Assembly: GCA_030619715.1 (NCBI GenBank)
Contig: JAUXAW010000001.1
Span: 3,195 to 67,194 of the forward strand
DNA: 64,000 bases
DNA from: a candidate division WWE3 bacterium
GTDB taxonomy: Bacteria; Patescibacteriota; WWE3; JAUXAW01
Direction of reading: 5' to 3'
Below are positions 1 through 64,000 of the stretch, one piece after another (position 1 is the first letter of the stretch; each line of letters begins with the position of its first letter). The translations under genes and the position numbers were made by a program. The notes beneath the pieces are model-generated. The model had not been told where the DNA came from. It saw nothing but the letters and a program-made list of their open reading frames with translations, and ran no database searches.

Positions 1-950
1 GAAACATCTTTCCACGGAATGATTCGATATTGGTAATTGGGTTTCTCAGAAAAAGCATCCTTTACCGCTGGGAGATGCTCAAACCAACCCCGATACTTTT
101 TGCCAATTAGATTCTCACCTTTAATCTTCGTAACTTCGGTTGCGTTGGGCGCAGTTTTTTTCATGTAATCTTCTGTGGAATAAAAGATGCCCGCCTCGGT
201 TTTAAATCTCACATATTCGAGTTTTGGGTTAACCGCAATTGCGGTATTAGCCGGTAGAGTCCACGGCGTTGTTGTCCAAACTAATAAATACTCATTCTTA
301 GCATCTAGTAATTGATACTCCACCGTAATCGCTGTGTGTGTGATCTCTTGGTACTCCTCACTCAAAATTTCGTGCTGGGAGATAGCCGTTCCGCAACGGG
401 GGCACCAAGGGACCGAATCGCGACCTTTGTAAAGATTTCCATCCCGCCAAACTTTTTTCAAAAAATGCCAAATTGCGTAGTTGTTCTCGTCGCTCATCGT
501 GTAATAGTCGTTCCCCCAATCCATAAAATATCCCAATCTTTTTGATTGTTCCGTCTGAATCTTGGCAAAATGCAAAGTATGTTTTTTACATTCTTCGACA
601 AACTTAGCAATACCATACCTCTCAATATCCTTTTTTGATTTAAAACCCAATTTCTTTTCGACCTCGACCTCAACCCAAAGCCCCTGGTTATCAAAACCGT
701 TTTGAAATCTCTCGCGAAATCCCTGCATACTCTTGTAGCGTTGATATAGATCTTTGAGAGTCCGACCCCAGGCGTGATGAACACCCATTGGGTTGTTAGC
801 GGTGATAGGACCATCGAGGAAGGAAAAGCGCTTCTTTGAGGCCTTGTTCTTTTCAAGATATTTTGGAAGAATCTTATTCTTCTCCCAAAACCGTAAAATC
901 TTTTCTTCAAGTTTGGGAAAATCAACTTTAGAGTCGACGGGCTTGAACAT
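1..950 (-). CDS. ileS: Isoleucyl-tRNA synthetase, archaeal/eukaryote-like type, N-terminal ~316 aa. The gene runs off the window start.
   Basis: Manual translation of the minus strand from the ATG at 950 gives MFKPVDSKVDFPKLEEKILRFWEKNKIL...FSFLDGPITANNPMGVHHAWGRTLKDLYQRYKSMQGF...WCPRCGTAISQHE. This is the class I aaRS HIGH-type region and IleRS-like Zn motif. There is no stop codon down to position 1. The tracked ORFs 312-545 and 494-925 are other frames. Confidence 0.75.
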   Translation of the reverse strand, partial: MFKPVDSKVDFPKLEEKILRFWEKNKILPKYLEKNKASKKRFSFLDGPITANNPMGVHHAWGRTLKDLYQRYKSMQGFRERFQNGFDNQGLWVEVEVEKKLGFKSKKDIERYGIAKFVEECKKHTLHFAKIQTEQSKRLGYFMDWGNDYYTMSDENNYAIWHFLKKVWRDGNLYKGRDSVPWCPRCGTAISQHEILSEEYQEITHTAITVEYQLLDAKNEYLLVWTTTPWTLPANTAIAVNPKLEYVRFKTEAGIFYSTEDYMKKTAPNATEVTKIKGENLIGKKYRGWFEHLPAVKDAFSEKPNYQYRIIPWKDV

Positions 951-1026
951 TGTGAGGTCAGTATAACAAGAAGAGGCGATCACCGCAAGATTTTTCTTTG
1001 CGTTGACCGCCTGCTCTCTCCAAAAA

Positions 1027-1611
1027 CTATTCTTCCTCCTTCCGCCGGGGCACCTGGTGGCAGTGGCGGCAGCGGGCTTCGTAGGTCTCGTCGGCGCCGA
1101 CCATGATCACCGGATCGTCGTAGTTGGCTGGCTGACCGTTAATCAACCGCTGGCTACGGCTAGCCGGCGCACCACAGACGACGCAGATGGCCTGCAGCTT
1201 GTCCACCTTCTCCGCTATGGCCATCAGCAAGGGCATCGGACCGAAGGGCTCACCGCGAAAGTCCATATCCAGTCCAGCAACGACAACACGCACACCACCG
1301 TCTGCTAGCAGATTGCAAACATCGGCGAGAGTGTGCTCGAAGAAGTGCCCCTCGTCAATGAACACCACCTCGATGTCCGGCCCGACCAACGCTGTTATCT
1401 GCCAAACATCTCCCACTATAACAGCTTTGTGACGCTCTCCCCTATGAGAACCCACACTCTCTGCTGTATAGCGGGTGTCGCGGCTGTGATTGAATACCAT
1501 TACCTGCTGCCGGGCAATCTCGGCTCGCCTGATACGACGGAGTAGCTCCTCCGTCTTGCCGCTGAACATGCTGCCGCAGATGACCTCGATCCAACCTCTC
1601 TTTTGAGACAT
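1027..1611 (-). CDS. tdk: Thymidine kinase (TK1 family). The ATG at 1611 is preferred; the track start at 1632 is a TTG.
   Basis: [17 protein letters not shown]-loop. C-terminal Zn ribbon CVVCG...CRHCH. RBS GGAGG 7-9 nt upstream of the ATG at 1611. GC-rich. Confidence 0.85.
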
Positions 1612-1628
1612 ACTCTCCCTCCTCTCCT

Positions 1629-2051
1629 TCAACGATGGTAGCCAAGTCTTCGAACAGCATCAAGGAAAGCACTCTCCTCAGGTCCAATCGGCGACTCGCC
1701 TTCGAGAAGAGCTAGAATCCTTTCAGGAGAAGGGCCCCGCGCTTCAGTTAGGAGCAGTTCGTCTCCGAACTTCTGCCCAAGGGGTCCCTCCCTGAAAGCC
1801 CGCTCCAAAAGAACCAGAGCATCGCTCTCCTTGAGTCCGATCGGAGACCCTCTCGCCAGCAATTCCAGCAATTCTCCGAGGGTAAAACGGGTCGTCTCTC
1901 TCTGAAGCTTTCTGATATGACGCGCTGCCTGACCTGCTGAAGCAAACCCACCCTCAACAAGCTTCAGATTTTTTGTTTCCTCAAAAGTCTCCCTGAGCAT
2001 TACAAAACCATCCTCCGAACCCGTGGCTGACACCGCTATAACCCACTCCAT
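1629..2051 (-). CDS. Hypothetical protein, GC-rich. The likely start is the ATG at 2051, preceded by AGGAGG.
   Basis: [22 protein letters not shown]..., about 140 aa. It lies immediately upstream of tdk on the same strand, with a strong RBS. No recognisable domain. Confidence 0.5.
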
Positions 2052-2183
2052 CCTAACTCCCCTCCTTTCTTTCTTTGTTAAATTTTGATGGTGCTGCGAA
2101 TAAAACAAAAGCCCCTTGCGGGGCAGTTTGAGACAAACCTAGTCAACCATAATTTCTAAATTCTGTAAAGACCTAATTTTGAC

Positions 2184-2218
2184 AACTTGACAAATCTGTT
2201 ACACTTTGGTAGTTTTTA
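2184..2218 (+). promoter_or_regulatory. Candidate sigma70-like promoter (TTGACA-17-TAGTTT) in a divergent intergenic region.
   Basis: The TTGACA motif is duplicated (ttgacaacttgacaa), with a -10-like element 17 nt downstream. It lies upstream of the 2337 lipoprotein ORF. Confidence 0.3.
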
Positions 2219-2336
2219 ATACAGGTTAAAGAGGATCAGCAGATTCACAACACCACAAAACACGGGAAGGAGGCAGACCAGGTCTTTTGTGTTACACCTG
2301 GGTTAGGCACAGAATCGAAGAAAGGAGGTAACCCAC

Positions 2337-2543
2337 ATGTCACGCCGAAGGGCACTAGGGCTTCTATTGCTCATCGTTATACTCTTGGCAGGAGGCTGCG
2401 CACCGCCACTGCCCGGCACACAGGGAAGATGTGAAGCCGATTGCCAAGATTTAGGCCACGAGTTCTGGGAATTCGAGCGGGGCCTTGCTGGGAGCGACTG
2501 CTGGTGCAAACCAGCAAACAAGGACCCCATCCAGGTGTGGTAG
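2337..2543 (+). CDS. Small Cys-rich lipoprotein, 68 aa.
   Basis: RBS GGAGG then ATG. Signal peptide with a lipobox-like LLAGGC. Four more Cys in the mature part. Confidence 0.5.
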   Translation: MSRRRALGLLLLIVILLAGGCAPPLPGTQGRCEADCQDLGHEFWEFERGLAGSDCWCKPANKDPIQVW

Positions 2544-2618
2544 CCCCAAAATGGCACCATCTCAATTCAAACCGTCCAGCAGTAGCTGGACCAAAACACT
2601 CCGAAGGAGGTGAGAGAA

Positions 2619-2882
2619 ATGGCGGAACCTGTAGGTGCCAAAGTCGTCACTGAAGATGGCAGGGTCTACACCGGAAACATCGTCGAACCCGCGTCTCCAG
2701 GGCTGCTTACACTAGAAAGGTGTGCTCTGGTAATACCGGGTGGTGGATGGTGTTCCGAAGGAAAACGGTCCATCCCGATCCACAATGTCCGCCACGTGGA
2801 TCATGGAGAGTTCACATGGGGAATGGGCGCTAAGAGCTGGTTTAAGGATGGGAAGCCCATCATCGATCCCATCCTTACATAA
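2619..2882 (+). CDS. Hypothetical small protein, ~87 aa.
   Basis: RBS GGAGG 8 nt upstream of the ATG at 2619. GC-rich. Followed by a terminator. Confidence 0.45.
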   Translation: MAEPVGAKVVTEDGRVYTGNIVEPASPGLLTLERCALVIPGGGWCSEGKRSIPIHNVRHVDHGEFTWGMGAKSWFKDGKPIIDPILT

Positions 2883-2891
2883 CCAGCCAAA

Positions 2892-2939
2892 AGCCGCAGA
2901 GTGGTAACACCGAAGTTGCTCTGCGGCTACTTTCTTTCA
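2892..2939 (+). terminator. Rho-independent terminator.
   Basis: 10 bp stem AGCCGCAGAG/CTCTGCGGCT with a 17 nt loop, followed by tactttctttc. Confidence 0.6.
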
Positions 2940-2943
2940 AAAC

Positions 2944-3522
2944 CTACTGACCCCACTTTAACGATCGCCCTTCATCAAGAAGCATCAGAAGCATGATTCC
3001 GTAGTTGGCTAAATCCAGAGCCGTGTCCGGCAGTTTCTCGTCGGCAACTTTTCTTTTGTAACTTTTTTTGGAAAGCTGGGTGAGACGAAAGTATTTGTCC
3101 CCGATCCGGACTCCCAGTCCGGGAATCCCCCAAAAGCGAAAGGCATTCCCGTAATCGGCATTTTTACGCCGGAAAAGACTGGTCATTTCTCTGACCAGCT
3201 TCTTAAAAGCTTTTGGTTCGGAAAGACCCAGAAGACTGGGCCTAAAGAAGTTAAGATGAAAGTTGGTAGCATTGATAACTAAGGATTCTGTCGTGCTCTG
3301 AATCCGCTTGCGTAACTTCTGATCCTGTGGTCTCTTTTGCGCCTGGATAAGAAGTTCGACCAGCTCAAAATAGTCTTTCCTCAAATTAGCAGGAGGGTCG
3401 GTAGGATCGTAACTCAAAAGCTGATCCTGACTTAGTGACAAAATCCGTTTCGCCGCAACGGCAAAGTGAGCGGCATTCTCCTTATTGGAAGCCCTCATTA
3501 GTTTTTTTAAATCTTTCATCAT
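2944..3522 (-). CDS. DUF1599-like (nucleotide-modification-associated domain-like) protein, 192 aa.
   Basis: The motif KNADYGNAFRFWG...RIGDKYFRLTQL resembles the K-x-x-DYG-x-A-W/F-R ... D-K/Q-I/Y-F signature I associate with DUF1599. This recollection is unverified. Confidence 0.4.
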   Translation of the reverse strand: MMKDLKKLMRASNKENAAHFAVAAKRILSLSQDQLLSYDPTDPPANLRKDYFELVELLIQAQKRPQDQKLRKRIQSTTESLVINATNFHLNFFRPSLLGLSEPKAFKKLVREMTSLFRRKNADYGNAFRFWGIPGLGVRIGDKYFRLTQLSKKSYKRKVADEKLPDTALDLANYGIMLLMLLDEGRSLKWGQ

Positions 3523-3754
3523 TATGTTTATCTTAGTCTAACGGTAGCTACTGTAATTTTTTGGGGATCAAAGGGGACAACCCGACCGTCTCTTTTTCTA
3601 ATTTTTTCTGGGGTTTGGACAGGAGTTTTGGACACAGAAAACAACCCCGGGGGCAGCGAGGAGTGAGGAAATTCTTTCAACAATGTAAAGAGTATACTAT
3701 GTGTCTCCTCAATGTCAAGCTCCAAAGTAGAGAGGTGCAGAGAAAAATCTGTAA

Positions 3755-4810
3755 CTAAGCGGGAAGAAGGGTCTGACCAGTCCGGAGGGCTCGGGCAACC
3801 TTGTTGGGTATAGTTAGATCTAACTCCCAAAAATTTTGCTGGCGGGTGATCGGTTGGACCGGACCCGAACCACTCTGGCCACTCAGCCATGGCAAAAGAA
3901 TTTTTTCCGCGACCCATTTACTCGCCGCCGGGGCCACTGACTTTGAAATTAAGACCTGCGCCTCGAGAGGCCTTGGCCGAACCGACAAAATATTCAGAAT
4001 CTTGTCAAGCGGATAGGTCATTAGCGCGGCGTGTTCCAAAAGGTCAAACCAGCGATTCTCCTCCTGCCAAACCATCAGCCGTCGAGAAAGTACCGAACCG
4101 GTGTACCAATCTTTCTGGCTGATTATTTTTGGCACCACCGAACGAAACTTCATCTCCAAATCCCGTTTCTCCGCCCAGGCCACCGGATTAACCGCTTCTT
4201 TGGAAAAAACAGGATGCCCGAAGTCATAGCCTTCTGTTTCAGACTTCAACCAATCACCAACTTTATAATCGGAGGGCCAAACGGTCTCCGGGACAGAGGG
4301 GGGTTTCCTGGTCATACTGGTATGGATGATGTGAACACGTGGCCTTCTTTGAGGAATACCGATGTAACGTAAATCCAACCGTACAAGTAAGGTTGTCACG
4401 TTGTCCCAGACATCATAAAGTTGATTGTGAAAATTTGTCAAAAGCTTTCGTCCTAATGTCCAAGATAGAGGGCCTGTTTCCCACCAGATAACTTGGGCGC
4501 GAGAAGCTCCTGCTACTTTAACAAGATCAAGGATTTCCGGAAAAGTTTCTGGATCCTCGTGGGACTTCTTATCAAAGAAACTTAAACTTAAGTGGCTGAA
4601 CCTAGAACAAGGCGGGTTCCCTACAACAATATCTGCTTTAGGAAGACTGTCCGGCATCTGGGAAACTTCTTTGCTCGGCAAACCCAAGGACTGTGCCCCG
4701 CGCAATCCGGGTTTCCAAACTTCCTCACTTTCGAGAACCAGCAAACCCGCCTGTTGGAGACCTAGTAAAAATCCTCCTAAATAACAATGAGTTCCAATAA
4801 CTTTAAGCAT
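3755..4810 (-). CDS. Divergent DNA C5-cytosine methyltransferase-fold protein, 351 aa.
   Basis: Motif IV GNPPCSRFS (PC nucleophile). Motif VI-like WWETG (ENV equivalent). Motif VIII QRRPR. Motif I is degenerate (IGTHCYLGGFLLGLQQAG, no FxGxG). The start is 6 bp after the stop of the upstream kinase gene. Confidence 0.6.
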   Translation of the reverse strand: MLKVIGTHCYLGGFLLGLQQAGLLVLESEEVWKPGLRGAQSLGLPSKEVSQMPDSLPKADIVVGNPPCSRFSHLSLSFFDKKSHEDPETFPEILDLVKVAGASRAQVIWWETGPLSWTLGRKLLTNFHNQLYDVWDNVTTLLVRLDLRYIGIPQRRPRVHIIHTSMTRKPPSVPETVWPSDYKVGDWLKSETEGYDFGHPVFSKEAVNPVAWAEKRDLEMKFRSVVPKIISQKDWYTGSVLSRRLMVWQEENRWFDLLEHAALMTYPLDKILNILSVRPRPLEAQVLISKSVAPAASKWVAEKILLPWLSGQSGSGPVQPITRQQNFWELDLTIPNKVARALRTGQTLLPA

Positions 4811-4816
4811 AAGAGT

Positions 4817-5734
4817 TTAAAGAGCCGCATCAATCTTTTTGAGAATAAACTTGAAATCGGAAGGTTTGTGAACGAAGTCGAGCTCATCAACAGGGATAGT
4901 GACTGTAGAACAAAGGTCAAAACTCCCTACCCACTGATCATGTTTTTGGTTGAGGTGCTCCAAATATTCGGCGGTAATATTCTTTTCGTAAACTCTGCCT
5001 CGTTCTTTGATTCTCTTCAAAAGCTCGGGGACGGGCATCTTGAGATAAATAACAAGGTCAGGGACTTGAATGAGGTTTTTAACTGAGGAATAAAGACTTT
5101 GTAGGGTTCGATAATCTAACCCGTCTAGAATGCCTTGCTCGTATAAACTGGTGGCAAAGATAGAGAACTGCTCATGGACGCTGCGGTCCTGAAAAACGGG
5201 GATGATGCTTTTGTCAATTTCCGAATGGATTCTAAAACTTTCGGCGATGAAGTAAAGCTGGCTATGCAGCGCCCATCTCCCCATATCCTGGTAGTAACGC
5301 GGAAGGTAGGGGTTCCCAAGATCATCTATCAAGAAAAACTTACCGTTGTAATACTTAGCTAGCTTTTTAACCAAAACTGTTTTCCCCGCACCAATATTTC
5401 CCGTAACCACTACGTGGAAGAAGCCCTCCCGGGCCCGGACGGCTCCTTTGGTAATTGTCTTTTTAATCTCGGCCAGTTCCCTCTCAACCGCCGTCAGTTT
5501 TGAAGGCAGCGTATAATCTTTTTCCATGTTCTCGGGAAGGAAAAAGGAGAGAGGTTTATTTAGGACTTTGGCAATCTTCTCCAGCGATTCCAGCGAAAGG
5601 CGAAACTGGCCGCTTTCTAACTGGCTAATAGTTGGACCAGCGTAGTTTGTTTTTTCTCCCAAAATTTCCTGGGAAATTCCTAACTCTTCGCGAGCCTTTC
5701 TAACTTGTTTTCCGACGAATTTTTTAATATTCAT
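4817..5734 (-). CDS. XRE-family HTH domain fused to a deoxynucleoside kinase (dCK/dGK/dNK family).
   Basis: N-terminal QVRKAREELGISQEILGEK...TISQLESG (HTH_XRE). P-loop VVTGNIGAGKT. DRS/ERS-like motif QDRSVHEQFSIF. RBS AAGGAG. Confidence 0.7.
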   Translation of the reverse strand: MNIKKFVGKQVRKAREELGISQEILGEKTNYAGPTISQLESGQFRLSLESLEKIAKVLNKPLSFFLPENMEKDYTLPSKLTAVERELAEIKKTITKGAVRAREGFFHVVVTGNIGAGKTVLVKKLAKYYNGKFFLIDDLGNPYLPRYYQDMGRWALHSQLYFIAESFRIHSEIDKSIIPVFQDRSVHEQFSIFATSLYEQGILDGLDYRTLQSLYSSVKNLIQVPDLVIYLKMPVPELLKRIKERGRVYEKNITAEYLEHLNQKHDQWVGSFDLCSTVTIPVDELDFVHKPSDFKFILKKIDAAL

Positions 5735-6012
5735 AAAACAACTCCTTTGATAAGTCTTGATATTTGTAAGATCAGAGTTAGATTGCAGCTAAGTATAGCA
5801 ATCCTATCTGTGAAGGTCAAGGGTTAGACAAAATGGGGGGAGGTTAGAAGTTGATTATGTTAAATTTCACCCAAAGCTTTATGAATATATCTTCTGACTT
5901 GAGGTAATCTTGTTGTTTCAAGTCGTCTTTAGCAGAAGGTAGGTTTCGGTAGCGTGTTCGATCAAAACATGACTTTGGGCATAAAAAATCTTCCGGGGGC
6001 AGCGGAGAATAT

Positions 6013-6091
6013 CAGTAACTCAATAATTCAGTAACATCAGTAAAGACAAGAAGAACCTGCTATTGATTTACTGTCTTTACTGTCTTCACTG
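6013..6091. repeat. CAGTAA/TTACTG repeat element downstream of ftsZ. It includes an 11 bp inverted repeat CAGTAAAGACA/TGTCTTTACTG.
   Basis: CAGTAA at 6013, 6029 and 6038. TTACTG at 6068 and 6077. A related copy lies at 9672-9717. Confidence 0.6.
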
Positions 6092-6094
6092 GCT

Positions 6095-7186
6095 TTACTT
6101 CTTCCGAAGGAAGGTTGGGATTTCGTACTTCTCTTCTTCCTCTTTCATCTTCCCCCGAAATTCTTCCCTAAATCCTTCAACCCTTTCCTCAGACGGGGGT
6201 CGGCCTTCGAAGCCGGTGGCGATGACCGTAATTTTCAGTTGGTCGACCATCGAGTCGTCGATCGTCGCCCCGAAGATAATGTTAGCATCGGGGTCGGCCG
6301 CCTGGGCAATAATCTTTGCCGCCTGGTCCACCTCGTGCATCGTCAAATCCGGGCCGCCGATGATATTAAAAAGTATACCTTTGGCTCCTTCGATATCAAG
6401 CTCCAAAAGGGGCGAGGAAATGGCCGCTTTCGCGGCTTCTTCGGCGCGACGCTCACCGGAACTGCGGCCAATCCCCATCAGGGCCGAACCGGCGTCGGTC
6501 ATAATCGTCCGCACATCGGCAAAGTCCACATTAATCAACCCCGGCATCACAATTAAATCGGAAACTCCCTGAACGCCCTGTCCCAGAACGCCGTCGGCAA
6601 CCTTAAAGGCGTCCAGAATTGACATTTTCTTATCCACAATTTCCAAAAGCTTCTGGTTGGGGATAGTAATTAGGGCGTCAACCTTATCCCTCAAATTAAC
6701 AACCCCTTCCTCGGCCTGTTGCATCCTCTTGCGTCCTTCAAACTCAAAGGGCTTGGTCACCACTCCGATCGTCAATGCTCCCAAACTCTTGGAAATTCCG
6801 GCGATGATTGGCGAGGCGCCGGTCCCCGTTCCCCCACCCAAACCGGCGGTCAAAAAGACCATGTCCGACCCCTCCAAAATCGCCTGTATTCTCTCGGTCG
6901 ATTCCTCCGCCGCCTTGCGGCCAATCTCGGGATTGGCCCCCGAACCCAAACCACCAGTCAGCTGCTCGCCGATCTGAATCTTGACCGGGGCGTTGTTGAT
7001 CGAAAGCGCCTGGGCGTCGGTGTTGACCGCCACAAACTCCACTCCTTGAATCTGCTGGAGGTCAATCATGGAGTTGAGGGCGTTACCACCCCCACCCCCA
7101 ATGCCGAGGACTTTGATGTTTGCAAATTTTTCAACTTCCGGTTTGATTAACATAATATGATGAAAAGGGATTCGGGGCAGAATCAA
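6095..7186 (-). CDS. ftsZ: Cell division GTPase FtsZ.
   Basis: GGGTGTG tubulin signature; FEFEGRKR. Confidence 0.95.
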
Positions 7187-7201
7187 AAAGGATTAATCCT
7201 T

Positions 7202-7642
7202 CTAAATCCTCTTTGTATCCCTCTTAATTCTATTCCTGAAGGTAAACACTTGTAACGGTCTGCTCCCAAAATTTACCAGAAAACCTATACTTAATCCAGA
7301 CGCTCTTAGATAAGAAACCGTTTGTGATCTAAACTGTGAGTGCGAAGTTTCCACCGCCTTAACCTCAACAACAATCTTTCCATCAACTACCAAGTCAATT
7401 CGATGATCCCCAACCTTCCCTCCTTTAAAATGAACCGGCACATGTACTTCCTCTCGAAAGCGAATCCGATGTTCCTTGAGGCACTTTTTAATCGCTTCAA
7501 CATAAACCGACTCTTTAAAGCCGGGACCTAGCTCGTTATAAACCTCAAAGAAAATCCCCCTTAACTTATAGGTGAGCTCCGGATACAACAACTCCTTTTC
7601 ATTGCTGATCCCTCTTGATCCTTCGTCATCCTTCTTAATCAT
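7202..7642 (-). CDS. GxxExxY family protein (PD-(D/E)xK-like).
   Basis: LTYKLRGIFFEVYNELGPGFKESVYVEAI matches the GxxExxY signature. Confidence 0.7.
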   Translation of the reverse strand: MIKKDDEGSRGISNEKELLYPELTYKLRGIFFEVYNELGPGFKESVYVEAIKKCLKEHRIRFREEVHVPVHFKGGKVGDHRIDLVVDGKIVVEVKAVETSHSQFRSQTVSYLRASGLSIGFLVNFGSRPLQVFTFRNRIKRDTKRI

Positions 7643-7644
7643 AT

Positions 7645-8880
7645 TCAGGGCAGATAGGATTTAATCCAGTTGACCATTCTTCCCAAAAGCTCAAACACAC
7701 GTCCCCGAGCGGCGCCTAAACTGATGCGGCGTTCGGGCTGCAATCTCGAACCGTACAAAAGAAGGCCAATCGAGGCAGCAAAAGCCGGGCCATTAACCTC
7801 TTCAATCAGACCCGAAGCCCCGCGAGGTTGGCCAATCCGCACCGGCATCTTCAAAACCTGTTTGGCGGCCTCGGCAATCCCCGCCGTCTCCGCCGCTCCC
7901 CCGCAGATAATAATTCCCGCCGGTAGCTTCCCGGCAAAACCAGACTTCTTGACCTCCAATGCCACCAGCGAGAAAATCTCCTGCAGTCGTGCTTTGATAA
8001 TTTCGTTGAGCGTTTTTTTTGACAACGTTTTCGTCTCCAGTCCCAAATCAGAAATGTCAAGCTGATTCTCTTCTTTCTGGTTGCCTAGCGCCGCCACCTG
8101 CAGTTTTTCCTTGATCTTCCCCGCATCCTCCAAACTGGTGCGCAAGCCGATGGCCAAATCGTTGGTGAGATTCTGACCGCCGATCGGTAGAACCGTGGCG
8201 TAGGCCGGACTGCTGTCCTCAAAAACCAAAATGTCCGTCGTTCCCCCGCCGATATCGACCAAAACCGCGCCCAACTCCTTTTCCGTGTCCGTCAAAACCG
8301 CTTCGGCCGCCGCCACCCCCCCAAAAACCAGATCCTCCACGTCTACCCCGACCTGCTGGACGCACTTGACCAAGTTCCTCATCACCGTCGTGGCTCCGGA
8401 GATAATGTTCGTTTCTACCTCGAGGCGAATCCCACTCATCCCCACCGGGTCGCGCACTCCATCCTGCGAATCAACAATAAAACCGCGGGGGATGACGTGA
8501 ATGATCTCCCGCGACGAGGGAATCGAAATCGCCTGCGCCGCCTCGGTCACCCGAGCCACATCCGACGGCGAAATCTCACCTTCCTGATGGGCGACGGCGA
8601 CGACTCCGTGGGAGTTAAGCGAGGAGATATGCGTTCCGTCAACCAAACAGTAGGCCGAGGAAACGGCGTAACCAGCCATCCGCTCGGCGCTCTCGAGGGA
8701 CGCGGCAATCGCCTCGACCGCCTCGTCGATGTCAACCACCACTCCTTTCTTGATCCCTTTTGAAGGTACGGTTGAAACCCCAATGACCGAAATCTTCCCC
8801 TCGGGGGACAGAGTAGCAATGATCGTTGTTATCTTCGCGGAACCAATATCAAGTCCAGCAATTATCCTATCTTTGGCCAT
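7645..8880 (-). CDS. ftsA: Cell division protein FtsA.
   Basis: Actin-like ATPase motifs DIGSAKITT and DIGGGTTD. Confidence 0.95.
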   Translation of the reverse strand: MAKDRIIAGLDIGSAKITTIIATLSPEGKISVIGVSTVPSKGIKKGVVVDIDEAVEAIAASLESAERMAGYAVSSAYCLVDGTHISSLNSHGVVAVAHQEGEISPSDVARVTEAAQAISIPSSREIIHVIPRGFIVDSQDGVRDPVGMSGIRLEVETNIISGATTVMRNLVKCVQQVGVDVEDLVFGGVAAAEAVLTDTEKELGAVLVDIGGGTTDILVFEDSSPAYATVLPIGGQNLTNDLAIGLRTSLEDAGKIKEKLQVAALGNQKEENQLDISDLGLETKTLSKKTLNEIIKARLQEIFSLVALEVKKSGFAGKLPAGIIICGGAAETAGIAEAAKQVLKMPVRIGQPRGASGLIEEVNGPAFAASIGLLLYGSRLQPERRISLGAARGRVFELLGRMVNWIKSYLP

Positions 8881-8923
8881 TAGGGAGCTCCAATTTTAAT
8901 TTTACATCAAAGTAGGCTTAGGG

Positions 8924-9658
8924 TCAATACCTAACAACAGGTTGTTCGTACCGTAAATCGACTTGCTTAAGACTCTTGCCTTCAATTTTATACTTTTGCA
9001 AGACCGTTTGTAAAGACCGAATTTGGCCTGCAAGATCTTTTTCGCGGGAAAAGAATATCGTCAATTCCTCGTCACCTTTGACTTCGATTCCTGTCTGGCC
9101 GGCAAATTTGACCGAAGAAACCCAGGGCTCTTCAAGAAGAATCAATAAGACAATATTCGCGTCGATCGTCTGTCCCAGTGCCAATTCCGAACCCAACTCC
9201 AGAACAACTGTTTTCAGGCCTTGCCACTCCGGCTGGACTTCGGAGTAGATAACGCCTTCTTTGTCAACAAGAAATTCCAAGCCCCCAGGACGGGAAATCT
9301 TAGCAATCGGCTTTCTTTCGCTAATCTGAACGACGACCGTCTGCGAATACTTCTTTTTAAAAACCACATCTCCCACCGGCAGAAACTTTTTTCTTATTTC
9401 ACCGGCGATCGCCTGTTCTTTAAGAAGAAATATCCTCTGCCCAATCGCTGACCTCTTGGCCTGCTCACACCATCTTTTTTCGTCGGCGACCGAAGTTTTG
9501 TCTTTAACCTGACAGTTGACCTTCTTAATGATGAAAAAATCGGACTTGAAGACAAGATAGAACCCACCAACCAGGAGTCCAACTCCAAGGAGAACAAGAA
9601 ACAATCTTTTAAACCACCGCCGCGCTACTCGAACTTTGGGTTTCCACAATTTAACCAT
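8924..9658 (-). CDS. ftsQ: FtsQ/DivIB-like cell division protein. The start at 9658 (MVKLWKPK...) is preferred over the track start at 9751.
   Basis: Single TM segment followed by a POTRA-like region. Position between murG and ftsA. Confidence 0.7.
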   Translation of the reverse strand: MVKLWKPKVRVARRWFKRLFLVLLGVGLLVGGFYLVFKSDFFIIKKVNCQVKDKTSVADEKRWCEQAKRSAIGQRIFLLKEQAIAGEIRKKFLPVGDVVFKKKYSQTVVVQISERKPIAKISRPGGLEFLVDKEGVIYSEVQPEWQGLKTVVLELGSELALGQTIDANIVLLILLEEPWVSSVKFAGQTGIEVKGDEELTIFFSREKDLAGQIRSLQTVLQKYKIEGKSLKQVDLRYEQPVVRY

Positions 9659-9671
9659 CAAAACTATTCTA

Positions 9672-9717
9672 CAGTAAAGACAGTAATTCAGTAAAGACAG
9701 TAACCCAATAAGAACCT
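9672..9717. repeat. Tandem CAGTAAAGACAGTAA x2 plus AAGAACCT element upstream of ftsQ.
   Basis: cagtaaagacagtaattcagtaaagacagtaacccaataagaacct. A related element lies at 6029-6058. Confidence 0.6.
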
Positions 9718-9893
9718 TTCGCTTCGCCAAGTCTGACTTGGCTTCGCTCAAGAACCTTGCATTTGAGCATAGTCTAACGACTATTAGCTCAAAAGTAGGC
9801 CTTCGGCTTATTTAACTCCGGTACTTGACTTCTGTCCTGTATTATGTTAAAATTAAGAAGTAAAATGTGGTCGCAGAGCTTAATCTGCCAAAT

Positions 9894-9922
9894 TTGACAA
9901 ACGGAACAAAAACTGTTATAAT
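9894..9922 (+). promoter_or_regulatory. Perfect consensus sigma70 promoter TTGACA-17-TATAAT.
   Basis: TTGACA at 9894-9899, exactly 17 nt spacer, TATAAT at 9917-9922, then TTAAGG. This is the same cassette as at 26836 and 26904. Confidence 0.6.
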
Positions 9923-9928
9923 TAAGGT

Positions 9929-10021
9929 ATAAGCTCAAAAAGAAGCTTAAAAAAAGGCAATCAGCACTTGGTCTCGATATTCTTGTTATATCAAGGTCAA
10001 CCGCGGGTTGCCTTTATTTTT
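9929..10021 (+). ncRNA. Candidate short transcript or attenuator: promoter-proximal hairpins ending in an intrinsic terminator.
   Basis: Predicted TSS ~9929. Hairpin CAACC-gcg-GGTTG (9998-10010) followed by CCTTTATTTTT. An upstream imperfect hairpin sits around 9966-9994. Confidence 0.25.
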
Positions 10022-10057
10022 AGGCAATAAAACCAAATTCAAAGCGAGGAGGCAAAA

Positions 10058-10153
10058 ATGGCAAAGTACAAAACACCGCCGAGGTCCAAAAAGCGGCCGA
10101 CGGAGAACAGGGCGCTCGGTAGCATTCGCCGTCGGCAGCAACGACGCTCCTGA
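10058..10153 (+). CDS. Candidate 31-aa highly basic peptide (MAKYKTPPRSKKRPTENRALGSIRRRQQRRS).
   Basis: GAGGAGG RBS 5 nt upstream of the ATG. A second RBS+ATG mini-ORF (10 aa) starts at 10197. Could be leader peptides. Confidence 0.25.
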   Translation: MAKYKTPPRSKKRPTENRALGSIRRRQQRRS

Positions 10154-10691
10154 CCCAACACTTGGCCAGGAGCCAACAAAAACTAAAGGAGGTCACAATG
10201 CACAAAATGTCCGAGTTTCACCAACCTTAGCCGAAAGGCGAGGAACCCTCCTGAAACAAAAAACATCCCTGAATAGGGGAGCGGGTTGCAAGTAGGGAGG
10301 GAAAATAAAGGGCCTGGGCAGCCCTTCGGAGGGAAAGTTCGTCGGACAACGATGTCCAACAACTTTCCCTCCAATCCACCTGCTCTCAACCAACCGTTGA
10401 GGTCGGATGGATTCAACAACAATTTAACAACGAGGTGACACACTTGTGTGTTACCGCAGTTGACAAAAGACCTGTGGGTTGTAAGACGCGGAAAGTTCGG
10501 AAAAACATCGATTTCCGAATTTCCCTTGTCTTATTCACCCTTCATAAAGTTCAAAAAAAGAAAGGGGGCAAAATAAGACCAAAATGTACCACCTGACTCC
10601 GGACACCTGAACCCGCAAGGGCAGGCAACAGGAGGAGTCAGGGCCCACGCCCCCGTCCTTCGGGACACGGGCACGGGCAAGAAGGAGAGAA
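10154..10691 (+). promoter_or_regulatory. Long GC-rich structured 5' leader upstream of the cold-shock-domain gene.
   Basis: Nested hairpin GGGAAAGTT...AACTTTCCC at 10337-10375. Hairpin CTGACTCC...GGAGTCAG around 10594-10644. Hairpin GGTGACACAC-tt-GTGTGTTACC around 10433-10456. CspA-type genes typically carry long regulatory leaders. Confidence 0.3.
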
Positions 10692-11300
10692 ATGGCTAGT
10701 AGAATTAAGTTTTTCAACGGTACTCGCGGCTTCGGCTTCATCAAGCGCGAGGGGGAGCGAGACATCTTCTTCCACATCTCCGATGTGGTGAGCGGTTACA
10801 AACCGCAAGAAGGTGACTCGGTCGAGTTCGAGGTTGGTCAGGGCAAGAAGGGGCCCGCCGCCAGGAACATCCGCCCCGCCTCAGCCAATTCCGGTGAGGC
10901 GACCATGAAGGTCGTGATGGAGGGCGACGCGGTAACGAGCTCTGGCTCGTGCACCATCATCTGCGGCCTCAAAGGGGAACCGCTGCCAGCACTCAGTGCC
11001 CCCATGCGGGGAACTGGTAAGGGTAGCTACGCCACCCTGCGAGTAGGGAAGCACATCCAGGTGAAGGGTTCCTGGTACAGAGGCGAACCCGCCCAGATTA
11101 CCGTGGAAGAGGTTACTCCTGTCAAGGACGGAGAGCCGATTCGCGAGCTACTCTGGAAGGGAATTGCCGAGGAACTACCGGAGGTCTATGCCTATCTGGA
11201 GAAGGCAGTGCGCGCTGCGGATGAAAAAGCCCAGTGCTACCACTGCCACCACCTGCACTTTCCGGTGGCAAACGCTGGGCAGCTCGGCGCCAGAGTGTAG
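10692..11300 (+). CDS. Cold-shock-domain protein with a ~135 aa C-terminal extension (Cys/His-rich tail).
   Basis: N-terminus KFFNGTRGFGFIKREGERDIFFHISDV...GDSVEFEV is a CspA-like CSD. C-terminus carries QCYHCHHLH. GC about 60%. Confidence 0.75.
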   Translation: MASRIKFFNGTRGFGFIKREGERDIFFHISDVVSGYKPQEGDSVEFEVGQGKKGPAARNIRPASANSGEATMKVVMEGDAVTSSGSCTIICGLKGEPLPALSAPMRGTGKGSYATLRVGKHIQVKGSWYRGEPAQITVEEVTPVKDGEPIRELLWKGIAEELPEVYAYLEKAVRAADEKAQCYHCHHLHFPVANAGQLGARV

Positions 11301-11312
11301 AACACGGGATCA

Positions 11313-11342
11313 GAGGCGCCAGTATCCGCCTCTCTTTGCAGG
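11313..11342 (+). terminator. Candidate terminator hairpin after the csd gene.
   Basis: GAGGCG-ccagtatc-CGCCTC followed by TCTTTG. Weak T-run. Confidence 0.3.
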
Positions 11343-11630
11343 CAAAAGTTCGTCAGCAGTTTACGAACTCCCCGACCTGCGAAGTATTACAAGGGGATGA
11401 AAAGCACCAAGCACGTCTGGTCTATCAGATGCCCGATGAATAGGGTTGGTAGAAGACGTGCTACAGAGGGAGTCTGAAAGGACTTTGCTTTCAGACCGAT
11501 GCGCGCCCATGTTGCGTGTCCAACACTGATACCAGAACTAGTATCAGACCGTTGCTCCTCTCTCCAAGCTCATTAGTCTAAAAGGGTTAGTGAGTTTAGG
11601 GAGGGGAAATAGAAAAATAACTCAGTCATA

Positions 11631-12746
11631 TCAATTCAGTAACTTAACGACTTCGTCTGCGATGTTGTCTGCCGCATCCAACCGCACTAACTTCTGCGCC
11701 TTCTTTCCCCCTTCCCGATATTTTTCCAAATTGGACAAAAGTATATCACTATGTAGTAGTATACTTTTGGCAGATAAATCTTTTTCCTCAAGAATAATCG
11801 CCGAACCGGTGTCGACGAGAAGCTGGGCGTTTTTGCGCTGTTCGTCGTGGGAAACCCAGGGAATAGGAATCAAAATCGCCGGCTTTCCCAATGCGGCCAA
11901 TTCGTAAACAATATTCGCTCCCGCCCGGCTGACAACCAAATCGGCGGCGGCAAAAACAGCACCGATTTCCTCCTCACCAAAAAAATCTTGCAACAAGTAA
12001 CACGATCGTAGCTCCGCGCTAAGAGCTGAGCGCTGAGCGCTAAGCGCTTCGTAATCATCGAAGACCGTTGACCTCCCACACTGATGAATAACGTTATATT
12101 TCTCCAACAACTGCGGCAACGCTCCTTTCACCGCTTCGTTAATCACATGCGAACCTTGTTTTCCTCCAGTAATGTAAATTGTTGATAGTTGATTGTTGAT
12201 TGCTAATTGTTTTTTTACTTCGAAAATTGCAGGCCTGAGAGGATTACCGGTTACGGCAATTTTATCCCTCGGGAAATACTTTAAGGACTCTTCCCAACTG
12301 ACAAAGATTTTCTTTGCGAACTTAGAAACAAGCCGGTTCGCCCATCCCCCTTCAACCGTCTGCTCGTGCGTCACCGAGGGAATTCCCAAAAACCAGCCGG
12401 CTATCACCACCGGAGGAGCAAGATAGCCTCCGAAGCTGACAATCAAATGGGGTCGGATTTTCAAAAGATAACAAAAGGCCTGCAGAAAGCCGAACGGCAA
12501 GCGAATCAATTTTAGTGGGTGAAAAGTCCTGTAAAGCTTACCGGCCTTAAGGTCATAAAAAGGAATCCCCCGCCCGGTCACCTCCTGATATTCGGCGCTG
12601 ACATTCTTATCTCCCCACATGGAGAACTTGTGACCGATCCAACAAAAATTGGAAATTGGAAATTGGAAATTGGAAATTAGAGAATCGATGACAGCCAAGG
12701 CGGGCGTATGGTGACCACCAATAAAAACAATCCTAACGTCTTTCAT
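11631..12746 (-). CDS. murG: UDP-GlcNAc:undecaprenyl-PP-MurNAc-pentapeptide GlcNAc transferase MurG.
   Basis: N-terminal IVFIGGHHTPALAV. GGKQGSHVINEAV. The GT28 C-terminal domain is present. Confidence 0.9.
   Translation of the reverse strand: MKDVRIVFIGGHHTPALAVIDSLISNFQFPISNFCWIGHKFSMWGDKNVSAEYQEVTGRGIPFYDLKAGKLYRTFHPLKLIRLPFGFLQAFCYLLKIRPHLIVSFGGYLAPPVVIAGWFLGIPSVTHEQTVEGGWANRLVSKFAKKIFVSWEESLKYFPRDKIAVTGNPLRPAIFEVKKQLAINNQLSTIYITGGKQGSHVINEAVKGALPQLLEKYNVIHQCGRSTVFDDYEALSAQRSALSAELRSCYLLQDFFGEEEIGAVFAAADLVVSRAGANIVYELAALGKPAILIPIPWVSHDEQRKNAQLLVDTGSAIILEEKDLSAKSILLHSDILLSNLEKYREGGKKAQKLVRLDAADNIADEVVKLLN
12651..12678. repeat. Heptanucleotide tandem repeat (GGAAATT)x4 inside murG, in frame.
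   Basis: ggaaattggaaattggaaattggaaatt. It encodes ISNFQFPISNF in an N-terminal MurG loop. Confidence 0.9.
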
Positions 12747-13870
12747 TTTGAACTCCTGACCGTATAACGGCTAACCGAAAGAAGCAGCCCCATGGCCATC
12801 ATCATAAAAATCATCGACGAGCCGCCGTAAGAAATTAAAGGCAGGGGAATTCCCGTCAGCGGCAGCAAAGCCGTCATCGCCGCCAGATTGACTAGAACTT
12901 GAATTGCCAACCACGAAGCAACACCAGTCGCAACCAATTTTCCCAAATCATCAGGTGCCTCCCGTGCCACGGCAAAACTTTTAAAAATCAAAAAAGCAAA
13001 CGCCGCCACCACCGCCACCGTCCCCACAAAACCCAACTCCTCCCCGACGACGGCAAAAATTGAATCGGTTGTCACCTCCGGAAGATACTCGTACTTCTGG
13101 CGAGACTGACCAAATCCCAAACCAAAGGCCCCACCAGAACCAATCGCCATCAAAATTTGCTGGATATGATACCCACCGGAAAGAGGATCGGCCGCCGCGG
13201 GATCAAGATAAGTTTGCAGGCGCTGCATTCGATAAGGCGAGTTAATAATAAACAAAATCCCCAAAATTCCCAAACCTAATCCGAGAGGCAACAGCTTGAG
13301 GATGCTAACACCGGAGACAAAATAAATACAGAGTCCAATTGCGGCAATAACCATTGCTGTCCCGTAGTCGGGCTGGAGGACAACCAGACCACAAAGAACT
13401 GCCAAGAGAAAAAGAAACGACGAAAACCTCTGCTTTTTCTTGGCAAACCAAGCCGAAAGATAAAGAATAAAACTAAACTTGGCCAATTCCGACGGCTGGA
13501 AGCCCATCCCCCCCGGAAGGTAAATCCATCTTCGAGCACCATAAACTTTGGGAATAAACGCCTCAAAAACTGCTGGTAAAAATCGGGCTATCACCGTCAG
13601 GAGCAAGAAAAAAAGACTTAAGGCAAAAATAGTAAAGCTAAGCTTTGAAAGACGCTGGTAGCCTAGCTTGTAGACGAAAAACGCCGCAAGCGTCCCCAAA
13701 AGAACCCAGAGCGATTGGAGGATTAAAAAATGGTATTTTCCTCCAAAAACCTCGTGGGCATAAACGACCGAGGCATCGTAGACCATAATGACACCGAAGA
13801 TGAGGAGCAAGATGACTCCGATCAAGAGTGAGATATCTGGGGAGTGGGAAGTCTGTTTGAGACGAGGCAT
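12743..13870 (-). CDS. ftsW: SEDS-family peptidoglycan polymerase FtsW/RodA.
   Basis: 10-TM SEDS protein. Position in the dcw cluster. Confidence 0.85.
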   Translation of the reverse strand: MPRLKQTSHSPDISLLIGVILLLIFGVIMVYDASVVYAHEVFGGKYHFLILQSLWVLLGTLAAFFVYKLGYQRLSKLSFTIFALSLFFLLLTVIARFLPAVFEAFIPKVYGARRWIYLPGGMGFQPSELAKFSFILYLSAWFAKKKQRFSSFLFLLAVLCGLVVLQPDYGTAMVIAAIGLCIYFVSGVSILKLLPLGLGLGILGILFIINSPYRMQRLQTYLDPAAADPLSGGYHIQQILMAIGSGGAFGLGFGQSRQKYEYLPEVTTDSIFAVVGEELGFVGTVAVVAAFAFLIFKSFAVAREAPDDLGKLVATGVASWLAIQVLVNLAAMTALLPLTGIPLPLISYGGSSMIFMMMAMGLLLSVSRYTVRSSK

Positions 13871-13975
13871 AGAAAATTTCTAATTTCTAATATCTAATTT
13901 CTAAAATTTTCGACATTGGGAATTGGACATTTGACATTTTATTAGGAATTAGTAATTAGGAATTAGACATTATAG
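13871..13975. repeat. Repeat-rich AT-rich intergenic spacer (TTTCTAA and GGAATTRG units).
   Basis: atttctaatttctaatatctaatttctaa ... gggaattggacatttgacatt ... aggaattagtaattaggaattag. Confidence 0.7.
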
Positions 13976-15070
13976 CTACAACAGTGCCACCAAAACACCG
14001 GCAAATGCTAAGACTGCACCAGCTAACCAAAGACGCATTGTGACCTTGGTCTCCGGCCAGCTGAGCATCTCAAAATGATGGTGAAGTGGCGCCATCTTAA
14101 AGACCCGACCCCGACCCATTTTGACCGAGGCAACTTGGATAAGCACCGAAAGAACCTCGGCCACAAAAACGCCGCCAACTATTAAAAGACTTAACTCCCG
14201 TCGCAGCATCATTGCTATTACGGCGAGAGTCATCCCCAAGGACAGCGAGCCGACATCGGCCATTTCAAAACGAGCCGGATGAATATTGAAGTAAAGAAAC
14301 GACAGCAAAGTTCCCACAACAGTGGCGCAAAAATAGCCAATCTGATTGTAGCCTAAAGCTAAACTAATAACCATATAGGCGGTAAAAGCCATCGCCAAAA
14401 GACCGCCGGCGAGCCCGTCCATCCCATCGGTTAAATTGACGGCGTTGGCCATTCCCGCCAACATCAAAACAACGAGGGGAATATAAAAAATTCCGATGTC
14501 AAAAGTTCCCAAAAACGGCAGCCAAAGTTCGTGCCAATCCAGTTTGAAGTACATCCACCAGGCGGCGACCAAACCGATGGCTACCTGAATGAGAAACTTT
14601 TCCCAGGGCTTAAAACCGGAGGTTGGGTAGCTACCCAGAGCCCGAAAAATTTCCTTAAAAGCGTTCCAGGGCAGAAGTAAAATGTTATAGATGTTCCAGG
14701 TGAAGCCGGACAAGGTAACAATCGGTGTAACTCCCCCCCGCACCGTGTCCGAAAGTTTGGCGTGACCAAAAATGTTTAAAAGATCGTCGATGCCGCCAAA
14801 GATGCCTGCTATAGCCAAACAGAAAAGAGGTAGACAAGTTTGCGCTCGCGAGAGATTAAAGACAAGAGTGATGGCAATGGTGGTCAGTACCATCAACAGG
14901 CCGCCCATGATCGGGGTCCCCAACTTGACCCGCCGCGCCTCAATTTTCTCTTCAACCTCCTGCCTGATTCGTCGACGAACGTTACACTTGTACAAAAATT
15001 TGATCAACAGCGGCGCCCAGGCAAAACTCACTATTAACGATCCCAAAAGAAAAACCAACGCTTTAATCAT
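13976..15070 (-). CDS. mraY: Phospho-N-acetylmuramoyl-pentapeptide transferase MraY.
   Basis: NAVNLTDGMDGLAGG motif. Polytopic membrane protein. The track start at 15094 overlaps murF; the internal Met at 15070 is more likely. Confidence 0.9.
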   Translation of the reverse strand: MIKALVFLLGSLIVSFAWAPLLIKFLYKCNVRRRIRQEVEEKIEARRVKLGTPIMGGLLMVLTTIAITLVFNLSRAQTCLPLFCLAIAGIFGGIDDLLNIFGHAKLSDTVRGGVTPIVTLSGFTWNIYNILLLPWNAFKEIFRALGSYPTSGFKPWEKFLIQVAIGLVAAWWMYFKLDWHELWLPFLGTFDIGIFYIPLVVLMLAGMANAVNLTDGMDGLAGGLLAMAFTAYMVISLALGYNQIGYFCATVVGTLLSFLYFNIHPARFEMADVGSLSLGMTLAVIAMMLRRELSLLIVGGVFVAEVLSVLIQVASVKMGRGRVFKMAPLHHHFEMLSWPETKVTMRLWLAGAVLAFAGVLVALL

Positions 15071-16302
15071 TGTTTCCAACGCACGTCCTGACAAACAAGA
15101 AGTTCCGCGACACGTGATGGATCCTTCAAAAGCTTTTCGACGATTTTCTCCATCCTCATTCCCCGCGAGCCTTTGACTAGGATTATATCACCTTTCTTAG
15201 GCTTAATTAAATCCACAATCGATTTCGATGCTTCCTCGGAATTTTCAAAACGATGATACTGCGCAGTATTAGAGTGGAAAGATTCACCGACCGTGATTAG
15301 AACATCAGCGTCCGACTCGGTAACCATCTGCCCGACCAAACGGTGGCCATTTTCTTCAAAATCACCCAACTCGAGCATATCCCCGAGGACCGCGATTCTT
15401 CTCTTCGCCGAAAAATTTTTTAGAACTTTGAGGGCGGCGGCGGCCGATTTTGGTGAGGAATTATAGCTGTCGTCCAAAATTTTTGCGCCGTTGATACCAC
15501 CCAAGAGATTTAGACGACCTCTGAGAGGCTTAAGCTTTTTCAAACCACGATTAATCTCGACCGTAGACAAACCGCAAACCTTCCCCACGGCCGCCGCCGC
15601 TAGTGCATTATAAATTACATGCTCTCCCAAAAGGGGAATTTGGGCCTTAATTATCTCTGGCCGGACATCAGCCCTTGGGTTTTTCCCGTACCAGACAATC
15701 GGACTTTTACATTTTTTCTCCAACGAGCGTACATTTTCATCGTCCCAATTTAAAACCGCCGCCCCCGACGGTGGAAGTGCTTCCAGTAGTTCTCCCTTGG
15801 CTTTGATAATATTTTCCAAAGTACCGAGCTTCTCCATGTGCGTTGGATTGATAAAAGTAACAACGCCGATTCGTGGCTTAATGATCTTGCAGGTTTCTCT
15901 AATCTCTCCCAATCGGTCCATCCCCACCTCAACAACTAATTTCTGGTGAGATTTTTTGAGGTTGTTCACAATTTCAATTGAGAGTCCCAAAGCGGTATTC
16001 AGAGTCTCGGCGGATTTTAAAACCTTAAATTTCTGTGCTAAAACGGTGGTAATGGCTTCTTTGGTTGAAGTTTTCGCCGTCGAACCGGTAATGGCAATTA
16101 CTTCGGGGTTGACTTTCTTTAAACGCTTTTTAGCAGTTTCGTAAAGCTCCTCTTCTTCCAAAACTCCCTTCGCTCCCTTCTTCAACGCCTCGTCAATAAA
16201 CTTGTGCCCGTCGTACTTCTCCCCCTTGACGGCGACAAAATATTCCCCCTTTTTAATCAACCTCGAATCCTGACAAACTTTCATAACATCTAAAGATGTC
16301 AC
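15067..16302 (-). CDS. murF: UDP-MurNAc-tripeptide--D-Ala-D-Ala ligase MurF (Mur ligase).
   Basis: ITGSTAKTSTKE P-loop. N-terminus DSRLIKKGEYFVAVKGEKYDGHKF. Four bp overlap with murA. Confidence 0.8.
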   Translation of the reverse strand: MTSLDVMKVCQDSRLIKKGEYFVAVKGEKYDGHKFIDEALKKGAKGVLEEEELYETAKKRLKKVNPEVIAITGSTAKTSTKEAITTVLAQKFKVLKSAETLNTALGLSIEIVNNLKKSHQKLVVEVGMDRLGEIRETCKIIKPRIGVVTFINPTHMEKLGTLENIIKAKGELLEALPPSGAAVLNWDDENVRSLEKKCKSPIVWYGKNPRADVRPEIIKAQIPLLGEHVIYNALAAAAVGKVCGLSTVEINRGLKKLKPLRGRLNLLGGINGAKILDDSYNSSPKSAAAALKVLKNFSAKRRIAVLGDMLELGDFEENGHRLVGQMVTESDADVLITVGESFHSNTAQYHRFENSEEASKSIVDLIKPKKGDIILVKGSRGMRMEKIVEKLLKDPSRVAELLVCQDVRWKQ

Positions 16303-17645
16303 TCCAATTCTGCCCGCTCGATTTTGGCACCGAGGTTACGGAGCTTTTCGTCGAAATTTTCGTAGCCGCGGTCAATGTGTTCGACGCCAGAGGTTTCGCT
16401 TTGACCCTCGGCGGCGAGGGCGGCTAAAATCAAGGTGGCACCAGCACGAAGGTCTGGAATCGCCAACCGCGAACCGAAAAGAGATGTTGGTCCGTGAACC
16501 CTCGCGAGAACTTTAGGTTCTCTATCTCCCTCCAACCACTCAAAGCCGTATCTTCCGGGATCAAAAGCTATTCCTGCTTCGGAAGGAGTCAAGACCTCAA
16601 TCTTCGCTCCCGCCTTTAACAGCTCGTCGACGAAAGAAAAACGATTCTCAAAAATAGTTTCGTGAGCCAAGCTTACTCCATTGGCTTGGGCTAAAAGAAT
16701 GCAAAAGGGCTGAATCCAATCCGTCATAAACCCGGGGTGGGGGACAGATTCCACGTCAACCGGCTCCAGCGCCGTGCCCTCTTCTAACCAAACCCGAAGG
16801 GTCTGTTTCTGAATGTCAAAACCAACGCCCATTTTTTCCAGCTTGGCCAAAAAAGCGGTTAGGTCCAGGGGCCGAACGTCGGTCAGCGTTACATCTCCCC
16901 TGGTTGCCGCGGCGGCAACGGCAAAAGTAACCGCCTCATTGCGATCAGGCAAAATCCGGTGACGCGCCCCCGCAAGCTCCCGCACCCCCTCAACCACAAT
17001 CCTTCTTGATTCACTTTCATCCCTCTTAATCCTCGCTCCCATTTTGACCAAAAGCACAATCAAATCATCAACCTCCGGCTCCTCGGCGGCATTCGTGATC
17101 ACCGTTTCGCCCTCGGCTAAAACCGACGCCAAAATTGCATTCTCCGTTCCCATTACCGTGTTTTTATCAAAATTAATCTCTGCCCCCTTCAGTCGCGGCA
17201 CCGAAATTTTGTAAACCCCACCCTTATGAGAGACTACTGCTCCCAGTTTTTCCAAAACCATCAGATGACGGTCGATGGGGCGCAAACCGATGCGGCAACC
17301 GCCGGGCTCGGGAATCGTTACCTCACCAAAACGAGCCAAAAGAGGGCCAATAGTTATTACCGAGCTTCGTGATTTTACCCCCAAACTGTGGGGAACTTCC
17401 GAGGAGAAAACTTCGTCGGCCCGCAAACCAAGAGTGTGCTCATCGAGGAACTCCGTCTTAACTCCCAAATTCTCAACGATTTCAACAATCACTCCCACAT
17501 CATCAATCCGCGGAATATTTTCTAAAACTACTTCATCAGAGGTCAAAAGCGAAGCCGCCACCATCTTGATCGCAGCGTTCTTGGCACCTGATATTTGAAC
17601 TTGACCCTTGAGGGGAATACCACCCTCAATTAAAAATTTCTGCAT
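16299..17645 (-). CDS. murA: UDP-N-acetylglucosamine 1-carboxyvinyltransferase MurA.
   Basis: QISGAKNAAIKM. Catalytic Cys in the GGCRIGLRPIDRH loop. Confidence 0.9.
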   Translation of the reverse strand: MQKFLIEGGIPLKGQVQISGAKNAAIKMVAASLLTSDEVVLENIPRIDDVGVIVEIVENLGVKTEFLDEHTLGLRADEVFSSEVPHSLGVKSRSSVITIGPLLARFGEVTIPEPGGCRIGLRPIDRHLMVLEKLGAVVSHKGGVYKISVPRLKGAEINFDKNTVMGTENAILASVLAEGETVITNAAEEPEVDDLIVLLVKMGARIKRDESESRRIVVEGVRELAGARHRILPDRNEAVTFAVAAAATRGDVTLTDVRPLDLTAFLAKLEKMGVGFDIQKQTLRVWLEEGTALEPVDVESVPHPGFMTDWIQPFCILLAQANGVSLAHETIFENRFSFVDELLKAGAKIEVLTPSEAGIAFDPGRYGFEWLEGDREPKVLARVHGPTSLFGSRLAIPDLRAGATLILAALAAEGQSETSGVEHIDRGYENFDEKLRNLGAKIERAELE

Positions 17646-19421
17646 TTATTTATCCGGCTCAATCCCGTAATAAACCGTCAACTCTTTTGTTATCTCCATC
17701 CACATCGGCACCGCCGTTTCCGCCGCGTAAATGCTAGCAGATGGCTGGCGCAACAAAACTAGCATAACAAAGTTGGGGTGGCTTGGCAAAAAGCCGACGA
17801 AGGTGGCGTTGGTCTTCGTCGGATCGTAGCGGCCCTCGACCGGAATTTGCGCCGTCCCCGTTTTCCCCGCCACCCGATGAGTTTTCAAATTATAAAATTT
17901 TGATTCCCCGCCCTCGACTGCGGCGGTCAACATCTCGACCATAATTTCCGCTGATTTCGCTGATATTACCTGAGCCAACTCTTTTGGCTTTATCCTGATT
18001 ACCCGCCCGCCCTCACGGATTTCGTTAACAACATACGGCTTCATCATCTTGCCGTCGTTGACAATCGTCGAAAAAATAGCCGCCAACTGCAGGGGGGTCA
18101 TCGAAACACCCTGACCGAACGCCGCCGTTGCCAAATCAACCGGTCGCCACTCGGAAAGCTCCTTGACAATTCCCGTGTCTTCATCCTCAAGATCAATTCC
18201 CAAAACCTCACCCAGACCAAACCTCAAAAAATAAGAGCGTAAAGTTTTCGCCCCCAACTGTTGCCCAACCCAGGCGGCACCAATGTTGTTCGAGTGCTGC
18301 AAGACCTCAATCATCGTTTCCTCACCGTGATGCTTTCCGTCCCAGGTATCAATCGTGTAACCGGAAACGGTGATTGGACCTGAATCGATCATCGTCGTCT
18401 GCGGTTCAACCGTTTTCGTGTCAATCCCGGCCGACATCATCAGCGCCTTTAATACCGACCCCGGTTCGTAAGTCTCAGAAATCGCTCCGTTTTTCCATTG
18501 CTCCGCTGATTTCGCTGATTGCTCACCTGATTCCGCTGATTCAATCTGTGCTGCAAGCTCTGTATTAAGGAATGGGTCGGACGGGTCATATGTAGGAAAG
18601 TTGGCAAGCGCCAAAATCGCCCCCGTCTGCGGCTCCACCACCACCACCGACCCGCTCTCTGCCCCGTACTTCCCCACCGCCGCCGAAAGTTTCTGCTCGA
18701 CCATAAATTGCAGTGAGCGATCAATTGTCAAAACCAAATCCCGACCATTTTCGGCCGGGATTTTTTTGTAGCCACCCAGAAGAATCGGCTGACCCGAAGC
18801 GTCTTTTTCTTCAACAATTCTTCCCGGACGACCGCGAAGGTCTCCGTTGTAAAAACCTTCCAAACCGTAATAGCCCTGGTCCTGCCCCTGCTCATCGGAA
18901 CCGACGAAGCCCAAAAGATGAGCCGCCAAACTCTCTTCCGGATAAAACCTCCTCGGCTCCTCCTCAAACCCAATTCCCTCGATTCCTAAACTTTCAATTT
19001 TCTCTTTCGTCTCGGGTAACACTTTGTGAGCCAAGGGAACCCATTGTAGGTCTTGACTTAAGGCCTCTAACAACCGTTGAGTCTCAGATTTCTTCAAGTC
19101 ATAGTCATCCAAAAGTTTTGAGTTTTGAGTTTTGAGTTTTTCTTCGACCAAGATTGCAGCAAGTAACTCTGAAGTCTTTTTGACATCCTTAACATTTGGA
19201 GGCTCACCATATACCAAATATGCTGCCTGATTTTCTACCAACGGAAAGCCGTCGTTGGAAAAAATCCGCCCCCGAGCAGCAGGAATCTCCGCATATCCCC
19301 AATGCTGTTTGGAGGCCAAGGCGGCGAACTTGTTATGCTCTACAATCTGCAGCTGGAAAAGCCGGAAGGTGATCAGGATTAAAAAGGATAAAAAAAGGAT
19401 TAAGAGGATCCTCACTCTCAT
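17646..19421 (-). CDS. ftsI: Penicillin-binding protein (FtsI/PBP2 class B transpeptidase).
   Basis: Transpeptidase motifs GSVLK (SxxK), HSNN (SxN) and KTGTA (KTG). N-terminal TM segment. Confidence 0.9.
   Translation of the reverse strand: MRVRILLILFLSFLILITFRLFQLQIVEHNKFAALASKQHWGYAEIPAARGRIFSNDGFPLVENQAAYLVYGEPPNVKDVKKTSELLAAILVEEKLKTQNSKLLDDYDLKKSETQRLLEALSQDLQWVPLAHKVLPETKEKIESLGIEGIGFEEEPRRFYPEESLAAHLLGFVGSDEQGQDQGYYGLEGFYNGDLRGRPGRIVEEKDASGQPILLGGYKKIPAENGRDLVLTIDRSLQFMVEQKLSAAVGKYGAESGSVVVVEPQTGAILALANFPTYDPSDPFLNTELAAQIESAESGEQSAKSAEQWKNGAISETYEPGSVLKALMMSAGIDTKTVEPQTTMIDSGPITVSGYTIDTWDGKHHGEETMIEVLQHSNNIGAAWVGQQLGAKTLRSYFLRFGLGEVLGIDLEDEDTGIVKELSEWRPVDLATAAFGQGVSMTPLQLAAIFSTIVNDGKMMKPYVVNEIREGGRVIRIKPKELAQVISAKSAEIMVEMLTAAVEGGESKFYNLKTHRVAGKTGTAQIPVEGRYDPTKTNATFVGFLPSHPNFVMLVLLRQPSASIYAAETAVPMWMEITKELTVYYGIEPDK
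19115..19142. repeat. Heptanucleotide tandem repeat (GTTTTGA)x4 inside ftsI, in frame.
   Basis: gttttgagttttgagttttgagttttt. It encodes EEKLKTQNSKLL. Confidence 0.9.
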
Positions 19422-19714
19422 TGAACCTGCGCCAGTTTGGGATAGGAAAGGTATTCAAATGCCTGGGGATTGTATTTGAAGCCCAACTCTACTGCCTGCT
19501 CTTCAATTCGTGAAAACGAACCTAAACGGGCAACATTTTTTTTAAGCACCTGAATTTCGTTTTCCAGCTCACACCTTTGTGCTTCCGACTCTCTAATCTT
19601 TTGACCTTCGGTGGAAAGTTCATTGGCCAAAACCAACTGAGCAGAACCCAGAATCACAATCAAAACGAGAGTAGTTATCAAAATTGATTTTAGACTTAGT
19701 AATTTTCTCATCAA
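19418..19714 (-). CDS. ftsL: Cell division protein FtsL-like (single TM plus coiled coil).
   Basis: 98 aa, N-terminal TM segment, heptad-rich ectodomain. Position between rsmH and ftsI. Confidence 0.7.
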   Translation of the reverse strand: MMRKLLSLKSILITTLVLIVILGSAQLVLANELSTEGQKIRESEAQRCELENEIQVLKKNVARLGSFSRIEEQAVELGFKYNPQAFEYLSYPKLAQVQ

Positions 19715-19718
19715 ACTG

Positions 19719-20594
19719 TCACTTCTTCTCTAACGCTCTCAGTTTTGCCGATCTTGTCCTCGGATTTTTTTCAATTTCCTCGTCTGACGGTACTACTGGC
19801 TTCCTTGTTAATTCTCCTCCCAAATCCTTTTTAATCATATTCTTCATAAAATCCTTGACAATCCTATCCTCCAGCGAGTGAAAACTAATAACGACTAACC
19901 GACCGTCTGCTTCCAGCAGTCCAAACGCTTGGGGCAGTGAGGACTGCAAGTTATTTAGCTCATCGTTAACCGCAATCCTAAGCGCTTGGAACACTTTAGT
20001 CGCCGGGTGTGTTTTCCGGGGCTCTCTGACAACCTGCGTGACTATATCCGCCAACTCCGCCGAGGTCCTAATCGGTTTGTCCCAACGCGAACGGATAATC
20101 GCCCCGGCAACAGCGCGTGCTCGAGACTCCTCTCCGTATTTTTCAAAGAGCTTAACAAGTTCTTTTTCACTCAAACCGTTAACCAAGTCTGCGGCAGTAA
20201 CTTTTAGATCGGGATCGGCGCGCATATCCAACGGTTCATTTTTTTGAAAACTAAACCCCCGTCCCGAATGCTCTAGTTGATAACTTGAAAGCCCAAGGTC
20301 GTACAAAATCCCAGTAACCGGATAGAAATCGTTCTCTTTGGCAATCTTGTCGATATTTTTAAAGTTCTGAGCTCTTAGCACCCAGCCCTTAGCACCTAGC
20401 TTTTCTAGCTTCTCCCGAGCGGCATCTATCGCATCAGGATCGACGTCCAGCCCGAGAAGGTTTCCACCACGCTTAACGATTTCGACCGCATGGCCGCCAC
20501 CGCCGACTGTCGCGTCGATATATTTTTTATTAGAACGTACGTTTAAATACGTTAGTGTCTCTTTTAAAAGTGCTGGTTCATGAAACTCCGCCAT
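19719..20594 (-). CDS. rsmH: 16S rRNA m4C1402 methyltransferase RsmH (MraW).
   Basis: GGGGHA SAM-binding motif. Classic position after mraZ. Confidence 0.9.
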   Translation of the reverse strand: MAEFHEPALLKETLTYLNVRSNKKYIDATVGGGGHAVEIVKRGGNLLGLDVDPDAIDAAREKLEKLGAKGWVLRAQNFKNIDKIAKENDFYPVTGILYDLGLSSYQLEHSGRGFSFQKNEPLDMRADPDLKVTAADLVNGLSEKELVKLFEKYGEESRARAVAGAIIRSRWDKPIRTSAELADIVTQVVREPRKTHPATKVFQALRIAVNDELNNLQSSLPQAFGLLEADGRLVVISFHSLEDRIVKDFMKNMIKKDLGGELTRKPVVPSDEEIEKNPRTRSAKLRALEKK

Positions 20595-21025
20595 CAGACC
20601 TCAAGCTTAGCCAACCTTTTGCCAGTCGCCCCCGAATGCTTGGCAATATAAGTTTTCCGCTTCGCCCATTCTTCGCTAGCCCAAATTTCAACCCACCGGC
20701 CTAGTCCCAAAAAACAAACTTCTTTCTTAATCTTGGCGTACTCTTTAAGGTTCTTGGGCAGAACGAATCGCCCGGCCTCATCCAACTCAACCTCAACTGC
20801 GCCCCCCAGCAAAAATCGGCTTGTGTCCCGCACCTCCTCGGCTACAAAAGGCCCTGCCGCCGCGTCGGCAATTAAAATCTCCCACTGTTTGGGAGAAACA
20901 ACAACTAAACAACCCTCGTAGCCCTGGGTAACGACAACTTTATTACCAATTTCTTCGCGAAATTTTTTTGGTAGCGAAACACGGTTCTTGGCCTCGACTC
21001 TGTATTTGTATTCTCCAATAAGCAT
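20594..21025 (-). CDS. mraZ: Transcriptional regulator MraZ.
   Basis: Duplicated MraZ/SpoVT-AbrB fold. N-terminus MLIGEYKYRVEAKNRVSLPKKFRE. Confidence 0.9.
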   Translation of the reverse strand: MLIGEYKYRVEAKNRVSLPKKFREEIGNKVVVTQGYEGCLVVVSPKQWEILIADAAAGPFVAEEVRDTSRFLLGGAVEVELDEAGRFVLPKNLKEYAKIKKEVCFLGLGRWVEIWASEEWAKRKTYIAKHSGATGKRLAKLEV

Positions 21026-21059
21026 AACATTATCTTACCACCAATTCCCACTAAATACC

Positions 21060-21088
21060 ACTTTACATATATAAAAAGTTCTTGTCAA
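21060..21088 (-). promoter_or_regulatory. Candidate mraZ/dcw promoter (TTGACA-17-TAAAGT on the minus strand).
   Basis: The -35 at 21088-21083 and -10 at 21065-21060, ~35 nt upstream of the mraZ ATG. TGGGA/GTGG repeats lie between the -10 and the start, a possible MraZ box. Confidence 0.4.
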
Positions 21089-21116
21089 GTATCAGTTTCT
21101 CCTTTAGGTACAACTA

Positions 21117-21151
21117 AGAGCCAAGCTCTGACGGAAAAAGAGCTTGGCTCT
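21117..21151. promoter_or_regulatory. Perfect 13 bp inverted repeat AGAGCCAAGCTCT-N9-AGAGCTTGGCTCT between glyQS and the mraZ promoter.
   Basis: Seen directly. No T-run on either strand, so this is a terminator-like or operator hairpin. Confidence 0.5.
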
Positions 21152-21221
21152 GGGCCTGGCTTGACACCAGCTGTTTATTTTGCTACTTTATAGGTTGAAG
21201 GGGAGAAGGCTGCCTAAGGTG

Positions 21222-22589
21222 TCACTCCAGACGCTTACGGAAGAGCTCAACTAATTCAGAGGTTTTGAAGCGCTCCTGTTCTGTTGTGTCTCGGTCGCGG
21301 ACGGTGACAGTGTCATCTTCCAAAGTTTGAAAGTCGATAGTTACACACCACGGCGTTCCGATTTCGTCCTGAGAATAGTAGCGCTTACCGATGTTGCCGC
21401 GGTCATCCCAAGCGACGTGAAACTCCGTCTTCAAATCTTCAAAAACTTCCCGCGCCTTTTTGACCAACTCCGGCTTATTTGCCAAAAGAGGAAATACCGC
21501 TACTTTATACGGTGCCAATCGTGGATCCAGCCTTAAGACAACACGATCTCCATCTTCAGTGTAACTATCAAGCAACGCCACCAACGCCGTCCTGGTCACT
21601 CCGAAAGTTGGCTCAACTACGTGCGGGAAAAATTCCTCACCCGTTTCCTGGTCACGGTAGCGCAAATCAACTCCACTAAACTTGGTATGCTGCCTCAAAT
21701 CATAATCCGTGCGGTAAGCCAAACCGTAAAGCTCCTTAAAACCACCGAAGGGAAAATCATACTCGATATCCTCGGTTCTTTTTGAATAGTGAGAAAGTTC
21801 CTCTTCGGTGTGTCTTCGCCAACGCAATTTATCTTTAGAAATTCCCAACGATGTCAACCAACCTGTCATCTCCTCCTTCCAATATTCAAAATATTTCTCC
21901 CAATTCTTTTCGCGGACAAAATACTCGAGCTCCATCATCTCAAACTCAAAAGTCCTGAAAATAAAATTACCCAAGGTCACCTCGTTACGGAAAGCTTTTC
22001 CAACTTGAGCCAAACCAAAAGGAATCTTGGGCGAAAAAGAATCAACCACATTTTGAAAAGTCAGGAACATATTCTGAGCTGTTTCGCCACGGAGATAAAC
22101 TTTGTCTTTGCCTTCCTCCAAACTACCTAAAGAGGTTTCAAAAAGAAGATTGAATTTACGGACCGAGGTCAAATCAACGCTACCACAGGAAGGGCACTTC
22201 AATTTGTTTTCCAAAACTATTTTGTCAACCTCCCCAAGCGGCTTCCCTTCAACCTTGATATTCAACTCATCTTCAATCAGATGGTCAGCTCGGATTCGCT
22301 TCTTACAGCTTTTGCAGTCAATTAAAGGGTCATTAAAGCTTTCCGTATGCCCCGAAGCCTGCCAAACTTTAGGATTAGAAATAATTCCTCCGTCAGTACC
22401 ATAAATGTCTTCACGCTCGTGAACAAAAGTCTTCCACCACAAATCTTTAATGTTTCTTAAAAGTTCGGCCCCCAAAGGGCCGTAATCATAAGCATTCGCC
22501 AGCCCCCCGTAAATTTCGGAGCTGGGATAAACAAAACCGCGCCTTTTGCAAAGACTGACAATTTTTTCTAGCAAGTTTTGCTCACTCAT
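21222..22589 (-). CDS. glyQS: Glycyl-tRNA synthetase (alpha2 dimeric type).
   Basis: N-terminus [26 protein letters not shown]. Class II aaRS motifs. 455 aa. Confidence 0.9.
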
Positions 22590-23125
22590 AATTTCTCTTG
22601 AAACTGCGGGGACTTCAATTTCTTCTCAATGATTTCCTCAATATAACCTTTTATATCTCTGCGGTCAACCTTGTCTGACCAGAAACCAAGCAACCTCAAC
22701 AACTCGATCTCGAAATTCCGAGTAGTGGCACTTAGCTCAGAGCGTTTAGCACTTAGCTCGCCAAGAGTTCCGACTAAGAGGTTAAAAACCTGACGGTTGA
22801 CTTGTCTGTCCGGTGTCAGTTGGTCAACCAGTTCAACCAAATAAAACGCTGCCGCGGTTTTCCTAAGGTCTTTTTTAAGTTTTGAAAATGAATTGACCAC
22901 CTGCGCCTCGGTGACAATATCAAGATTTCGTCCCTCGGCCAGAAACAAAACGCAGTGATTAAAGAGCTCAACATTTCCCCCTTTCCTCGAAGTAATCTTC
23001 CGAACCCCCTTAGCAATCGTTTTAATTTTGCCGTAATGCTTCGTATAGATTGTCAGAATCCGGTCCGCCTCACCATAGTTCGTTCGCTTTAAGATTACCC
23101 CTTCAGTTTTATAACTGGACATCAA
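22586..23125 (-). CDS. recO: DNA repair protein RecO (short form).
   Basis: N-terminal OB-fold region [27 protein letters not shown]...AKGVRK. Confidence 0.65.
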
Positions 23126-24953
23126 TTTCGCGGTCGGACTTCAACTCAAACCCCTCAACCTCTTTACCATTAACCTTAATGCTATACATATGCCCGTCGG
23201 TCCCGGGTTGCTTTTGAACCAGCATTTGCAAGGCCTGGCCTTTCTGGACCTTAAAAGGCAACTCGTAGGTCACCGAAACGGAGTTGGAGTTCTCTGGATA
23301 GCAATAGGTGTAAGTTGTGAAAACCGTCTTGCCTAATTCTTCAGAAGAGGTCACCGCCGTCCAAGAGCTGCTGTCAAGAAGCTTGGAGCCTTGAGGAACA
23401 TAAATCCGCATCCAATCATAATAAGTCCCGTTGAGCCAACCGTCGTGGGGTTCGGGATTGTTTAAATTGATTGTCACCGTTTTTACCACCGTTCCATCTT
23501 TTGCCACCTTGATGTCCTGAGTTACCGTTTCCTGGATATAAAGATTGGCCTTGGCTCCGGCAAAGTTACAATCGTTGATGTGAAGATAATCACCGTCAAA
23601 ATCCCTGCTTCGCCCAGCAAAATTATACTTCTCCGCCAACTTTTGCGCCTCTGGCGCATGAAGATACAAAAGAACATGCTTCTCTCCCACCGCCTGCAGT
23701 GCCGTCTCGAAAAGTGGCTTCCAACGATCGCGGGAAGCGTGGAAGGCCTTGTCCATCATGGCGTCCATTAACTCTCCCAAAAGATCCTTGCGACCGACAA
23801 TATACCGCCCCAAAAGATTGACGTAAAGTTCTAACTGATAAACAATATTCTCCGAAGAGAAGGGCTCCTCATAGCCAGAAAGCTCGACTGGGCCCAAAAC
23901 CCCCAAAATATCTTTGACAAAATAGGTGTCAATACCAATAATTCCGTCAATCCGTGGAAAATTGGAAATTTTTCCTAAAAACCACTCAAACTTTTGACAA
24001 CTCTCATAGAAGTCCGGCGAGAGGTTAGAATCGCGAATAAAAGATTCTTCGACTTTAAGATATTGGGCTAAGACCGGCGTGGGAGGAGTTCTTTCGACAA
24101 TTTTTTCGTCCAACTTATACATATCATCGGAGGTCACCGAGATGATTTTCCCGCCCTCGACCGTTATCAGCGCGTAGGCGGTCAAAAAGCCCCCCGTCGG
24201 CCGCAGCTCTTTGTCATTTTGAAAAAGAACTAAATAGGTCTTTGGAGCCAAGTCACCCAAAACCCCCGGCAGAACGGCCAAAAGCTCTTTGATATCCGGC
24301 ATACTCTCCTCTACCGTATTCATCGTTTGTTTGGCCTCAATCAAAAGCGAACGAATTGGTTGACCTCTGAACGATTGAGGATAACGTTTGGGATCAACCG
24401 TCTCCAGCTCTTGGCGAATCGCCGCAAATTCTGTGGCAACTTCATCCAGTCGAGGGGCAATCTCGGGCATCACTTTGACCAGACCCTCAATCTTCTTTTC
24501 CGCATCAAGAAAGGCCTCGGTCTCCTCGGTCTTAAACCCCAAAACATCAGCGAACGGCTCAATCGCCTCGATCAGAACATTCCCCGCGGCAACACCGTGA
24601 TGAGCAGCTCGCAGAATATGCTCAATATCTTTGTAGTAGTTACCAAAGAAGGGGACGCTTTTCGTCCAAGAGAGGGGTTTAACATCTTCCTGAATATAAC
24701 CGATAGAGTCGTCTAGACCCGCAAGATCCCGCTCAATCTTGGTTAAATCTTGCAACAAAACCCCATCTTTCAAAAGCCGTGCTTGCCACCGAACTTTTTT
24801 AACATCGGCATAAACTTTCATCCCCGGCCGAATAATGAATAGAAAACAGAAAACAATGAACAATAAACAGAAAACAGAAAACAGGGCGACTGATCGTTTG
24901 TGTTTATAAAAGAAATTTGAGATTTGAGATTTGAGATTTGAGATTTTTTTCAC
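23109..24953 (-). CDS. DUF4012 domain membrane-anchored protein (paralog A).
   Basis: Signature LVLFQNDKELRPTGGFLTAYALITV. N-terminal TM segment. GTG start immediately followed by an A7 tract and the heptamer repeat. Confidence 0.8.
   Translation of the reverse strand: MKKISNLKSQISNFFYKHKRSVALFSVFCLLFIVFCFLFIIRPGMKVYADVKKVRWQARLLKDGVLLQDLTKIERDLAGLDDSIGYIQEDVKPLSWTKSVPFFGNYYKDIEHILRAAHHGVAAGNVLIEAIEPFADVLGFKTEETEAFLDAEKKIEGLVKVMPEIAPRLDEVATEFAAIRQELETVDPKRYPQSFRGQPIRSLLIEAKQTMNTVEESMPDIKELLAVLPGVLGDLAPKTYLVLFQNDKELRPTGGFLTAYALITVEGGKIISVTSDDMYKLDEKIVERTPPTPVLAQYLKVEESFIRDSNLSPDFYESCQKFEWFLGKISNFPRIDGIIGIDTYFVKDILGVLGPVELSGYEEPFSSENIVYQLELYVNLLGRYIVGRKDLLGELMDAMMDKAFHASRDRWKPLFETALQAVGEKHVLLYLHAPEAQKLAEKYNFAGRSRDFDGDYLHINDCNFAGAKANLYIQETVTQDIKVAKDGTVVKTVTINLNNPEPHDGWLNGTYYDWMRIYVPQGSKLLDSSSWTAVTSSEELGKTVFTTYTYCYPENSNSVSVTYELPFKVQKGQALQMLVQKQPGTDGHMYSIKVNGKEVEGFELKSDREIDVQL
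24916..24950. repeat. Heptanucleotide tandem repeat (TTTGAGA)x4 followed by a T7/A7 homopolymer at the extreme 5' end of the DUF4012 gene.
   Basis: tttgagatttgagatttgagatttgagattttttt. It encodes MKKISNLKSQISN. Confidence 0.9.
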
Positions 24954-25594
24954 GCTGCTCCTCTCGCCTGCAAAACTGCCAACGGTGTTTTGAGGATAAT
25001 GTAAAAATCGTAGAGGATTGAACGGCGGTCGGCATAGGCCGCATCCATTTTAGCCCTCTCGACAAAACTAACCTCCGAGCGACCTCCAACCTGCCAAGGA
25101 CCAGTAATTCCCGGCTTAACTTTTAAGAGCCGCTCAACATACGGACGGCTCTCGGGAAAAACGCGCTGCTGGTCCCGTAACTCAAAAGGAAAATAGGCAC
25201 GCGGCCCGACCAAACTCATCTCTCCCCTCAAAACGTTGATAAACTGCGGAAACTCATCAACACTCACCCTCCGCATAAAATTCCCTCCTCCAATAATGCG
25301 GGGGTCGTTTTCCAATTTGTAGCTATTTCTCTTGTACTCCTCATAAAGTTCGGAATGTTGTAGCAGATAGGCGTGGGCGTTGGGAATCATTGAGCGAAAT
25401 TTGTACATCCGAAATTTTTTACTATCTTTGCCAAGTCTTTCGGGGATATCCGCAAACACCGGACCCGGAGAAATAAGTTTGATATAAACGGCAGTTAGGA
25501 GCATCAGGGGACTAAAGACTACCAAACCAACGATCGCACCCACGATGTCAATCAGGCGTTTGGTCTTGTCATAAAAGTCTGGTGTGTTCTTCAT
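24950..25594 (-). CDS. Polyprenyl-phosphate sugar-1-phosphate transferase (initiating phosphoglycosyltransferase, PglC/WbaP C-terminal-domain type).
   Basis: KFRSM. DEFPQFINVLRGEMSLVGPRA. PGITGPWQV. The start at 25594 has a GGAGGG RBS; the track start is 25696. Confidence 0.85.
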   Translation of the reverse strand: MKNTPDFYDKTKRLIDIVGAIVGLVVFSPLMLLTAVYIKLISPGPVFADIPERLGKDSKKFRMYKFRSMIPNAHAYLLQHSELYEEYKRNSYKLENDPRIIGGGNFMRRVSVDEFPQFINVLRGEMSLVGPRAYFPFELRDQQRVFPESRPYVERLLKVKPGITGPWQVGGRSEVSFVERAKMDAAYADRRSILYDFYIILKTPLAVLQARGAA

Positions 25595-26705
25595 AAAGGC
25601 CCTCCACAAAACCCTCAAGCTCTCTCTGGAAGCGCTTCTTACTAAATCTTGCCGCCTGCGCGTAGCAGTCTTCACTATGATACTGTGCCGTACCAAAGTG
25701 TTCGAGAGCCTTGGTTAGGGCCTCAACCGTTTGTGGATAGAAAAACTCCCCCGTTTTGCCTCCAATCACCGTTTCCAAAGCCCCACCAGCTTTAAAAGCG
25801 ATGACCGGTTTTCCCACCGCCTGTGCTTCCAGAGGCGTGATTCCGAAGTCCTCTTTCTGCGGAAAAATCAAGGCACGGCAGCCTTTATAGTAACTGACCA
25901 CCTCTTCGTCTGTCAACCGATCAAAGAGCTCGACTGTGGGTCCCGCTAATTTCTTCAGCCGTTCAAAATCTGGACCTTCGCCGATGATTTTGAGAGGAAG
26001 TTTGAGCCGGTTGCCGGCTTCGATCGCAATATCGATTTTTTTCCAGGCAGTCAGGCGAGAAACAATTAAATGGTAATCTGAATTAGCGACCGAGGGGTCC
26101 GCGAGCGGAACGTTAGGGTTCGGAGCCGATCGGAACCGATCCAAATCTACGAACGGGTAAATGATGTGCGAATCCCGACCGTAGTATTTTTTGATTCGCG
26201 CCTGCGGCGTCTTGGAGTTGGCGATAAAGTGGTCAACTCGTTGAGCAGCAGCGTAATCCCAAAGGCGGAAATAGGATAAAAAGGGATTTAAGAGGGATTT
26301 AAAGGGATAGGGAAAATTTTCAAAATAAGTTTGGGGTTCCCAAAACATTCGCGGTGGGGTATTCATATAGCAGATATGAAGCGTCTCCGGCCGTGTAATC
26401 ACCCCGTGGGCAAATCTCGTTGAAGATGACAAAACAACATCGTAACCTGTTAGATCAAAACTCTCAAAAGCAAGTGGATAGAGTGGGAAATAATGGCGGT
26501 AAAGTTTTTCCTTAAACGGCAGCTTCTGCATAAACGAAGTTTTGAGATTTGAGATTTGAGATTTCCACTGGGCGGAGGCCATGGATGTAAAAACGTCAGC
26601 TTTGGGGAACGTCTCGATCATTGCCATAAACAACCTCTCCGCTCCCCCATGTTGAATCAAATCATCATGAACCAAAGCGATTTTTATTTCAGTCATCGTC
26701 CCCAT
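25569..26705 (-). CDS. GT4-family glycosyltransferase.
   Basis: EDFGITPLEAQAVGKPVIA (E-x7-E region). Contains the in-frame heptamer repeat at 26538-26566 (KSQISNLK). Confidence 0.8.
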   Translation of the reverse strand: MGTMTEIKIALVHDDLIQHGGAERLFMAMIETFPKADVFTSMASAQWKSQISNLKTSFMQKLPFKEKLYRHYFPLYPLAFESFDLTGYDVVLSSSTRFAHGVITRPETLHICYMNTPPRMFWEPQTYFENFPYPFKSLLNPFLSYFRLWDYAAAQRVDHFIANSKTPQARIKKYYGRDSHIIYPFVDLDRFRSAPNPNVPLADPSVANSDYHLIVSRLTAWKKIDIAIEAGNRLKLPLKIIGEGPDFERLKKLAGPTVELFDRLTDEEVVSYYKGCRALIFPQKEDFGITPLEAQAVGKPVIAFKAGGALETVIGGKTGEFFYPQTVEALTKALEHFGTAQYHSEDCYAQAARFSKKRFQRELEGFVEGLYEEHTRLL

Positions 26706-26733
26706 TTTATCACACCCTATCTGTTTTCTCCCG

Positions 26734-26814
26734 TGATGTAGTGGCAGGCTTGTCTGTTACCTCCCCTCACTAAAGTGATGTAATTCCCGTACGGCCGTAC
26801 GCAATTAACATCAC
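26734..26814. promoter_or_regulatory. Operator-like element: three GTGATGT(A/T)A boxes (two direct, one inverted) around a perfect 14 bp palindrome CGTACGGCCGTACG.
   Basis: gtgatgtag (26734). gtgatgtaatt-CCCGTACGGCCGTACG-caattaacatcac (26775-26814). Confidence 0.45.
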
Positions 26815-26835
26815 TTCCCACCAACCCCCTCATAT

Positions 26836-26864
26836 TTGACAACCATCTTGTAATATGGTATAAT
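26836..26864 (+). promoter_or_regulatory. Perfect consensus promoter TTGACA-17-TATAAT (copy 2).
   Basis: TTGACA at 26836-26841, 17 nt spacer, TATAAT at 26859-26864, then TAAAGG. Confidence 0.6.
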
Positions 26865-26903
26865 TAAAGGGTGGGATGCAGTAGCGAACTTTAGTTCGCG
26901 CAT

Positions 26904-26932
26904 TTGACAAACAGAGCATTCTATGCTATAAT
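26904..26932 (+). promoter_or_regulatory. Perfect consensus promoter TTGACA-17-TATAAT (copy 3, tandem to copy 2).
   Basis: TTGACA at 26904-26909, 17 nt spacer, TATAAT at 26927-26932, then TAAGAAGG. Confidence 0.6.
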
Positions 26933-27162
26933 TAAGAAGGAAAATGGGATAAGACGATGGAGAGAGGCCCAGGAGGGCTTTTGGTAGAAGGACGCGAAAC
27001 GCTCGTTTCTTTCCATCAGAAGCCTTTAAGGTTCTTCGAAAGTCACAAAACAGAAAGTGAGGAAAATTGCTAAAATTGCGGTTAGCAGCCGCCGGAGGCT
27101 CTCAAATCCAAAACCGAGAGCTTCTGTAAAAATCCTGGCGAGATGCCAGGAAAAGGGGCAAA

Positions 27163-27426
27163 ATGTCTACTCCAACCTTGTGGAGGGAGGACTGGGGGGA
27201 GTACTCCTTCCGCCCGCCGTGTGGGCACGCCGGTGGCGGTGCAGGTGACCAAATCCCCCACGACGAGGTGGACGAGACTGGTACATGGACATGTCCTGTG
27301 TGTGGGCTGTCCATCCAGATAACAGGCTCGTCCCCCGTGCCAAGTGACAACTGGAGTGACTCCAATGATGCCCTCGTCACTTGGCCGGATGGAAGGTTAG
27401 AACTATTTGCAGTTCACGATGTCTAA
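27163..27426 (+). CDS. Small GC-rich protein with a zinc-ribbon-like CxH...CPVCG motif, 87 aa.
   Basis: ATG preceded by GGGG. A hairpin CTGGC-gagat-GCCAG lies just upstream. GC about 60%. The only plus-strand gene inside a minus-strand glycosyltransferase run. Confidence 0.45.
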   Translation: MSTPTLWREDWGEYSFRPPCGHAGGGAGDQIPHDEVDETGTWTCPVCGLSIQITGSSPVPSDNWSDSNDALVTWPDGRLELFAVHDV

Positions 27427-27464
27427 CCTCCTTAATAACCGTATTCGCCTCTTAAGGCGAGTTG

Positions 27465-27533
27465 ACACGCTTAACGTACGGTTACTTAACCAGAAATGGT
27501 TGAGGTTCCGAAAGCGTGTCTTCTTTTGTTTGT
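27465..27533 (+). terminator. Large intrinsic terminator (possibly bidirectional).
   Basis: 9 bp stem GACACGCTT/AAGCGTGTC enclosing an inner hairpin, followed by TTCTTTTGTTTG. Confidence 0.55.
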
Positions 27534-27558
27534 AAGAGGAGGATAGCAAGCAAGCTTG

Positions 27559-28599
27559 TCACTTCAAAACCGATCGGAGAACCGACAGAGTTTCGCGGGC
27601 ACACTTTTCCCAAGAAAATTTTTCCGACTGCAAAAGTCCTTTTTGAATTATTCTCTGATAATTTGAATTATCGAAGTGAAGAACTTTTTTAATTCCCTCG
27701 GCGATGCTTTCAACACCGAAAGGGTCAACATAGACAACGGCGTCACCACCAACCTCAGGCAGCGAAGAAGCGTTGGAGGTCACCACCGGAGTTCCGCAGG
27801 CCATCGCTTCCAAAACCGGGAAACCAAAACCCTCGTAATAAGACGGATAAACAAAAACCAGGGCCTTTCGATAAAGTTCGACCAAATCTTTCCGCGCCAC
27901 AAACCCCGGAAACTCCACTGTATCTTCAATACCCAACTTCCTAACTTTCGCTCTAATCATTTTAGTTTCAATTTTATCTTTATTAACAAACTGCCCTCCG
28001 GGCATTATTAATTTCAGCTTTGAGATTTGAGTTGTGGATTTGAGTTTTGAGTTTTGAGTTTTGAGATTGGCGAAAGCCTGTACGAGCCTGAGTATGTTCT
28101 TATTCACCTCCACCCCACCTACAAACAAAATATAATTTCCCCTTTCTTCTTTAGGGACAGGATCCTGCGTTCTAAACTCCTCATCAACTCCCAAATAGAC
28201 CCGATGGACGGCGTCTGCACCAACCCCCACAGATCTGACTACATCCTTCTTCGTATTATCAGAATTGACAAGAATCGCGTCAGCCTTTTTCACGCTCCGC
28301 AACTTCCATCGGTAAAGAAGTCCTTTTAAAAAATTGGCTAGGACCCCTTTTTCGGAAAAACGTTTAGTGGCCAGGGGAACAAGGTCGTGAATCATCAAAA
28401 CTCTAGGGCAAGAAACTCGCGGAAACCCGTCCCAAAAGTTGGGCTGTAGAAAAACATCCACTTTAGAAAAATCCCTCGTCTCAATCCTGACATCCGGATC
28501 AACTTTCGGCAACCACTCAATAATATGTTCGGTATAATTCCCAATCCCGCGGCCTTTATATTGATTTTTCGTTGTCCGATCATCAATGCCAATAATCAT
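27559..28599 (-). CDS. GT4-family glycosyltransferase.
   Basis: EGFGFPVLEAMACGTPVVTSNASSLPEV. Start probably MIIGIDD at 28599 (track start 28644). Contains the heptamer repeat at 28018-28072. Confidence 0.8.
   Translation of the reverse strand: MIIGIDDRTTKNQYKGRGIGNYTEHIIEWLPKVDPDVRIETRDFSKVDVFLQPNFWDGFPRVSCPRVLMIHDLVPLATKRFSEKGVLANFLKGLLYRWKLRSVKKADAILVNSDNTKKDVVRSVGVGADAVHRVYLGVDEEFRTQDPVPKEERGNYILFVGGVEVNKNILRLVQAFANLKTQNSKLKSTTQISKLKLIMPGGQFVNKDKIETKMIRAKVRKLGIEDTVEFPGFVARKDLVELYRKALVFVYPSYYEGFGFPVLEAMACGTPVVTSNASSLPEVGGDAVVYVDPFGVESIAEGIKKVLHFDNSNYQRIIQKGLLQSEKFSWEKCARETLSVLRSVLK
28018..28072. repeat. Imperfect heptanucleotide repeat tract (TTTGAGA/TTTGAGT/TGTGGAT, about 7.5 units) inside the GT4 gene.
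   Basis: tttgagatttgagttgtggatttgagttttgagttttgagttttgagatt. It encodes LKTQNSKLKSTTQISKLK. Confidence 0.85.
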
Positions 28600-29744
28600 A
28601 AAAACATTAAAGCATTTAATACCTTCTCGGCTGTTTTTTTCCAACTAAACTTTTTCGCCTGCTGCAAACCCCCTTCAATCAAATCCTGACGATCACCAGC
28701 CAGAACCTTCTCCATCGCCTCGGTAAGCTCGTCTATACTCTGAGGTTTGACCAAAATTCCCGCATCGCCTACAACCTCCGGAATTGAGGTGGTGTTGGCC
28801 GCAATTACCGGACAGCCGCAGGACATCGCCTCAAGAACCGTCAGACCGAAGCCCTCATGAAAACTGGGATGGACTAGCGCCACCGCCTCGTTCAAAATCG
28901 CCGCCACCTCCCGGTCATCCTCAATCCTTCCGGTTAAGATAACATCATTTTGTAACTTAAGTTTCTTAAGAAGATTAAGAAGATTCCGAGAGTCTTGATC
29001 CCTCCCCTTCGCATCCACCGACCCAATTAAAACCAACGTGGGATGAGAACCGATCCGCCTTTGGCGGATGAGATTAGCAAACGCCCGAAGGAGCGTTTGC
29101 AAATTCTTGTGCGGTCGAAAATTTCCCAGATAAACAAAAAATGGCTTTGAGATTCCATACTTGTCAAGGACCTGCCTGCCGGCAGGCAGGGCTTCGCTCT
29201 TGACATCACCGTCGTTGATGGGTTCGTAGGCCTCACTCGCTGCGCCGCGAATATTAATAATCCTACCCTCCTCCACCCCCAAAAATTCTTTTATGTCACT
29301 TTTCACAAACTCAGAAATGGTAAAAATTACCGCCGCTCTTTTGGCCACCAACTTCGAAACAAACACATCGTACAATCTCGCCTTCGGCGAGGCAATTTCC
29401 GGGTACCGGCGGTAAAGAAGATCGTAGATTGTCAGCGCATATTTTTCCCGCAAAAAAAGAGAAGCCCCCCAGGGAGTTGTCCAAAATAAATCTAGTTTGA
29501 GTTTTGAGATTTCCAACGGAAGCGAAAAATGCTGGTGAAAAGAATTCGGCTTTGATCTGACCACAGCGAACTCAAACTGCGGTTGATTCTCTGACCAAGC
29601 TTCCATTTTATTTCCAGGATTCCCAACGAGAACAAATGTATGACCTGACCGCAACCTTGCTAGAGCCTTAATCAGATTCTCCCGATAATTCCCGATCCCG
29701 GTCGGAAAATCCTGAATCATCCGCACATCAATTCCAATTTTCAT
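28596..29744 (-). CDS. GT4-family glycosyltransferase.
   Basis: HEGFGLTVLEAMSCGCPVIAANTTSIPEVVGDAG. Confidence 0.8.
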   Translation of the reverse strand: MKIGIDVRMIQDFPTGIGNYRENLIKALARLRSGHTFVLVGNPGNKMEAWSENQPQFEFAVVRSKPNSFHQHFSLPLEISKLKLDLFWTTPWGASLFLREKYALTIYDLLYRRYPEIASPKARLYDVFVSKLVAKRAAVIFTISEFVKSDIKEFLGVEEGRIINIRGAASEAYEPINDGDVKSEALPAGRQVLDKYGISKPFFVYLGNFRPHKNLQTLLRAFANLIRQRRIGSHPTLVLIGSVDAKGRDQDSRNLLNLLKKLKLQNDVILTGRIEDDREVAAILNEAVALVHPSFHEGFGLTVLEAMSCGCPVIAANTTSIPEVVGDAGILVKPQSIDELTEAMEKVLAGDRQDLIEGGLQQAKKFSWKKTAEKVLNALMFL

Positions 29745-30646
29745 AACCGAGACAACCGCACCTTCTCCATCAACTTAATGCCCCCAAGAACCAAACAATC
29801 AATCACCGCCGGATACTTTTGCCGGTAATGTTTGTTGTAAAAAATCCGCATCGCATCGGTTGAAGCCTCTAGGACCCGACGCTTAGATTCCTTGGTTGCT
29901 GTTGTGACCTTCTGAGAAGACTTTTTTATTCCCGATGAGGCACCTTTGTGATGGATAATTTTTGCATCGGGATAAAACATCACCTTCCATCCCTTCTCTT
30001 TGAAGCGGTAGCACCAATCCAAATCCTCGCCGTAAAAAAAGAAGTCTTCGTCCCAAATCCCAACCTCCTTCATCGCCTTGCGTCGCACCATCATAAAGGC
30101 CCCACAACAGGCATCAATTTCGTGAGTTTTTCCCAGATCTTTCCAGGTCTGATGATACTGACCAAACAATTTTGACCTAGGGAACAGTTTTTCCAGTTTG
30201 GTAAAGAAACAAAAAGAAGCCCAAGGAGTCGGAAACCCACGATGGCAATCGGGATCCATCCCCCCACTGGTCAGCTCAACAAAACAGGTCGAAACCCCAA
30301 CTTCAGGATTACCATCCATAAACTGGATTATGGTTGGTAGAGTTTTCTCGGGAACAGCCGTGTCCGGATTGAGAAACAAAAGATACCGTCCCGAAGATTC
30401 TTTGATGGCAAGGTTGTTCGCCTTAGCAAATCCCAAGTTTTTCTTGTTAACAATGAGTTTGACCTGGGGGAAAATCCGCTTGACCATCCCCGTCGAGCCG
30501 TCCCACGATGCATTATCCACCACAAAAATCTCCATTCGCTTATTCGCGTTCATTGGCTCCTCATTCGCTAACATTAGCGTGTTTAAACATTCGCGCAATA
30601 AATCATTGGTATTAAAATTAACAATAATTACCGAAAGGTCTGTCAT
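29741..30646 (-). CDS. GT2-family glycosyltransferase.
   Basis: LSVIIVNFNTNDLL...VVDNASWDGS. DxD region. Confidence 0.8.
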   Translation of the reverse strand: MTDLSVIIVNFNTNDLLRECLNTLMLANEEPMNANKRMEIFVVDNASWDGSTGMVKRIFPQVKLIVNKKNLGFAKANNLAIKESSGRYLLFLNPDTAVPEKTLPTIIQFMDGNPEVGVSTCFVELTSGGMDPDCHRGFPTPWASFCFFTKLEKLFPRSKLFGQYHQTWKDLGKTHEIDACCGAFMMVRRKAMKEVGIWDEDFFFYGEDLDWCYRFKEKGWKVMFYPDAKIIHHKGASSGIKKSSQKVTTATKESKRRVLEASTDAMRIFYNKHYRQKYPAVIDCLVLGGIKLMEKVRLSRL

Positions 30647-31764
30647 ATCCCCTCGAATACTTTAAGGGTTTCTCGAGCCGCCTTCTCCCACGAAAACCGT
30701 TTCAAATTTTCAAAGCCCTTCTTAATCATTTCTGCTTTTAGTTTATCATCAGTTAAAATTCTCCGCATTGCTTCAGCAAGCTCCTTTATGTCGTCAGGAT
30801 CAACAAAAAGGGCCGCGTCTCCCCCCACCTCGGGCATAGAGGAGATGTTTGAGGTAATTACCGGACAACCACAGGCCTGGGCCTCAAGAATCGGCAAACC
30901 AAAACCTTCATAAAATGAGGGCAGGACAAAAAGGTCGGCTAGATTATAAAGGGCGGGCAAATCGGCCTCGAGGATAAAATCGGTAAAAATTATCTCTTTG
31001 TCCATTCCTAAATCTTCAATCACCTGAAAAATCTCCTTGTTTTTCCAGCCATAACTTCTCCCCCCGCCAATGACCAGTTTATGGGAAAGGTTGGTACCTT
31101 CCTTAAATCTTGAAAAGGCCCTAACCAACCCCGGAATATTTTTTCTCGGCTCCAAAACCCCTATAAATAGAATGAATTGGCGGGGGAGATTATATTTTGT
31201 TCTGATGCCAGAAAGTTTCTTTTGGTCTTCGACAACCCGAAATGCCAAGCTCGTTCCTAAATGTGTGACCGCGATTTTATCCTCAGGGACTTTTAAAATC
31301 TTGATCAAATCTTTTTTTGTACTTTGGGAAATGACGATAACCCTCTCGGTTTGTCTGACTGCTAGAGGTATAAGAGTCCGAAAATAGAGCTGTTTAATCC
31401 AAATATGCTTCTTCCGGTGCTTAAACCAAGTGAGGTCCAAAATAGCCACCACCTGCTTGCAAGTCTTAAACAAGGGAACGGTAAACGCGGGACCGTAGAA
31501 TATATCAACTTTCTCACGCTTTAAGTCAAAGGGTAAAAGTGTTTGCTCCCACAAAAGCCGCAACGCCCTATTGGAGGGAACAAATTTTAATTTAACCCGA
31601 GGATTGCCCTTAACTTCAAAATATTGGGCATTGAGATCGGAAACATAAAGCAGATACTGATTCCTAGTGTCAATCTTTAAAAGGGCGTTGACCAAGCTCC
31701 CTATATACCGCCCCATTCCGTGTTTTAAAGACTTCATCGCCAAAGTATTAATGGCTATTTTCAT
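30643..31764 (-). CDS. GT4-family glycosyltransferase.
   Basis: YEGFGLPILEAQACGCPVITSNISSMPEVGGDAA. Confidence 0.8.
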   Translation of the reverse strand: MKIAINTLAMKSLKHGMGRYIGSLVNALLKIDTRNQYLLYVSDLNAQYFEVKGNPRVKLKFVPSNRALRLLWEQTLLPFDLKREKVDIFYGPAFTVPLFKTCKQVVAILDLTWFKHRKKHIWIKQLYFRTLIPLAVRQTERVIVISQSTKKDLIKILKVPEDKIAVTHLGTSLAFRVVEDQKKLSGIRTKYNLPRQFILFIGVLEPRKNIPGLVRAFSRFKEGTNLSHKLVIGGGRSYGWKNKEIFQVIEDLGMDKEIIFTDFILEADLPALYNLADLFVLPSFYEGFGLPILEAQACGCPVITSNISSMPEVGGDAALFVDPDDIKELAEAMRRILTDDKLKAEMIKKGFENLKRFSWEKAARETLKVFEGI

Positions 31765-33242
31765 ACTTCCTCCTTAACTCCTAGCGAGGTGCCAACAAGG
31801 TACCAAAACAAAAAGGCAATTTTTGAGGCCCGAAAGATATCGGCAAAGACGGCGTTGGCCGCTAACCCGATGGTGACGGAAATTATGGCAAAGGCCAATA
31901 CCCTTGATTGGTGGTCTTCTAATCTTCTTACTTTCTTAAGCATCTCCGCCATAATTTTCCTAAGAAGGGCAATAAAAACGGCCAGCCCAAGTATCCCCGT
32001 TTCCCCCAGCAAGGTCGCGTACTCTCCGTCCAAACCAATGCCCACAGACCCCATTCCCCCTCCCAACAAAGGATTCTTCCTTACCTTAGCAAGCGCCCGG
32101 GGCCAAGTTTCACTAAGGCGCCAGCGTAAACTAGGATCCGCTTCCTTCACTTTTTCCAAAAGAAGAGAACCCCTCTCCTCAATCCCTTTTACGAAAGCTC
32201 TCCTTCTCTCATTAACCTCGTCCACAAAAACAGAAACTCTTTTTTTAATGTTACCGGCAAGATTAAAGGTTTCCTCGGGGACTCCCTCCTCCTCCTTCTC
32301 TTCCACAGCAGTTATGGGGAAAGACGGCTCTCTAGCTTCCTCTTGGAGTTCTTTTTCTTGCAGAATCTGCCTAGCCATTTCTTCTTCCCTAAAACTCTCA
32401 AAAGTTCCGGCCAAAAGTTGAAATCTCATAACGAGGGGTTTGGAAACAAAAAGGGGCATTATTAAAGTCATCAAGGCCAAAGCACCGACGGTTAACTTAT
32501 GCTTTAGTTCGCGGCGGGCTAAACTCAAACTAAGGACGGCCAAAAACGAACAAATAACCGGAAAGCGCGCTCCAGAAAAACCCATCGTCATTATGGCCGC
32601 CACCAAAGCGGCAAAATAAAAAAGTTTTAGCCTGCGGTTTTTGGTAATGACAAAGATACCGGCCGCAATCGGAATCAGAACGATCAAAAAGCCCGCCAGT
32701 TCATAAGGCCCGGAGAAACTAGCAAAGGCGCGGTCTGTTCCCTTAATATAAGTGTATTGGTAAAAACCGCCCCCGTAACCTCCCGCGGCGCCCGTAATTT
32801 GGAGCAGGGCCCAAGCGCTGATCAAAATACCGAGGGCTATTAAGACATTAAAACAGACAGAACGGGATTTCTTGGTAGGAGCGGCAGCGTAACCCAGATA
32901 AAAGAGAGCCGCGTACTCCACAAACCGAAGGACAAACAGATAACTGGAAACGGAAAGCTGGTTAAAAACGACGTTGTGCGTGGTGGAAATAAACATTAGA
33001 GAAAGCCAGCCGATAATCAAAATTGAAACGGGCGAAAACAGGGCCCCAAGAATTTTCTTTCGAAAATCTTCATCCCGCCTAAAGAGAACAAAGCCGAACA
33101 AAATGAGGATTAAAAGGAGAAAATCTTCAATCCGCACCGGAGTGGCAAAATTTGATATTTTGATCAGAGAAATCTTAGGGAAAAGGAGGACAAAAGCGAT
33201 GTAGCCAAGAACCAAGTACTGGTAAACTCTACTTTCCTGCAT
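31761..33242 (-). CDS. O-antigen ligase/Wzy-family polytopic membrane protein with a long charged cytoplasmic insert.
   Basis: Multi-TM protein. C-terminal GGGMGSVGIGLDGEYATLLGETGILG resembles the Wzy_C/O-antigen ligase motif. Confidence 0.6.
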   Translation of the reverse strand: MQESRVYQYLVLGYIAFVLLFPKISLIKISNFATPVRIEDFLLLILILFGFVLFRRDEDFRKKILGALFSPVSILIIGWLSLMFISTTHNVVFNQLSVSSYLFVLRFVEYAALFYLGYAAAPTKKSRSVCFNVLIALGILISAWALLQITGAAGGYGGGFYQYTYIKGTDRAFASFSGPYELAGFLIVLIPIAAGIFVITKNRRLKLFYFAALVAAIMTMGFSGARFPVICSFLAVLSLSLARRELKHKLTVGALALMTLIMPLFVSKPLVMRFQLLAGTFESFREEEMARQILQEKELQEEAREPSFPITAVEEKEEEGVPEETFNLAGNIKKRVSVFVDEVNERRRAFVKGIEERGSLLLEKVKEADPSLRWRLSETWPRALAKVRKNPLLGGGMGSVGIGLDGEYATLLGETGILGLAVFIALLRKIMAEMLKKVRRLEDHQSRVLAFAIISVTIGLAANAVFADIFRASKIAFLFWYLVGTSLGVKEEV

Positions 33243-33245
33243 AGG

Positions 33246-34346
33246 TTAGATCGCCGCCTTCCGCACCACCGAAAGCCAGGCCTTTTTCCAATTTTCAAGA
33301 TTGTAAACCGTTGTGACCTCTTTTTGTTGCCGAGCGGCAACACTTTCCCAAGACGAGTAGGTTCCTTCCATTTTTTGAGCCAGACTTTCCGCTGTCGGCT
33401 CGGATTGAACCGTTGGTAAATCGACAAGCCCGTGGACATTGGTGGAAACGGTTGCCACGCCGCAACTCATTGCTTCAAGGGCGGCCAGAGAAGTCCCCTC
33501 CCGCTGCAGCGTGGGAATAACAACCATCTCCGCCGCGGAATAAACATGCCGGATTTTTTTCCATGCAACACTCCCTTTAAAATAAACCTTCGCCCCTAAA
33601 TTTTCCTGGCTGATTAGGTCCTCCAATTCTTTTTTGTATTTTTCGTCAAAGCATACCCCCACCAGAACAAGGTTAGTTTCAGGAAAAGTTTTACTAAAAA
33701 GGGCAAAGGCCTCAATGGCTAAATGGATACCGCGGGGCCTGGAGAGATTGCGGGGAACGAGAATTGTATGATCGGGAAAACTGGGAGCCGGTTCCACGGA
33801 CCTAAAATAATTGGTGTCCACACAGTTGGGAATAAACCATTTGCCCGGCATTATTTTTTCGAACATCTTTTCTTTGGGTTGAATCGCCACTCCCATTTGG
33901 CGAAAATAGTTGGTGTCATTGGCGACCAAATACTTAAAATGCCTAAAAGACCATTTAGCAATTTTAATCTTTAGGCGTTGAGATAAGGAGGTTGGGGGAA
34001 TGTCCCATTCACAGCCATGAGATAAAACGATCACCTTCTTTTTCCACCACAGCGGCAAGGAGTGGAAAGCATAATGGCAAATCAACAAATCTTCCGCCCG
34101 CAATTTACCCCACTTTAAATTCAAAACTAAGTTAAACCACCATAAATCCAAAGCCCTCCCCCCTTTTATAAATGATGGTTTATGAGGTAATAGGCGTAAT
34201 TCCGGATCGCGAACCCCGTTATTAAACTGGTAAACACTCTGCTCGTAACCCTTTTGGGAAAATATTTCGTACAGATTGGCCAAATAGGTCTGAGCCCCTC
34301 CCGTTATTGGTTTGTATTCGGTGGCAATGTGTCCAATTTTCGTCAT
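33246..34346 (-). CDS. GT4-family glycosyltransferase.
   Basis: REGTSLAALEAMSCGVATVSTNVHGLVD. Confidence 0.75.
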   Translation of the reverse strand: MTKIGHIATEYKPITGGAQTYLANLYEIFSQKGYEQSVYQFNNGVRDPELRLLPHKPSFIKGGRALDLWWFNLVLNLKWGKLRAEDLLICHYAFHSLPLWWKKKVIVLSHGCEWDIPPTSLSQRLKIKIAKWSFRHFKYLVANDTNYFRQMGVAIQPKEKMFEKIMPGKWFIPNCVDTNYFRSVEPAPSFPDHTILVPRNLSRPRGIHLAIEAFALFSKTFPETNLVLVGVCFDEKYKKELEDLISQENLGAKVYFKGSVAWKKIRHVYSAAEMVVIPTLQREGTSLAALEAMSCGVATVSTNVHGLVDLPTVQSEPTAESLAQKMEGTYSSWESVAARQQKEVTTVYNLENWKKAWLSVVRKAAI

Positions 34347-35086
34347 AAACCCCCTTTAATCAACCGGTTCCTCCTCCATAAATAATAAGACAAATAGAGA
34401 GCATTAACAAACCCCAGCCAACCATCCAGAAAACCAAGTTTTCTAAAATAAATGTTCGGAAACCGCAAAAACGGTTTTAATTCATTATAGAGAGTCACAT
34501 TAGAGCCGCTTTTTAAAAATTCTTGCGCTTCCAAAGCTGAATACTCCCTTACCTTCTCCAAGAGGGCTTTTCTATTTTTATAGGTATAGTGGATAATGGG
34601 GTGATCAAGGTATCCTGCCTTCTCTATCTCAACTCGCTCATGGACGGCTCCGTCAAATTCCCCTCCGAAACGACCTTTTGATTTTCTAAACAATCGCAGA
34701 TGCCAATCATTCTGCATTCCCCCAAAACGAAGCCGCTTATCTCCAATGTAAGTAGTAAAAAGAATATAGTATCCATCGTGTTGAGGATTTTCTAAGACTT
34801 TTTGGATCTCTTCAGCCAACTCTGACGGTACTCGCTCGTCCGCATCAAGACTTAGTATCCAGTCGTTTGACGCCTCTCTTATTCCAAAATTTTTTTGTCC
34901 CCCATACCCAAGCCACTCCTGCAGATAAACCTTCTCGGTGAAACGCCGTGCCACTTCTGCGGTTTTATCCGTGGTTCTGGCGTCAACAACAACAATCTTC
35001 TCCTCACACCAAGAAACCGACTCTAAACACTCAGCAATTTGCGTCTCTTCGTTTTTGGCAATAATAACGGCGGAAATTTGATTCAT
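34343..35086 (-). CDS. GT2-family glycosyltransferase.
   Basis: ISAVIIAKNEETQIAECLESV...VVVDARTTDKT. Confidence 0.8.
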   Translation of the reverse strand: MNQISAVIIAKNEETQIAECLESVSWCEEKIVVVDARTTDKTAEVARRFTEKVYLQEWLGYGGQKNFGIREASNDWILSLDADERVPSELAEEIQKVLENPQHDGYYILFTTYIGDKRLRFGGMQNDWHLRLFRKSKGRFGGEFDGAVHERVEIEKAGYLDHPIIHYTYKNRKALLEKVREYSALEAQEFLKSGSNVTLYNELKPFLRFPNIYFRKLGFLDGWLGFVNALYLSYYLWRRNRLIKGGL

Positions 35087-35088
35087 CT

Positions 35089-36009
35089 CTACCTCTTAAA
35101 TACTCCCCTCACAAAACCGAATATGTCAGCTAAATCTTTAACCACGATTACCGGTGGGACATAAAGAAGCCATTTCAAGGGCAGTTTTTTCTTCCACATG
35201 TGGCGGCTGCGGCGGAGCCAGTAGAGAAAAAGAATTGCGGTCAGAAACAAAAACGAAATTGGCTCAACCACAGTAAAAATCAGCAGCAAAAACAAAAAAA
35301 GATAGAAAAGAATTTTTCTAAGATAGCTTGGAGCGTGAATCAGGTCAATTCCATCTCCAATGGCGTAATTGTAATATTGTTTAAAAAAACCTCGCAGGTC
35401 TGAACGAGGACGCCAGTAAACGATGGCTTTGGGAGCAAATAAAAACTCGTAACCAGCTTCTTTAAGAGATAAATCAAAAGGCGTGTCCTCGTTATAAGAG
35501 GTATGCTCGGGATAGCCCCCGACTTTTTCCCAAGCTTCTTTTTTGAAAGCAATTGACCGACTGGAAGGAAGCCAAGTTTTAGGATCAATTTGGTCGTGGT
35601 CAGAGAGCATCAGCATCGCCGAAACCTCCTCAAAAAACGACTGGGGCGCGCTTTTGAAAAAGCCGCCGACTACTTGTGTACTGGGGTCTTTTTCAAAGGG
35701 TTCGATCAAATAACGCAACCAGTTTTTGTCGGCAACGGTGCCCACATCGGTCACCGCAATTATTGAACTTCGGGCCTGTCTAATCGCTTCATTACGACCC
35801 ACCGAACGGTTGCCCGGTTTGATAACCAGTTTAATCCGCCTATCTCTGGCAGCGTATTCCTGAATTATCTCAATCGTCCCATCGGTCGACCCCCCATCGC
35901 AAATTATCAGTTCGTCTATAGGGTAGGTTTGATTTAAAATCCCCATCATAAAGGACTTTATACTTTTCGCCTCGTTCTTTTCAGTAGTAATAACCGATAT
36001 TTTAAGCAT
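35089..36009 (-). CDS. GT2-family glycosyltransferase with a C-terminal TM anchor.
   Basis: ISVITTEKNEAKSIKSF...ICDGGSTDGT. C-terminal hydrophobic segment. Confidence 0.8.
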   Translation of the reverse strand: MLKISVITTEKNEAKSIKSFMMGILNQTYPIDELIICDGGSTDGTIEIIQEYAARDRRIKLVIKPGNRSVGRNEAIRQARSSIIAVTDVGTVADKNWLRYLIEPFEKDPSTQVVGGFFKSAPQSFFEEVSAMLMLSDHDQIDPKTWLPSSRSIAFKKEAWEKVGGYPEHTSYNEDTPFDLSLKEAGYEFLFAPKAIVYWRPRSDLRGFFKQYYNYAIGDGIDLIHAPSYLRKILFYLFLFLLLIFTVVEPISFLFLTAILFLYWLRRSRHMWKKKLPLKWLLYVPPVIVVKDLADIFGFVRGVFKR

Positions 36010-36027
36010 TTGGTGAAATTAAAAGTG

Positions 36028-37797
36028 TCACTCAACCCCTCTTAATGAAAGTATCAACTCGCCATCACTAGGATAACTAACCATCTTGGTAATAGAACTA
36101 AAATCATCCGGAATAAACTTATCATCGGGCTGACTTGAGGATGACCACTCTAGCGGCGTATCTTCGCCTTGAACAATTATCATTTTTTGATCTTCACCTA
36201 AGTTTTGCGTATCACTAATGTAAAAATCCCCAATCAATATTTTCTGATACTCTCCGCTTTCCGGCAAATACGTTCCCGAAATCAGCGGTCCTACCACGCC
36301 TTCGTTTGTACGCATTTGGGAATTATAAGTAGCTTTAAATACCTCGTAAACAAAGCTTGTAGGGGAGAGGTTTTCAAAGCGATACCCATAAGAAATTCCA
36401 TTCTTGGCAAACCTAACTACTTTGTAGATAGTTCCACCACCTAACCTTACTCGAAAACTTAAAACATAATCTTGCCCATCCTTGTGTATCCCATCCAAAA
36501 TCACAGTGTGGTCTACATCAACTTCACTAGGAAAGTTCAACGCTAATTTTCCATCGCCGAAAATCCACTCTTCCTTAAGACCAACATTTGCCAACTCTAG
36601 ATGATTCATACCTTGGTAAATGCTTATGTCTTGCGGAGAGTCTCCCTGGAGATAACTATCTGAATAGGGAGTGTAATCACTTAACCTAATCCAACCATTA
36701 TCTCCCACCTTGATATCCAAACGGGCCCGATATTCCGACGACCAAAACATGAATGTTTTATATTCCGAACTCCTGGACGGATATAAATGGCCGCTCCAAG
36801 CACCAGCACTACCGCTTTGGAGTAACGCATAAGTTCTATCGTTCGCCTGCTGCTGCTCACGAAATTTATCACCAAACTCCAACAGAGTTACATAATTCAA
36901 GTCTGGATAACTCTGGTAAAGCCACTGTAACCAATCTTTAAACAAGCTGATTTTCTCTAAATTCATATTATTCGGCATAGCACCACCATAAATATACCCA
37001 AGTTCAATAATTGTTGGCAAAAGCTTTAGCGTATCGTCATCAAAGTCGCTTTCAATAAAGACCGAATCCGTAAGCAGCTGCATCTGTTCTAGAGTATTCG
37101 AGTTTATCGGCTCGAAAACAGGCCTAGTCCCCGAAATTTTAGACCAGTATAAATCTGGGTGTTCCACTTCATAGTTCAAAATATCCAAAAATGCATCCTT
37201 GCCGGGAACTAAAGGGTGATTAACAGACGGATAAAATGGGTAATCAAAGCTACCTGCCGCACTGGCCGTGTCAGTTTTGTATTGCTGCCAATTCGCAGTA
37301 ATTGCTATGGAGGAACCATACTCTTCTCGTATGTGCCTAAGAATAGAAATGTCACTTATCCAAAGATGTAATACCGGATACTCACCAAAGTATCTCTCAA
37401 ATTCAGTAAAACAGATATCCAATTCGTCGAATACCTCTTCTCTGCTTGCTGACTCTACTCCTCCTCCGCTAGAAAGGCCCATCCCAGCCCTCAATGAGTA
37501 CCCAACACCATCACCGTAAACACGCCTCAGTTTTTTGACGGCTTTTCTCAAAGCATCGTCCTCCCCTGTGACATCTTGACAATGTAAAATCCAAGTAGCC
37601 CTGGCCCCTACTTTCCTATGAACCTCCTTGGCCACCTCTTGTAACACCAACTCGGATGGGATTCCAGAGAAAACTAAAGGAAAATAGTCATTTGATTCTT
37701 TTTGCCCCGAATTAAGACGTAGGCCTGCCAGTATTAACAAAAACAGAGAAATACAAACTGCAACGAACTTACGATAATTCTTAGAAATTAATTTCAT
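36028..37797 (-). CDS. Large exported/membrane-anchored hypothetical protein (589 aa) embedded in the glycan locus.
   Basis: N-terminal signal/TM segment FVAVCISLFLLILAGL. No recognisable catalytic motif. Possibly a glycan-processing enzyme. Confidence 0.5.
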   Translation of the reverse strand: MKLISKNYRKFVAVCISLFLLILAGLRLNSGQKESNDYFPLVFSGIPSELVLQEVAKEVHRKVGARATWILHCQDVTGEDDALRKAVKKLRRVYGDGVGYSLRAGMGLSSGGGVESASREEVFDELDICFTEFERYFGEYPVLHLWISDISILRHIREEYGSSIAITANWQQYKTDTASAAGSFDYPFYPSVNHPLVPGKDAFLDILNYEVEHPDLYWSKISGTRPVFEPINSNTLEQMQLLTDSVFIESDFDDDTLKLLPTIIELGYIYGGAMPNNMNLEKISLFKDWLQWLYQSYPDLNYVTLLEFGDKFREQQQANDRTYALLQSGSAGAWSGHLYPSRSSEYKTFMFWSSEYRARLDIKVGDNGWIRLSDYTPYSDSYLQGDSPQDISIYQGMNHLELANVGLKEEWIFGDGKLALNFPSEVDVDHTVILDGIHKDGQDYVLSFRVRLGGGTIYKVVRFAKNGISYGYRFENLSPTSFVYEVFKATYNSQMRTNEGVVGPLISGTYLPESGEYQKILIGDFYISDTQNLGEDQKMIIVQGEDTPLEWSSSSQPDDKFIPDDFSSITKMVSYPSDGELILSLRGVE

Positions 37798-38863
37798 AAT
37801 AAACCTTAATCGTTTCCTCCACCATTTTATCCCAGGAGTATTTCTTTACTTGCTCTAAACCTTTAATTTTAAGCGTCTGCTGCAGGTCTTTATCCTCGGT
37901 TATCTGGTCAATCGCCTTTGTAATCTCGGCTATATTATAAGGATTAATCAATAAAGCGGCCTCCCCAACAATCTCCGGCAGACAAGAAATATTTGAGCAT
38001 ATTACCGGAGTGCCAACCGACATTGCCTCCAGCGGCGGAATTCCAAACCCCTCGTAAAACGAAGGGTAGACAAGGGCCACGGCGCAACCTAGCCAGTGGT
38101 ATTTCTCTTCTTCGCTTACATACCCCACTAGCCGAACTTTGTTTTCTAATTGAAGCTTGTTGATAATACCGGAAAATTGATCAGAGTGTTTACCAACAAT
38201 GACCAGGTCGTACGTCTCTTTAGCTTTGGACTGGTGATAAGCTTTAATTAATCCTGTGATATTTTTTCGTTTGTCCACTCCTCCGAAATAAACAAGATAA
38301 GCTTTTTCATGCAGACGTCTTTTTTTGTCCCACGATGGCGAATCTAGCCCGTCGTGGATAACCGCGGTTTTTTTTCTGATCGGGGGAAATATTTTTATCG
38401 CGTTATTCGCTGTAGTTTGAGATATGGCAATTATTTTATTGGCTTTCTTAAAAGAGATTAGTAATGAAATTAAATATTCAGGCAGATTAACAATATTCCG
38501 TCCGCAAAAATACTTGGGCCACATCAAGGGAATGACATCGTTAAGAGTCAAAACAGATTTACCATTAAAGAGGAGGGGGATACCATAATTCCAGGTGGCG
38601 TGATAAAGATCAAATTTATTTTGGTTAAGAAACTTGGGCAGGCGTATCTGTTCCCAGAAGAAACGGTTGTTCCCAGGGATAATTCTTTTTTCAATCCCCC
38701 CGACCGGACGTTTCGGCTCCTGGTGATACAAAAGAACAGTTTTTACCCCTCTCGCTTTTAACCCCTCGGCTAACCTGATGATATATTTGCCCACGCCGGT
38801 AATTTCGTTACCCGCGGCTCGGGCGTCTAAGGCAATTTTTGGCAACTCACCTTCTAATTCCAT
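37781..38863 (-). CDS. GT4-family glycosyltransferase.
   Basis: [31 protein letters not shown]. Confidence 0.8.
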
Positions 38864-39764
38864 AATTATTAGTTAAAAAATCGAAGAAGCCGTCCCCGGC
38901 CGCTTGGACAAACTCTTTGTCTTTTCCTGTAATTTTGGACTTAGCAACTCTTGCAACCAATCTTAGACCATATAGCGCTGTAAAGCCTGCCGACCAAACA
39001 GGCGGGTTAAACTTTTTTACAAAATATAATCGGTTCCGAGTTTTATAATACTCATTAGCTGGATTTTTTTCACCCACCGTCGAGCCAACTTTGTGCCAAA
39101 TTTTAGCTTTAGGCGCAAAGGCAATTTTGAAACCGGCCCTTCTTGCTCTGACACACAAATCTACATCCTCATAAAATAAAAAATAACGCTCATCAAACAA
39201 ACCAATTTTTTCCAACACTTGCCTCTTAATCAACAGCGAGGTGCCCGGCGCCCATTCCAGATAGTGTGCCTCATCGAACTGTCCCTCGTCGGCCTGCCCG
39301 AAAAACAAATGGTCGGCCTGACCGGTTCTCATATTTAGTCTACTATCCACAAACCAAACAGTTTGGGGACTACCACGGTAGTATATCTTTGGAACGGCTA
39401 TGCCGACCCCCGAGCCGCTCATACCTCGAACCAACTCCGTCAAAACTTGCGGATCTACCAGCGTGTCGGGATTGAGGACCCAAATCAAATCCGCTCCGTG
39501 CTCCAAGGCGTATTTTATGCCCCGATTATTACCACCCGAATAACCTAAATTCTTCCCCGTTTGAATTAACTTGATCTCAGGAAATTCTTCTTCTAAAATT
39601 TTTTGGGAGTCATTGGTGGAGCCGTTGTCGACGATGATAATTTCATAGTTGTGATAAGTAGTTTTCTGGAGAGAACGAATACATTCAATTGTATCCTTGT
39701 AATTGTTCCAATTTAAAACGACAATGTAAACGCTAGAATTTTTGTTCATAAAGCACTTTTTCAA
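38847..39764 (-). CDS. GT2-family glycosyltransferase.
   Basis: VYIVVLNWNNYKDTIECIRSL...IIIVDNGSTNDS. Confidence 0.8.
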   Translation of the reverse strand: MKKCFMNKNSSVYIVVLNWNNYKDTIECIRSLQKTTYHNYEIIIVDNGSTNDSQKILEEEFPEIKLIQTGKNLGYSGGNNRGIKYALEHGADLIWVLNPDTLVDPQVLTELVRGMSGSGVGIAVPKIYYRGSPQTVWFVDSRLNMRTGQADHLFFGQADEGQFDEAHYLEWAPGTSLLIKRQVLEKIGLFDERYFLFYEDVDLCVRARRAGFKIAFAPKAKIWHKVGSTVGEKNPANEYYKTRNRLYFVKKFNPPVWSAGFTALYGLRLVARVAKSKITGKDKEFVQAAGDGFFDFLTNNYGIRR

Positions 39765-40899
39765 CGGCCGCTAGATATTCAGCCACCGTCCGCTTCCAAG
39801 TAAATCTTTCACCCTGAGCCCTGGCTCCGATGGATAAAGCATTTCGCAAAGAAGGATTGTTTGCTATCTCGATTATTTTATCCACAAACTCCCCCTTGGA
39901 ATTAACCAAAAACCCACTCTCGCCGTTTTTACAAAGTTCTGGATGAGGACCAATATTATAGGCGATCACCGGCTTGCCGAAAAACTGCGCCTCAGCTAAA
40001 GGCAGGTCAAAACCCTCCCACTTGGTTGCGGTGACATACAAATCACAACTCGAATACAGTAAGGCCATCTTCTCCTTCGGTACATTCAGTAAGGGGATGA
40101 CACCGTTTGTTTGCAGTATCCTGCGATCCTCCTCCCCTCCGTAACCGGCCACGGCTAACTCAATCCTTGCATCTTTGCTTTTGGCTTCTTTATAAATCTC
40201 CAGCAGTTCGTGCAAATCTTTGTAAGTCCTGGTTTTCATATTGGCTCTACCAACATAAAGTATCAAAAAGTCCCCTTCCCGCAACCCTATTTTACTTCGG
40301 AAATTAATAATCTCCTCACTACTAATTGGATATTCCGCGTAAGTATCGGCGCCTAGGTGTACGACTCGGGCCTTCCTTTTTAAATTACTTGGCAGCTCAT
40401 TTTTAATGTAGTTAGAGATGGTTAATATTTTCCGGGCCTTTTTGAAAAACAAATATTTCCGACTAGCCGCCAAGTATATTTTGTTGATTTTGTGCCGAAG
40501 CGATAGATAGCGGCTGGAGGCGACACCGTAATCAATCACAATACATGATTTTTCGGTAAACAAAAGAGTAGGGAAAAAGGGATAAGAATTAAGAATAAAC
40601 AAATCAGCCTCAATATTTTGGATTTTATTTTTTCCAAGATAAAGCTCCAAATCACGGGCGGCCATGTCTGAAAAAAACTTTCTGACAACCCGACTTAAAA
40701 ATGTTTTTTCAAGAGGTTTCAAAACTTCTAATTCATATTTTCGATTGCTATAACTGGAATCAGTGAATAATGTGTAAACAGTAACTCCATAACCGGCCGT
40801 TACTAATCCATTAGCAATTAAATCAACAACAGCATCTACCCCATGGCCCTGTAGCATTCTTTCATTAAAGAGAGCAATCTTAAAGTTGTTCTTAATCAT
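39733..40899 (-). CDS. GT4-family glycosyltransferase.
   Basis: WEGFDLPLAEAQFFGKPVIAYNIGPHPEL. Confidence 0.75.
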   Translation of the reverse strand: MIKNNFKIALFNERMLQGHGVDAVVDLIANGLVTAGYGVTVYTLFTDSSYSNRKYELEVLKPLEKTFLSRVVRKFFSDMAARDLELYLGKNKIQNIEADLFILNSYPFFPTLLFTEKSCIVIDYGVASSRYLSLRHKINKIYLAASRKYLFFKKARKILTISNYIKNELPSNLKRKARVVHLGADTYAEYPISSEEIINFRSKIGLREGDFLILYVGRANMKTRTYKDLHELLEIYKEAKSKDARIELAVAGYGGEEDRRILQTNGVIPLLNVPKEKMALLYSSCDLYVTATKWEGFDLPLAEAQFFGKPVIAYNIGPHPELCKNGESGFLVNSKGEFVDKIIEIANNPSLRNALSIGARAQGERFTWKRTVAEYLAAVEKVLYEQKF

Positions 40900-42041
40900 A
40901 ATGACATATAGAAATTTTTGAGCTCGCCGGCAACCTTTTTTGCGTCAAACACATCTTCAGCCCTTGCCAATGATTTTTCACCAAGCATCTTTCTAAAATC
41001 TTCATCCACAATCAACCTCTCTATCGCCTCAGCAATAGCAACCGCATCTCCGGGTGGAACTAAAATTCCTGCTCCCCCCACAACTTCTGGAAGGGCGCCG
41101 CTCATCCCCGCTATTACCGGTTTACCACTGGCCATGCTTTCAATTAGCGCCATTCCAAATTGCTCCTGCCAGTTTTCCAAAGGGAAGCAGGGCAAAACAA
41201 AAACGCTGGCGCTAGAATGCAGCGCCGGCATCTCTTCGTATGGCACTTTACCCACGAAAACAACCTGTTCATCCAAACCCAATCTAGTTACAATTTGTTT
41301 TAAAATTCCTTCGCGAGGGCCTTCCCCCACAATTAACAACTTCAGACGCCGATCTGCCAACCGTGGTTGAAGAAGCAGCTTCTTAAAAGCGATTATCAAA
41401 TAGTCAAAACCTTTCTCCCAAACCAATCTTCCGATGCTCAGAATGATAAAATCGCCCGAGGAAATACCTAACCTAGGTTTGAAAATATCCAGGTTAATGC
41501 CATACGGCAAAACTTTAATCTTTTGTTCCTCTACCCCATCAATTAAAAGGGCCTCTTTGGCTTGCTCGGTTACGGCATGAAACAAATCCACATTGTTAAG
41601 AACTTCCTTTTTAAATGCCTTTTGCGCGGGATTAAATTCTCCCGTTAACGGAATGTTTTGCCAAACGGTGACCACAACTTTTTTTACTTTACCCGCCAGT
41701 TTTGCTTTGATCGCCTGATATGTGTAGTAATTAAAGGTTTCGGCGCTATGAGCAATATCAAAACCCTCTAATGCTTTTTCCAATCCTATCATCACTTGAC
41801 TGTCACCGAAAAACCGATTAAGCGCCGCTTGGTATTTGGAAGCCTTGCTAAAATCTGCCAACATGTACAACTGTCTCACCGGAAACTTAATTTTTGATAT
41901 CCTTCCTCTTGGTTTTTTACTCGTGAAACCGACAAGTTCAATCCCCCCACCAACCAACGGCTTGTAGTTTTGCATTTCGTATTCCCCCAAATCAGCCCCT
42001 CGAATTAGGGCAATTTTTTTCATCTCATCTTCTAACACCAA
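40896..42041 (-). CDS. GT4-family glycosyltransferase.
   Basis: ENWQEQFGMALIESMASGKPVIAGMSGALPEVVG. Confidence 0.75.
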   Translation of the reverse strand: MVLEDEMKKIALIRGADLGEYEMQNYKPLVGGGIELVGFTSKKPRGRISKIKFPVRQLYMLADFSKASKYQAALNRFFGDSQVMIGLEKALEGFDIAHSAETFNYYTYQAIKAKLAGKVKKVVVTVWQNIPLTGEFNPAQKAFKKEVLNNVDLFHAVTEQAKEALLIDGVEEQKIKVLPYGINLDIFKPRLGISSGDFIILSIGRLVWEKGFDYLIIAFKKLLLQPRLADRRLKLLIVGEGPREGILKQIVTRLGLDEQVVFVGKVPYEEMPALHSSASVFVLPCFPLENWQEQFGMALIESMASGKPVIAGMSGALPEVVGGAGILVPPGDAVAIAEAIERLIVDEDFRKMLGEKSLARAEDVFDAKKVAGELKNFYMSL

Positions 42042-43479
42042 CCAGATTGACTAAAATCTTTTTATCTTCTTCGTCAAACGCTCCCAGTAAGTAAAGCAGG
42101 CCAAAATAAATTGGCGGCGCGAGTAAGAGAGAAAAGAATAGGTGGCGGCCAGTTAGCAAAATAAAACCACCCATAATAAGGGCGGCCATCAGAGGTTTGA
42201 GTGCCATCACAACAAAATTAATTGAATAAAAATGTTTTGAAAAGTACCAAAGCACGAGCGTAAAGCCCAAAACCTCGGTTAAAAGAGTCGTTAAACTGGC
42301 ACCGATAAAACTTAACCCCAGCCCCCATGTTGGTATCAGAAATAAATTCAAACCTAAACTGACAATAACATTTAATGCCGTGATCGCCACTAAAACCTTC
42401 ATCTTACCCATTGAAGTTAAAGTTGAAGCGAATAAACTACTCACGAAAATAACGCCCACCGCCCAGATTAAAATTCTTAAAGAAGCGGCCGAGCGGATAA
42501 AATCCGGACCGTAGGCTAACTTAATAATCGGCTCGGCCAGAAGCGTTGTTCCCACGGCCATGGGAATTCCCAAAATGACAAGATATTTTAAGATTTTTTG
42601 AAAGGTTGAGTAGAATTTAGTTTTGTTTTCAAGATAGAGCCGTGAGAAAAGTGGAAAGGCGGCTCCGGTAACAATCGCCGGCACCATTTGCAGGGTGTCC
42701 ACAAATTTATAACTGGCCGAATACAACCCCACCGCAACCTCGTTGCCGGCTCCTATAATCGGCAATTTGGACAAAAGCACCATATCAGATCGGTGATAAA
42801 TTGTGATCAGGATATTAATTGCGGCAAAGGGAACCGCCTCTTTTAAAATTTGGCCTAAAAACGCCTTGTTTAATTTCAACCTTCCAAATTTAAACTTTTT
42901 GCCTATGGTAATCAGGGCGGTGATTAAAACGACTGCCGCCGCAAGTATTGCCACCCAGCCTAAGCCCACCACTCCGTAGCCCAAATATAAAGCAACCACC
43001 CCTCCCACCGTTAAAACAGCGCTATTGAGGATACCCAAAATAGCATTAAACTCCATTTTTTCGTAGGCCTGAAACAAAGAAGTTAGCAGAGAGGAGAAAG
43101 AGGAGAAAACCAAAGCCAAAGCCAGCAGATAAATAGTTTGTTCAACAACCTCGCTATAGCCAAGTAATTTGGTCACTAACCCGATTGAGAGAAGGACCAC
43201 CGCGGACAGACAGGCCTTCAAAACCAGCATGCTCCCTAAATAATAGCCCGTTTTGTCTCTGTAGCGAGCTACTTCTCGAACAAAAAGATTGTTTAGGCCC
43301 AACTCTGTAAAAACGCTGAACAGCCCGACCACGCTCCCGGCGATGGCGTATTCTCCCAACCCCAGGCTCCCTAATTTGCGAGCGGCGTAAACCGTAAAAA
43401 CAATCGTGAAGATTTTGGGAACTATACTGGCAAAGGTTAAGGCAATAGTGTTTTTAGCTAATCTTTTTGTGTTGTTCAT
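42025..43479 (-). CDS. wzx: Wzx-type oligosaccharide flippase (MOP/polysaccharide biosynthesis protein).
   Basis: 12-14 TM segments. N-terminus KNTIALTFASIVPKIFTIVFTVYAARKLG is typical of PST-family flippases. Confidence 0.75.
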   Translation of the reverse strand: MNNTKRLAKNTIALTFASIVPKIFTIVFTVYAARKLGSLGLGEYAIAGSVVGLFSVFTELGLNNLFVREVARYRDKTGYYLGSMLVLKACLSAVVLLSIGLVTKLLGYSEVVEQTIYLLALALVFSSFSSLLTSLFQAYEKMEFNAILGILNSAVLTVGGVVALYLGYGVVGLGWVAILAAAVVLITALITIGKKFKFGRLKLNKAFLGQILKEAVPFAAINILITIYHRSDMVLLSKLPIIGAGNEVAVGLYSASYKFVDTLQMVPAIVTGAAFPLFSRLYLENKTKFYSTFQKILKYLVILGIPMAVGTTLLAEPIIKLAYGPDFIRSAASLRILIWAVGVIFVSSLFASTLTSMGKMKVLVAITALNVIVSLGLNLFLIPTWGLGLSFIGASLTTLLTEVLGFTLVLWYFSKHFYSINFVVMALKPLMAALIMGGFILLTGRHLFFSLLLAPPIYFGLLYLLGAFDEEDKKILVNLVGVRR

Positions 43480-44590
43480 CGCAAAACTTCACCACGATAT
43501 CAACTATCTTTTTCGCCGCGGTCCCATCGCCGTAGGGGTTGACGGCCTTTGCCATTCGCTGGTAAGCCGCCTCATCTGACAAAAGGGTGCCGGTAATCTT
43601 AACGATCTTCTCCTTTTTCGTTCCGGCCAGGACGGCGGTTCCCGCTTCTATCCCTTCGGGCCTCTCGGTTGTTTCTCGCAAGACAACCACCGGCTTACCC
43701 AGCGAGGGGGCCTCTTCCTGAATTCCGCCCGAGTCGGTTAAGACTAAGTAACTTTCTTTCATCACCCTGACCATATCCTTGTAATTTAGGGGCTCAATCA
43801 GATGTACCCGGGGGTGGTTACCCAATTGTTCATAGGCCATTTTTCTAACATTTGGATTTGGATGCACGGGAAAAATAATTTCAACATCGTCAAAATTTGC
43901 CAAGATTTCTCTAACGGCTTCGTATATTTGCTTCATCCCCTTACTTAAATAGTTTTCTCGGCGATGAGCGGTCAGAAGAACTTTTCGGCTCTTATTATCA
44001 AGAATTGTTCTTAGTTGCTGGTTAGAAACCTCGTGTTTTTGGCCCGCAACCCACAGCAAAGCATCGATCACCGTATTTCCGGTGAGATGAATCTTTTTCT
44101 CATCAACCCCTTCCCTCAACAGATTACTTCTAGCCAATTCCGTCGGAGCAAAATAGAGCGAGCTGAGGGTATCGGTTATTCTGCGATTCATTTCTTCGGG
44201 AAAAGGATTATAAATATTGTGCGTTCTCAGCCCGGCTTCAACATGGCCAACCGGTATTTGGTTGTGAAAGGCGGCCAGAGCCGTCACCATTACGGTGGTT
44301 GTGTCTCCCTGAACCAAGACCAAATCCGGTTCCTCTTTGTACAAAACGTCTTCTACCCCACCCAGGATTCTGGCCGTAAGAAAAGCCAAAGTTTGATTAG
44401 GCGTCATCAGGTCCAAATCATAATCCGCTTTCAAGGAAAATGTATCCATCACCTGATCAAGCATTTCCCGGTGTTGGGCCGTCACCACCACTTTACTTTC
44501 AAGCGTTTTACGCCGGGCAAGTTCCCAAACAACCGGGGCCATCTTGATGGCCTCGGGACGAGTTCCAAATACAGAAATAGCCTTCATCAT
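43454..44590 (-). CDS. wecB: UDP-N-acetylglucosamine 2-epimerase (non-hydrolysing).
   Basis: N-terminus ISVFGTRPEAIKMAPVV. HVEAGLRT. 378 aa. Confidence 0.85.
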   Translation of the reverse strand: MMKAISVFGTRPEAIKMAPVVWELARRKTLESKVVVTAQHREMLDQVMDTFSLKADYDLDLMTPNQTLAFLTARILGGVEDVLYKEEPDLVLVQGDTTTVMVTALAAFHNQIPVGHVEAGLRTHNIYNPFPEEMNRRITDTLSSLYFAPTELARSNLLREGVDEKKIHLTGNTVIDALLWVAGQKHEVSNQQLRTILDNKSRKVLLTAHRRENYLSKGMKQIYEAVREILANFDDVEIIFPVHPNPNVRKMAYEQLGNHPRVHLIEPLNYKDMVRVMKESYLVLTDSGGIQEEAPSLGKPVVVLRETTERPEGIEAGTAVLAGTKKEKIVKITGTLLSDEAAYQRMAKAVNPYGDGTAAKKIVDIVVKFCDEQHKKIS

Positions 44591-44662
44591 ATAAGTTAAT
44601 GATACCGCAAAACCTGCTCCACCCCAACCAGCAAAAACATAAAGGCCCAGGAAGAAAGTCTC

Positions 44663-45490
44663 TCATTTCCAGCCCCTCAAATCACGTCCGATTAATTTTT
44701 CCAAACTCTCAATATCTTTTCTAAAAACCTTACGCAACCTTTCCCGTTCAGACCTGCTCATCGGTGGGTAGGTTGCTTCCTTCCGATTGACCATTACATA
44801 GAGTCGTTGGATTCGATTGTAAAGATTAGCCCTTTTCAAAAAATCAATCAGTCCTCCGAGCCCCGCCTTCTCTAGAAATTTCCGCAGTTTAAATAGAACT
44901 ACCAAAAACCTAAACCGCACCTTCGCCGCCGGGTTAACTTTCTTGCCCAAAGATGGAGGAACAAAGCTAGAATCAACCCCTAAAAACTCGTACAAATCAC
45001 GGACGACGGTTCCGGGCCGGCTCTCAATATTATCAAATAAAATAATGTGTATCTTCTCCTGGCTGAATAAATCAAACCACCGAACGAGATACCTGTGATA
45101 AAAACCCTCCTCCAGATACTCGTCAATGCCCGCATCTTTATTAAAATTCAAAGCCCCCCACCAATAATGAGAGTAGGCCCGATCGACTGGGTTTCGCAAA
45201 CAGACAACCAACTTCGCTTCGGGGAAATGTTTCTTAATCCGCTTCGGGGCGTCTTCGTCACAAAGATAAGAGTTGCTGTACTCCCCTCTCACTCGTGGGC
45301 CGCCGCGCTCGGTAAACTGGCTTTCATACCAACTCATCCCTTTCTGGTAATACTTACTGAAAAATTCAATCTCTTTAATGTGAGGGACGCATATCTCCGG
45401 GTGCTCCCGCAAAACTTGGGCAATCCAGCTAGTCCCACTGCGAAAAGCACCGATGCCAATAAAGTCAACTTTGAAGGCTGTCATTTCCAA
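44663..45490 (-). CDS. Sulfotransferase-family protein.
   Basis: The 5'-PSB-like motif IGIGAFRSGTSWIAQVL (PAPS binding). 275 aa. Confidence 0.7.
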   Translation of the reverse strand: MEMTAFKVDFIGIGAFRSGTSWIAQVLREHPEICVPHIKEIEFFSKYYQKGMSWYESQFTERGGPRVRGEYSNSYLCDEDAPKRIKKHFPEAKLVVCLRNPVDRAYSHYWWGALNFNKDAGIDEYLEEGFYHRYLVRWFDLFSQEKIHIILFDNIESRPGTVVRDLYEFLGVDSSFVPPSLGKKVNPAAKVRFRFLVVLFKLRKFLEKAGLGGLIDFLKRANLYNRIQRLYVMVNRKEATYPPMSRSERERLRKVFRKDIESLEKLIGRDLRGWK

Positions 45491-47007
45491 GAACTCAAGT
45501 CCCGCTCAATTAATTTCTCAAGTTTTTCGACATCTTTTCTAAATAACCTCTTTAATCTCAACCGCGTCTCCTCCCGCATCGATGGATAATCAAAGGGTTT
45601 TTTATTCACTTTGCCATACAAATTGGACAAAGAAGGGTTGCTAATCAATTCCCTGACCAAGAAACCCAACCCCAAGGCCCGCAAAGCCTTCATCGGCAAA
45701 TTAACCAAATCGGCCAACAATTTGAATCTTACTTTCTTAGCTCGGTTCACCCTTCTCGTCAAAACTGAAGGCGCAAAGTTCTGACCCACCCCTAAAAAAC
45801 CGTAGACATCTTTCAGAACTTCCTGAGGGCGTTCTTTGATATCATCGAACAGAACAATTTTAATTTTCTCTCTGGGAAACACGTCGTAAAATCTTTTAAG
45901 CTGCTTATAATAGAAACCCCTCTTTATATACTGATCATCTTTTTCCAACTCTCCCTCAAAAGTTTCGGCCAAGTCGCCCGACTCAAAATTAGCTTTTTTC
46001 CACCAGTAAAACGAATAGACCGTATCCTCCGGTCTTCGCAGGCAGGCAATTAATTTAACGTTGGGAAAGTGGCGTTTGATTAGTCCGCAAGACTCGGGAA
46101 AAAACATATAGTGGGTGGTAAACTCGCCTCTAACCGCCCCTTTTGGAGCCTTCTCAAAGAAAGAACTGTACCGTTCCCAGCCTTTTGAATAATTGCTCCT
46201 CTTTTTCTCAAAATCAAAAAAACAGATCTCCTTCCGAGAAGGAAGATATATCTCGGGGTGCTCGCGTAAACACTCGGTCAACCAAGTGGTTCCGCTTCTC
46301 ACTGCTCCAATCCCTATAAAATCCAGGTTTAACAGCTCTCGCCGCCCAATTTTATGCCTTATTTCCTCGATAACAAACGGCATCACCTTTTGTGACAAAT
46401 GAATCGAATCTCGGAAGTATTCTATCTTCGTCAACCCGTCTCGATCTACCAACCTGTCAAAAATCGAAATAGCCTTCAGACTATTTTCTTCTATTAGTTC
46501 ACTAAGACGCCTGTTAAATTGGTGCACAACACGGTTTCTCTCGAGACAGGTGCCATACGTGGGATATTCCCCGCCCTTCACTATAAACCGAGTCGAGGGT
46601 GGAACATGCCAAACCAACACCCCGTAACCCATCTGACTGACCTCTTTAATAACCGAAAAATATCGATCAACACATTCATTCACAACATCCTCTGTGCCCC
46701 TGTTCTGTTTCTCCGCTTGCTTAAGCAAATGCGCCCGGCAGTCTATCTCACCAAAGCAGAATAAAACCCTACTGCCAATGGGTATAGTGTTCAAAACAGC
46801 AAACAGTTTCTCTCTACCTCTCGTCCTCGTTCCACTTCGGGAAAGGTTGTAGGCCAAAACAGGTCCTAGTCGATATGTCCTAAAGAGGGAAATTAGATCC
46901 TCGTGCGGCTCGGGCCACGAGGGTTGCACAAAAGGAACGCCCGAGAACAGATTGGCGTGGCTGTCTCCAATGCAATGAATAACATCCCTTCCGCTTCTCA
47001 TAATCAT
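45481..47007 (-). CDS. SGNH/GDSL hydrolase domain fused to a sulfotransferase domain.
   Basis: N-terminal block I CIGDSHANLF and block V DSIHLS (DxxH). C-terminal IGIGAVRSGTTWLTECL sulfotransferase PAPS motif. Confidence 0.65.
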   Translation of the reverse strand: MIMRSGRDVIHCIGDSHANLFSGVPFVQPSWPEPHEDLISLFRTYRLGPVLAYNLSRSGTRTRGREKLFAVLNTIPIGSRVLFCFGEIDCRAHLLKQAEKQNRGTEDVVNECVDRYFSVIKEVSQMGYGVLVWHVPPSTRFIVKGGEYPTYGTCLERNRVVHQFNRRLSELIEENSLKAISIFDRLVDRDGLTKIEYFRDSIHLSQKVMPFVIEEIRHKIGRRELLNLDFIGIGAVRSGTTWLTECLREHPEIYLPSRKEICFFDFEKKRSNYSKGWERYSSFFEKAPKGAVRGEFTTHYMFFPESCGLIKRHFPNVKLIACLRRPEDTVYSFYWWKKANFESGDLAETFEGELEKDDQYIKRGFYYKQLKRFYDVFPREKIKIVLFDDIKERPQEVLKDVYGFLGVGQNFAPSVLTRRVNRAKKVRFKLLADLVNLPMKALRALGLGFLVRELISNPSLSNLYGKVNKKPFDYPSMREETRLRLKRLFRKDVEKLEKLIERDLSSWK

Positions 47008-48062
47008 CTACGCCTGCTTCTGAAATCCTCATATATCAGAATAATCTGGTTGGCTCTATTGTGATAGGTGTGGTCAGCCAACACTTTCCGCCGGCCGGCC
47101 TCGATAATCGGAGTTCTCTTTTCGGGATTCCGAATGTAGTAGTCAATTTTCTCAAACCAATCATCGGTATTTTTCGCAATCACCAGCTCGTTCTCGTTAA
47201 AATACTTTCTAAGCACCCTAACATTATCACAAATCTCAAACCCACCCGAAGCAGGAATCTTAAAAGTTCTCTCATTAAAGTCCGAGCCAAACTTTCTTTG
47301 GTGGTCCTCGTGGATATTCAACGAAATAGTCGAAGAAGAATAAACCTTTCGCTCGTCACCAAGCGGTAATTGAAACTTCCTTATGTGCTTCAGGGGCTCA
47401 ATATTGAAGTATTGACCTGCTTTTTGAACATATCCCAACAACCTATTACCCAAAGTCCAATCACTTCCATGGACCTTGACATCGTACTTTTTCATCAGCG
47501 GAAAAAGGTGCTTTTTAACAAACTCTCGCTTGCTGGGCAGGAGACTACCAACAAAGGAAATGTCGGCCTTATATTTGTCATCGGGTTCGTAAAAATATTT
47601 TTTAACATTTGCCGCCAACAGAATTGTGTGAAATGGGTAGCCGGTGGTTTTGGTGAACCCATCCATCGAAGGGTCATCCTGCTCTAACCAATGAAAGAAC
47701 ACATCACCGGCCAAACCGTCCCTTATCAATTTAATTAGTTCGGGTTTGCTCTCCAAAGCTTGAGCCCCAAACTGGTCGGTTTGATGTTTCCAAGGGGAGA
47801 TTTGATTAAAAAATACAAGCCTTTCTTTTCTATACTTTTTCAACAATTCCAAGTCTAAAAACTTCAAGTTGTACTGATTCAAAGAAGAAATAAAAATATC
47901 CGGTCGATACTCTTCCAAAACTTCTTTCAGGTCATCATTGGACGTCAACGGTCTAAACCGATGGCCCAGGTCCTCAAAAGCATCTTTGTAACCCTCGTAG
48001 ACAAATCTTCCCGCATAGACGGTTTCCAAGGAGGGTATTTGGTATAAAATGTTTAAATTCAT
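47004..48062 (-). CDS. CgeB-like/DUF3880 glycosyltransferase-family protein.
   Basis: C-terminal KNTDDWFEKIDYYIRNPEKRTPIIEAGRRKVLADHTYHNRANQI is typical of CgeB-family GT1-like proteins. Confidence 0.55.
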   Translation of the reverse strand: MNLNILYQIPSLETVYAGRFVYEGYKDAFEDLGHRFRPLTSNDDLKEVLEEYRPDIFISSLNQYNLKFLDLELLKKYRKERLVFFNQISPWKHQTDQFGAQALESKPELIKLIRDGLAGDVFFHWLEQDDPSMDGFTKTTGYPFHTILLAANVKKYFYEPDDKYKADISFVGSLLPSKREFVKKHLFPLMKKYDVKVHGSDWTLGNRLLGYVQKAGQYFNIEPLKHIRKFQLPLGDERKVYSSSTISLNIHEDHQRKFGSDFNERTFKIPASGGFEICDNVRVLRKYFNENELVIAKNTDDWFEKIDYYIRNPEKRTPIIEAGRRKVLADHTYHNRANQIILIYEDFRSRRR

Positions 48063-48682
48063 CTTTTCCGAAACCCCTCCCAGACAAAGGGGTACGAGAA
48101 AATTACGTTGTGAGTTCTATCTATTTCTTTGACTAAGTCCCTTCGCATCTCTGCCGCTCGGGGGACAAAACGATGAAACTGCACCTGAAGATTTTCCACA
48201 CGATTAATTAGGCCGCTGTCAACCATTCTTTTTAACAAACGGTATTCCCCACCTTCAATGTTGACGGACATCAAGTCAATCTTCTCGCCGGCGCAATGTT
48301 CCTTCATAAATTCTACAATGTCAACAAAACTAACTTCCTCTCTCCTAGCCGATTGTACAAAAACCGAGCTGGCATCCCCACTGACGCCAATCGGCCTCCT
48401 TTCTGTTTTGTCTGATAGACCAATGTTGTAGACTTGAACCTTCTTATTATTTTCATACTTATTTTCTAACACGCGGTAATATGACCTAACCGGCTCAAAG
48501 ATGTAGGTACGAGGGTTATACCTAGATATAATCTTGTCCGAAAAGTTTCCAATGTAGCCGCCGACATCGAATACTAAACTCTCACTCTTGAGATTGTAAT
48601 CAACTAGACACGTATGATCTCCATCGTCCCAAAACCACCTGCAAAGGTTTATCTTGGCAACCAATCCCCAGAAATTTTTCAT
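48059..48682 (-). CDS. FkbM-family methyltransferase.
   Basis: VFDVGGYIGNFSDKI...TYIFEPV (FkbM MT domain). Confidence 0.65.
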   Translation of the reverse strand: MKNFWGLVAKINLCRWFWDDGDHTCLVDYNLKSESLVFDVGGYIGNFSDKIISRYNPRTYIFEPVRSYYRVLENKYENNKKVQVYNIGLSDKTERRPIGVSGDASSVFVQSARREEVSFVDIVEFMKEHCAGEKIDLMSVNIEGGEYRLLKRMVDSGLINRVENLQVQFHRFVPRAAEMRRDLVKEIDRTHNVIFSYPFVWEGFRKR

Positions 48683-49817
48683 AACACATCCCGGAAAATA
48701 TTAGCGTAATCAAACTGCCGAGCGTACTCCCGTGCCCTTAAACGATATTCCTGGTTTCTCTCCGAACCCATCAACGTAATTACGCCCGTAATGACGCCCT
48801 TAACGTCTTCGCCAATGATCAGGCCACACCTTCGATTTTCAATTTCCCTAGCATTCCAGGGAATATTGGTCAACAAAACGGGGACGCCGCAGGCCAAGTA
48901 TTTTTTCACCTTCCCCGGGTCGGCGTAATAGGTCCAAGTGTCCAAGTTCTTAACATAGGGGGCAATAGCCAGACAACTTTTGGCAATCTCCTTTTCCAGT
49001 TCCTCATCACTTTTGATTTTTCCCAGAAAATGACAGTATTTTTCAACATTTAATTCCTTGGCGAGCCTCTCCAATTCCAACCGGTAACTTCCTCCACCGA
49101 TTATCTTAAACCGAAAATCGGGCATCTTTTTGACAATCTCCGGAATCGCCCTGATTACCAACTGCACCCCCTGTTTGGGCAGTAGATGCCCCATAAAGAC
49201 CAAGGTGTTTTTATCGCACTCCTCGTAAGAGTATTTCTTAACTCGGTCCACCCAAACGCCATAGGGAACGATTTTTTGCTTTCGATAATCACTTTTCTTA
49301 ATGCCCAAAAATTTCTCTCTCGCTTCGACCATTCGCGGTGAAAGGTCCCACATCTCATCGGCATTTTTGTAACCAAGGACATTGATAAAATGATAAATTT
49401 TGTTTTTCCAGCCACTCTCAAATCTATCTTGGGGAACAAAGTCAATTGCCCAAAAGATAGTTTTTTTAACCCGCCCCAGAAGCCTTACCGTAAGACCAAA
49501 GAAAACACACAGACCGTCCATCCCCACGTAAGTGTCCCAGACAATTTTTGAACCCAGCAGCCACCTGAGAGTAAAGAAAAATTCTTTAAGATAGATGACC
49601 GGCTCGGGCAAACCTTTGAAATCTCGAGTTCTTTCCTCTCTGTAAACCCCACCCTCTTTATACCAAGTATAATAACTACATCTGTCCGGGGCATCGAAGA
49701 AACTGTGTCGAATGTGCAAAACATTGGAATACTTTTTGGAGTTGAGAAAGATAACCAAATCATCGTCGGGCTGGGTAACAAATTTATGAGAAACGACGAC
49801 GACATTCTTGGCCAGCT

Positions 49818-49821
<4 letters not shown>
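48679..49821 (-). CDS. GT4-like glycosyltransferase.
   Basis: C-terminal GT-B Rossmann domain (FLGKIKSDEELEKEIAKSCLAIAPY...GVPVLLTN). Confidence 0.65.
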
Positions 49822-51585
<1,764 letters not shown>

Positions 51586-51598
51586 TTAATAATCGCGG

Positions 51599-52267
51599 CT
51601 AACTATTATTTTTAATGATTGCCGCATTGTAGGACAAAAAGGGCCGCAAAAACGGCAAACCTTCCATAATTTTTTCGTAAATTTTAAATAGCTTAACGAA
51701 TCTTTTGGGATAGTTGTGGCACTCAAAGCACTTAAACTTCGCTTGAGGAAAGATGGCACGAACCAGTTTCTTAAAATAATTCTGTTTGAAGTGCTGGTGG
51801 CCACGCAGCAAAGTCATATAGGGATACAATAATGGGTTGTAGCGGTTCGCTTCGACAATGACAACAGAACCACCTGTTTTACAAACTCGTTTTAACCCTT
51901 CTAAGGCATGTCTGTGTTTCTCGTAACTCTGGTGTTCCTCATCAATATGATGCAAAACATCGTGGGCAAAGACAAAGTCAAACTGGTTTTCGCCAAAAGG
52001 GATCTCTGAGATGCCCGCCTTTTTGAATTCCAAACCCTTAATATTCTTTATTCTTTCGTGTTCAAAGATATCAATGCCGGAGGTTGCGAGGCCATACTCG
52101 TTGATGAAAATCTCCGCATCAAACCCCCCACCGCACCCGACATCCAAAATCTTCCCGCCGCCGGCAAAATCAAAACCAAGTTTATTAAAAATATCATCCC
52201 GATACTGATTTCCTGTGTTAATCATGGTCCAAGAGTATTCTAACATAGACAAGGGATTGACTCTCAT
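51599..52267 (-). CDS. Class I SAM-dependent methyltransferase.
   Basis: KILDVGCGGGFDAEIFINEYG (motif I). Confidence 0.8.
   Translation of the reverse strand: MRVNPLSMLEYSWTMINTGNQYRDDIFNKLGFDFAGGGKILDVGCGGGFDAEIFINEYGLATSGIDIFEHERIKNIKGLEFKKAGISEIPFGENQFDFVFAHDVLHHIDEEHQSYEKHRHALEGLKRVCKTGGSVVIVEANRYNPLLYPYMTLLRGHQHFKQNYFKKLVRAIFPQAKFKCFECHNYPKRFVKLFKIYEKIMEGLPFLRPFLSYNAAIIKNNS
52108..52226. repeat. Direct repeat copy 1 (~119 bp), the 5' end of the methyltransferase gene.
   Basis: About 85% identical to 53031-53148. The two copies flank the nucleotidyltransferase::APS-kinase gene. Confidence 0.8.
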
Positions 52268-52292
52268 GTAGAATAAGAGTTAGTGGGGTAAG

Positions 52293-53030
52293 ATGAAGTA
52301 TTCACTGTTTATCGGCCGGTGGCAACCTTTTCACAAGGGCCACAAAATGCTGATCAATGAAGTTCTCAAGGAGAAAAAGCCTGCTCTCATCGCTATCAGA
52401 GATACTGAAATATCGGAGGAAAATCCGTACACTATCGAGGAACGTAGGAAGATGATCAAAGAAGAGTACGGAGATAGCGTAAAGATAATCACCATCCCGG
52501 ATATAGGGGAGATCTGTTACGGTCGAAGGGTTGGATACAAGATAAGAAGAATTCGCTTGGATAACCAGACAGAGGAGATATCAGGAGCCAAGATAAGAGA
52601 TTCACAAAAAAGGGTTATTTGGCTTACAGGCAATATGGGTGCAGGGAAAACATCTCTTGCTTATCTTCTTAAAGACAGGTTGAATGCGGTTGTTTTGGAT
52701 GGCGATGAGATGCGAGCATCAATCTCGCTGGGAGCAGGTTTTAGCAAAAAGGACAGGAACGAACATAATTTAAGAGTAGCACGGCTGGCAAAAATTCTTC
52801 ACGCCCAGGGGCACAATGTTGTTGTGGCGGTCATCGCACCATTTAGGGAAACGAGAAAAAAGATTAATGATATCTGTGATCCCTATTGGATTTATGTGTG
52901 TGGCGGAGCAACGGGGAAAGATAAGCCCTACGAACCGCCGGAGAATCCCGATGTGGTTATTGATCCTTTGTCTGAAAGTTTAAGCGAAAGCCTGGAGAAA
53001 ATCATTGAGGAGGTGGGGAAAATTACATAG
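52293..53030 (+). CDS. Compact NMNAT/cytidylyltransferase-like nucleotidyltransferase domain fused to adenylylsulfate (APS) kinase. Candidate minimal PAPS synthase.
   Basis: N-domain has FIGRWQPFHKGH (H-x-G-H) and EISGAKIRDS (ISxTxIR-like). C-domain has VIWLTGNMGAGKTSLAYLL (P-loop), LDGDEMR, FSKKDRNEHNLRVARLAKIL and VVAVIAPFRETR, the APS kinase (CysC) motifs. Confidence 0.7.
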   Translation: MKYSLFIGRWQPFHKGHKMLINEVLKEKKPALIAIRDTEISEENPYTIEERRKMIKEEYGDSVKIITIPDIGEICYGRRVGYKIRRIRLDNQTEEISGAKIRDSQKRVIWLTGNMGAGKTSLAYLLKDRLNAVVLDGDEMRASISLGAGFSKKDRNEHNLRVARLAKILHAQGHNVVVAVIAPFRETRKKINDICDPYWIYVCGGATGKDKPYEPPENPDVVIDPLSESLSESLEKIIEEVGKIT

Positions 53031-53190
53031 AAATCTCCGCATCAAACCCCCCGCCGCAACCCACATCCAAAATTTTCCCACCTCTTTGGAAGTCAAAGCC
53101 AAGTTTATTAAAAATATCGTCCCGATACTGGTTTCCCGTGCTAATCATACTCGAAAGCATTTTAGCATAAAAACCCTTCAAAAAAACTTG
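53031..53190 (-). pseudogene. Truncated duplicate of the 5' end of the SAM methyltransferase gene (direct repeat copy 2).
   Basis: Encodes MISTGNQYRDDIFNKLGFDFQRGGKILDVGCGGGFDAEIS, against MINTGNQYRDDIFNKLGFDFAGGGKILDVGCGGGFDAEIF in the intact gene. It then terminates. Confidence 0.7.
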
Positions 53191-53261
53191 AAGTCTCATA
53201 GTAGATATGGTAGTATGTTTGCGCCGGAACCTTAACAACTCAGTTAGACAGGGGGAGACAG

Positions 53262-53996
53262 ATGAGAATAGTCCGCTCAACGGGGTGTTTTAAGAGCCTC
53301 CTGGCGGCCTACCTCGAAATTCCATACTTCCCGTGGAAGAATATGGAAGTGGAATTGTGGCCGCTACGAGGCACAGGCATCCAAAGAATAATCGACGGTG
53401 GGTGCCGGATCGTTAGCATCCACATGCCCTTCGGTGAGTCACTGTGGCGAGGAGGACTTCCTCACATATGGCGCCTCATACGAAGGGATTTCCAGAGGAG
53501 GTCTGTAAAATCCGCCATGCACCTGGCTCTCACAGCGGTCGTCTTAGCTACGGATTTCTGGCATCGCATCTGGAAACCGTACTGGCCGGAACTCGACATC
53601 GAAACCATCGAGCAGGACTTAGCGATGTTGCGACCGAACGCGCTCCTTTTTCACGGTGATCAGCTGTGGGCCGTTTCAGAGGCGACGGAGAGAATCCTGG
53701 CGCTTGCGAGGAGTATGGGCACTGGGATTCACGTCGAGCATTGCTCCATCGGGCCCTCTGAAGAACCTCTCACTATTCACGACACGATCAACATGTGTCG
53801 AAGGGATGGTTGGAAATTGGCCCCAGACCTACACCACAGCCCTGAATTCGAGAGATATTTGCTTGTTCTAAAAGAAGAGGGGCTACTTGGAGAAATCCAG
53901 TGTCGTGGTTTTAAAGAAGCGCGCAGGCTGATGACAGCTTACCCGGGCCTAGAAGGGGCCCCACTGGTTATCGAGCCAAAAGACCTGACCACCTAG
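53262..53996 (+). CDS. Hypothetical protein, GC-rich (about 58%).
   Basis: RBS GGGGGAG before the ATG. 244 aa, no recognisable motif. Compositionally distinct from its neighbours. Confidence 0.5.
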   Translation: MRIVRSTGCFKSLLAAYLEIPYFPWKNMEVELWPLRGTGIQRIIDGGCRIVSIHMPFGESLWRGGLPHIWRLIRRDFQRRSVKSAMHLALTAVVLATDFWHRIWKPYWPELDIETIEQDLAMLRPNALLFHGDQLWAVSEATERILALARSMGTGIHVEHCSIGPSEEPLTIHDTINMCRRDGWKLAPDLHHSPEFERYLLVLKEEGLLGEIQCRGFKEARRLMTAYPGLEGAPLVIEPKDLTT

Positions 53997-54007
53997 GATG
54001 GGGGCAC

Positions 54008-54766
54008 TCAAAATCGCAGTTCCGGCTTGAGTGCCCTCAAATTCATCATATTATTCTTAACCTCAACCACAATTTCTTCCAAAATCTCCTCCCAAGAATC
54101 TTCAAGGAGGCGGGCACAATCTTCAAAAACCCTTTTTGCTTTCTCCACATTCACGTTGTCCCCCTGCGGGAGACCTGCGGCCATATTCGCCCAAATTTCG
54201 ACCAGACCCTGAATCGAAAGAAACCTTTCGGGAGTATAGGATCTCAAGAGAAACAAAATATCCTGCGAAACATCCGCAATCTCCTTGTCGAAGCACTCGG
54301 CCAAAAGAGACGCTGCTTCGGAAACATCAATCTGGGAAATCTTTTTTGCTAAATCTTCAACAAAATTTCGCCGGTGCCGAAGAAGTTGGACATCAACTCC
54401 CCACCAAAGAAAGTTGTGAAATCGAGCCCGCGAAGCTATCTCCAAGGAAATCTCCGAGGCCTCAGCGATTCGTTTCCCATACTCTTCTCTCTTACTTTCA
54501 AACCGCTCCGCAATGCTCCGACTAAACCCATCTGCCCCAAACTCGGCGCTGTGGCAAAGCATACCCAAAGCCAAATCTCGCCTCCCCGGAGAGTATTTAT
54601 CCAAGAAATCCAGAAGTTTCTTTCCGCCCTCATGGATCTCCTCAAACTCAAACACAGAGCCGGGAACGAAGGGAACAATATCCGGATAATAGGAGCCCAA
54701 AACCAAATCCCCCGTTAACCTTCCGGCAACCCTTTTAGCGACGTAGGGATGACCGATGACATTCAT
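54008..54766 (-). CDS. Hypothetical protein. The internal Met at 54766 (MNVIGHPYVAKR...) is the likely start.
   Basis: About 250 aa. No recognisable domain. Confidence 0.45.
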   Translation of the reverse strand: MNVIGHPYVAKRVAGRLTGDLVLGSYYPDIVPFVPGSVFEFEEIHEGGKKLLDFLDKYSPGRRDLALGMLCHSAEFGADGFSRSIAERFESKREEYGKRIAEASEISLEIASRARFHNFLWWGVDVQLLRHRRNFVEDLAKKISQIDVSEAASLLAECFDKEIADVSQDILFLLRSYTPERFLSIQGLVEIWANMAAGLPQGDNVNVEKAKRVFEDCARLLEDSWEEILEEIVVEVKNNMMNLRALKPELRF

Positions 54767-54810
54767 TGGAAGTATTTTAACACAGACAGAAGAGGCGATT
54801 CTCGTGTAAA

Positions 54811-56376
54811 ATGGTAACAATGAAAGAGTGGTTCAGACAAAATTGGAAGGCCCTCGCTTTTCTCGCCTTTCTGGTTTTTGTGGCCTACATCAACTCTCTA
54901 AATAACGCCTTTGTGGCTGACGATATTCCCGCGATCCTTAACAAAGCAGATATTACCGAAATAAGCTACGTCTTCGCCACCCCTCTTGTCTTGGCAAGGA
55001 CTTTCCTGAACTTCATCATCGCTAACATCTTCGGCCGCTCACCACCCGCTTTCCGCGCCGTCAACATCCTTTTTCATCTCGGCAATGTTTGGCTGCTTTA
55101 TTTCCTCCTTCACATCTTAGCCAACCGCAAAACCGCTCTCTTCGCCGCCGCCATCCTGGCCACCCATCCCCTTATGACCGAGTCAGTTACCTGGGTTGCC
55201 GGTGGTCTATACGCACAGTACAGCTTCTTCCTTCTTCTGGCGTTAGCGCTATATGTTCTAAACGATGTGAACGAAAACAAAAAAGTTTATTGGTCCGCAC
55301 TCGGGAGCTTCGCCGTCGGTCTTCTCACCTCCGAAAAGGCAATGGCTTTCCCTCTTATCCTTTTGGCGTTGGAATTCGCCTACCGGGGTTTGCGAAAAAA
55401 TTGGAGGCGCTTGATTCCCTTCTTTGCTCTTGGGGGGATCTGGGCACTAATATTTATCGGAAAAATTGGCGAGAGAGCCGCTAACCTCCAAACGATGTAT
55501 TATCAAGCCCCCCAAGCAACGGAGTCCCTAGCTCAGATCCCAATCGCCATTACCTCCTACTTAAAATTAGTCTTCTGGCCGAAGGGGCTTACTCTCTACC
55601 ACTCGGAGATGAGCTTCTCTGCCGTTGAGTTCTACCTGCGGCTGGCCGCCCTAATTATTTTCTTGGGACTGATGGCTTACGCATACAGGAAAAGCAAACC
55701 GACATTTTTTTGGTTATCTTTCTTCATCATCGCTCTTTCACCAACACTGGTCCCGTTTGGTCTTTCTTGGATTGTCGCCGAGCGCTACGTCTACCTAGGC
55801 ACAATTGGAATTCTTGTGGTCGTAGCGATGGGAATCCAAAAGATTGGAGAAAAACTCGGCAACCCCAATATTTCTTACGCAATTATGGTTCCAGTCGTTT
55901 TAGCGCTGACGGCAAGAACGATTGCTAGAAACACCGACTGGAAAAACCAAGACACGCTTTGGCTAGCGGCGGCGAAGACATCGCCTTCAAGCCCGCAGAA
56001 CCATAATAATCTCGGAGATCTGTACGGCCGACGGGGGGATTTGGAAAGGTCGGCAGAGGAGTTTAAAAAAGCGATCGAGCTCAAACCGGGCTACGCCGAC
56101 GCTCACCATAACCTGGCCATTGTTTATCAGCGAATGGGAAGAGTTGACGAAGCGATTGTAAACTATCAAAAGGCAGCCGAAATTAACCCCCTGCTCTGGC
56201 AACCCTGCCAAAATTTGGCCGCTATTTACTTTGAGCAAGAAGAGTTCGAGCTAGCAAAAGAATATATGGAAAAAGCGGTTGAAGCTAACCCCGAAAACGC
56301 CAACCTCCGCCGCAGCCTAGAAATCATTTATCAAGAACTCGTCCAAAAAGAGAATTCAAAACGCGATCAAGAGTAG
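54811..56376 (+). CDS. TMTC/DUF1736-like GT-C membrane glycosyltransferase with C-terminal TPR repeats.
   Basis: N-terminal polytopic region with YINSLNNAFVADDIPAI (N-x-F-x-x-DD motif). Three or four C-terminal TPRs (NLGDLYGRRGDLERSAEEFKKAIELKP...). Confidence 0.6.
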   Translation: MVTMKEWFRQNWKALAFLAFLVFVAYINSLNNAFVADDIPAILNKADITEISYVFATPLVLARTFLNFIIANIFGRSPPAFRAVNILFHLGNVWLLYFLLHILANRKTALFAAAILATHPLMTESVTWVAGGLYAQYSFFLLLALALYVLNDVNENKKVYWSALGSFAVGLLTSEKAMAFPLILLALEFAYRGLRKNWRRLIPFFALGGIWALIFIGKIGERAANLQTMYYQAPQATESLAQIPIAITSYLKLVFWPKGLTLYHSEMSFSAVEFYLRLAALIIFLGLMAYAYRKSKPTFFWLSFFIIALSPTLVPFGLSWIVAERYVYLGTIGILVVVAMGIQKIGEKLGNPNISYAIMVPVVLALTARTIARNTDWKNQDTLWLAAAKTSPSSPQNHNNLGDLYGRRGDLERSAEEFKKAIELKPGYADAHHNLAIVYQRMGRVDEAIVNYQKAAEINPLLWQPCQNLAAIYFEQEEFELAKEYMEKAVEANPENANLRRSLEIIYQELVQKENSKRDQE

Positions 56377-57127
56377 TCGCTGGATAGTTTGCCAAGAGAC
56401 GCTTTCTCTCAACCTCTGGCAAATCGTAAAACTTCAAAATTTTCAGACGATAAAAAATAGAAAGGGTGTCAAACAGAGTCTCAAAAAGGGAACGGGGGCT
56501 GACCGCGGTGCTAAGCACAAGCCGTAGCCGGACCGGCGCCTCTCTAATCTTAAAGTTGTAGTGGTGCGCCAGGGCCAAAACCTCGATATCAAAGGCGTAA
56601 CGCTTAACTAGAAGCAAAGGCATAATCTTTTCCAAAACTTTACGGCGAAAAACTTTTAAGCCCACTTGAGTATCGGTCACCCCCAAATCAAAGAGAAGTT
56701 TGACGGTAACTTGGGCCCCAAAACTGACCAACCGACGGTGCCAGGGATAAACTACCTGTGACCTAGGATGCACCTTCGAACCAATAACCAGATCCGCCCC
56801 ACTCTCTTCCAAAATCCTTAAGAAATAAACTATTTGTGAGGGAGGAAAATCAAGACCGGCGTCAAAAAAGGCAATCACATCCCCGCGGCTCTTCTCAAAA
56901 CCAAACTTGAGGGCGTGGCCTTTGCCGCGATTTGGTTCGTAGTAAAAAACTTGCACTCGATCGCCCCGCAAGGATTTGGCAACTTCGTAAGTTCCATCGG
57001 AACTGCCGTCGTCAACCACCACCAGCTCGTAATCCAGCTGCTGTTGGTCTAAAAAATCAGCCAGAGACCGAATCGTCTCTTTAATCCTTTTCTCTTCGTT
57101 GTAAGCGGGAATAATTACCGAAAGCAT
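56324..57127 (-). CDS. GT2 polyprenyl-phosphate sugar synthase (DPM1/GtrB-like).
   Basis: LSVIIPAYNEEKRIKETI...LVVVDDGSSDGT. 267 aa. Confidence 0.75.
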   Translation of the reverse strand: MLSVIIPAYNEEKRIKETIRSLADFLDQQQLDYELVVVDDGSSDGTYEVAKSLRGDRVQVFYYEPNRGKGHALKFGFEKSRGDVIAFFDAGLDFPPSQIVYFLRILEESGADLVIGSKVHPRSQVVYPWHRRLVSFGAQVTVKLLFDLGVTDTQVGLKVFRRKVLEKIMPLLLVKRYAFDIEVLALAHHYNFKIREAPVRLRLVLSTAVSPRSLFETLFDTLSIFYRLKILKFYDLPEVERKRLLANYPATTLDRVLNSLFGRVLDK

Positions 57128-58322
57128 GATCGAACCCGAGGGTAGCCAACACCCCCGTCATCACTACAATGTTACCATAAATCACCTGGTCCAAGGTTTC
57201 GTGAAAAAAGCACAAAAGTGCAATTTGGAGCACGGAGAAAATTGCTAAAAAAATAGCCGGGCGAAAATTGCCAATCGAGAGAAAAAAACGAGAGATAAGA
57301 TCGACAACGGCGTACAGTCCCATAAACACGGCAAAAACCCCTAAGTAAGGCACCGCGGCAAGGTATTGAGAACCAAACAGTAACGTCACCAAAAACCGAG
57401 GCAGAAGAAAATAAACCAAAACTCCAATCAGCGCTCCGGGAACGACCAGCAACAAGGATTTATGAAGAACCGCAAAAGGATTCTCTCCCCTCTCCTGCTT
57501 TTCTGCCGCCATTGGGAAAGCCACCATGACCACCGAACTTAGGCCAAAAAAGATTATCCTCCCTATCATCACCACCGAGCCGTAAATCCCCGCCTCCTCG
57601 GGGGAGAAAAAGTGTTTGACCAAAATGACATCGGTGTTATAAAAAGCAGCTAGTGCCAAAAGGGTAACCGTCGTCGGTAGAGCGTATTTCAACAAGTCCG
57701 TTTTTACAAACGAGCTTCCTGTAAAAGAGGTCCGCAAGTTCTTCCTCAAAAGCAGCAGAGCAACAACAATAGTCAGACCGCTAGAAATGATCAATCCCCA
57801 AGTAACCCCCCAAAGCCCAAAACCCAAAGCCGCCAAACCCACCCCGAACAAAAATTTCAAAAAGGGGCCCAAAAAAGACATTAGGGAAAAGGCCTTAAAC
57901 CTTAGCAGCCCTCGCAAAAAACCCAATGGGGACGAAGCCGTGAGAGAAAGGGCAACGAAGCCAAAAAACAGAACCGGAAGGAGGGGGTTGGCTATTTTTA
58001 AAAATTCGGCTAGCTGATTCCGGAAAACGAAAGCCAGACCGAGAAAAGTTAAACCCAAAAAGGATGTGGCTTTACTTGTCCAAACAAGAGCCTCCGTCAC
58101 CGCTTCAAAATCACCCTGCGCTTTGTACTTAGAAGCAAATTTAGTAGCGGTTGTCCTCAAAACACCTCCGGGGACACCGGCGATGTAGAGAAGAGAAAAG
58201 AGGGAGACAAGCGTTCCGTATTCCGCCGGCGAAAGCAACCGCCCCATCGCCAAGTGAAAGAAGTAATTAAGGAAAGCTCCCCCCAAAGAGCCCACGAGGA
58301 CGAGTATAATGGATTTTTTCAT
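57081..58322 (-). CDS. Polytopic membrane protein, flippase-like (Wzx/MATE-like polysaccharide biosynthesis family).
   Basis: About 12 TM segments. N-terminus LVLVGSLGGAFLNYFFHLAMGRLLSPAEYG. Confidence 0.5.
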   Translation of the reverse strand: MKKSIILVLVGSLGGAFLNYFFHLAMGRLLSPAEYGTLVSLFSLLYIAGVPGGVLRTTATKFASKYKAQGDFEAVTEALVWTSKATSFLGLTFLGLAFVFRNQLAEFLKIANPLLPVLFFGFVALSLTASSPLGFLRGLLRFKAFSLMSFLGPFLKFLFGVGLAALGFGLWGVTWGLIISSGLTIVVALLLLRKNLRTSFTGSSFVKTDLLKYALPTTVTLLALAAFYNTDVILVKHFFSPEEAGIYGSVVMIGRIIFFGLSSVVMVAFPMAAEKQERGENPFAVLHKSLLLVVPGALIGVLVYFLLPRFLVTLLFGSQYLAAVPYLGVFAVFMGLYAVVDLISRFFLSIGNFRPAIFLAIFSVLQIALLCFFHETLDQVIYGNIVVMTGVLATLGFDHAFGNYSRLQRREKD

Positions 58323-58525
58323 GAACGAAAGATGAAAACGATCCCGGCCATAATTAACAAAACGCCGCCAAACCGTACCAAAGACACCTGCTCACCAACC
58401 TCCAACCTTGTTAACCCCAAACTTCATCAGGAACTGGCCCACAACCCCCAAAATAATATTAATACCGAGCAGAAGATAAGGCGAAATCATTATTTGCCTA
58501 AGATTCTACCAACACCGAGCCCTCG

Positions 58526-60430
58526 ATGTCAAAACCAACGCTTGAATCCCGCTATCAACTTGTATACTATTGGGGTATGGTCCGGGCGAAGACTTCACGC
58601 TTAAAGAGGCTTTCAAAGCGCAAGAAGGTCCTGCTTACTGCTCTGGTGGTGTTGGTTTTGCTGGCCATAGGGGGCTACTTCTTGGTAGGCAGACCGGCGC
58701 AGGCCCTGTACCAGCAGGCCAAGTTAGCCAAACCCCATCTGGCCAATCTTAAAACCGGCTTGATAACACAAAATCTACCTCAAATTCGAGCGGAAGTGGC
58801 TGAACTCGATCAAATCCGAGCGAAGTCGGCGGAAATTTACCAACAGTTTGGCTGGCTCGAAGTAATTCCGGGGGTCGGTAACTATTATCGGGACGGCCAG
58901 CACGTTTTCAGGGCGGGAGAGGCGGGAATCGAAGCGGCGCAGATTATGGTCACGGCCCTAGAACCTTTTGAAGATTTTGAAGATATTGAAAAATTAACCC
59001 AGCTGGTTGTCATCTCTCCCCAAATTATCCCTCAACTAGAGGAGGCCTTACAGAAAATCGCGGTTGTCCGCGCGGAAATCACCCAAATCAACCCCCAGCG
59101 CTACCCTACCGAGATTAAGGGGTTTAAAATCCGCTCTAACTTAGAAAGCGCAATCGCCGCGCTCGACAGCGCCGAGGGGCTCCTCACCGACGCGGGACCC
59201 CTTCTGCGCGCTCTGCCTCAGGCGCTAGGAGCGGAAGAGCCCCAAAATTATTTAATTCTCTTCCAAAACGATAAAGAGCTCCGGCCCGGTGGCGGTTTCA
59301 TCACCGCCTACGCCCTGGCCCAATTCAACCAAGGGGTATTTTCTGTTTTGCAGTCAGACGATATTTATAATCTGGACCAGAACCGCGTGCGCCTGCCGGC
59401 CCCAGATCCGATTACGCGCTTTTTGAAAGTGCCGGGGTTTTACATGCGCGACACCAACTTTTCGCCCGACTTCAAAAAGAGCATGGAGGATTTTCTCATT
59501 TACTACGACGCCTGCGGTGCGCCGCCGGTAGCCGGAATTATCGCCATTGATACCCAATTCGTGGAAAGCTTTTTGGAACTCACGGGACCCATCAGCGTCC
59601 CCGAATACCAGCAAGATTTTTCCGGCTGGCCTAACCTGCCTCAATCCTGCCGCACGGGAGGCACGGACTTCACCACCGAAAATGTGGTTTGCCGACTGGA
59701 GCTCTACGCCGAGAAAATTCTCCATGGAAGCAGTCAACGCAAGGCCTTGATTGGTGATTTAATGGGGCATCTGGTCGATTGGCTGCTGACCGCGCCCCCG
59801 AACATCTGGCCGCCGATACTCAAAAATGTGGTCGAACAGGCGCAGACCAAACATCTATTAGTTTATTTTGAAAATGAAACTCTACAGAAATTGGCCGAAG
59901 ACTACAATTTGGCCGGACGGCTGCGAGAGGATTTCAAAACCGATTTTCTGCACGTTAACGACGCTAATTTAGCCGGCGCCAAATCCGATCTCTACATGGA
60001 TCGCAAATACCGCCTGGAGGTCAAAACAACCGGCGACGGGCAGGTGATCAACAAATTGACCCTCACTTACGCTAACACCGGTCTTTATGATGGCTGGCTC
60101 AACACAACCAATCGCGATTATCTAAGGATCTATGTCCCTCAGGGCTCTATGCTCATCGATTCCGACGGCGGTTCGTACGAGACAACAACTTTCGAGGACT
60201 TGGGCAAAACCGTTTTTGATAATTTTCTGCAGACCCCTCCACTGCAGACAATTCAGTTTATGGTCGAGTACCAATTGCCGCCGGAGGTGGAGAGAAAATC
60301 CTCAAAAGAATATGAGTTGCTAATCCAAAAACAGCCAGGGAAGGGGGCCGAAGAATGGACGGTGGTCGTAAACGGAGAAGAGCAAACGATAAATCTGGAT
60401 AGAGACGAAAAACTAAGATTTGAACTCTAA
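58526..60430 (+). CDS. DUF4012 domain protein (paralog B).
   Basis: YLILFQNDKELRPGGGFITAYALAQF. Collinear similarity to 23109-24953 (IDTYFV/IDTQFV, LYLHAPEAQKLAEKYNFAGR/LLVYFENETLQKLAEDYNLAGR). Confidence 0.8.
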   Translation: MSKPTLESRYQLVYYWGMVRAKTSRLKRLSKRKKVLLTALVVLVLLAIGGYFLVGRPAQALYQQAKLAKPHLANLKTGLITQNLPQIRAEVAELDQIRAKSAEIYQQFGWLEVIPGVGNYYRDGQHVFRAGEAGIEAAQIMVTALEPFEDFEDIEKLTQLVVISPQIIPQLEEALQKIAVVRAEITQINPQRYPTEIKGFKIRSNLESAIAALDSAEGLLTDAGPLLRALPQALGAEEPQNYLILFQNDKELRPGGGFITAYALAQFNQGVFSVLQSDDIYNLDQNRVRLPAPDPITRFLKVPGFYMRDTNFSPDFKKSMEDFLIYYDACGAPPVAGIIAIDTQFVESFLELTGPISVPEYQQDFSGWPNLPQSCRTGGTDFTTENVVCRLELYAEKILHGSSQRKALIGDLMGHLVDWLLTAPPNIWPPILKNVVEQAQTKHLLVYFENETLQKLAEDYNLAGRLREDFKTDFLHVNDANLAGAKSDLYMDRKYRLEVKTTGDGQVINKLTLTYANTGLYDGWLNTTNRDYLRIYVPQGSMLIDSDGGSYETTTFEDLGKTVFDNFLQTPPLQTIQFMVEYQLPPEVERKSSKEYELLIQKQPGKGAEEWTVVVNGEEQTINLDRDEKLRFEL

Positions 60431-60734
60431 TCGTGCCGAAAAAGCCTTAACCCCTGTAACTAAAGCATTTAATCATGCCTAACGATTAACGAGCGTCGTT
60501 ACAACATCCCTGATTAATGTGCTTTACCTACGGGGCTCTACCGGACCATAATCGGACCATCTCCAAATCCCTTTAACTGCAACGCACTCAACCTAACTTC
60601 CTTTACCTACAACCTTTAATCGGGTCATAATCGAGTCATAATCGGGTCATTTTTCATTACCTTAATCATTACCTATTTCAGCGGGATGCCTTTGCCTACA
60701 GCGTTTAATCATTACCTAATCGTTACTCTAATCA
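60431..60734. repeat. Repeat-rich non-coding region (TAATCGGGTCA x3, AATCATTACCT x3, CTTTACCTAC x2).
   Basis: aatcgggtcataatcgagtcataatcgggtcat ... taatcattacct repeated at ~60664, ~60708 and ~60731. Confidence 0.7.
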
Positions 60735-62120
60735 TTACCTAGGAACATAGACAACATTTCGACCGGAACCCCTGACGGCGAGAATCTCTCTCTCAACCAA
60801 GTTGTTCAATTCCAAAAATGCTGTCTTTCCCGACACTTCAAACAACCTACGATAATCTTTATTTGAAATCCGACCTTCCTTATTGACAAAATCAAGCGCG
60901 TTTCTCTGTCTCTCATTGAGTCCAGAGAGGTCCACCTTCGAAGTATCAACCCTCTTTTTATACGTCGGATCAAAAAGAGTGGTAATCACCGCCACGTTGA
61001 TGTCTTTCCAAATCGGATACTGCAACTTAAGCGGATAATTTTCAATTGTCTCGTAAATCCGGTCAACACCATTGCCAAACTCCTCGAGATATTTAACATC
61101 GTGGAGAACGCGAGCAATGGTTGGATTGCGTGAGCGTTGTGATTCGCGAAGATTCTCTGGTGTTATTCCCTCAAGAAAACTTCCCGGACTGTAAAACTCA
61201 ATTCGGTCGGCAAACATCTGAATCAAAATCCGTGAGCCGTAAATAGTGTAATCACGGTGGACAACGGCGTTAACAAGCAGCTCACGCAAGACAAAGTAGG
61301 GATAGACCGGCGTGTCTCGGCGGGCGATACCGACTTTGGGAATCTTGGAAATGACCTGAATATGTTCGCGCAGATACTGGTCGGCCTTGTCAATTTGGTC
61401 AAAAAGATTGCCAAAAAAATCTTTGGAATCAAGAATCGTATCGGTAATCGTGGCCTCGGGGTAGCGAACAACCGTCACATAGGCCTTGGGAATAAACTTT
61501 TGCGGTTCCTTGCCAAAGCTGAGAATTCCGGCGTTGGTCACCTCACCATCGGCAGTCAGGCAGCCGCGACCTTTTAAAATTTCCTCGTTCGAACCGTAAA
61601 GGCGGGCATCGTTAACGCTTTCGTATTTCTTTTTAAAATCCAAAATCGCTGCCTCGTCGATATCTGCCCATCTGGCCTCTGGACAAAGCTGCGAACCAAA
61701 AGCGTATTTCGCCTGCGAAAAGAGCAGCCGCTCGTATTCGCTACGACTCATCAACTTGGTCACACTTCCCGAACGTTTGAAGGGCTTTCCGTAAGCCAGA
61801 TGGGGTTTTTGCGTGCTGGGGGCAACTTCAACACTGATAATTTTTTTACCGTCAATTTCTGAAACAGTGATACGAGGATAGATAACCGGATCGGTGTTGT
61901 CCGTGATGGTGTTGGTCAGCTTTTCGATCGTGTTGTTGCCAATCTCGGCTCCCGAAACCTTGCCGTCGTCACTGACACCAATTAAGAGAATCCCACCGGC
62001 GCTGTTGGCGAAACTGGCGACGATTTCCACCAGCCGCCGCCGATCGGACGACGACGATTTAAACTCCAGCTGCTCCCCCTCCTTCTGCCCGATAATTTCC
62101 CGCAGATGTTCCTCACTCAT
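60735..62120 (-). CDS. AlbA_2 (Schlafen-like) plus HATPase_c_4 domain protein with a C-terminal wHTH. Putative transcriptional regulator.
   Basis: N-terminus EHLREIIGQKEGEQLEFKSS...ASFANSAGGILLIGVSDDGKV. C-terminal VVHRDYTIYGSRILIQMFADRIEFYSPGSF motif. Confidence 0.6.
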   Translation of the reverse strand: MSEEHLREIIGQKEGEQLEFKSSSSDRRRLVEIVASFANSAGGILLIGVSDDGKVSGAEIGNNTIEKLTNTITDNTDPVIYPRITVSEIDGKKIISVEVAPSTQKPHLAYGKPFKRSGSVTKLMSRSEYERLLFSQAKYAFGSQLCPEARWADIDEAAILDFKKKYESVNDARLYGSNEEILKGRGCLTADGEVTNAGILSFGKEPQKFIPKAYVTVVRYPEATITDTILDSKDFFGNLFDQIDKADQYLREHIQVISKIPKVGIARRDTPVYPYFVLRELLVNAVVHRDYTIYGSRILIQMFADRIEFYSPGSFLEGITPENLRESQRSRNPTIARVLHDVKYLEEFGNGVDRIYETIENYPLKLQYPIWKDINVAVITTLFDPTYKKRVDTSKVDLSGLNERQRNALDFVNKEGRISNKDYRRLFEVSGKTAFLELNNLVEREILAVRGSGRNVVYVPR

Positions 62121-62127
62121 ATGGACC

Positions 62128-62622
62128 TTATTCCTGCTGCTGCGCCTTGGCCTGCATTATCGCCTGAACAACTCTGCCATCCTCTTTGAGCCCTTCGATA
62201 AAGAGAATGTGTTTGCGATTGATGCGCATCTCGTCCATCGGCCCGTGCATCTCCTGTCCCAACTTGATCAGGGTGTACCCCGGTTGCTGTGCCTGCGCTC
62301 CCGGCGTCGCCTCGGGAGTTTGGGTCTGCAACGGGGGCTTAGTAATTAGGTAATAGATATCTCTGAGGACGACTTCGCTGGCATTAGCCTTAGCAATTTT
62401 TCCGAAGTAAACCTGGCCGTTGGACAAAAAAACCGCCTGATAATCGCCGCTGGCAATTTTTACATCCCGACCTTTCCAAAAGTAGTATCCACCACCGATA
62501 AGGAGAATCACCACCGCAACCACAATCAGAGGAAGAAATTTTTTGTTAGCGCCCTTCGCCGCCGTTGGGGTCAGTCCGCCAGGGGCGGATGGGGTCGTTG
62601 CCTGTTGTGAAAAAGTAACCAT
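62128..62622 (-). CDS. Membrane-anchored hypothetical protein.
   Basis: N-terminal TM segment LPLIVVAVVILLIGGGYYFW. 164 aa. Confidence 0.45.
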   Translation of the reverse strand: MVTFSQQATTPSAPGGLTPTAAKGANKKFLPLIVVAVVILLIGGGYYFWKGRDVKIASGDYQAVFLSNGQVYFGKIAKANASEVVLRDIYYLITKPPLQTQTPEATPGAQAQQPGYTLIKLGQEMHGPMDEMRINRKHILFIEGLKEDGRVVQAIMQAKAQQQE

Positions 62623-62708
62623 TCCTAAATCACCCCCTATCGTTTTCCAGCATTTATTCTAATCCTCTAAAACGCCCCTGTCAACCCGTCAACCAGAACC
62701 ACTGACAT

Positions 62709-63965
62709 TCACTCGGAACGAAGCAGAAACTGCCAAAGAGGAAGAAGCTCTATCTCCGTGTCTCGAAAGCGCTCTTTTCTCGCCACACTTTTGGTCACAA
62801 TTTGCGCTCTTTGAACATCGGGAAACCTCTTCAAGAACAACTTCAAACCCAGCAATCTGTGATCATCCATCCTCAAATCCTCCACATATTTGGCCTCGAT
62901 CGGCAACGGCTCCTGATATGCCCCAACGACAAAATCTAATTCTCTTTGCGATTCGGCAAAATACCCCACCTCCTGACCCGTCCTCAAGAAATGAGCAAAA
63001 ATAGCGTTCTCCGCCTTAAAGCCCAAATCCTGCTCCCCGGTCAGAAGTGTCTTCAGCCCCGTGTCTAGAAGATAAATCTTCTTCTGCGCGTAAACTCTTT
63101 GACGGTGGGAGGTTGACCACTTAGTCATCTTCTTCACCAAAAAAGCGCTCTCCAAATATTCAATGTATTTTTTGACGGTATCTACGCTAACTTCCAAGGT
63201 ATTTGCCAATTTGTTGAAGCTGACTCGTGTCCCAACCGAGGACGTCAGCAGCAAAAACAAGTCTCGCGCAACCGTCAGATTTTTGATTGGATAAAGTCGA
63301 ACCAAATCCCGCAGGAAAATATCGTCTAACAACGCGTTGAGGTAATCGGTTGACGGGTTGAGAACATTCTCGGGGTAGCCGCCGACCTGCAAATATTCCT
63401 CCGCGTAGTTTTCGAGGAGATAACCTTCGGAAACCTTTGGCGCAATCTTTCTGAAATTGAGAAATTCAGAAAAACTCAGCGGATAAATGATTGTATTAAT
63501 TTGTCTGCCGGTGAGTTTTCCGCCGTGAGATTTTATCAAAGCCGACGTTGAACCGGAGCAAACAATTTTCAAGTTTTCGGTGTCATAAAGCGATTTTAGT
63601 TCTATTTCCCAGTTCGGTGTTTCTTGGACTTCGTCAAAGAAAAGCAGCACTCGCTCGTCGCGCGGCAGTGAAAATATCTGACGGAATTCCTCCAAGTGTT
63701 TGGAGATAGGCAACCCCACCGCCTGCGGATGATCGCAAGAAAGATAAAAAATCTTCTCTTTCCCAACCCCTATCTCCAACTGCCTCTTAATTATTTGTTT
63801 TAAAAAAGTCGTCTTCCCCACACGACGGCTTCCGACGACAATCTCTATTTGGGGGCGATCAAACCTTGCCAGTATTTTTTCGAGGTAATCCTCTCGAGGA
63901 AACCCCGTCTTGAAGTCCCTACCCTCCCACCACGGATTAAGGGAAAAATAGGCCTGTCTGTCCAT
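62709..63965 (-). CDS. AAA+ ATPase (AAA_14 plus DUF4143 family).
   Basis: Walker A IVVGSRRVGKTTFL. Walker B LLFFDEVQ. C-terminal DUF4143-like region. Confidence 0.7.
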   Translation of the reverse strand: MDRQAYFSLNPWWEGRDFKTGFPREDYLEKILARFDRPQIEIVVGSRRVGKTTFLKQIIKRQLEIGVGKEKIFYLSCDHPQAVGLPISKHLEEFRQIFSLPRDERVLLFFDEVQETPNWEIELKSLYDTENLKIVCSGSTSALIKSHGGKLTGRQINTIIYPLSFSEFLNFRKIAPKVSEGYLLENYAEEYLQVGGYPENVLNPSTDYLNALLDDIFLRDLVRLYPIKNLTVARDLFLLLTSSVGTRVSFNKLANTLEVSVDTVKKYIEYLESAFLVKKMTKWSTSHRQRVYAQKKIYLLDTGLKTLLTGEQDLGFKAENAIFAHFLRTGQEVGYFAESQRELDFVVGAYQEPLPIEAKYVEDLRMDDHRLLGLKLFLKRFPDVQRAQIVTKSVARKERFRDTEIELLPLWQFLLRSE

Positions 63966-64000
63966 AATGGCAATATTTTAACTCAAATCGAAGCTTTTGT

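What the first reader, a model, noticed from the sequence alone, without database searches (positions are those of the whole stretch)
2944..5734. Translationally coupled XRE-HTH::deoxynucleoside kinase, divergent C5-MTase-fold protein and DUF1599-like protein: candidate nucleoside/DNA modification module
Three minus-strand genes form a unit. A deoxynucleoside kinase carries an N-terminal XRE helix-turn-helix. Its stop lies 6 bp from the start of a protein with clear DNA C5-cytosine MTase motifs IV (PPCS), VI-like (WETG) and VIII (QRRPR), but a degenerate SAM motif I. This is followed by a protein with a DUF1599-like (nucleotide-modification-associated) DYGxAF motif. A thymidine kinase sits immediately upstream in a GC-shifted block. 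Two salvage kinases clustered with a non-canonical pyrimidine-C5 methyltransferase fold and a DUF1599-like protein are not a standard restriction-modification arrangement (no restriction endonuclease is present). The pattern is more reminiscent of nucleotide-level or DNA-level base modification cassettes predicted in comparative-genomics work, or a phage-derived salvage/modification island. The tight coupling suggests the kinase and MTase-fold proteins act together.
Basis: partly seen in the sequence, partly recalled or inferred. Interest (0 to 1): 0.75.

Follow-up and report, generated by a model that had tools for sequence, protein, structure and literature searches.

The report
Salvage kinase–repressor plus unusual cytosine-C5 DNA transferase
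An uncultured bacterium carries a two-gene cassette, a DNA-binding deoxynucleoside kinase followed by a cytosine-C5 methyltransferase-like enzyme from a rare, uncharacterised and mostly phage-borne clade that always sits among nucleotide-pool genes, so it is a good lead for an undescribed DNA base modification.

Summary
The domain calls are correct: HTH_3+dNK (4817-5734), a divergent C5-MTase fold (3755-4810), DUF1599 (2944-3522) and TK (1027-1632), all on the minus strand.

The three genes are not one unit.
- A close relative has ftsZ-nrdD-nrdG-DUF1599-dNK-TK at this site.
- Here HTH-dNK plus the MTase-like gene replace nrdDG, leaving a 49-codon nrdD stub.
- DUF1599 is an ancestral neighbour with its own promoter-like site.

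The kinase/MTase-like pairing is conserved in three fetched loci, and probably five, usually with dUTPase_2/MazG-like, UDG, dCMP deaminase or ThyA-like genes.

The MTase-like protein belongs to a small discrete family of about 54 clusters among 1.84 billion proteins.
- It keeps the catalytic Cys, Glu and QxRxR.
- It has Ser for the PCQ glutamine and an invariant Lys where canonical enzymes have the motif X Asn. That position is Arg in carboxymethyltransferase CmoX.
- In phages the wider clade sits beside NTP pyrophosphatase, Tmk-like kinase, ThyA-like, dCMP deaminase and PolA genes. It is sometimes fused to other domains.

Most likely it is a DNA cytosine-C5 transferase tied to the dNTP pool. 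Whether the product is methyl or a larger group is unresolved.

A TRTCAAR repeat marks HTH-dNK promoters and the TK operon.

The parts
5792..5820 (-). Promoter-like site (TTGACC, 17 nt, TG-TATACT) upstream of the HTH-dNK gene. An AAGGAG ribosome-binding site follows at about 5741-5746.
   Evidence: Consensus scan, 10 of 12 matches with an extended TG. Sequence read. This is a consensus match only.
5746..5762 (-). Operator-like direct repeat TATCAAG-ACT-TATCAAA between the promoter-like site and the HTH-dNK start codon. Candidate binding site of the XRE HTH domain.
   Evidence: The pattern T[AG]TCAA[AG]-N0-8-T[AG]TCAA[AG] occurs only twice in the 64 kb window (shuffles: 0.09 expected). It also occurs upstream of the HTH-dNK operons in L042 and L009/L010, and in none of six loci without HTH-dNK. 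The motif was defined after seeing these sites.
4817..5734 (-). XRE-HTH::deoxynucleoside kinase fusion, 305 aa. HTH is residues 11-65 and the kinase residues 109-302. P-loop GNIGAGKT, DRS motif and Arg-rich lid are present.
   Evidence: Pfam dNK 3.2e-44 and HTH_3 2.5e-12. The fusion architecture is seen in only 14 clusters of 5.8 billion proteins; other hits are standalone dNKs of about 213 aa at 42% identity or less.
3755..4810 (-). C5-cytosine-MTase-fold protein, 351 aa, of a discrete uncharacterised family. Catalytic C68 (NPPCS), E111 (WWETG), R156/R158 (QRRPR), R253/E259 (motif IX), K290 (motif X 'SKSV' in place of 'GN(A/S)V').
   Evidence: Pfam PF00145 31.1 bits. Family alignment A1. AF2 pLDDT 91 and Foldseek hits to HhaI/HaeIII/DNMT. 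The profile search shows a score gap between about 54 family clusters and other C5-MTases. K290 aligns with N304.
3691..3718 (-). Promoter-like site (TTGACA, 16 nt, TATACT) in the gap after the MTase-like gene. Probably the former nrdD promoter, now placed to drive DUF1599.
   Evidence: 11 of 12 consensus matches. It lies immediately 5' of the nrdD remnant. The assignment is an inference.
3528..3692 (-). Remnant of nrdD joined to the last codons of nrdG. The first ~49 codons include the start of an ATP-cone. The stop is at 3528-3530, 5 nt before the DUF1599 ATG.
   Evidence: Pfam ATP-cone fragment at residues 105-124 of ORF 3528-3917. tblastx: 3692-3546 matches the N-terminus of L040 NrdD, and 3560-3523 matches the end of L038 nrdG. 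tblastn with NrdD_L040: 52.8% over 36 aa, E 7.5e-07.
2944..3522 (-). DUF1599 (NMAD1) protein, 192 aa, all-alpha. An ancestral member of this lineage's nucleotide-metabolism neighbourhood, not part of the inserted cassette.
   Evidence: Pfam PF07659 31.3 bits. phrog_1485 1.6e-19. 84-86% identical and syntenic in L038, which lacks the MTase-like gene. AF2 model of 7 helices, pLDDT 85.
2893..2927 (.). Hairpin GCCGCAGAG-N17-CTCTGCGGC followed by TTTT. A terminator-like structure after DUF1599, lying between convergent genes.
   Evidence: Read directly from the sequence. The automatic scan did not call it because the loop exceeds 8 nt.
2178..2192 (-). Second operator-like repeat, TGTCAAG-T-TGTCAAA. 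It lies at the 5' end of a conserved ~90-nt leader (about 2111-2200) that ends in a GC hairpin, upstream of the 140-aa ORF/TK operon.
   Evidence: It is the only other match to the repeat pattern in the window. The leader is homologous to L038 6585-6665, where the repeat is degenerate (TCTGAAGTTGTAAAA).
1027..2051 (-). Conserved unknown 140-aa ORF (1629-2051; listed as 159 aa from an upstream TTG) and thymidine kinase (1027-1632). An ancestral salvage operon, possibly under HTH-dNK control.
   Evidence: TK: Pfam 1.2e-52 and NCBIfam NF003296 284.6 bits. Synteny with L038: 58% for the unknown ORF, 70% for TK. The gene call of 140 aa comes from L037.

Best explanation
A two-gene cassette sits between ftsZ and the remains of nrdDG. 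It encodes HTH::dNK and a cytosine-C5 transferase from an uncharacterised, largely phage-borne clade of the C5-MTase superfamily.

**The transferase (inferred).** It works on DNA by the standard mechanism. C68 attacks C6 of a flipped cytosine. E111 and R156/R158 hold N3/N4 and O2. A group is then passed to C5 from an AdoMet-type cofactor, bound with the help of E30 and the Y10-x-G-G loop.

The pocket around the transferable group is not that of ordinary methylases. S69 replaces the PCQ glutamine and invariant K290 replaces the motif X asparagine. This is the arrangement that lets CmoX and the engineered N-to-K enzymes take carboxy-SAM.

In this organism no CmoA was found in the 64 kb window, so the product is most likely 5-methylcytosine by default. 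The clade as a whole may install a larger, acidic C5 group.

**The kinase (inferred).** It phosphorylates salvaged deoxynucleosides. Salvage is probably essential here, because nrdDG and the lineage's standalone dNK have been lost from this locus. Its XRE domain probably represses its own operon and the TK operon through TRTCAAR repeats.

**Shown versus inferred.** Shown: domain identities, the family's discreteness and invariant residues, the fold, the insertion/deletion history, and the conserved kinase/MTase-like/NTP-pyrophosphatase/UDG neighbourhood. Inferred: substrate (DNA), cofactor, product, and regulation by the HTH.
For: **Fold and catalytic residues**
- Pfam, AF2 and Foldseek.
- Invariant C68, E111, Q154, R156, R158, E259 and K290 in 22-65 sequences.
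- The invariant Glu and Arg are the residues that read cytosine N4 and O2 (PMC12783734).

**Two-domain architecture**
- The model aligns with HhaI/HaeIII over about 340 columns, TM 0.61-0.66. This fits a polynucleotide substrate.
- Long forms in the wider clade carry extra C-terminal domains.

**Motif X lysine**
- K290 aligns with HhaI N304 by MAFFT, by phmmer and by chained hhalign at 99.95% and 99.1%.
- This position is R350 in CmoX and the N374K/N377K position of engineered carboxymethyltransferases.

**Discrete rare family**
- 32 hits in 5.8 billion proteins.
- About 54 clusters scoring at least 190 bits, then a gap.
- 1 of 185,579 species genomes.

**Conserved neighbourhood in cellular loci**
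- L042: dUTPase_2 | HTH-dNK > MT > UDG-MtrA-ThyA-like > dCMP deaminase.
- L009/L010: UDG < HTH-dNK < dUTPase_2 | MT.
- L008: secY > MT > MazG/PRA-PH > adk.
- L001: MT > UDG.
- L011: MT, UDG x2, DCD, ThyA.

**Phage modules**
- Family: MT, Tmk-like kinase, dCMP deaminase, ThyA-like, PolA, dUTPase_2.
- Wider clade: helicase, MT, NTP pyrophosphatase, protein B, Tmk-like, ThyA-like, deaminase, PolA in about 50 of 80 loci.

**Insertion and deletion history:**

**Operator-like repeats:**
Against: - No enzymology and no modification data exist for any member.
- DNA as substrate is inferred from fold only. Every conserved neighbour (kinase, NTP pyrophosphatase, ThyA-like, deaminase) acts on free nucleotides.
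- Motif I is non-canonical under one alignment, so AdoMet binding is not assured.
- Lys at the N304 position does not prove a non-methyl product. M.MedI-N377K still methylates more than 99% with SAM.
- The operator motif was defined after the fact from three loci.
- Five of the nine cellular contexts rest on three fetched loci plus two matches of contig length only.
Confidence: 0.5

Rival explanations
1. Routine orphan Dcm. The protein is an ordinary SAM-dependent m5C methylase, for example the remnant of a restriction-modification system or a phage anti-restriction methylase. Its position next to salvage genes has no functional meaning.
For: It passes the Pfam PF00145 threshold. All catalytic motifs are intact. 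PHROGs and PADLOC place it with 'DNA methyltransferase' and Type II MTase models. Phages commonly carry orphan methylases in their replication modules. N-to-K variants still methylate with SAM.
Against: The HTH-dNK/MT pairing recurs at 59-65% protein identity in otherwise unrelated genomic settings. NTP-pyrophosphatase or UDG neighbours appear in 5 of 6 fetched cellular contexts. The family is separated by a score gap from other C5-MTases and has its own invariant residues, including K290. It scores 17.8 bits against the NCBIfam dcm cut-off of 100.65. In L008 it is inserted inside the secY-adk operon with 4-nt overlaps.
Confidence: 0.2
2. CmoX-like carboxymethyltransferase. The enzyme uses carboxy-SAM and installs 5-carboxymethylcytosine, possibly as a handle for further modification. 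K290 salt-bridges the cofactor carboxylate.
For: K290 occupies the N304 position, which is R350 in CmoX and K in the engineered M.MpeI and M.MedI variants. Q82 is replaced by small S69, giving more room. The residue three positions before the catalytic Cys is polar (N65), as is S95 in CmoX. In the wider clade the MT is fused or adjacent to a class-I methyltransferase domain and to an unknown ~345-aa partner, as expected for follow-up chemistry on a handle. 8yf3 appears among the structural matches.
Against: No CmoA was found in the window or in any of 122 fetched loci, whereas 4257 CmoA genes accompany 5615 CmoX. That tblastn used an E. coli CmoA sequence recalled from memory. The adjacent class-I MTase is generic: TIGR00740 scores 15.9 bits against a cut-off of 193. 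The motif is NPPC, not SPPC. CmoX is no closer in sequence than HhaI, at E 0.24. A reduced-genome bacterium is unlikely to make prephenate (own knowledge).
Confidence: 0.15
3. Nucleotide-level enzyme. The protein alkylates C5 of dCMP or dCTP made by the upstream kinase. With a dCMP deaminase this would give a folate-independent route to dTMP or a modified dNTP. The NTP pyrophosphatase and UDG would police the pool.
For: Every conserved neighbour acts on free pyrimidine nucleotides. The kinase and MT are 6-9 nt apart. Extra invariant basic residues (R70, K290) could bind a phosphate. nrdDG and ThyA/ThyX are absent from the window.
Against: The model keeps the large-plus-small-domain architecture of DNA methylases. 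Motif IX and a region of target-recognition-domain size are present. Loci L011 and L042 and the phage modules already encode ThyA-like enzymes for nucleotide-level C5 chemistry. To my knowledge, no C5-MTase-fold enzyme is known to act on mononucleotides.
Confidence: 0.08

Closest known systems
Bacterial type II DNA (cytosine-5) methyltransferases (M.HhaI, M.HaeIII; Pfam PF00145)
   Same: Same two-domain fold (Foldseek E 4e-15, TM about 0.6-0.66). Catalytic Cys in a P-C motif, Glu of motif VI, QxRxR of motif VIII, R/E of motif IX, and the ribose-binding Glu of motif II.
   Different: - Motif X Asn is Lys, the PCQ Gln is Ser, ENV becomes ETG, and motif I is non-canonical or shortened.
- It scores below the NCBIfam dcm cut-off.
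- It has no restriction partner.
- It is linked to kinase, NTP-pyrophosphatase and UDG genes instead.
CmoX, phage DNA cytosine C5-carboxymethyltransferase (PDB 8YF3; PMC12783734), and engineered M.MpeI-N374K / M.MedI-N377K
   Same: A basic residue stands at the position of HhaI N304, next to the transferable group. A polar residue stands three positions before the catalytic Cys. The family is largely phage-borne and sits beside genes or domains that could elaborate a handle.
   Different: Lys rather than Arg, and NPPC rather than SPPC. No CmoA is nearby. Sequence relationship to CmoX is only superfamily-level (E 0.24). Motif I differs, whereas CmoX keeps Phe-25.
T4-type and SPO1-type phage base-replacement modules (dCTPase/dUTPase, ThyA-like hydroxymethylase, dNMP kinase, dCMP deaminase); own knowledge
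   Same: The phage relatives sit in exactly this gene set: NTP pyrophosphatase, ThyA-like, Tmk-like kinase, dCMP deaminase and PolA. The cellular loci carry a reduced version with dNK, dUTPase_2/MazG and UDG.
   Different: Those pathways need no C5-MTase-fold enzyme. What it adds here is unknown. The window itself has only the kinase and the MT.
Enzyme-fused transcription regulators such as NadR (HTH + NMN adenylyltransferase + ribosylnicotinamide kinase), and the XRE-type controller (C) proteins of restriction-modification systems; own knowledge
   Same: An N-terminal HTH is fused to a salvage kinase. It lies upstream of a DNA-modification gene, and repeat motifs sit at its own promoter.
   Different: The HTH matches many XRE families without specificity; Control_protein models score only 1.4e-06, among RmrA, capH and others. 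The fusion partner is a dNK. Binding and effector sensing are untested.

Membership tests
DNA (cytosine-5) methyltransferase (PF00145 / TIGR00675 dcm) | Scores above the curated family thresholds | tested here: inconclusive
   Pfam gives 31.1 bits against a cut-off of 22, so it passes, but only residues 3-209 match. NCBIfam dcm gives 17.8 bits against 100.65, so it fails.
DNA (cytosine-5) methyltransferase (PF00145 / TIGR00675 dcm) | Two-domain C5-MTase fold | tested here: met
   AF2 pLDDT 91, pTM 0.91. Foldseek top hits are M.HhaI, M.HaeIII, DNMT1 and DNMT2, at E 4e-15 to 1e-10.
DNA (cytosine-5) methyltransferase (PF00145 / TIGR00675 dcm) | Catalytic motifs IV (P-C), VI (Glu), VIII (QxRxR) and IX (R..E) | tested here: met
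   C68, E111, Q154/R156/R158 and R253/E259 are invariant in A1 and in 65 family sequences.
DNA (cytosine-5) methyltransferase (PF00145 / TIGR00675 dcm) | Motif I F-x-G-x-G (AdoMet loop) | tested here: inconclusive
   An ungapped alignment gives H8-x-Y10-x-G-G. hhalign of the wider clade to HhaI instead opens a 2-residue gap that aligns the aromatic residue with F18. The ribose-binding Glu (E30) is invariant.
DNA (cytosine-5) methyltransferase (PF00145 / TIGR00675 dcm) | Motif X G-N-(A/S)-V with the conserved Asn (HhaI N304) | tested here: not met
   The motif is S-K-S-V. K appears in 62 of 65 family sequences and K/R in 40 of 45 of the wider clade.
DNA (cytosine-5) methyltransferase (PF00145 / TIGR00675 dcm) | SAM-dependent methyl transfer to DNA cytosine C5 | not testable with these tools
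   This needs enzymology or modification mapping.
CmoX DNA cytosine C5-carboxymethyltransferase | Basic residue in place of HhaI N304 that binds the cofactor carboxylate | tested here: met
   K290. CmoX has R350 and the engineered enzymes have K.
CmoX DNA cytosine C5-carboxymethyltransferase | SPPC motif, used by the authors as a signature | tested here: not met
   NPPC is invariant. The signature is described.
CmoX DNA cytosine C5-carboxymethyltransferase | Cx-SAM synthase CmoA in the neighbourhood or genome | tested here: not met
   No tblastn hit in the window or in 122 loci, using an E. coli CmoA query recalled from memory. No CmoA-type Pfam domain appears in the gene tables. The rest of the genome was not seen.
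Deoxynucleoside kinase (PF01712) | dNK domain with P-loop, (E/D)RS motif and Arg-rich lid | tested here: met
   Pfam 151.6 bits, profile positions 2-199 of 203. GNIGAGKT, QDRS and RIKERGR were read in the translation.
XRE-family HTH (PF01381) | HTH_3 domain; binding to specific operators | tested here: inconclusive
   The domain is met: 47.1 bits, profile positions 1-55 of 55. The operators are only a motif-based inference.
DUF1599 / nucleotide modification associated domain 1 (PF07659) | Profile match above threshold | tested here: met
   31.3 bits against 25, residues 120-180. All 33 close homologues carry PF07659. phrog_1485 1.6e-19.
All-alpha NTP pyrophosphohydrolases (MazG / dUTPase_2), considered for the DUF1599 protein | Detectable profile or fold relationship | tested here: inconclusive
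Type II restriction-modification system | Adjacent restriction endonuclease | tested here: not met
   The flanks are ftsZ/HTH-dNK on one side and the nrdD stub/DUF1599 on the other. None of the cellular loci lists a nuclease next to the MT.

The most novel reading that the evidence does not exclude
The MTase-like protein and its roughly 900-cluster clade are not methylases. They would form a second natural class of C5-cytosine transferases that install a non-methyl group, either carboxymethyl or another acidic or bulky group. Alternatively, they would substitute a 5-hydroxymethyl group supplied through the adjacent ThyA-like/kinase/NTP-pyrophosphatase pool genes. Either way this gives an undescribed cytosine hypermodification in phages. 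A reduced-genome bacterium would then have domesticated it together with a kinase-repressor that couples modification to deoxynucleoside salvage.
Probability: 0.25. Interest if true: 0.85.

Novelty: new variant of a known kind. Interest (0 to 1): 0.6.

Why it matters
Natural expansion of C5-cytosine chemistry beyond methyl was shown only recently, with CmoX in 2025.

This clade carries the same key pocket substitution but has a different signature, different partners and no CmoA. It has no cultured or characterised member. It is therefore a defined, testable candidate for a new DNA modification, and possibly a new enzyme tool.

The rare HTH::dNK fusion with matching repeats at two salvage promoters would be a simple one-protein link between deoxynucleoside supply and gene control, in an organism that appears to have lost ribonucleotide reductase at this locus.

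The locus also records a clean evolutionary event. De novo dNTP synthesis genes were replaced by a salvage-plus-modification cassette.

Tried and rejected
2. **DUF1599 as part of the cassette.** Rejected by synteny with L038, L040 and L041.
3. **Horizontal origin of the cassette from GC content.** The cassette GC equals the window mean, so GC gives no evidence either way.
4. **CmoA or another Cx-SAM source nearby.** None found.
5. **Defence-system membership.** PADLOC gives only generic Type II MTase and XRE hits.
6. **'Two MT paralogues per phage locus.'** This was an artefact of single-linkage clustering through fusion proteins. The second gene is an unrelated ~345-aa partner, protein B.
7. 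**Protein B as a glycosyltransferase.** No Pfam, NCBIfam or PDB sequence support. Not claimed.
8. **Cultured phages with close homologues.** None: best identity is 24-30%.
9. **Literature on DUF1599/NMAD1.** The library holds nothing informative.
10. **Organism identity.** Cluster look-up returned no names. Rfam found no RNA family in the window.
11. **C-terminal third of the MT against PDB by sequence.** No hits.

Full report

- 4817-5734: HTH_3 (2.5e-12) fused to a deoxynucleoside kinase (3.2e-44).
- 3755-4810: matches C-5 DNA methylase PF00145 weakly (31.1 bits, N-terminal 209 residues only). It fails the NCBIfam dcm cut-off (17.8 against 100.65 bits).
- 2944-3522: DUF1599 (31.3 bits against 25).
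- 1027-1632: thymidine kinase.

The kinase stop is 6 nt from the next start codon. An AlphaFold model of the methylase-like protein is confident (pLDDT 91). It superposes on M.HhaI, M.HaeIII, DNMT1 and DNMT2 over about 340 columns.

**Anatomy and history of the locus.** The closest relative fetched is L038 (GCA_030602025.1), whose DUF1599 protein is 86% identical. Its gene order is ftsA-ftsZ-nrdD-nrdG-DUF1599-(191 aa)-dNK-TK, with no methylase-like gene and no HTH on the kinase.

tblastx shows the window is collinear with it, apart from four differences:
1. nrdD and nrdG are gone. In their place lie HTH-dNK and the methylase-like gene.
2. 3692-3546 still encodes the first ~49 residues of NrdD, with the ATP-cone start (43-53% identity to L040 NrdD). 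It is joined to the last codons of nrdG and stops 5 nt before the DUF1599 ATG.
3. The standalone dNK between the unknown ORF and TK is missing.
4. Two small insertions are present, at 2180-2940 and at the 146-aa PDDEXK_3 ORF 7202-7642.

A strong promoter-like site (TTGACA-16-TATACT, 3718-3691) sits just upstream of the nrdD stub. A hairpin follows DUF1599. The 'three-gene unit' is therefore a two-gene cassette next to an ancestral gene with its own likely promoter.

Other DUF1599 homologues also sit among nucleotide genes without the methylase-like gene:
- L040: TK, ThyX, and NrdDG nearby.
- L041: dCMP deaminase, ThyA fusion, dNK/TK, Tmk.

GC content does not mark the cassette as foreign (0.463 against a window mean of 0.464). 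TK, ftsZ and ftsA are the GC-rich genes.

**The methylase-like family.**
- Only 32 proteins in 5.8 billion match it.
- A profile search of 1.84 billion representatives gives about 54 clusters at 190 bits or more. Scores then drop to 120 bits or less for other C5-MTase-like proteins.
- It occurs in 1 of 185,579 species genomes, 7 IMG/VR contigs and 17 metagenome contigs.

Invariant residues include E30, N65-P-P-C68-S-R70, W-W-E111-T-G-P-L, P-Q154-x-R156-x-R158-x-H, R253, E259 and K290.

K290 aligns with the motif X asparagine (HhaI N304) by three routes:
- MAFFT with 65 family and 45 related sequences.
- A phmmer alignment of a clade member to MET1.
- Chained hhalign: family to wider clade at 99.95%, wider clade to HhaI at 99.1%, both full length.

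The PCQ glutamine is serine.

Motif I is either H-x-Y-x-G-G or a loop two residues shorter that keeps the aromatic residue. I cannot tell which, so 'degenerate SAM pocket' is not established.

The roughly 900 clusters nearest to the family share [HY]-x-[FY]-x-G-G, NPPC[AS], E-S-V and K/R at the N304 position.

**Why the lysine matters, and its limits.** In the natural carboxymethyltransferase CmoX, Arg-350 replaces N304 and contacts the carboxymethyl group of Cx-SAM. CmoX R350N is inactive, and the wild type takes only Cx-SAM (PMC12783734). The authors note that this mirrors the engineered M.MpeI N374K.

M.MedI-N377K, however, still methylates more than 99% with SAM (PMC12015181). A lysine here therefore permits carboxymethyl transfer but does not enforce it.

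No CmoA was found in the window or in any fetched locus. The class-I methyltransferase that is adjacent or fused in some phage relatives is generic.

**Conserved neighbourhoods.**

Cellular loci:

| Locus | MT identity to window | Gene order |
|---|---|---|
| L042 | 59% | dUTPase_2, then divergently HTH-dNK (305 aa) > MT (9-nt gap) > UDG-MtrA-ThyA-like fusion > dCMP deaminase |
| L009/L010 | 65% | UDG < HTH-dNK < dUTPase_2, divergent from MT |
| L008 | 65% | MT > MazG/PRA-PH, inserted between secY and adk |
| L001-L003 | 56% | MT > UDG |
| L011 | 56% | MT, unknown ORF, two UDGs, DCD, HAD, GCV_T, ThyA |

The HTH::dNK architecture is itself rare: 14 clusters, with all other hits being standalone kinases. 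Two of those fusion proteins share contig length and source with methylase-like proteins: P0205 with P0001 (3217 bp) and P0208 with P0005 (3373 bp). This suggests two more adjacent pairs.

Phage loci:
- The family lies in the order DUF932, unknown 345-aa protein, MT, Tmk-like kinase, unknown ORF, dCMP deaminase, ThyA-like, PolA, dUTPase_2.
- The wider clade was found in 182 IMG/VR loci. About 50 of the 80 fetched have the order helicase, MT, NTP pyrophosphatase, the same ~345-aa partner, Tmk-like kinase, ThyA-like, dCMP deaminase, PolA.
- The partner is fused to the MT in L058 and L100. A Methyltransf_23 domain is fused in L056/L057.
- No cultured phage has a close homologue.

**Regulation (inference).** Upstream of HTH-dNK lie a promoter-like site (5820-5792) and the repeat TATCAAG-ACT-TATCAAA.
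- The pattern T[AG]TCAA[AG]-N0-8-T[AG]TCAA[AG] occurs upstream of the HTH-dNK operons of L042 and L009/L010.
- It is absent from six loci without the fusion.
- It has only one other match in the 64 kb window (0.09 expected). That match is at 2192-2178, at the head of a conserved leader before the 140-aa ORF/TK operon.
- In L038, which lacks the HTH, the homologous stretch is degenerate.

The motif was defined after the fact, so only the second site counts as a test.

**DUF1599.** The model is a seven-helix bundle.
- Sequence profiles show no relation to the MazG-like or dUTPase_2 proteins of the other loci.
- Foldseek finds nothing.

Its function stays open. Its genomic company says pyrimidine deoxynucleotide metabolism.

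**Interpretation.**
- *Most likely (about 0.5).* A DNA cytosine-C5 transferase of a new subfamily, co-expressed with, and probably regulated by, a kinase-repressor. It is functionally tied to the dNTP pool.
- *Product in this organism.* Probably 5mC by default, because no Cx-SAM source is evident and N-to-K enzymes still methylate.
- *Clade as a whole.* The pocket and the fused or adjacent partners leave real room for a non-methyl product.
- *Rivals.* A routine orphan Dcm with incidental neighbours (0.2), a CmoX-like carboxymethyltransferase (0.15), and a nucleotide-level C5 transferase (0.08).

The window lacks UDG, dUTPase_2/MazG, ThyA/ThyX, dCMP deaminase and nrdDG. Only the minimal kinase+MT pair is present here. 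Taxonomy was not verified.

Noticed in passing
window 3528-3692 (-): Pseudogene stub. The first ~49 codons of nrdD (ATP-cone start) are joined to the end of nrdG. It marks a deletion of the anaerobic ribonucleotide reductase and its activase relative to L038 and L040. No nrdD or nrdG lies elsewhere in the 64 kb window.
   Followed up: yes
window 7202-7642 (-): A 146-aa PDDEXK_3 (PF13366, 1.2e-32) ORF is inserted between ftsA and ftsZ. It is absent from the syntenic relative L038, so it looks like a small selfish or mobile insertion in the division operon.
   Followed up: partly
window 2111-2200 (-); L038 6585-6665: A conserved ~90-nt non-coding leader ends in the hairpin GCCCCGCAAGGGGC plus a T-run, upstream of the 140-aa ORF/TK operon. 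It is conserved in L038 and has no Rfam match. It may be an attenuator or a small structured RNA.
   Followed up: partly
window 2180-2940: A ~760-bp insertion relative to L038 carries plus-strand small ORFs. One is a 68-aa product with a lipoprotein-like signal peptide (MSRRRALGLLLLIVILLAGGC, 2337-2543). The other is a 90-aa ORF (2610-2882). Neither has a Pfam match.
   Followed up: no
L042 2975-5182: A 735-aa triple fusion lies directly after the MT-like gene: UDG (8.3e-20), MtrA-like pterin-binding domain (4.5e-33) and a weak ThyA-like C-terminus (E 0.0031). L041 has a related MtrA+ThyA+DUF4346 fusion. The UDGs next to MT-like genes have an unusual motif A (SQAPS) and N-terminal CxxC pairs.
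   Followed up: partly
L058 5971-8454; L100 5986-8598; L056 5968-7887; L095 7450-8475: In the wider phage clade the C5-MTase-like domain is fused to an uncharacterised ~345-aa protein (conserved DDWQ and GWWRVRY; no Pfam or PDB match) or to a Methyltransf_23 domain. Many long forms also share a ~60-aa C-terminal module (GSGxYIRRLL...SDxSWN).
   Followed up: partly
L008 3649-5398: The MT-like gene and a MazG/PRA-PH-like gene are inserted inside the conserved ribosomal spc operon between secY and adk, with 4-nt overlaps or gaps. This is an unusual place for a DNA-modification gene.
   Followed up: no
window 1-64000: An Rfam scan at gathering thresholds found no RNA family at all (no tRNA, rRNA or riboswitch) in 64 kb.
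   Followed up: no

What the first reader, a model, noticed from the sequence alone, without database searches (positions are those of the whole stretch)
3528..4810. C5-MTase-fold protein with a degenerate SAM motif I and a possible frameshifted C-terminus
Motif I reads IGTHCYLGGFLLGL instead of FxGxGG. The catalytic PC, the ENV-like Glu and QxRxR are retained. The annotated ORF ends after the variable region without obvious motifs IX/X. A second reading frame, 3528-3917, overlaps its 3' end by ~160 bp. This could mean a frameshift (pseudogenisation or programmed), or simply a truncated enzyme. Either way it is not a canonical Dcm.
Basis: seen in the sequence. Interest (0 to 1): 0.5.

Follow-up and report, generated by a model that had tools for sequence, protein, structure and literature searches.

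The report
Intact, non-canonical cytosine-C5 transferase gene
The gene is not frameshifted or truncated: it encodes a complete enzyme of the DNA cytosine-5 methyltransferase fold from a small uncharacterised family with a remodelled cofactor pocket, which sits beside deoxycytidine-nucleotide genes in uncultured bacteria and phages and so may do something other than plain DNA methylation.

Summary
ORF 3755-4810(-) (351 aa) is intact. The motif I reading (HCYLGG for FxGxGG), the PC cysteine, the ENV-type Glu and QxRxR are all there. Motifs IX (R253..E259..P267) and X (S289-K290-S291-V292) are also present in the same frame. This is shown by a profile alignment to M.HhaI (99.9%), an AlphaFold model (pLDDT 92) that matches M.HhaI/HaeIII over its full length, and 32 full-length homologues. 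The overlapping ORF 3528-3917 is spurious: it is absent in an 87%-identical (nucleotide) relative, whose similarity stops at the MTase stop codon. Its tail carries a 25-aa ATP-cone-like remnant, not an MTase C-terminus.

The protein belongs to a sharply bounded family of about 50 clusters, found in uncultured bacteria and siphophage contigs. The signature is HxYxGG / NPPCSRFS / WWE(T)GP / QxRPRxH / SKSV. The motif X Asn next to the transferred methyl is almost always Lys. Arg at this position makes CmoX use carboxy-SAM, and N374K did the same in M.MpeI.

Family genes sit next to HTH-deoxynucleoside kinase, UDG-like, NTP-pyrophosphatase-like and dCMP deaminase genes. The ThyA homologues nearby all carry the dCMP-specific Asp.

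Most likely it is a DNA cytosine-C5 transferase. Its cofactor and exact substrate are open.

The parts
3755..4810 (-). Intact 351-aa gene for a non-canonical enzyme of the cytosine-C5 methyltransferase fold (the finding itself)
   Evidence: PF00145 at 31.1 bits over residues 3-209. 32 full-length homologues. AF2 pLDDT 91.9. Foldseek top hits are M.HhaI and HaeIII, E 5e-15, ~340 columns. hhalign against HhaI plus outgroup gives 99.9% over residues 1-308.
4769..4789 (-). Motif I variant H8-C-Y10-L-G12-G13-F14 (HhaI F18-A-G20-L-G22-G23-F24)
   Evidence: H8, Y10 and G12 are nearly invariant in the family.
4595..4618 (-). Motif IV N65-P-P-C68-S-R70-F-S72. C68 is the catalytic nucleophile and R70 is family-specific.
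   Evidence: Invariant in alignment A1. C68 aligns with HhaI C81. The outgroup has NPPCA(A/P)WS.
4469..4486 (-). Motif VI W109-W-E111-T-G-P114 (HhaI ENV; E111=E119)
4331..4351 (-). Motif VIII Q154-R-R156-P-R158-V-H160 (HhaI Q161-K-R163-E-R165)
4010..4054 (-). Motif IX R253-WFDLL-E259-HAALMTY-P267 (HhaI R272..E278..P286)
   Evidence: R253 and E259 are invariant in A1.
3929..3946 (-). Motif X S289-K290-S291-V292-A-P294 (HhaI G303-N304-S305-V306). K290 replaces the Asn that lies next to the transferred group.
   Evidence: K290 is invariant in A1. The role of this position in CmoX (R350) and M.MpeI N374K is taken from PMC12783734.
3528..3917 (-). Spurious overlapping ORF (129 aa), not a gene. Its first 54 codons are an alternative frame of the MTase 3' end and the rest is intergenic.
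   Evidence: Closed after 12 codons in L012. Similarity to L012 ends at the MTase stop. The open stretch is not conserved in 9 of 10 relatives.
3531..3605 (-). ATP-cone-like N-terminal remnant (EKIRKRDGRVVPFDPQKITVATVRLR*), 25 aa followed by a stop
   Evidence: PF03477 positions 2-21 of 88, E 1.5e-4, 22.7 bits against GA 25.8. Weak RNR N-terminus hits. It is not part of the downstream DUF1599 gene, whose 34 homologues mostly run 182-196 aa and carry no ATP-cone.
3691..3718 (-). Promoter-like site TTGACA-16-TATACT in the 227-nt spacer, upstream of the DUF1599 gene
   Evidence: 11 of 12 matches. Consensus match only.
4817..5734 (-). HTH_3 + deoxynucleoside kinase fusion (305 aa). It ends 6 nt before the MTase-like start, so it is probably co-transcribed.
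   Evidence: PF01712 at 3e-44 and PF01381 at 2.5e-12. The same fusion lies directly beside the MTase-like gene in L012 and L042, and one gene away (divergent strand) in L008.
5792..5820 (-). Promoter-like site TTGACC-17-TATACT (with TG) upstream of the dNK/MTase-like pair
   Evidence: Consensus match only.
2944..3522 (-). DUF1599 ('nucleotide modification associated domain 1') protein, 192 aa, all-alpha, with a conserved KNxDYG motif
   Evidence: PF07659 at 2.6e-7. phrog_1485 at 1.6e-19. Homologues. AF2 pLDDT 85.7. No informative fold match.
1027..1632 (-). Thymidine kinase, part of the same deoxynucleoside-salvage neighbourhood
   Evidence: PF00265 at 1.2e-52

Best explanation
ORF 3755-4810(-) is a complete, selected gene. 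It encodes a two-domain enzyme of the DNA cytosine-C5 methyltransferase fold. It belongs to a small, sharply delimited and so far uncharacterised family found in uncultured bacteria and in siphophage contigs.

Shown here:
- All ten motif positions lie in one frame.
- The catalytic set is kept: Cys68 is the nucleophile that attacks C6 of a flipped-out cytosine, Glu111 contacts N3/N4, and Arg156/Arg158 contact O2 and phosphate.
- The ribose-binding Glu30 and the Gly-Gly of motif I are conserved.

Inferred:
- The enzyme acts on cytosine in DNA and transfers a group from an adenosyl-sulfonium cofactor (SAM or a SAM derivative) to C5.
- Its cofactor pocket is remodelled. F18 becomes His, G20 becomes Tyr, there is no conserved motif III acid, and the motif X Asn beside the transferred methyl is almost always Lys. 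Plain methylation is therefore not assured.
- The gene is probably co-transcribed with an HTH-deoxynucleoside kinase.
- Across the family it is embedded in deoxycytidine/uracil nucleotide genes, so it works together with a modified-cytosine or pyrimidine-salvage pathway rather than as half of a restriction-modification pair.
For: Intactness:
- 32 full-length homologues.
- AF2 pLDDT 91.9 and pTM 0.92.
- Foldseek against PDB: the top 14 hits are M.HhaI or HaeIII, with ~340 aligned columns.
- hhalign against an HhaI-containing profile: 99.94%, E 4e-37, residues 1-308.
- Codon-position bias of 21/24/89 and 79 synonymous against 37 non-synonymous codons relative to L012.
- An identical second assembly.

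Family boundary and signature:
- hmmsearch of 1.84 billion representatives gives 54 hits below 1e-30, then scores fall from ~212 bits (last full-length family member) to ~121 bits (one intermediate) and ~90 bits (outgroup).

Cofactor-pocket lead:
- K290 aligns with HhaI N304 in two independent alignments.
- In SpCmoX the same position is R350, which binds the carboxymethyl group of Cx-SAM. The engineered M.MpeI N374K does likewise (PMC12783734).
- Phage C5-MT clades III and IV, among those with divergent motifs IX/X, gave no detectable methylation in E. coli (PMC8256090).

Context:
- The bacterial loci are window, L012, L008, L042, L001, L039, L040 and L011.
- They carry HTH-dNK, UDG-like, dUTPase_2, PRA-PH or DUF1599, dCMP deaminase, DCD, cytidylate kinase, TK or ThyA-like genes within a few genes of the MTase-like gene.
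- The ThyA homologues near family genes at 15 loci (plus one next to outgroup member P0082, L044), from both phage and bacterial contigs, all have Asp at the E. coli ThyA N177 / T4 gp42 D179 position.
Against: - No biochemical data exist for any family member.
- No cultured organism or phage carries one. Only two uncultured phage records were found.
- DNA as substrate is inferred only from the retained two-domain fold and the best structural neighbours.
- The unusually well conserved 'variable' region across 30%-identical members would also fit a non-sequence-specific or non-DNA substrate.
- The window itself has no ThyA-like, UDG-like or dCMP deaminase gene in 64 kb.
- The phage contexts may simply reflect the usual clustering of MTases with replication and nucleotide genes, and the phage loci may represent only a few lineages.
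- For the Cx-SAM idea: motif IV is NPPC, not the SPPC used to define CmoX. No CmoA homologue occurs in any locus or in the window. Some relatives have Gln at the K290 position.
Confidence: 0.65

Rival explanations
1. It is an ordinary SAM-dependent orphan DNA m5C methyltransferase. The odd motifs I and X are neutral clade-specific variants. The neighbouring UDG-like glycosylase plays the Vsr-like role of repairing deamination products, and the nucleotide genes are incidental.
For: - The full C5-MTase fold and catalytic residues are present.
- The same H/Y-x-F/Y-x-G-G-F motif I and a basic or Gln motif X residue occur in a much larger outgroup of MTase-like proteins that otherwise look canonical, with ESV, PPC, QxRxR and R..E..FP.
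- Glu30, the SAM ribose ligand, is nearly invariant.
- The PADLOC hits are generic type II MTase models.
Against: - The Asn-to-Lys change is at the position that controls which group is transferred in CmoX and M.MpeI N374K.
- Phage C5-MT clades III and IV, among those with divergent motifs IX/X, were inactive with SAM in E. coli.
- No restriction endonuclease or Vsr is nearby.
- The association with dCMP-type ThyA homologues, NTP-pyrophosphatases and dNK recurs in differently arranged loci.
- If the neighbouring ThyA homologues replace most cytosine by a 5-substituted form, a plain C5-methylase would have few targets in those genomes.
Confidence: 0.35
2. It is a cytosine-C5 transferase of DNA that does not transfer a methyl group. 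One possibility is a carboxy-SAM-type (CmoX-like) carboxymethyltransferase. Another is an enzyme that uses Cys-C6 covalent catalysis on 5-hydroxymethyl- or 5-hydroxy-cytosine made by the neighbouring ThyA homologues. Either way it would be a step in a cytosine hypermodification pathway.
For: - K290 sits at the HhaI N304 / CmoX R350 / M.MpeI N374K position and is nearly invariant across the family (48 of about 50 members; Arg in P0047, Gln in P0051).
- R70 next to the catalytic Cys is family-specific and nearly invariant.
- The ThyA homologues near family genes at 15 loci, plus one next to outgroup member P0082 (L044), are all of the dCMP-specific Asp type.
- Such enzymes make 5hm-dCMP or 5m-dCMP (established knowledge) or 5ho-dCMP (PMC13326640).
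- The phage loci also carry NTP-pyrophosphatase, dCMP deaminase and P-loop kinase genes, plus conserved unknown genes between the MTase-like and ThyA-like genes.
Against: - No CmoA is present anywhere.
- Motif IV is NPPC, not SPPC.
- The family profile matches the CmoX chain 8yf3 only at E 0.29.
- The covalent-catalysis idea rests on in vitro side reactions of canonical MTases recalled from memory, not on anything tested here.
- The window itself lacks a ThyA-like gene.
Confidence: 0.2
3. It acts on free deoxycytidine nucleotides (dCMP or dCTP) rather than on DNA. For example it could make 5-methyl-dCMP, which dCMP deaminase converts to dTMP, as part of pyrimidine salvage in a reduced-genome bacterium.
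For: - The gene is probably in an operon with deoxynucleoside kinase and has TK, dUTPase_2/PRA-PH/DUF1599, dCMP deaminase, DCD, cytidylate kinase and adenylate kinase as neighbours.
- In L011 the gene sits between secY and adk.
- The region corresponding to the target-recognition domain is conserved across the whole family instead of variable.
Against: - The complete two-domain DNA-MTase architecture, including the small domain and a catalytic loop of normal length, is retained.
- No C5-MTase-fold enzyme is known to me to use mononucleotides.
- Loci that already have a dCMP-specific ThyA homologue would make such an activity redundant.
Confidence: 0.12
4. It is a frameshifted or truncated pseudogene whose C-terminus continues in ORF 3528-3917.
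For: A 129-codon ORF overlaps the 3' end by 163 nt.
Against: - Motifs IX and X are in frame.
- Homologues are full-length and the model is confident through residue ~340.
- The alternative frame is closed in L012, and conservation stops at the stop codon.
- The ORF shows no MTase similarity.
- A second assembly is identical.
Confidence: 0.02

Closest known systems
Bacterial type II DNA (cytosine-5) methyltransferases, M.HhaI / M.HaeIII (PF00145)
   Same: - Same two-domain fold over the full length.
- Same motif order I-X.
- Catalytic PC Cys, motif VI Glu, QxRxR, motif IX R..E..P and the ribose-binding motif II Glu are all kept.
   Different: - Motif I is HxYxGG instead of FxGxGG.
- There is no conserved motif III acid.
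- Motif IV is PPCSRFS instead of PCQxFS.
- Motif VI is ETG instead of ENV.
- Motif X is SKSV instead of GN(S/A)V.
- There is a family-specific ~40-aa C-terminal extension after motif X (res 310-351, conserved 'W.LDL').
- No partner restriction enzyme is present.
- It scores only 17.8 bits on TIGR00675, whose cut-off is 100.65.
SpCmoX, the phage DNA cytosine C5-carboxymethyltransferase (PDB 8YF3), and the engineered M.MpeI N374K
   Same: It is a C5-MTase fold with a basic residue replacing the motif X Asn (HhaI N304). That position contacts the transferred group (PMC12783734). Here it is K290.
   Different: - The residue is Lys, not Arg.
- Motif IV is NPPC, not SPPC.
- No CmoA (Cx-SAM synthase) or CmoY ligase is nearby.
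- Sequence relationship is only remote: the family profile matches 8yf3 at E 0.29.
Metavirome C5-MT clades III-VI of Burke et al. 2021 (PMC8256090)
   Same: These are phage C5-MT homologues with a conserved catalytic Cys but divergent motifs IX and X and a divergent target-recognition domain. Clades III and IV showed no detectable methylation in E. coli, and others showed only low activity.
   Different: Those clades are linked to TET-like dioxygenases, and none is seen here.
T4-type deoxycytidylate modification pathway (dCTPase gp56, dCMP hydroxymethylase gp42, dNMP kinase gp1, dCMP deaminase)
   Same: The gene neighbourhoods of the family contain the same kinds of enzymes: NTP-pyrophosphatase-like proteins, ThyA homologues with the gp42-type Asp, nucleoside or nucleotide kinases and dCMP deaminase.
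   Different: T4 has no C5-MTase-fold component. Here the pathway genes also occur on bacterial contigs, and the window itself lacks the ThyA-like gene.
dcm-vsr, or M.MthTI-Mig type pairs (a C5-MTase with a repair enzyme for deaminated 5mC)
   Same: In L001 and L042 the MTase-like gene is immediately followed by a UDG-superfamily gene, and one lies a few genes away in L012, L008 and L039.
   Different: The partner is a divergent Fe-S UDG, with 'SQAPS' instead of the GEAPG-type motif A, and its specificity is unknown. It is absent from the window.

Membership tests
DNA (cytosine-5) methyltransferase superfamily (PF00145 fold) | Two-domain fold with motifs I, IV, VI, VIII, IX and X in canonical order in one polypeptide | tested here: met
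   AF2 pLDDT 91.9. Foldseek to M.HhaI and HaeIII at E ~5e-15 over 340 columns. hhalign 99.9% over residues 1-308. PF00145 at 31.1 bits, above GA 22.
DNA (cytosine-5) methyltransferase superfamily (PF00145 fold) | Catalytic Pro-Cys (motif IV), motif VI Glu and motif VIII QxRxR | tested here: met
   C68, E111, R156 and R158 are invariant across 116 aligned sequences that include HhaI.
Canonical SAM-dependent Dcm/M.HhaI-type enzymes | Motif I FxGxGG | tested here: not met
   The motif is H8-C-Y10-L-G-G. F18 becomes H and G20 becomes Y, and this is conserved family-wide.
Canonical SAM-dependent Dcm/M.HhaI-type enzymes | Motif X G-N-(S/A)-V, with the Asn beside the SAM methyl | tested here: not met
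   The motif is S289-K290-S291-V292. The Lys is invariant in alignment A1 (23 sequences) and present in 48 of about 50 family members.
Canonical SAM-dependent Dcm/M.HhaI-type enzymes | Curated equivalog or superfamily score (TIGR00675 dcm) | tested here: not met
   17.8 bits against a cut-off of 100.65
Canonical SAM-dependent Dcm/M.HhaI-type enzymes | Methyl transfer from SAM to C5 of cytosine in duplex DNA at a defined sequence | not testable with these tools
   This needs expression plus LC-MS or EM-seq. There is no CpG or GpC depletion in the window, which is uninformative.
Restriction-modification system (type II) | An adjacent cognate restriction endonuclease | tested here: not met
   No nuclease gene lies next to the gene in the window or in any bacterial locus. 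PADLOC gives only generic MTase_II hits.
CmoX (Cx-SAM-dependent DNA C5-carboxymethyltransferase) | Arg at the HhaI N304 position (R350), binding the carboxymethyl group | tested here: inconclusive
   The position is basic but is Lys (K290), as in the engineered M.MpeI N374K.
CmoX (Cx-SAM-dependent DNA C5-carboxymethyltransferase) | SPPC motif IV | tested here: not met
   The motif is NPPC throughout the family. The criterion is from PMC12783734.
CmoX (Cx-SAM-dependent DNA C5-carboxymethyltransferase) | Genomic association with CmoA (Cx-SAM synthase) and/or the CmoY ligase | tested here: not met
The methyltransferase beside the phage member in L043 is FkbM-type.
DNMT2-type tRNA m5C methyltransferases | Closest structural and sequence relatives are DNMT2, with a tRNA-specific CFT-type motif | tested here: not met
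   DNMT2 structures rank below M.HhaI and HaeIII (ranks 15-23). The neighbours are DNA and deoxynucleotide genes. The CFT motif was judged absent by eye only, and I recall it from memory.
The unnamed family defined here (HxYxGG / NPPCSRFS / WWE(T/N/S)GP / QxRPRxH / (S/A)K(S/G)V) | All signature residues present, and a full-length score above the gap that separates the family from other C5-MTases | tested here: met
   The window protein carries every signature element. Scores fall from ~212 bits (last full-length family member) to ~121 bits (one intermediate) and ~90 bits (outgroup).

The most novel reading that the evidence does not exclude
The family is not a methylase. It would be the DNA-level (or nucleotide-level) step of a previously undescribed cytosine modification pathway that operates in chromosomes of uncultured, probably reduced-genome, bacteria as well as in phages.

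In this reading the Lys at the N304 position and the remodelled pocket select either a non-methyl donor of the carboxy-SAM type, or a 5-hydroxymethyl- or 5-hydroxy-cytosine substrate. That substrate would be supplied by the co-occurring dCMP-specific ThyA homologues, NTP-pyrophosphatases and kinases.
Probability: 0.2. Interest if true: 0.85.

Novelty: new variant of a known kind. Interest (0 to 1): 0.5.

Why it matters
As an annotation question the finding is settled. The gene is intact and should not be flagged as a pseudogene.

The family it belongs to has not been characterised, as far as I could find. It keeps the covalent-catalysis machinery of C5-MTases but changes two things. One is the residue that, in the two known cases (natural CmoX and engineered M.MpeI N374K), decides which group is transferred to cytosine. 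The other is the classic SAM loop.

The family also travels with deoxycytidylate-modifying ThyA homologues, pyrophosphatases, kinases and an unusual UDG. This holds both in phages and on bacterial contigs, where in one case it is inserted in the secY-adk operon.

If the enzyme makes something other than 5mC, two consequences follow. It would add a new DNA cytosine modification and a possible tool enzyme. It would also suggest that some uncultured bacteria carry modified cytosine as a housekeeping feature. If it is only a plain methylase, the result is a useful catalogue entry and nothing more.

Tried and rejected
- **Frameshift or truncation.** Rejected.
- **ATP-cone fragment as N-terminus of the DUF1599 gene.** Rejected. 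It is in a different frame with stops between, and the 34 DUF1599 homologues mostly run 182-196 aa without an ATP-cone.
- **CmoX membership.** No CmoA was found, motif IV is NPPC rather than SPPC, and similarity to 8yf3 is remote.
- **Cultured phage relatives.** None were found. Only two uncultured records carry a family member. The best cultured hits to an outgroup member (Klebsiella phage Miro and similar) are canonical MTases with FxGxGG-type motif I and GNSV.
- **GTDB species genomes.** Only one locus was found, labelled as an uncultured gammaproteobacterial MAG. The host phylum of the window was not established. 'CPR-like' is my impression from gene content, not a test.
- **Rfam scan of 1-12000.** Only a chance-level CRISPR-DR hit. 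No tRNA genes were found.
- **Defence-system models.** Only generic MTase and HTH hits.
- **Di- and tetranucleotide statistics.** No CpG or GpC depletion. ACGT, GATC and CATG are mildly under-represented. This says nothing about the enzyme's target.
- **Literature searches.** Searches for DUF1599/NMAD1, and for a dNK / thymidylate synthase link in Patescibacteria, gave nothing relevant. The Iyer et al. 2013 paper that defined NMAD domains is not held.
Full report
**1. The observation**

ORF 3755..4810 on the minus strand encodes 351 aa beginning MLKVIGTHCYLGGFLLGL. ORF 3528..3917(-) (129 aa) overlaps its 3' end by 163 nt. Pfam places only residues 3-209 in PF00145 (31.1 bits, E 2e-7). The curated dcm model gives 17.8 bits against a cut-off of 100.65.

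**2. There is no frameshift and no truncation**

- A search of 5.8 billion proteins returned 32 relatives. Nearly all are 330-385 aa, cover ~90-100% of the query and go down to 28% identity.
- Their alignment shows conserved blocks well beyond residue 209. Examples are NRWFDLLEHAALMTYP and SKSVAP.
- I compared two profiles: this family, and a profile containing M.HhaI plus the nearest other MTase-like proteins. The alignment covers residues 1-308 against HhaI 10-322 with 99.94% probability (E 4e-37). The mapping is:

| Window residue(s) | M.HhaI residue(s) | Motif |
|---|---|---|
| H8, Y10, G12-G13 | F18, G20, G22-G23 | I |
| E30 | E40 | II |
| C68 | C81 | IV |
| E111 | E119 | VI |
| R156, R158 | R163, R165 | VIII |
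| R253..E259..P267 | R272..E278..P286 | IX |
| S289-K290-S291-V292 | G303-N304-S305-V306 | X |

- A separate 116-sequence MAFFT alignment gives the same motif X register.
- An AlphaFold2 model built from the family alignment has mean pLDDT 91.9 and pTM 0.92. Its best PDB matches are M.HhaI and M.HaeIII over ~340 columns, at E 5e-15 to 1e-12.
- Against the closest relative with DNA available (L012; 90% aa, 87% nt), 89 of 134 substitutions are at third codon positions of the MTase frame. Synonymous codon changes outnumber non-synonymous ones 79 to 37.
- Nucleotide similarity between the two loci ends exactly at the MTase stop codon.
- In L012 the alternative frame is closed after 12 codons. Among ten relatives, the long open stretch across the MTase 3' end is not conserved.
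- A second assembly of the locus (L013, Logan, SRR14872668) is identical to window 767-6053.
- ORF 3528-3917 has no MTase similarity. Its only signal is an ATP-cone N-terminus in its last ~25 residues (PF03477 positions 2-21, E 1.5e-4, below the gathering score).
- That fragment lies in the 227-nt spacer downstream of a good promoter-like site (TTGACA-16-TATACT). It is followed by a stop and then, in another frame, by the DUF1599 gene. The 34 DUF1599 homologues mostly run 182-196 aa and lack an ATP-cone. I read the fragment as an orphan remnant of the 5' end of an ATP-cone gene (RNR or NrdR type).

**3. What the protein is**

An exhaustive profile search of 1.84 billion cluster representatives found 54 proteins below 1e-30. 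Scores then fall from ~212 bits (last full-length family member) to ~121 bits (one intermediate) and ~90 bits (outgroup).

The family signature, tabulated, is:
- H-x-Y-x-G-G-(F/M)
- E..W
- (G/A/S)NPPCSRFS
- WWE(T/N/S)GP
- Q-x-R-P-R-x-H
- R244
- R..E..P
- (S/A)-K-(S/G)-V-(S/A)-P

The nearest outgroup supplies at least 60 of the 150 hits listed; 888 proteins in all scored below E 0.001, most of them presumably ordinary C5-MTases. It shares the unusual motif I ((H/Y/N)-x-(F/Y)-A-G-G-F) and a basic or Gln residue in motif X ((A/G)(R/K/Q)(G/A)V-x-PP). Otherwise it looks conventional, with NPPCA(A/P)WS and (W/F)ESV.

The 'degenerate' motif I is therefore a conserved trait of a whole branch of the superfamily, not decay. 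The ribose-binding Glu (E30) and the Gly-Gly are kept, which argues that an adenosyl cofactor is still bound. No conserved motif III acid is present.

**4. A lead on the chemistry**

In the crystal structure of the phage enzyme SpCmoX, HhaI Asn304 is replaced by Arg350. That Arg contacts the carboxymethyl group of carboxy-SAM. The wild-type enzyme uses only Cx-SAM. This mirrors the engineered M.MpeI N374K (PMC12783734).

In the present family the same position is Lys in 48 of about 50 members (Arg in P0047, Gln in P0051). Independently, Burke et al. found that phage C5-MT clades III-VI differ specifically in motifs IX and X, and that methylation could not be detected for clades III and IV in E. 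coli (PMC8256090).

Several points argue against filing the family as CmoX:
- Motif IV is NPPC, not SPPC.
- The family profile matches 8yf3 only at E 0.29.
- No CmoA homologue occurs in any of the loci or in the 64-kb window.
- The methyltransferase beside one phage member is FkbM-type.

The Lys is a reason to doubt plain methyl transfer. It does not show what is transferred.

**5. Context**

In the window, the gene follows an HTH_3-deoxynucleoside kinase fusion by 6 nt, with a promoter-like site upstream of the pair. It is followed by a DUF1599 ('nucleotide modification associated domain 1') gene and, further on, by thymidine kinase.

Seven other bacterial-type loci have different gene orders but show the same theme:

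| Locus | Arrangement around the MTase-like gene (MT) |
|---|---|
| L012 | UDG-like, HTH-dNK, MT |
| L008 | UDG-like ... HTH-dNK, dUTPase_2, divergent MT |
| L042 | dUTPase_2, HTH-dNK, MT, then a 735-aa UDG-MtrA-ThyA-like fusion, then dCMP deaminase |
| L001 | MT, UDG-like |
| L039 | MT, 205-aa unknown, UDG4, UDG-like ... DCD, HAD, GCV_T, ThyA-like |
| L040 | MT ... 453-aa weak ThyA-like, the same 205-aa unknown, cytidylate kinase |
| L011 | secY, MT, tandem PRA-PH-like, adk |

The UDG-like partner is a divergent Fe-S UDG with 'SQAPS' in place of the family-4 motif A.

The 30-35%-identical phage branch lies in replication modules. These contain Prim-Pol/D5 or SNF2 helicases, PolA, DUF932 and Pam3_gp32/gp34 homologues. 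They also hold a ThyA homologue, usually a dCMP deaminase, and an NTP-pyrophosphatase (PRA-PH or dUTPase_2 type).

The ThyA homologue is the most widely shared neighbour, present in 13 of about 20 loci with enough flank. I aligned them with E. coli ThyA and T4 gp42. The ThyA homologues near family genes at 15 loci, from both phage and bacterial contigs, and the one next to the outgroup member P0082 (L044), all have Asp at the position of E. coli N177 / T4 D179.

By established knowledge of this enzyme family, Asn at that position specifies dUMP and Asp specifies dCMP. I recall the N177D and D179N specificity-switch experiments from memory. These neighbours are therefore deoxycytidylate-modifying enzymes, not thymidylate synthases. 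Such enzymes can be methylases, hydroxymethylases or, as shown recently, 5-hydroxy-dCMP synthases (PMC13326640).

The caveats are:
- The window itself contains no ThyA-like, UDG-like or deaminase gene.
- The phage loci probably represent only a few lineages.
- Phage MTases often sit in such modules anyway.

**6. Mechanism and its rivals**

The best-supported reading is a DNA cytosine-C5 transferase that works by the classical mechanism.
- Shown: the fold, and the Cys68, Glu111 and Arg156/158 set.
- Inferred: base flipping, attack at C6, and transfer to C5 from an adenosyl-sulfonium donor.

Within that reading I give:
- about 0.35 to plain SAM-dependent methylation, and
- about 0.2 to a non-methyl donor or a 5-substituted cytosine substrate.

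A mononucleotide substrate (dCMP or dCTP) gets about 0.12. It is favoured by the kinase operon and the unusually conserved 'variable' region. It is disfavoured by the fully retained two-domain DNA-MTase architecture. An RNA (DNMT2-like) substrate was not examined beyond the fold ranking and is not excluded. A pseudogene is effectively excluded.

**7. Comparison with what is known, and verdict**

The protein is a member of the C5-MTase superfamily by fold and catalytic motifs. It fails the canonical Dcm/M.HhaI tests at motif I, at motif X and on the curated dcm score. It also fails two of three CmoX criteria.

I found no description of this family or of its neighbourhood in the searchable literature. 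No cultured carrier was found.

- As a frameshift candidate the finding is ordinary and refuted.
- As an enzyme it is a new variant of a known kind, with a concrete and testable reason to suspect unusual chemistry.

Interest is 0.5.

Noticed in passing
window 3531-3605 (-): There is a 25-aa stretch (EKIRKRDGRVVPFDPQKITVATVRLR, then a stop) that matches the very N-terminus of the ATP-cone domain of ribonucleotide reductases / NrdR. It lies in the spacer between the MTase-like and DUF1599 genes, downstream of a TTGACA-16-TATACT site. It looks like the orphaned 5' end of a lost ATP-cone gene.
   Followed up: partly
window 4817-5734 (-); also L012 987-1904, L042 969-1886, L008 4151-5059: A conserved fusion of an Xre-type HTH_3 domain to a deoxynucleoside kinase (305 aa) lies next to or one gene from the MTase-like gene. 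A DNA-binding domain on a salvage kinase is unusual. It might couple nucleoside sensing to transcription.
   Followed up: partly
L042 2975-5182 (+): This is a 735-aa triple fusion. It combines a divergent family-4-like UDG, an MtrA-like (corrinoid methyl-transfer subunit) domain and an archaeal-type ThyA-like domain carrying the dCMP-type Asp. It sits directly downstream of the MTase-like gene and upstream of dCMP deaminase.
   Followed up: partly
L004, L019, L021-L025, L029, L031, L033, L034, L037, L039, L040, L042, L043, L044 (ThyA-like ORFs listed): The ThyA homologues near family genes at 15 loci, plus one next to outgroup member P0082 (L044), all have Asp at the E. coli N177 / T4 gp42 D179 position. 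They are therefore deoxycytidylate-specific, not thymidylate synthases.
   Followed up: yes
L001 9074-9661, L012 271-867, L008 3082-3699, L039 7591-8193, L042 2975-~3600: These form a distinct UDG-superfamily subgroup. They have 'SQAPS' in place of the GEAPG-type motif A, an HPSP/HPSG motif B and the four Fe-S cysteines. They score only 22-44 bits on family-4 models. L039 also has a canonical family-4 UDG right beside it.
   Followed up: partly
L011 3649-5398: The MTase-like gene and a tandem-repeat PRA-PH/MazG-like pyrophosphatase (228 aa) are inserted between secY and adk in the ribosomal-protein (spc) operon. This suggests housekeeping-level expression.
   Followed up: no
L039 6326-6943 and L040 4420-5037: A conserved 205-aa protein (66% identical between the two loci) has no Pfam, NCBIfam or PADLOC hit. 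In both loci it lies near the MTase-like gene.
   Followed up: partly
[not shown]
   Followed up: yes
window 7202-7642 (-): A PD-(D/E)XK nuclease family gene (PDDEXK_3, E 1e-32) is inserted between ftsA (7645-8880) and ftsZ (6095-7186) in the dcw cluster.
   Followed up: no
window ~1000-2900: This is a GC-rich patch (0.52-0.60 against ~0.43 on either side). It covers thymidine kinase, a 159-aa ORF with no hits, and small plus-strand ORFs, one of which has a lipoprotein-like signal (2337-2543). It may be of different origin from its surroundings.
   Followed up: no
L022 4907-6001, 6992-7909, 8031-8786 and homologues in L021, L033, L034, L036, L037: Three conserved phage proteins without Pfam hits (about 365, 306 and 252 aa) directly flank the MTase-like gene or lie between it and the dCMP-type ThyA homologue. 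They are candidates for further steps of a modification pathway.
   Followed up: partly

What the first reader, a model, noticed from the sequence alone, without database searches (positions are those of the whole stretch)
4817..5734. Fusion of an XRE-family HTH to a deoxynucleoside kinase
The N-terminal ~65 aa are a textbook XRE/Cro-type HTH (QVRKAREELGISQEILGEK...TISQLESG). The remainder is a dNK-family kinase with a P-loop and a DRS motif. A DNA-binding domain fused directly to a salvage kinase is unusual. It may autoregulate the operon in response to nucleoside availability, or it may tether the kinase to DNA.
Basis: seen in the sequence. Interest (0 to 1): 0.6.

Follow-up and report, generated by a model that had tools for sequence, protein, structure and literature searches.

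The report
Repressor domain fused to nucleoside-kinase sensor
A candidate-phyla (Patescibacteria) bacterium encodes a very rare protein that joins a DNA-binding switch to a deoxynucleoside-kinase body lacking its catalytic base, so a salvage enzyme has most likely become a nucleotide sensor controlling its own small operon.

Summary
ORF 4817-5734(-) encodes 305 aa: an XRE-type HTH (Pfam HTH_3, aa 11-65), a heptad-patterned linker helix (aa 78-103), and a full dNK-fold domain (Pfam dNK, aa 109-302).

The fusion is rare and undescribed. Only 7 clusters at 50% identity, among 1.84 billion representatives, match across both domains. None was found in GTDB species genomes, phage records or IMG/VR, and no paper mentions it.

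The "kinase" label needs revising. All 9 unfused relatives keep every catalytic residue. Only 1-2 of 19 fused proteins do. The window protein keeps the P-loop, DRS and LID but has Ile where the general-base Glu should be. Relatives have lost far more. The base-specificity pair (dCK R104/D133 equivalents) is replaced in 19/19 fused proteins. All modules are under purifying selection (dN/dS 0.03-0.10).

Best reading: an enzyme-derived one-component regulator, analogous to BzdR and NadR, that senses a (deoxy)nucleoside or nucleotide. It probably autoregulates an operon with a translationally coupled divergent C5 DNA methyltransferase, inside a pyrimidine-deoxynucleotide hygiene neighbourhood. A sister subgroup has a perfect conserved palindromic operator. 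The window's own promoter shows footprints only.

The ligand, DNA binding and residual kinase activity are untested. This is a new variant of a known kind.

The parts
4817..5734 (-). Complete HTH-linker-dNK-like ORF (305 aa plus stop)
   Evidence: ORF list and sequence. Pfam HTH_3 and dNK are both above the gathering cutoff. An identical protein, P0001, is in the public collection.
5534..5734 (-). XRE/Cro-type HTH DNA-binding domain (aa 1-67). The recognition helix region TISQLESGQFR is nearly invariant in the family.
   Evidence: Pfam HTH_3 aa 11-65. AF2 places five short helices at aa 2-65. Invariant columns T35-E40, G42, F44 and R45.
5423..5533 (-). Linker: a disordered hinge (aa 69-76) and a long amphipathic helix (aa 78-103) with an a/d heptad pattern (L76, L80, V83, L87, I90, I94, A98, A101)
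   Evidence: AF2 secondary structure and pLDDT. The heptad is read directly from the sequence. The segment is conserved in 305-aa-type members and deleted in 272-aa members. dN/dS is 0.03-0.08.
4820..5422 (-). dNK-fold domain (aa 105-305), proposed to be an effector-sensing module
   Evidence: Pfam dNK at 152 bits. Foldseek top hits are Giardia dAK 8puu and M. mycoides dAK 2jat. dN/dS is 0.03-0.09.
5378..5401 (-). Walker A / P-loop GNIGAGKT (aa 112-119), intact
   Evidence: Alignment table.
5327..5329 (-). Codon ATA = Ile136, at the position of the dNK general-base Glu (the E of the 'YEPV' motif; dCK Glu53 / Dm-dNK Glu52)
   Evidence: An ungapped HMMER alignment to Giardia dAK 8puu pairs I136 with the E of YYEPV. 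9/9 unfused relatives have E here, while the window, P0002 and P0003 have I or V. The role of Glu53 is stated in PMC1802566.
5180..5188 (-). DRS motif (aa 183-185), intact. It is followed by Q189 in place of the specificity Asp (dCK D133 equivalent).
4985..5014 (-). LID segment RIKERGRVYE (aa 241-250), with its arginines intact
5792..5820 (-). Sigma-70-type promoter TTGACC-17 nt-TATACT with an extended-10 TG
   Evidence: Consensus scan, 10/12 matches. The -35 is 8/9 invariant and the spacer only 3/16 invariant across the window, L022 and L023, even though synonymous sites are near saturation.
5778..5793 (-). Footprint block 1, CTTAGCTGCAATCTAA: an imperfect palindrome (TTAGnT-N3-AnCTAA) overlapping the end of the -10 and the predicted start site. 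It contains the ATCTAA half-site shared with the sister-group operator. Candidate operator.
   Evidence: 11/17 invariant in three loci. TCTA is invariant in a 7-locus alignment. The sequence is unique in the 64-kb window.
5756..5770 (-). Footprint block 2, CTTACAAATATCAAG, separated from block 1 by 7 non-conserved nt. Possible second half-site or operator.
   Evidence: 11/15 invariant, against 2/7 in the intervening 7 nt.
3755..4810 (-). Translationally coupled downstream gene (6-nt gap): a divergent C5 cytosine DNA methyltransferase-like protein, 351 aa. Probable co-regulated target.
   Evidence: Pfam DNA_methylase at 31 bits. Motifs NPPCSR, WWE and RxR are invariant. AF2 pLDDT is 93, and Foldseek matches M.HhaI/M.HaeIII at TM about 0.65 over about 340 columns. 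It lies adjacent to HTH-dNK in 5 independent loci.
2944..3522 (-). DUF1599 ('nucleotide modification associated domain 1') gene. It may be the last gene of the unit, but it has its own promoter-like site at 3718..3691.
   Evidence: Pfam DUF1599. Promoter scan. The genes beyond 2944 are convergent on the + strand.

Best explanation
The gene encodes an enzyme-derived one-component transcription factor. A dNK-fold domain serves as a small-molecule sensor for a (deoxy)nucleoside or its phosphates. The base pocket has been remodelled away from the Arg/Asp type of its nearest enzyme relatives. A likely dimeric assembly, through the canonical dNK dimer and perhaps the heptad linker helix, positions two XRE HTH domains on an operator. 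That operator overlaps the transcription start of the gene's own promoter (5778-5793, perhaps also 5756-5770). Ligand occupancy of the kinase-like pocket changes DNA affinity. This would tune expression of the operon (regulator, then the translationally coupled divergent C5 DNA methyltransferase, then possibly DUF1599) to the state of the deoxynucleotide pool in an organism that probably lives on salvage.

What is shown: the domain architecture, its rarity, the loss of the catalytic Glu, the family-wide decay of catalytic motifs, the pocket remodelling, purifying selection, the conserved gene pairing, the promoter footprints, and the perfect palindromic operator in the sister subgroup.

What is inferred: DNA binding at these sites, repression as opposed to activation, dimerisation, the identity of the ligand, and the loss or reduction of kinase activity in this particular protein.
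For: (1) Both domains are real and collinear in at least 19 proteins.
(2) Catalytic residues: 9/9 unfused relatives keep K-[ST], the general-base Glu, D-R-[ST], both LID Arg residues and E250. Among 19 fused proteins only P0121 keeps them all, and P0004 nearly so. The window protein and its two closest relatives have I or V at the Glu position. The 272-aa group has GKR, DES and no LID Arg. P0135 lacks the Walker Lys. The Glu is the general base (PMC1802566).
(3) Ligand-contact positions persist: N141 and Y148 are invariant, and E188 is near-invariant.
(4) The specificity pair (dCK R104/D133 equivalents) is R/D in the unfused proteins (9/9 and 8/9). It is E-[S/N] and Q/N in 19/19 fused proteins, including the catalytically intact ones.
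(5) dN/dS is 0.03-0.10 for the HTH, linker and dNK parts alike, so the altered domain is maintained by selection.
(6) A kinase-domain-only tree separates fused from unfused proteins (79/100 bootstraps), with the intact members basal. That fits one fusion followed by decay.
(7) Sister subgroup: exactly one TATCTAA-N7-TTAGATA palindrome per locus in 8/8 loci (7 perfect). It always lies between the divergent promoters just upstream of the gene, and there are none in 417 kb of unrelated loci.
(8) Window subgroup: conserved -35 and -10 boxes, plus two conserved blocks just downstream, embedded in otherwise scrambled DNA.
(9) Precedent: BzdR has the same layout (XRE HTH, linker, P-loop kinase-like effector domain), and loss of catalysis improved its regulation (PMC3602430). 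NadR combines an HTH with a nucleoside kinase.
(10) Flanking genes in five loci all concern pyrimidine dNTP supply or hygiene: UDG, dUTPase_2, NUDIX, dCTP-deaminase-like, DUF1599 and TK.
Against: The window protein itself keeps an intact P-loop, DRS and LID, and it has Asp137/Asp138 right after Ile136, so residual or alternative-base catalysis cannot be excluded. The strong palindrome of the sister group is absent from the window's promoter. The window-type footprints rest on three close relatives (87% protein identity) and are not recognisable in the more distant 305-aa-type loci L024 and L033. No further copy of the candidate operator occurs in the 64-kb window, so no regulon can be defined. 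Dimerisation and allostery are inferred from homologues; only a monomer model was made, and pTM 0.69 leaves the domain orientation open. The ligand is unknown. Sensitivity limit: independent HTH-dNK fusions built on more distant dNKs could lie below the 150 listed hits.
Confidence: 0.55

Rival explanations
1. It is a bifunctional 'trigger enzyme': a still-active deoxynucleoside kinase that also represses its own operon, like NadR or BirA. Catalysis and regulation share one active site.
For: The window protein keeps Walker A GKT, DRS, both LID arginines and E250. Asp137/138 flank the lost Glu position. Basal members P0121 and P0004 keep the full catalytic set, so the ancestral fusion was probably bifunctional. 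No other dNK gene lies in the 64-kb window. CPR organisms are expected to need salvage kinases (taxon; the dependence on salvage is established knowledge, not tested here).
Against: The general base is a conserved hydrophobic residue (I/V) in all three close relatives and is under purifying selection. 17 of 19 family members have lost at least one catalytic residue, so the family's conserved function cannot be catalysis. In the BzdR reconstruction an active enzyme domain impaired in vivo regulation. The rest of the genome was not available, so another dNK may exist.
Confidence: 0.25
2. It is a controller (C-protein-like) regulator of the downstream orphan C5 DNA methyltransferase. The dNK-like part is only a dimerisation scaffold with no ligand sensing.
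For: The HTH has weak similarity to R-M control proteins and to C.BclI (PADLOC Control_protein E 1.4e-6; PDB 2b5a E 9e-5). It pairs invariantly, 4-7 nt upstream, with the methyltransferase-like gene in five 305-aa-type loci. dNKs are obligate dimers.
Against: Ligand-contacting residues (N141, Y148, E188, mostly E250 and Q159) remain conserved, and the specificity pocket was specifically remodelled instead of drifting. The 272-aa/P0006 subgroup has no methyltransferase neighbour yet keeps the domain. No restriction endonuclease is adjacent in any locus. The methyltransferase-like family also occurs without the regulator.
Confidence: 0.12
3. The HTH tethers an active kinase to DNA to channel dNMP/dNTP production locally.
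For: Only the architecture itself.
Against: The catalytic base is lost here, and catalysis has clearly been abandoned in most relatives. The sister group has a single sequence-specific palindrome at its own promoter, which indicates a gene-specific regulator and not general DNA tethering.
Confidence: 0.03
4. It is an artefact: two adjacent genes fused by a frameshift, a mis-assembly or a gene-calling error.
For: None found.
Against: It is one uninterrupted ORF. The same fusion, with a conserved linker, occurs in at least 19 distinct sequences from many independent samples and assemblers. dN/dS across the linker is 0.03-0.08.
Confidence: 0.01

Closest known systems
BzdR (Azoarcus sp. CIB) and the BzdR/BoxR subfamily (NCBIfam PRK08154)
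   Same: The layout and size are the same: an N-terminal XRE-type HTH, a linker needed for signal transfer, and a C-terminal P-loop NMP-kinase-fold domain derived from an enzyme and used as the effector-binding module (298 aa against 305 aa here). Loss of catalysis is a step in becoming a regulator (PMC3602430). PRK08154 is the best NCBIfam hit.
   Different: The effector domain here is a deoxynucleoside kinase (Pfam dNK 152 bits), not a shikimate kinase (SKI 18 bits, below cutoff). The PRK08154 score is 40.8 against a cutoff of 204, and it covers only the HTH through the P-loop. This is an independent, convergent fusion. Ligand and regulon differ: benzoyl-CoA and benzoate catabolism there, presumably deoxynucleotide metabolism here.
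NadR (Enterobacterales)
   Same: An HTH fused to nucleotide-metabolism enzyme domains that include a P-loop nucleoside (ribosylnicotinamide) kinase. It represses salvage and biosynthesis genes in response to the product pool. The HTH-bearing form is taxonomically restricted, while HTH-less enzyme orthologues are widespread (PMC12421817).
   Different: NadR is trifunctional, with an NMN adenylyltransferase domain and active enzymes. No such domain or family match was found here. The kinase family differs.
Unfused bacterial, eukaryotic and viral deoxynucleoside kinases (e.g. Chloroflexota dNKs, M. mycoides dAK 2jaq/2jas, Giardia dAK 8puu, Dm-dNK, human dCK)
   Same: Same fold (TM 0.85-0.90 to the target), with the P-loop, DRS, LID, 3'-OH Tyr/Glu and base-contacting Gln. 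They are 37-42% identical to the nearest unfused proteins. dNKs bind dNTPs as feedback inhibitors across both sites (structure titles 2jas, 1zm7 and 2vp5).
   Different: There is an N-terminal HTH and linker. The general-base Glu is replaced by Ile. The R/D specificity pair is replaced by S and Q.
Restriction-modification controller (C) proteins, e.g. C.BclI, and self-repressing C5 methyltransferases
   Same: An XRE-type HTH is encoded immediately upstream of, and co-transcribed with, a C5 DNA methyltransferase-like gene. There is weak profile similarity.
   Different: C proteins are stand-alone proteins of about 80 aa that control a restriction gene. Here there is no endonuclease, there is a 200-aa sensor domain, and half of the family has no methyltransferase neighbour.
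NrdR (zinc ribbon plus ATP-cone repressor of ribonucleotide reductase genes)
   Same: The analogy is functional only: a repressor whose DNA binding is set by (d)NTP occupancy of a nucleotide-binding domain, controlling dNTP supply genes. This rests on established knowledge and was not tested here.
   Different: The DNA-binding and sensor domains are unrelated, and no homology was detected.

Membership tests
XRE / Cro-C1 HTH (Pfam HTH_3, PF01381) | Profile match above the gathering score | tested here: met
   47.1 bits against a cutoff of 23, aa 11-65, full model 1-55.
XRE / Cro-C1 HTH (Pfam HTH_3, PF01381) | Five-helix bundle fold | tested here: met
   AF2 helices at 2-18, 22-29, 33-40, 48-58 and 62-65, with pLDDT 79-93.
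XRE / Cro-C1 HTH (Pfam HTH_3, PF01381) | Sequence-specific binding to a (pseudo)palindromic operator | tested here: inconclusive
   The sister subgroup has a perfect conserved palindrome. The window promoter has only conserved footprint blocks and an imperfect palindrome. No binding assay is possible with these tools.
Deoxynucleoside kinase family (Pfam dNK, PF01712) | Profile match above the gathering score, and the dNK fold | tested here: met
   151.6 bits against a cutoff of 27. Foldseek TM to target is 0.85-0.90 against 8puu and 2jat.
Deoxynucleoside kinase family (Pfam dNK, PF01712) | Walker A GxxxxGK[ST] | tested here: met
   GNIGAGKT, aa 112-119.
Deoxynucleoside kinase family (Pfam dNK, PF01712) | General-base Glu (dCK Glu53 / Dm-dNK Glu52, the 'EPV' motif) | tested here: not met
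   Ile136 aligns without gaps to the E of YYEPV in 8puu and to the E in 9/9 unfused relatives. The role of the Glu is stated in PMC1802566. The protein is a homologue, but it cannot be filed as a functional kinase on sequence grounds.
Deoxynucleoside kinase family (Pfam dNK, PF01712) | (D/E)RS arginine and LID arginines | tested here: met
   D183-R184-S185, R241, R245 and R247 are present.
Deoxynucleoside kinase family (Pfam dNK, PF01712) | Phosphotransfer to a deoxynucleoside | not testable with these tools
   This needs an enzyme assay.
BzdR/BoxR subfamily (NCBIfam NF006015 / PRK08154) | Whole-protein score above the curated cutoff | tested here: not met
   40.8 bits against a cutoff of 204. 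Only model positions 31-165 of 314 are matched.
BzdR/BoxR subfamily (NCBIfam NF006015 / PRK08154) | C-terminal shikimate-kinase-like effector domain | tested here: not met
   Pfam SKI scores 18.3 bits, below its 22.1 cutoff, while dNK scores 151.6 bits.
BzdR/BoxR subfamily (NCBIfam NF006015 / PRK08154) | XRE HTH, linker, P-loop kinase-fold effector domain architecture | tested here: met
   compared with PMC3602430. The layout works like BzdR, but the protein is not a member.
NadR | NMN adenylyltransferase domain plus ribosylnicotinamide kinase domain | tested here: not met
   No such Pfam or NCBIfam match at E <= 0.01.
R-M controller (C) protein | Small stand-alone HTH protein adjacent to a restriction endonuclease gene | tested here: not met
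   It is a 305-aa two-domain protein. No endonuclease is adjacent in the window or in five related loci. There are only weak PADLOC Control_protein hits.

The most novel reading that the evidence does not exclude
HTH-dNK proteins are a previously unrecognised class of deoxynucleotide-pool sensors in Patescibacteria. A salvage kinase captured an XRE HTH once. Its base pocket was then re-tuned, plausibly toward a thymine/uracil-type or modified pyrimidine ligand, given S166/Q189 and neighbours such as dUTPase, dCTP deaminase, UDG and TK. It then lost catalysis stepwise. This leaves a living series: an intact, probably bifunctional form (P0121), a form missing only the general base (this window), and fully dead sensors (the 272-aa group). 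In the window's lineage the sensor would couple expression of a divergent C5 DNA methyltransferase to the dNTP pool.
Probability: 0.35. Interest if true: 0.7.

Novelty: new variant of a known kind. Interest (0 to 1): 0.55.

Why it matters
Three reasons.

1. Regulators of dNTP supply are few: NrdR, and CytR/DeoR-type regulators for nucleoside catabolism. A dNK-derived sensor would add a new effector-domain class for one-component regulators. It would come from CPR/Patescibacteria, whose regulation is almost unexplored and which are thought to depend on nucleotide salvage.

2. The family offers a natural counterpart to the laboratory reconstruction of BzdR evolution (enzyme, then bifunctional chimera, then catalytically dead regulator). 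Extant members appear to sit at each stage, which makes the enzyme-to-regulator transition directly testable with a handful of proteins.

3. Practical use: a compact repressor of about 300 aa that responds to a deoxynucleoside or dNTP, together with its defined 21-bp palindromic operator from the sister group, would be a ready-made biosensor part.

Tried and rejected
1. Looked for the fusion in GTDB species-representative genomes using HTH-specific peptide patterns. The 18 loci found are all unrelated XRE proteins at <=48% identity with no dNK domain.

2. Same scan of JGI metagenome contigs. It yielded only three more members of the 272-aa subgroup (L035-L037); the rest were unrelated XRE proteins.

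3. Phage records by tblastn, IMG/VR contigs and BFVD structures. Only unfused dNKs were found.

4. dNK hits with N-terminal extensions (P0148, P0151, P0160, P0184, P0185, P0191, P0203, P0213, P0247). These are low-complexity tails and not HTH domains. P0140 and P0254 are tandem dNKs, and P0260 carries an unrelated N-terminal region of about 190 aa that I recognised from memory as HPPK-like and did not test.

5. Searched the window for the sister-group palindrome and for the window-type motif, to define a regulon. No enrichment over shuffles was seen, and the only site is the gene's own promoter.

6. The inverted repeat GATTGC-N11-GCAATC around the -10 box is not conserved in L022 or L023, so it was dropped.

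8. Divergent small genes of the sister group have no Pfam match, so they give no clue to the regulon.

9. Rfam found no RNA family in the window.

10. PADLOC gave only weak, partial hits and no known defence system.

11. The afdb50 fold library was unavailable, so UniProt-wide structural architecture could not be checked.

12. The literature search for 'Glu52/Arg105' of Dm-dNK found nothing relevant. The dCK paper was used instead.
Full report
WHAT IS THERE

The minus-strand ORF 4817-5734 is intact. It has an ATG start, a TAA stop and 305 aa, and is preceded by AAAGGAG.

Pfam places HTH_3 at aa 11-65 (47 bits, cutoff 23). It places dNK at aa 109-302 (152 bits, cutoff 27).

An AlphaFold2 model built on 19 homologues (pLDDT 89) shows four parts:
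- a five-helix HTH bundle (aa 2-65);
- a disordered hinge (aa 69-76);
- one long helix (aa 78-103), whose hydrophobic residues follow an a/d heptad (L76, L80, V83, L87, I90, I94, A98, A101);
- a dNK fold (aa 107-304).

The dNK fold superposes on Giardia dAK, M. mycoides dAK, Dm-dNK and human dCK with TM 0.74-0.90 normalised to the target. No solved or viral structure covers both domains: TM normalised to the query is at most 0.66.

HOW RARE IS IT

A word-indexed search of 5.8 billion protein clusters found 14 clusters with HTH plus dNK. Everything else was unfused dNKs of about 213 aa, mostly from Chloroflexota, at 37-42% identity.

An exhaustive HMMER profile search of 1.84 billion representatives (50% identity) found only 7 representatives matched end to end. 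All of them carry HTH_3 and dNK above the Pfam cutoffs.

Other N-terminally extended dNKs are low-complexity tails, tandem dNKs, or in one case carry an unrelated N-terminal region.

The fusion was not found elsewhere:
- Pattern scans of 185,579 GTDB species genomes found no family member.
- 50,697 phage records have none.
- IMG/VR has none.
- JGI metagenomes added three members.

No curated NCBIfam model describes it, and no paper in the library mentions such a fusion. One source auto-annotates a member simply as 'deoxyadenosine/deoxycytidine kinase/DNA-binding XRE family transcriptional regulator'.

One caveat applies. Independent fusions built on much more distant dNKs could score below the 150 hits listed.

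HOST

The window is an ordinary chromosome segment with a long minus-strand dcw/cell-wall cluster ending in ftsA and ftsZ. All named FtsZ relatives at 67-72% identity are Patescibacteria/CPR: Microgenomates, WWE3 and Saccharimonadales.

THE 'KINASE' IS PROBABLY NOT A KINASE ANY MORE

I aligned 19 fused proteins with 9 unfused relatives and tabulated the functional residues.

Every unfused protein keeps Walker A K-[ST], the general-base Glu (the E of 'YEPV', five residues before the N of NPYL), D-R-[ST], both LID arginines and the 3'-OH Glu.

Among the fused proteins:
- Only P0121 keeps them all, and P0004 nearly so.
- The window protein and its two 87%-identical relatives keep everything except the Glu, which is Ile or Val (Ile136, codon 5327-5329).
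- P0005 has GKA and has lost the LID arginines.
- P0006 and the 272-aa group have GKR, DQS or DES, and no LID arginines.
- P0135 lacks even the Walker lysine.

HMMER's ungapped alignment to Giardia dAK pairs Ile136 with the Glu of YYEPV. [quoted passage not shown]

Ligand-contact positions tell a different story. N141 and Y148 are invariant, E188 is near-invariant, and E250 is mostly kept.

The base-specificity pair is also changed. In dCK this pair is Arg104/Asp133. Asp133 hydrogen-bonds the cytosine amino group, and the R104M/D133A variant binds thymidine (PDB 3qeo, listed). The unfused relatives have Arg in 9/9 and Asp in 8/9. All 19 fused proteins have E-[S/N] and Q/N instead, including the catalytically intact ones.

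So the pocket was re-tuned at or soon after the fusion, and catalysis decayed afterwards.

This is not pseudogenisation. Between the window, P0002 and P0003, dN/dS is 0.05-0.10 for the HTH, 0.03-0.08 for the linker and 0.03-0.09 for the dNK part.

A neighbour-joining tree of the kinase domain alone separates fused from unfused proteins (79/100 bootstraps). The intact P0121 and P0004 sit on short basal branches. That fits a single fusion followed by repeated loss of catalytic residues.

WHAT IT IS LIKELY TO CONTROL

Two context types exist.

Type A comprises the 305-aa forms: the window, P0002, P0003, P0005 and P0121. In these the gene is always followed 4-7 nt later by a 351-359-aa C5-methyltransferase-like gene, while the upstream neighbours differ (ftsZ; UDG; a divergent AAA_17 kinase; a divergent dUTPase_2).

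That partner belongs to a small family of 32 clusters. Its features are:
- invariant NPPCSR (motif IV Cys), WWE (motif VI Glu) and RxR (motif VIII);
- only remote sequence similarity to M.HhaI;
- a confident full two-domain M.HhaI/M.HaeIII-like fold (pLDDT 93, TM about 0.65 over about 340 columns).

No restriction endonuclease is adjacent anywhere.

Genes around type-A loci and around stand-alone copies of the methyltransferase-like gene are consistently about pyrimidine deoxynucleotide supply or DNA hygiene. They include UDG, dUTPase_2, NUDIX, dCTP-deaminase-like, PRA-PH/MazG-like, DUF1599 and TK, plus a thymidylate-synthase-like gene in a phage module.

Type B comprises P0006 and the 272-aa forms that lack the linker. 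Here the gene is followed by the CCA-adding enzyme gene, and a conserved acidic ORF of 76-78 aa with unknown function is transcribed divergently.

OPERATORS

All eight type-B loci carry exactly one TATCTAA-N7-TTAGATA palindrome (seven perfect, one with a single mismatch; arms extendable to 15-19 nt). It lies directly after the forward -10 box and overlaps the -10 of a reverse-strand TTGACA promoter. There are none in 417 kb of unrelated loci. This is the classic geometry of an autoregulated divergent repressor site.

The recognition-helix region (TISQLE-G-FR) is almost invariant across the family, so related half-sites are expected in type A.

The window's promoter is TTGACC-17-TATACT with an extended TG (5820..5792). 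Synonymous sites between the three close type-A genes are near saturation (pS up to 0.72), so conserved non-coding blocks are meaningful:

| Segment | Invariant positions |
|---|---|
| -35 box | 8/9 |
| promoter spacer | 3/16 |
| CTTAGyTGyrrTCTAr (5778-5793) | 11/17 |
| next 7 nt | 2/7 |
| yTTryAAwTATCAAr (5756-5770) | 11/15 |

The first block is an imperfect palindrome over the predicted start site and contains the ATCTAA half-site. TCTA is the only tetranucleotide invariant in a 7-locus alignment spanning both types.

The evidence here is weaker than for type B. The type-B palindrome itself is absent. The more distant type-A loci L024 and L033 do not show the same blocks. No second site exists in the window.

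MECHANISM PROPOSED

Shown:
- the architecture, its rarity and a probable single origin;
- loss of the general base here and broad catalytic decay in relatives;
- family-wide pocket remodelling;
- purifying selection;
- tight coupling to the methyltransferase-like gene;
- promoter-proximal footprints and a bona fide palindrome in the sister group.

Inferred:
- The dNK-like domain dimerises. dNKs use a canonical dimer interface, and the heptad linker may add a coiled coil.
- The dimer presents two HTHs to an operator over the start site.
- Occupancy of the nucleoside or phosphate sites by a (deoxy)nucleoside or dNTP changes DNA affinity. dNKs bind dNTP feedback inhibitors across both sites, as the structure titles indicate.
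- Expression of the regulator, the methyltransferase and perhaps DUF1599 is thereby tied to the deoxynucleotide pool.

The S166/Q189 pocket and the dU/dT-centred neighbourhood hint at a thymine/uracil-type or modified pyrimidine ligand. This is speculation.

COMPARISON WITH KNOWN SYSTEMS

BzdR is the closest in layout. It has an XRE HTH (aa 1-90), a linker and a P-loop shikimate-kinase-like effector domain (aa 131-298). A catalytically dead chimera regulated better in vivo than an active one (PMC3602430). The window protein is not a BzdR family member: PRK08154 scores 40.8 against a cutoff of 204, and the effector domain is dNK and not SK. The resemblance is convergent.

NadR is the closest in logic, being an HTH joined to an active nucleoside kinase that represses salvage genes. 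The window protein lacks NadR's defining domains.

It also differs from R-M controller proteins, with which the HTH shares weak similarity. It has a sensor domain, there is no endonuclease, and half of the family has no methyltransferase partner.

VERDICT

This is a real, very rare and undescribed fusion.

It is a new variant of a known kind, namely enzyme-derived one-component regulators. Its most interesting feature is that extant relatives seem to span the whole enzyme-to-regulator transition.

The main uncertainties are residual activity of this particular protein, its exact operator, and its ligand. All three are experimentally tractable.

Noticed in passing
window 3531-3620 (-), in the 232-nt gap between the methyltransferase-like gene and DUF1599: The peptide ...PEKIRKRDGRVVPFDPQKITVATVRLR* matches the first 20 positions of the ATP-cone domain (E 1.5e-4, below the Pfam cutoff) and is then cut by a stop. 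It looks like a relic of the 5' end of a ribonucleotide reductase or NrdR gene. A strong promoter-like site (TTGACA-16-TATACT, 3718..3691) lies just upstream. In the related locus L022 the gene after the methyltransferase begins with a radical-SAM/4Fe-4S motif.
   Followed up: partly
window 3755-4810 (-); related loci L022, L024, L028-L034: The methyltransferase-like partner belongs to a small family (32 clusters) with a full M.HhaI-like fold but very divergent sequence. It has no endonuclease neighbour. It is repeatedly adjacent to UDG, dUTPase_2, NUDIX, dCTP-deaminase-like, MazG/PRA-PH-like or DUF1599 genes. It is inserted between secY and adk in one genome and sits in a phage replication module in another. 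It could be an orphan DNA C5-methyltransferase with uracil-repair partners (a Dcm/Vsr-like logic). More speculatively, it could be a pyrimidine C5-methyltransferase acting on nucleotides. Untested.
   Followed up: partly
L025 2468-2704 (-), L027 1524-1760 (-), L035 4634-4870 (-), L003 3222-3452 (-): A conserved acidic ORF of 76-78 aa (C-terminus KIFWMMKLIPAEPNPN) with no Pfam match is transcribed divergently from every 272-aa/P0006-type HTH-dNK gene. It shares the palindromic operator region, so it is probably co-regulated.
   Followed up: partly
window 7202-7642 (-): A PD-(D/E)XK nuclease superfamily gene (PDDEXK_3, 113 bits) is inserted between ftsA and ftsZ within the dcw cluster.
   Followed up: no
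window 6029-6091: Inverted repeat with 20-nt arms (80% complementary, 23-nt loop) built from CAGTAA/TTTACTG-like repeats, immediately downstream of the ftsZ stop. It may be a terminator or insulator between ftsZ and the HTH-dNK promoter, but it has no T-tract.
   Followed up: no
window 52293-53030 (+): A 245-aa protein combines a cytidylyltransferase-like N-terminus with an APS-kinase-like P-loop domain. It was the only other P-loop hit when the window was searched with dNK queries.
   Followed up: no
window 1027-2108 (-): A thymidine kinase gene (NCBIfam equivalog, 285 bits) overlaps by 4 nt an upstream 159-aa ORF with no family match. This pair has noticeably higher G+C (0.55-0.58) than its surroundings (0.40-0.48). 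Two convergent + strand ORFs separate it from the HTH-dNK operon, so it is a separate transcription unit.
   Followed up: partly
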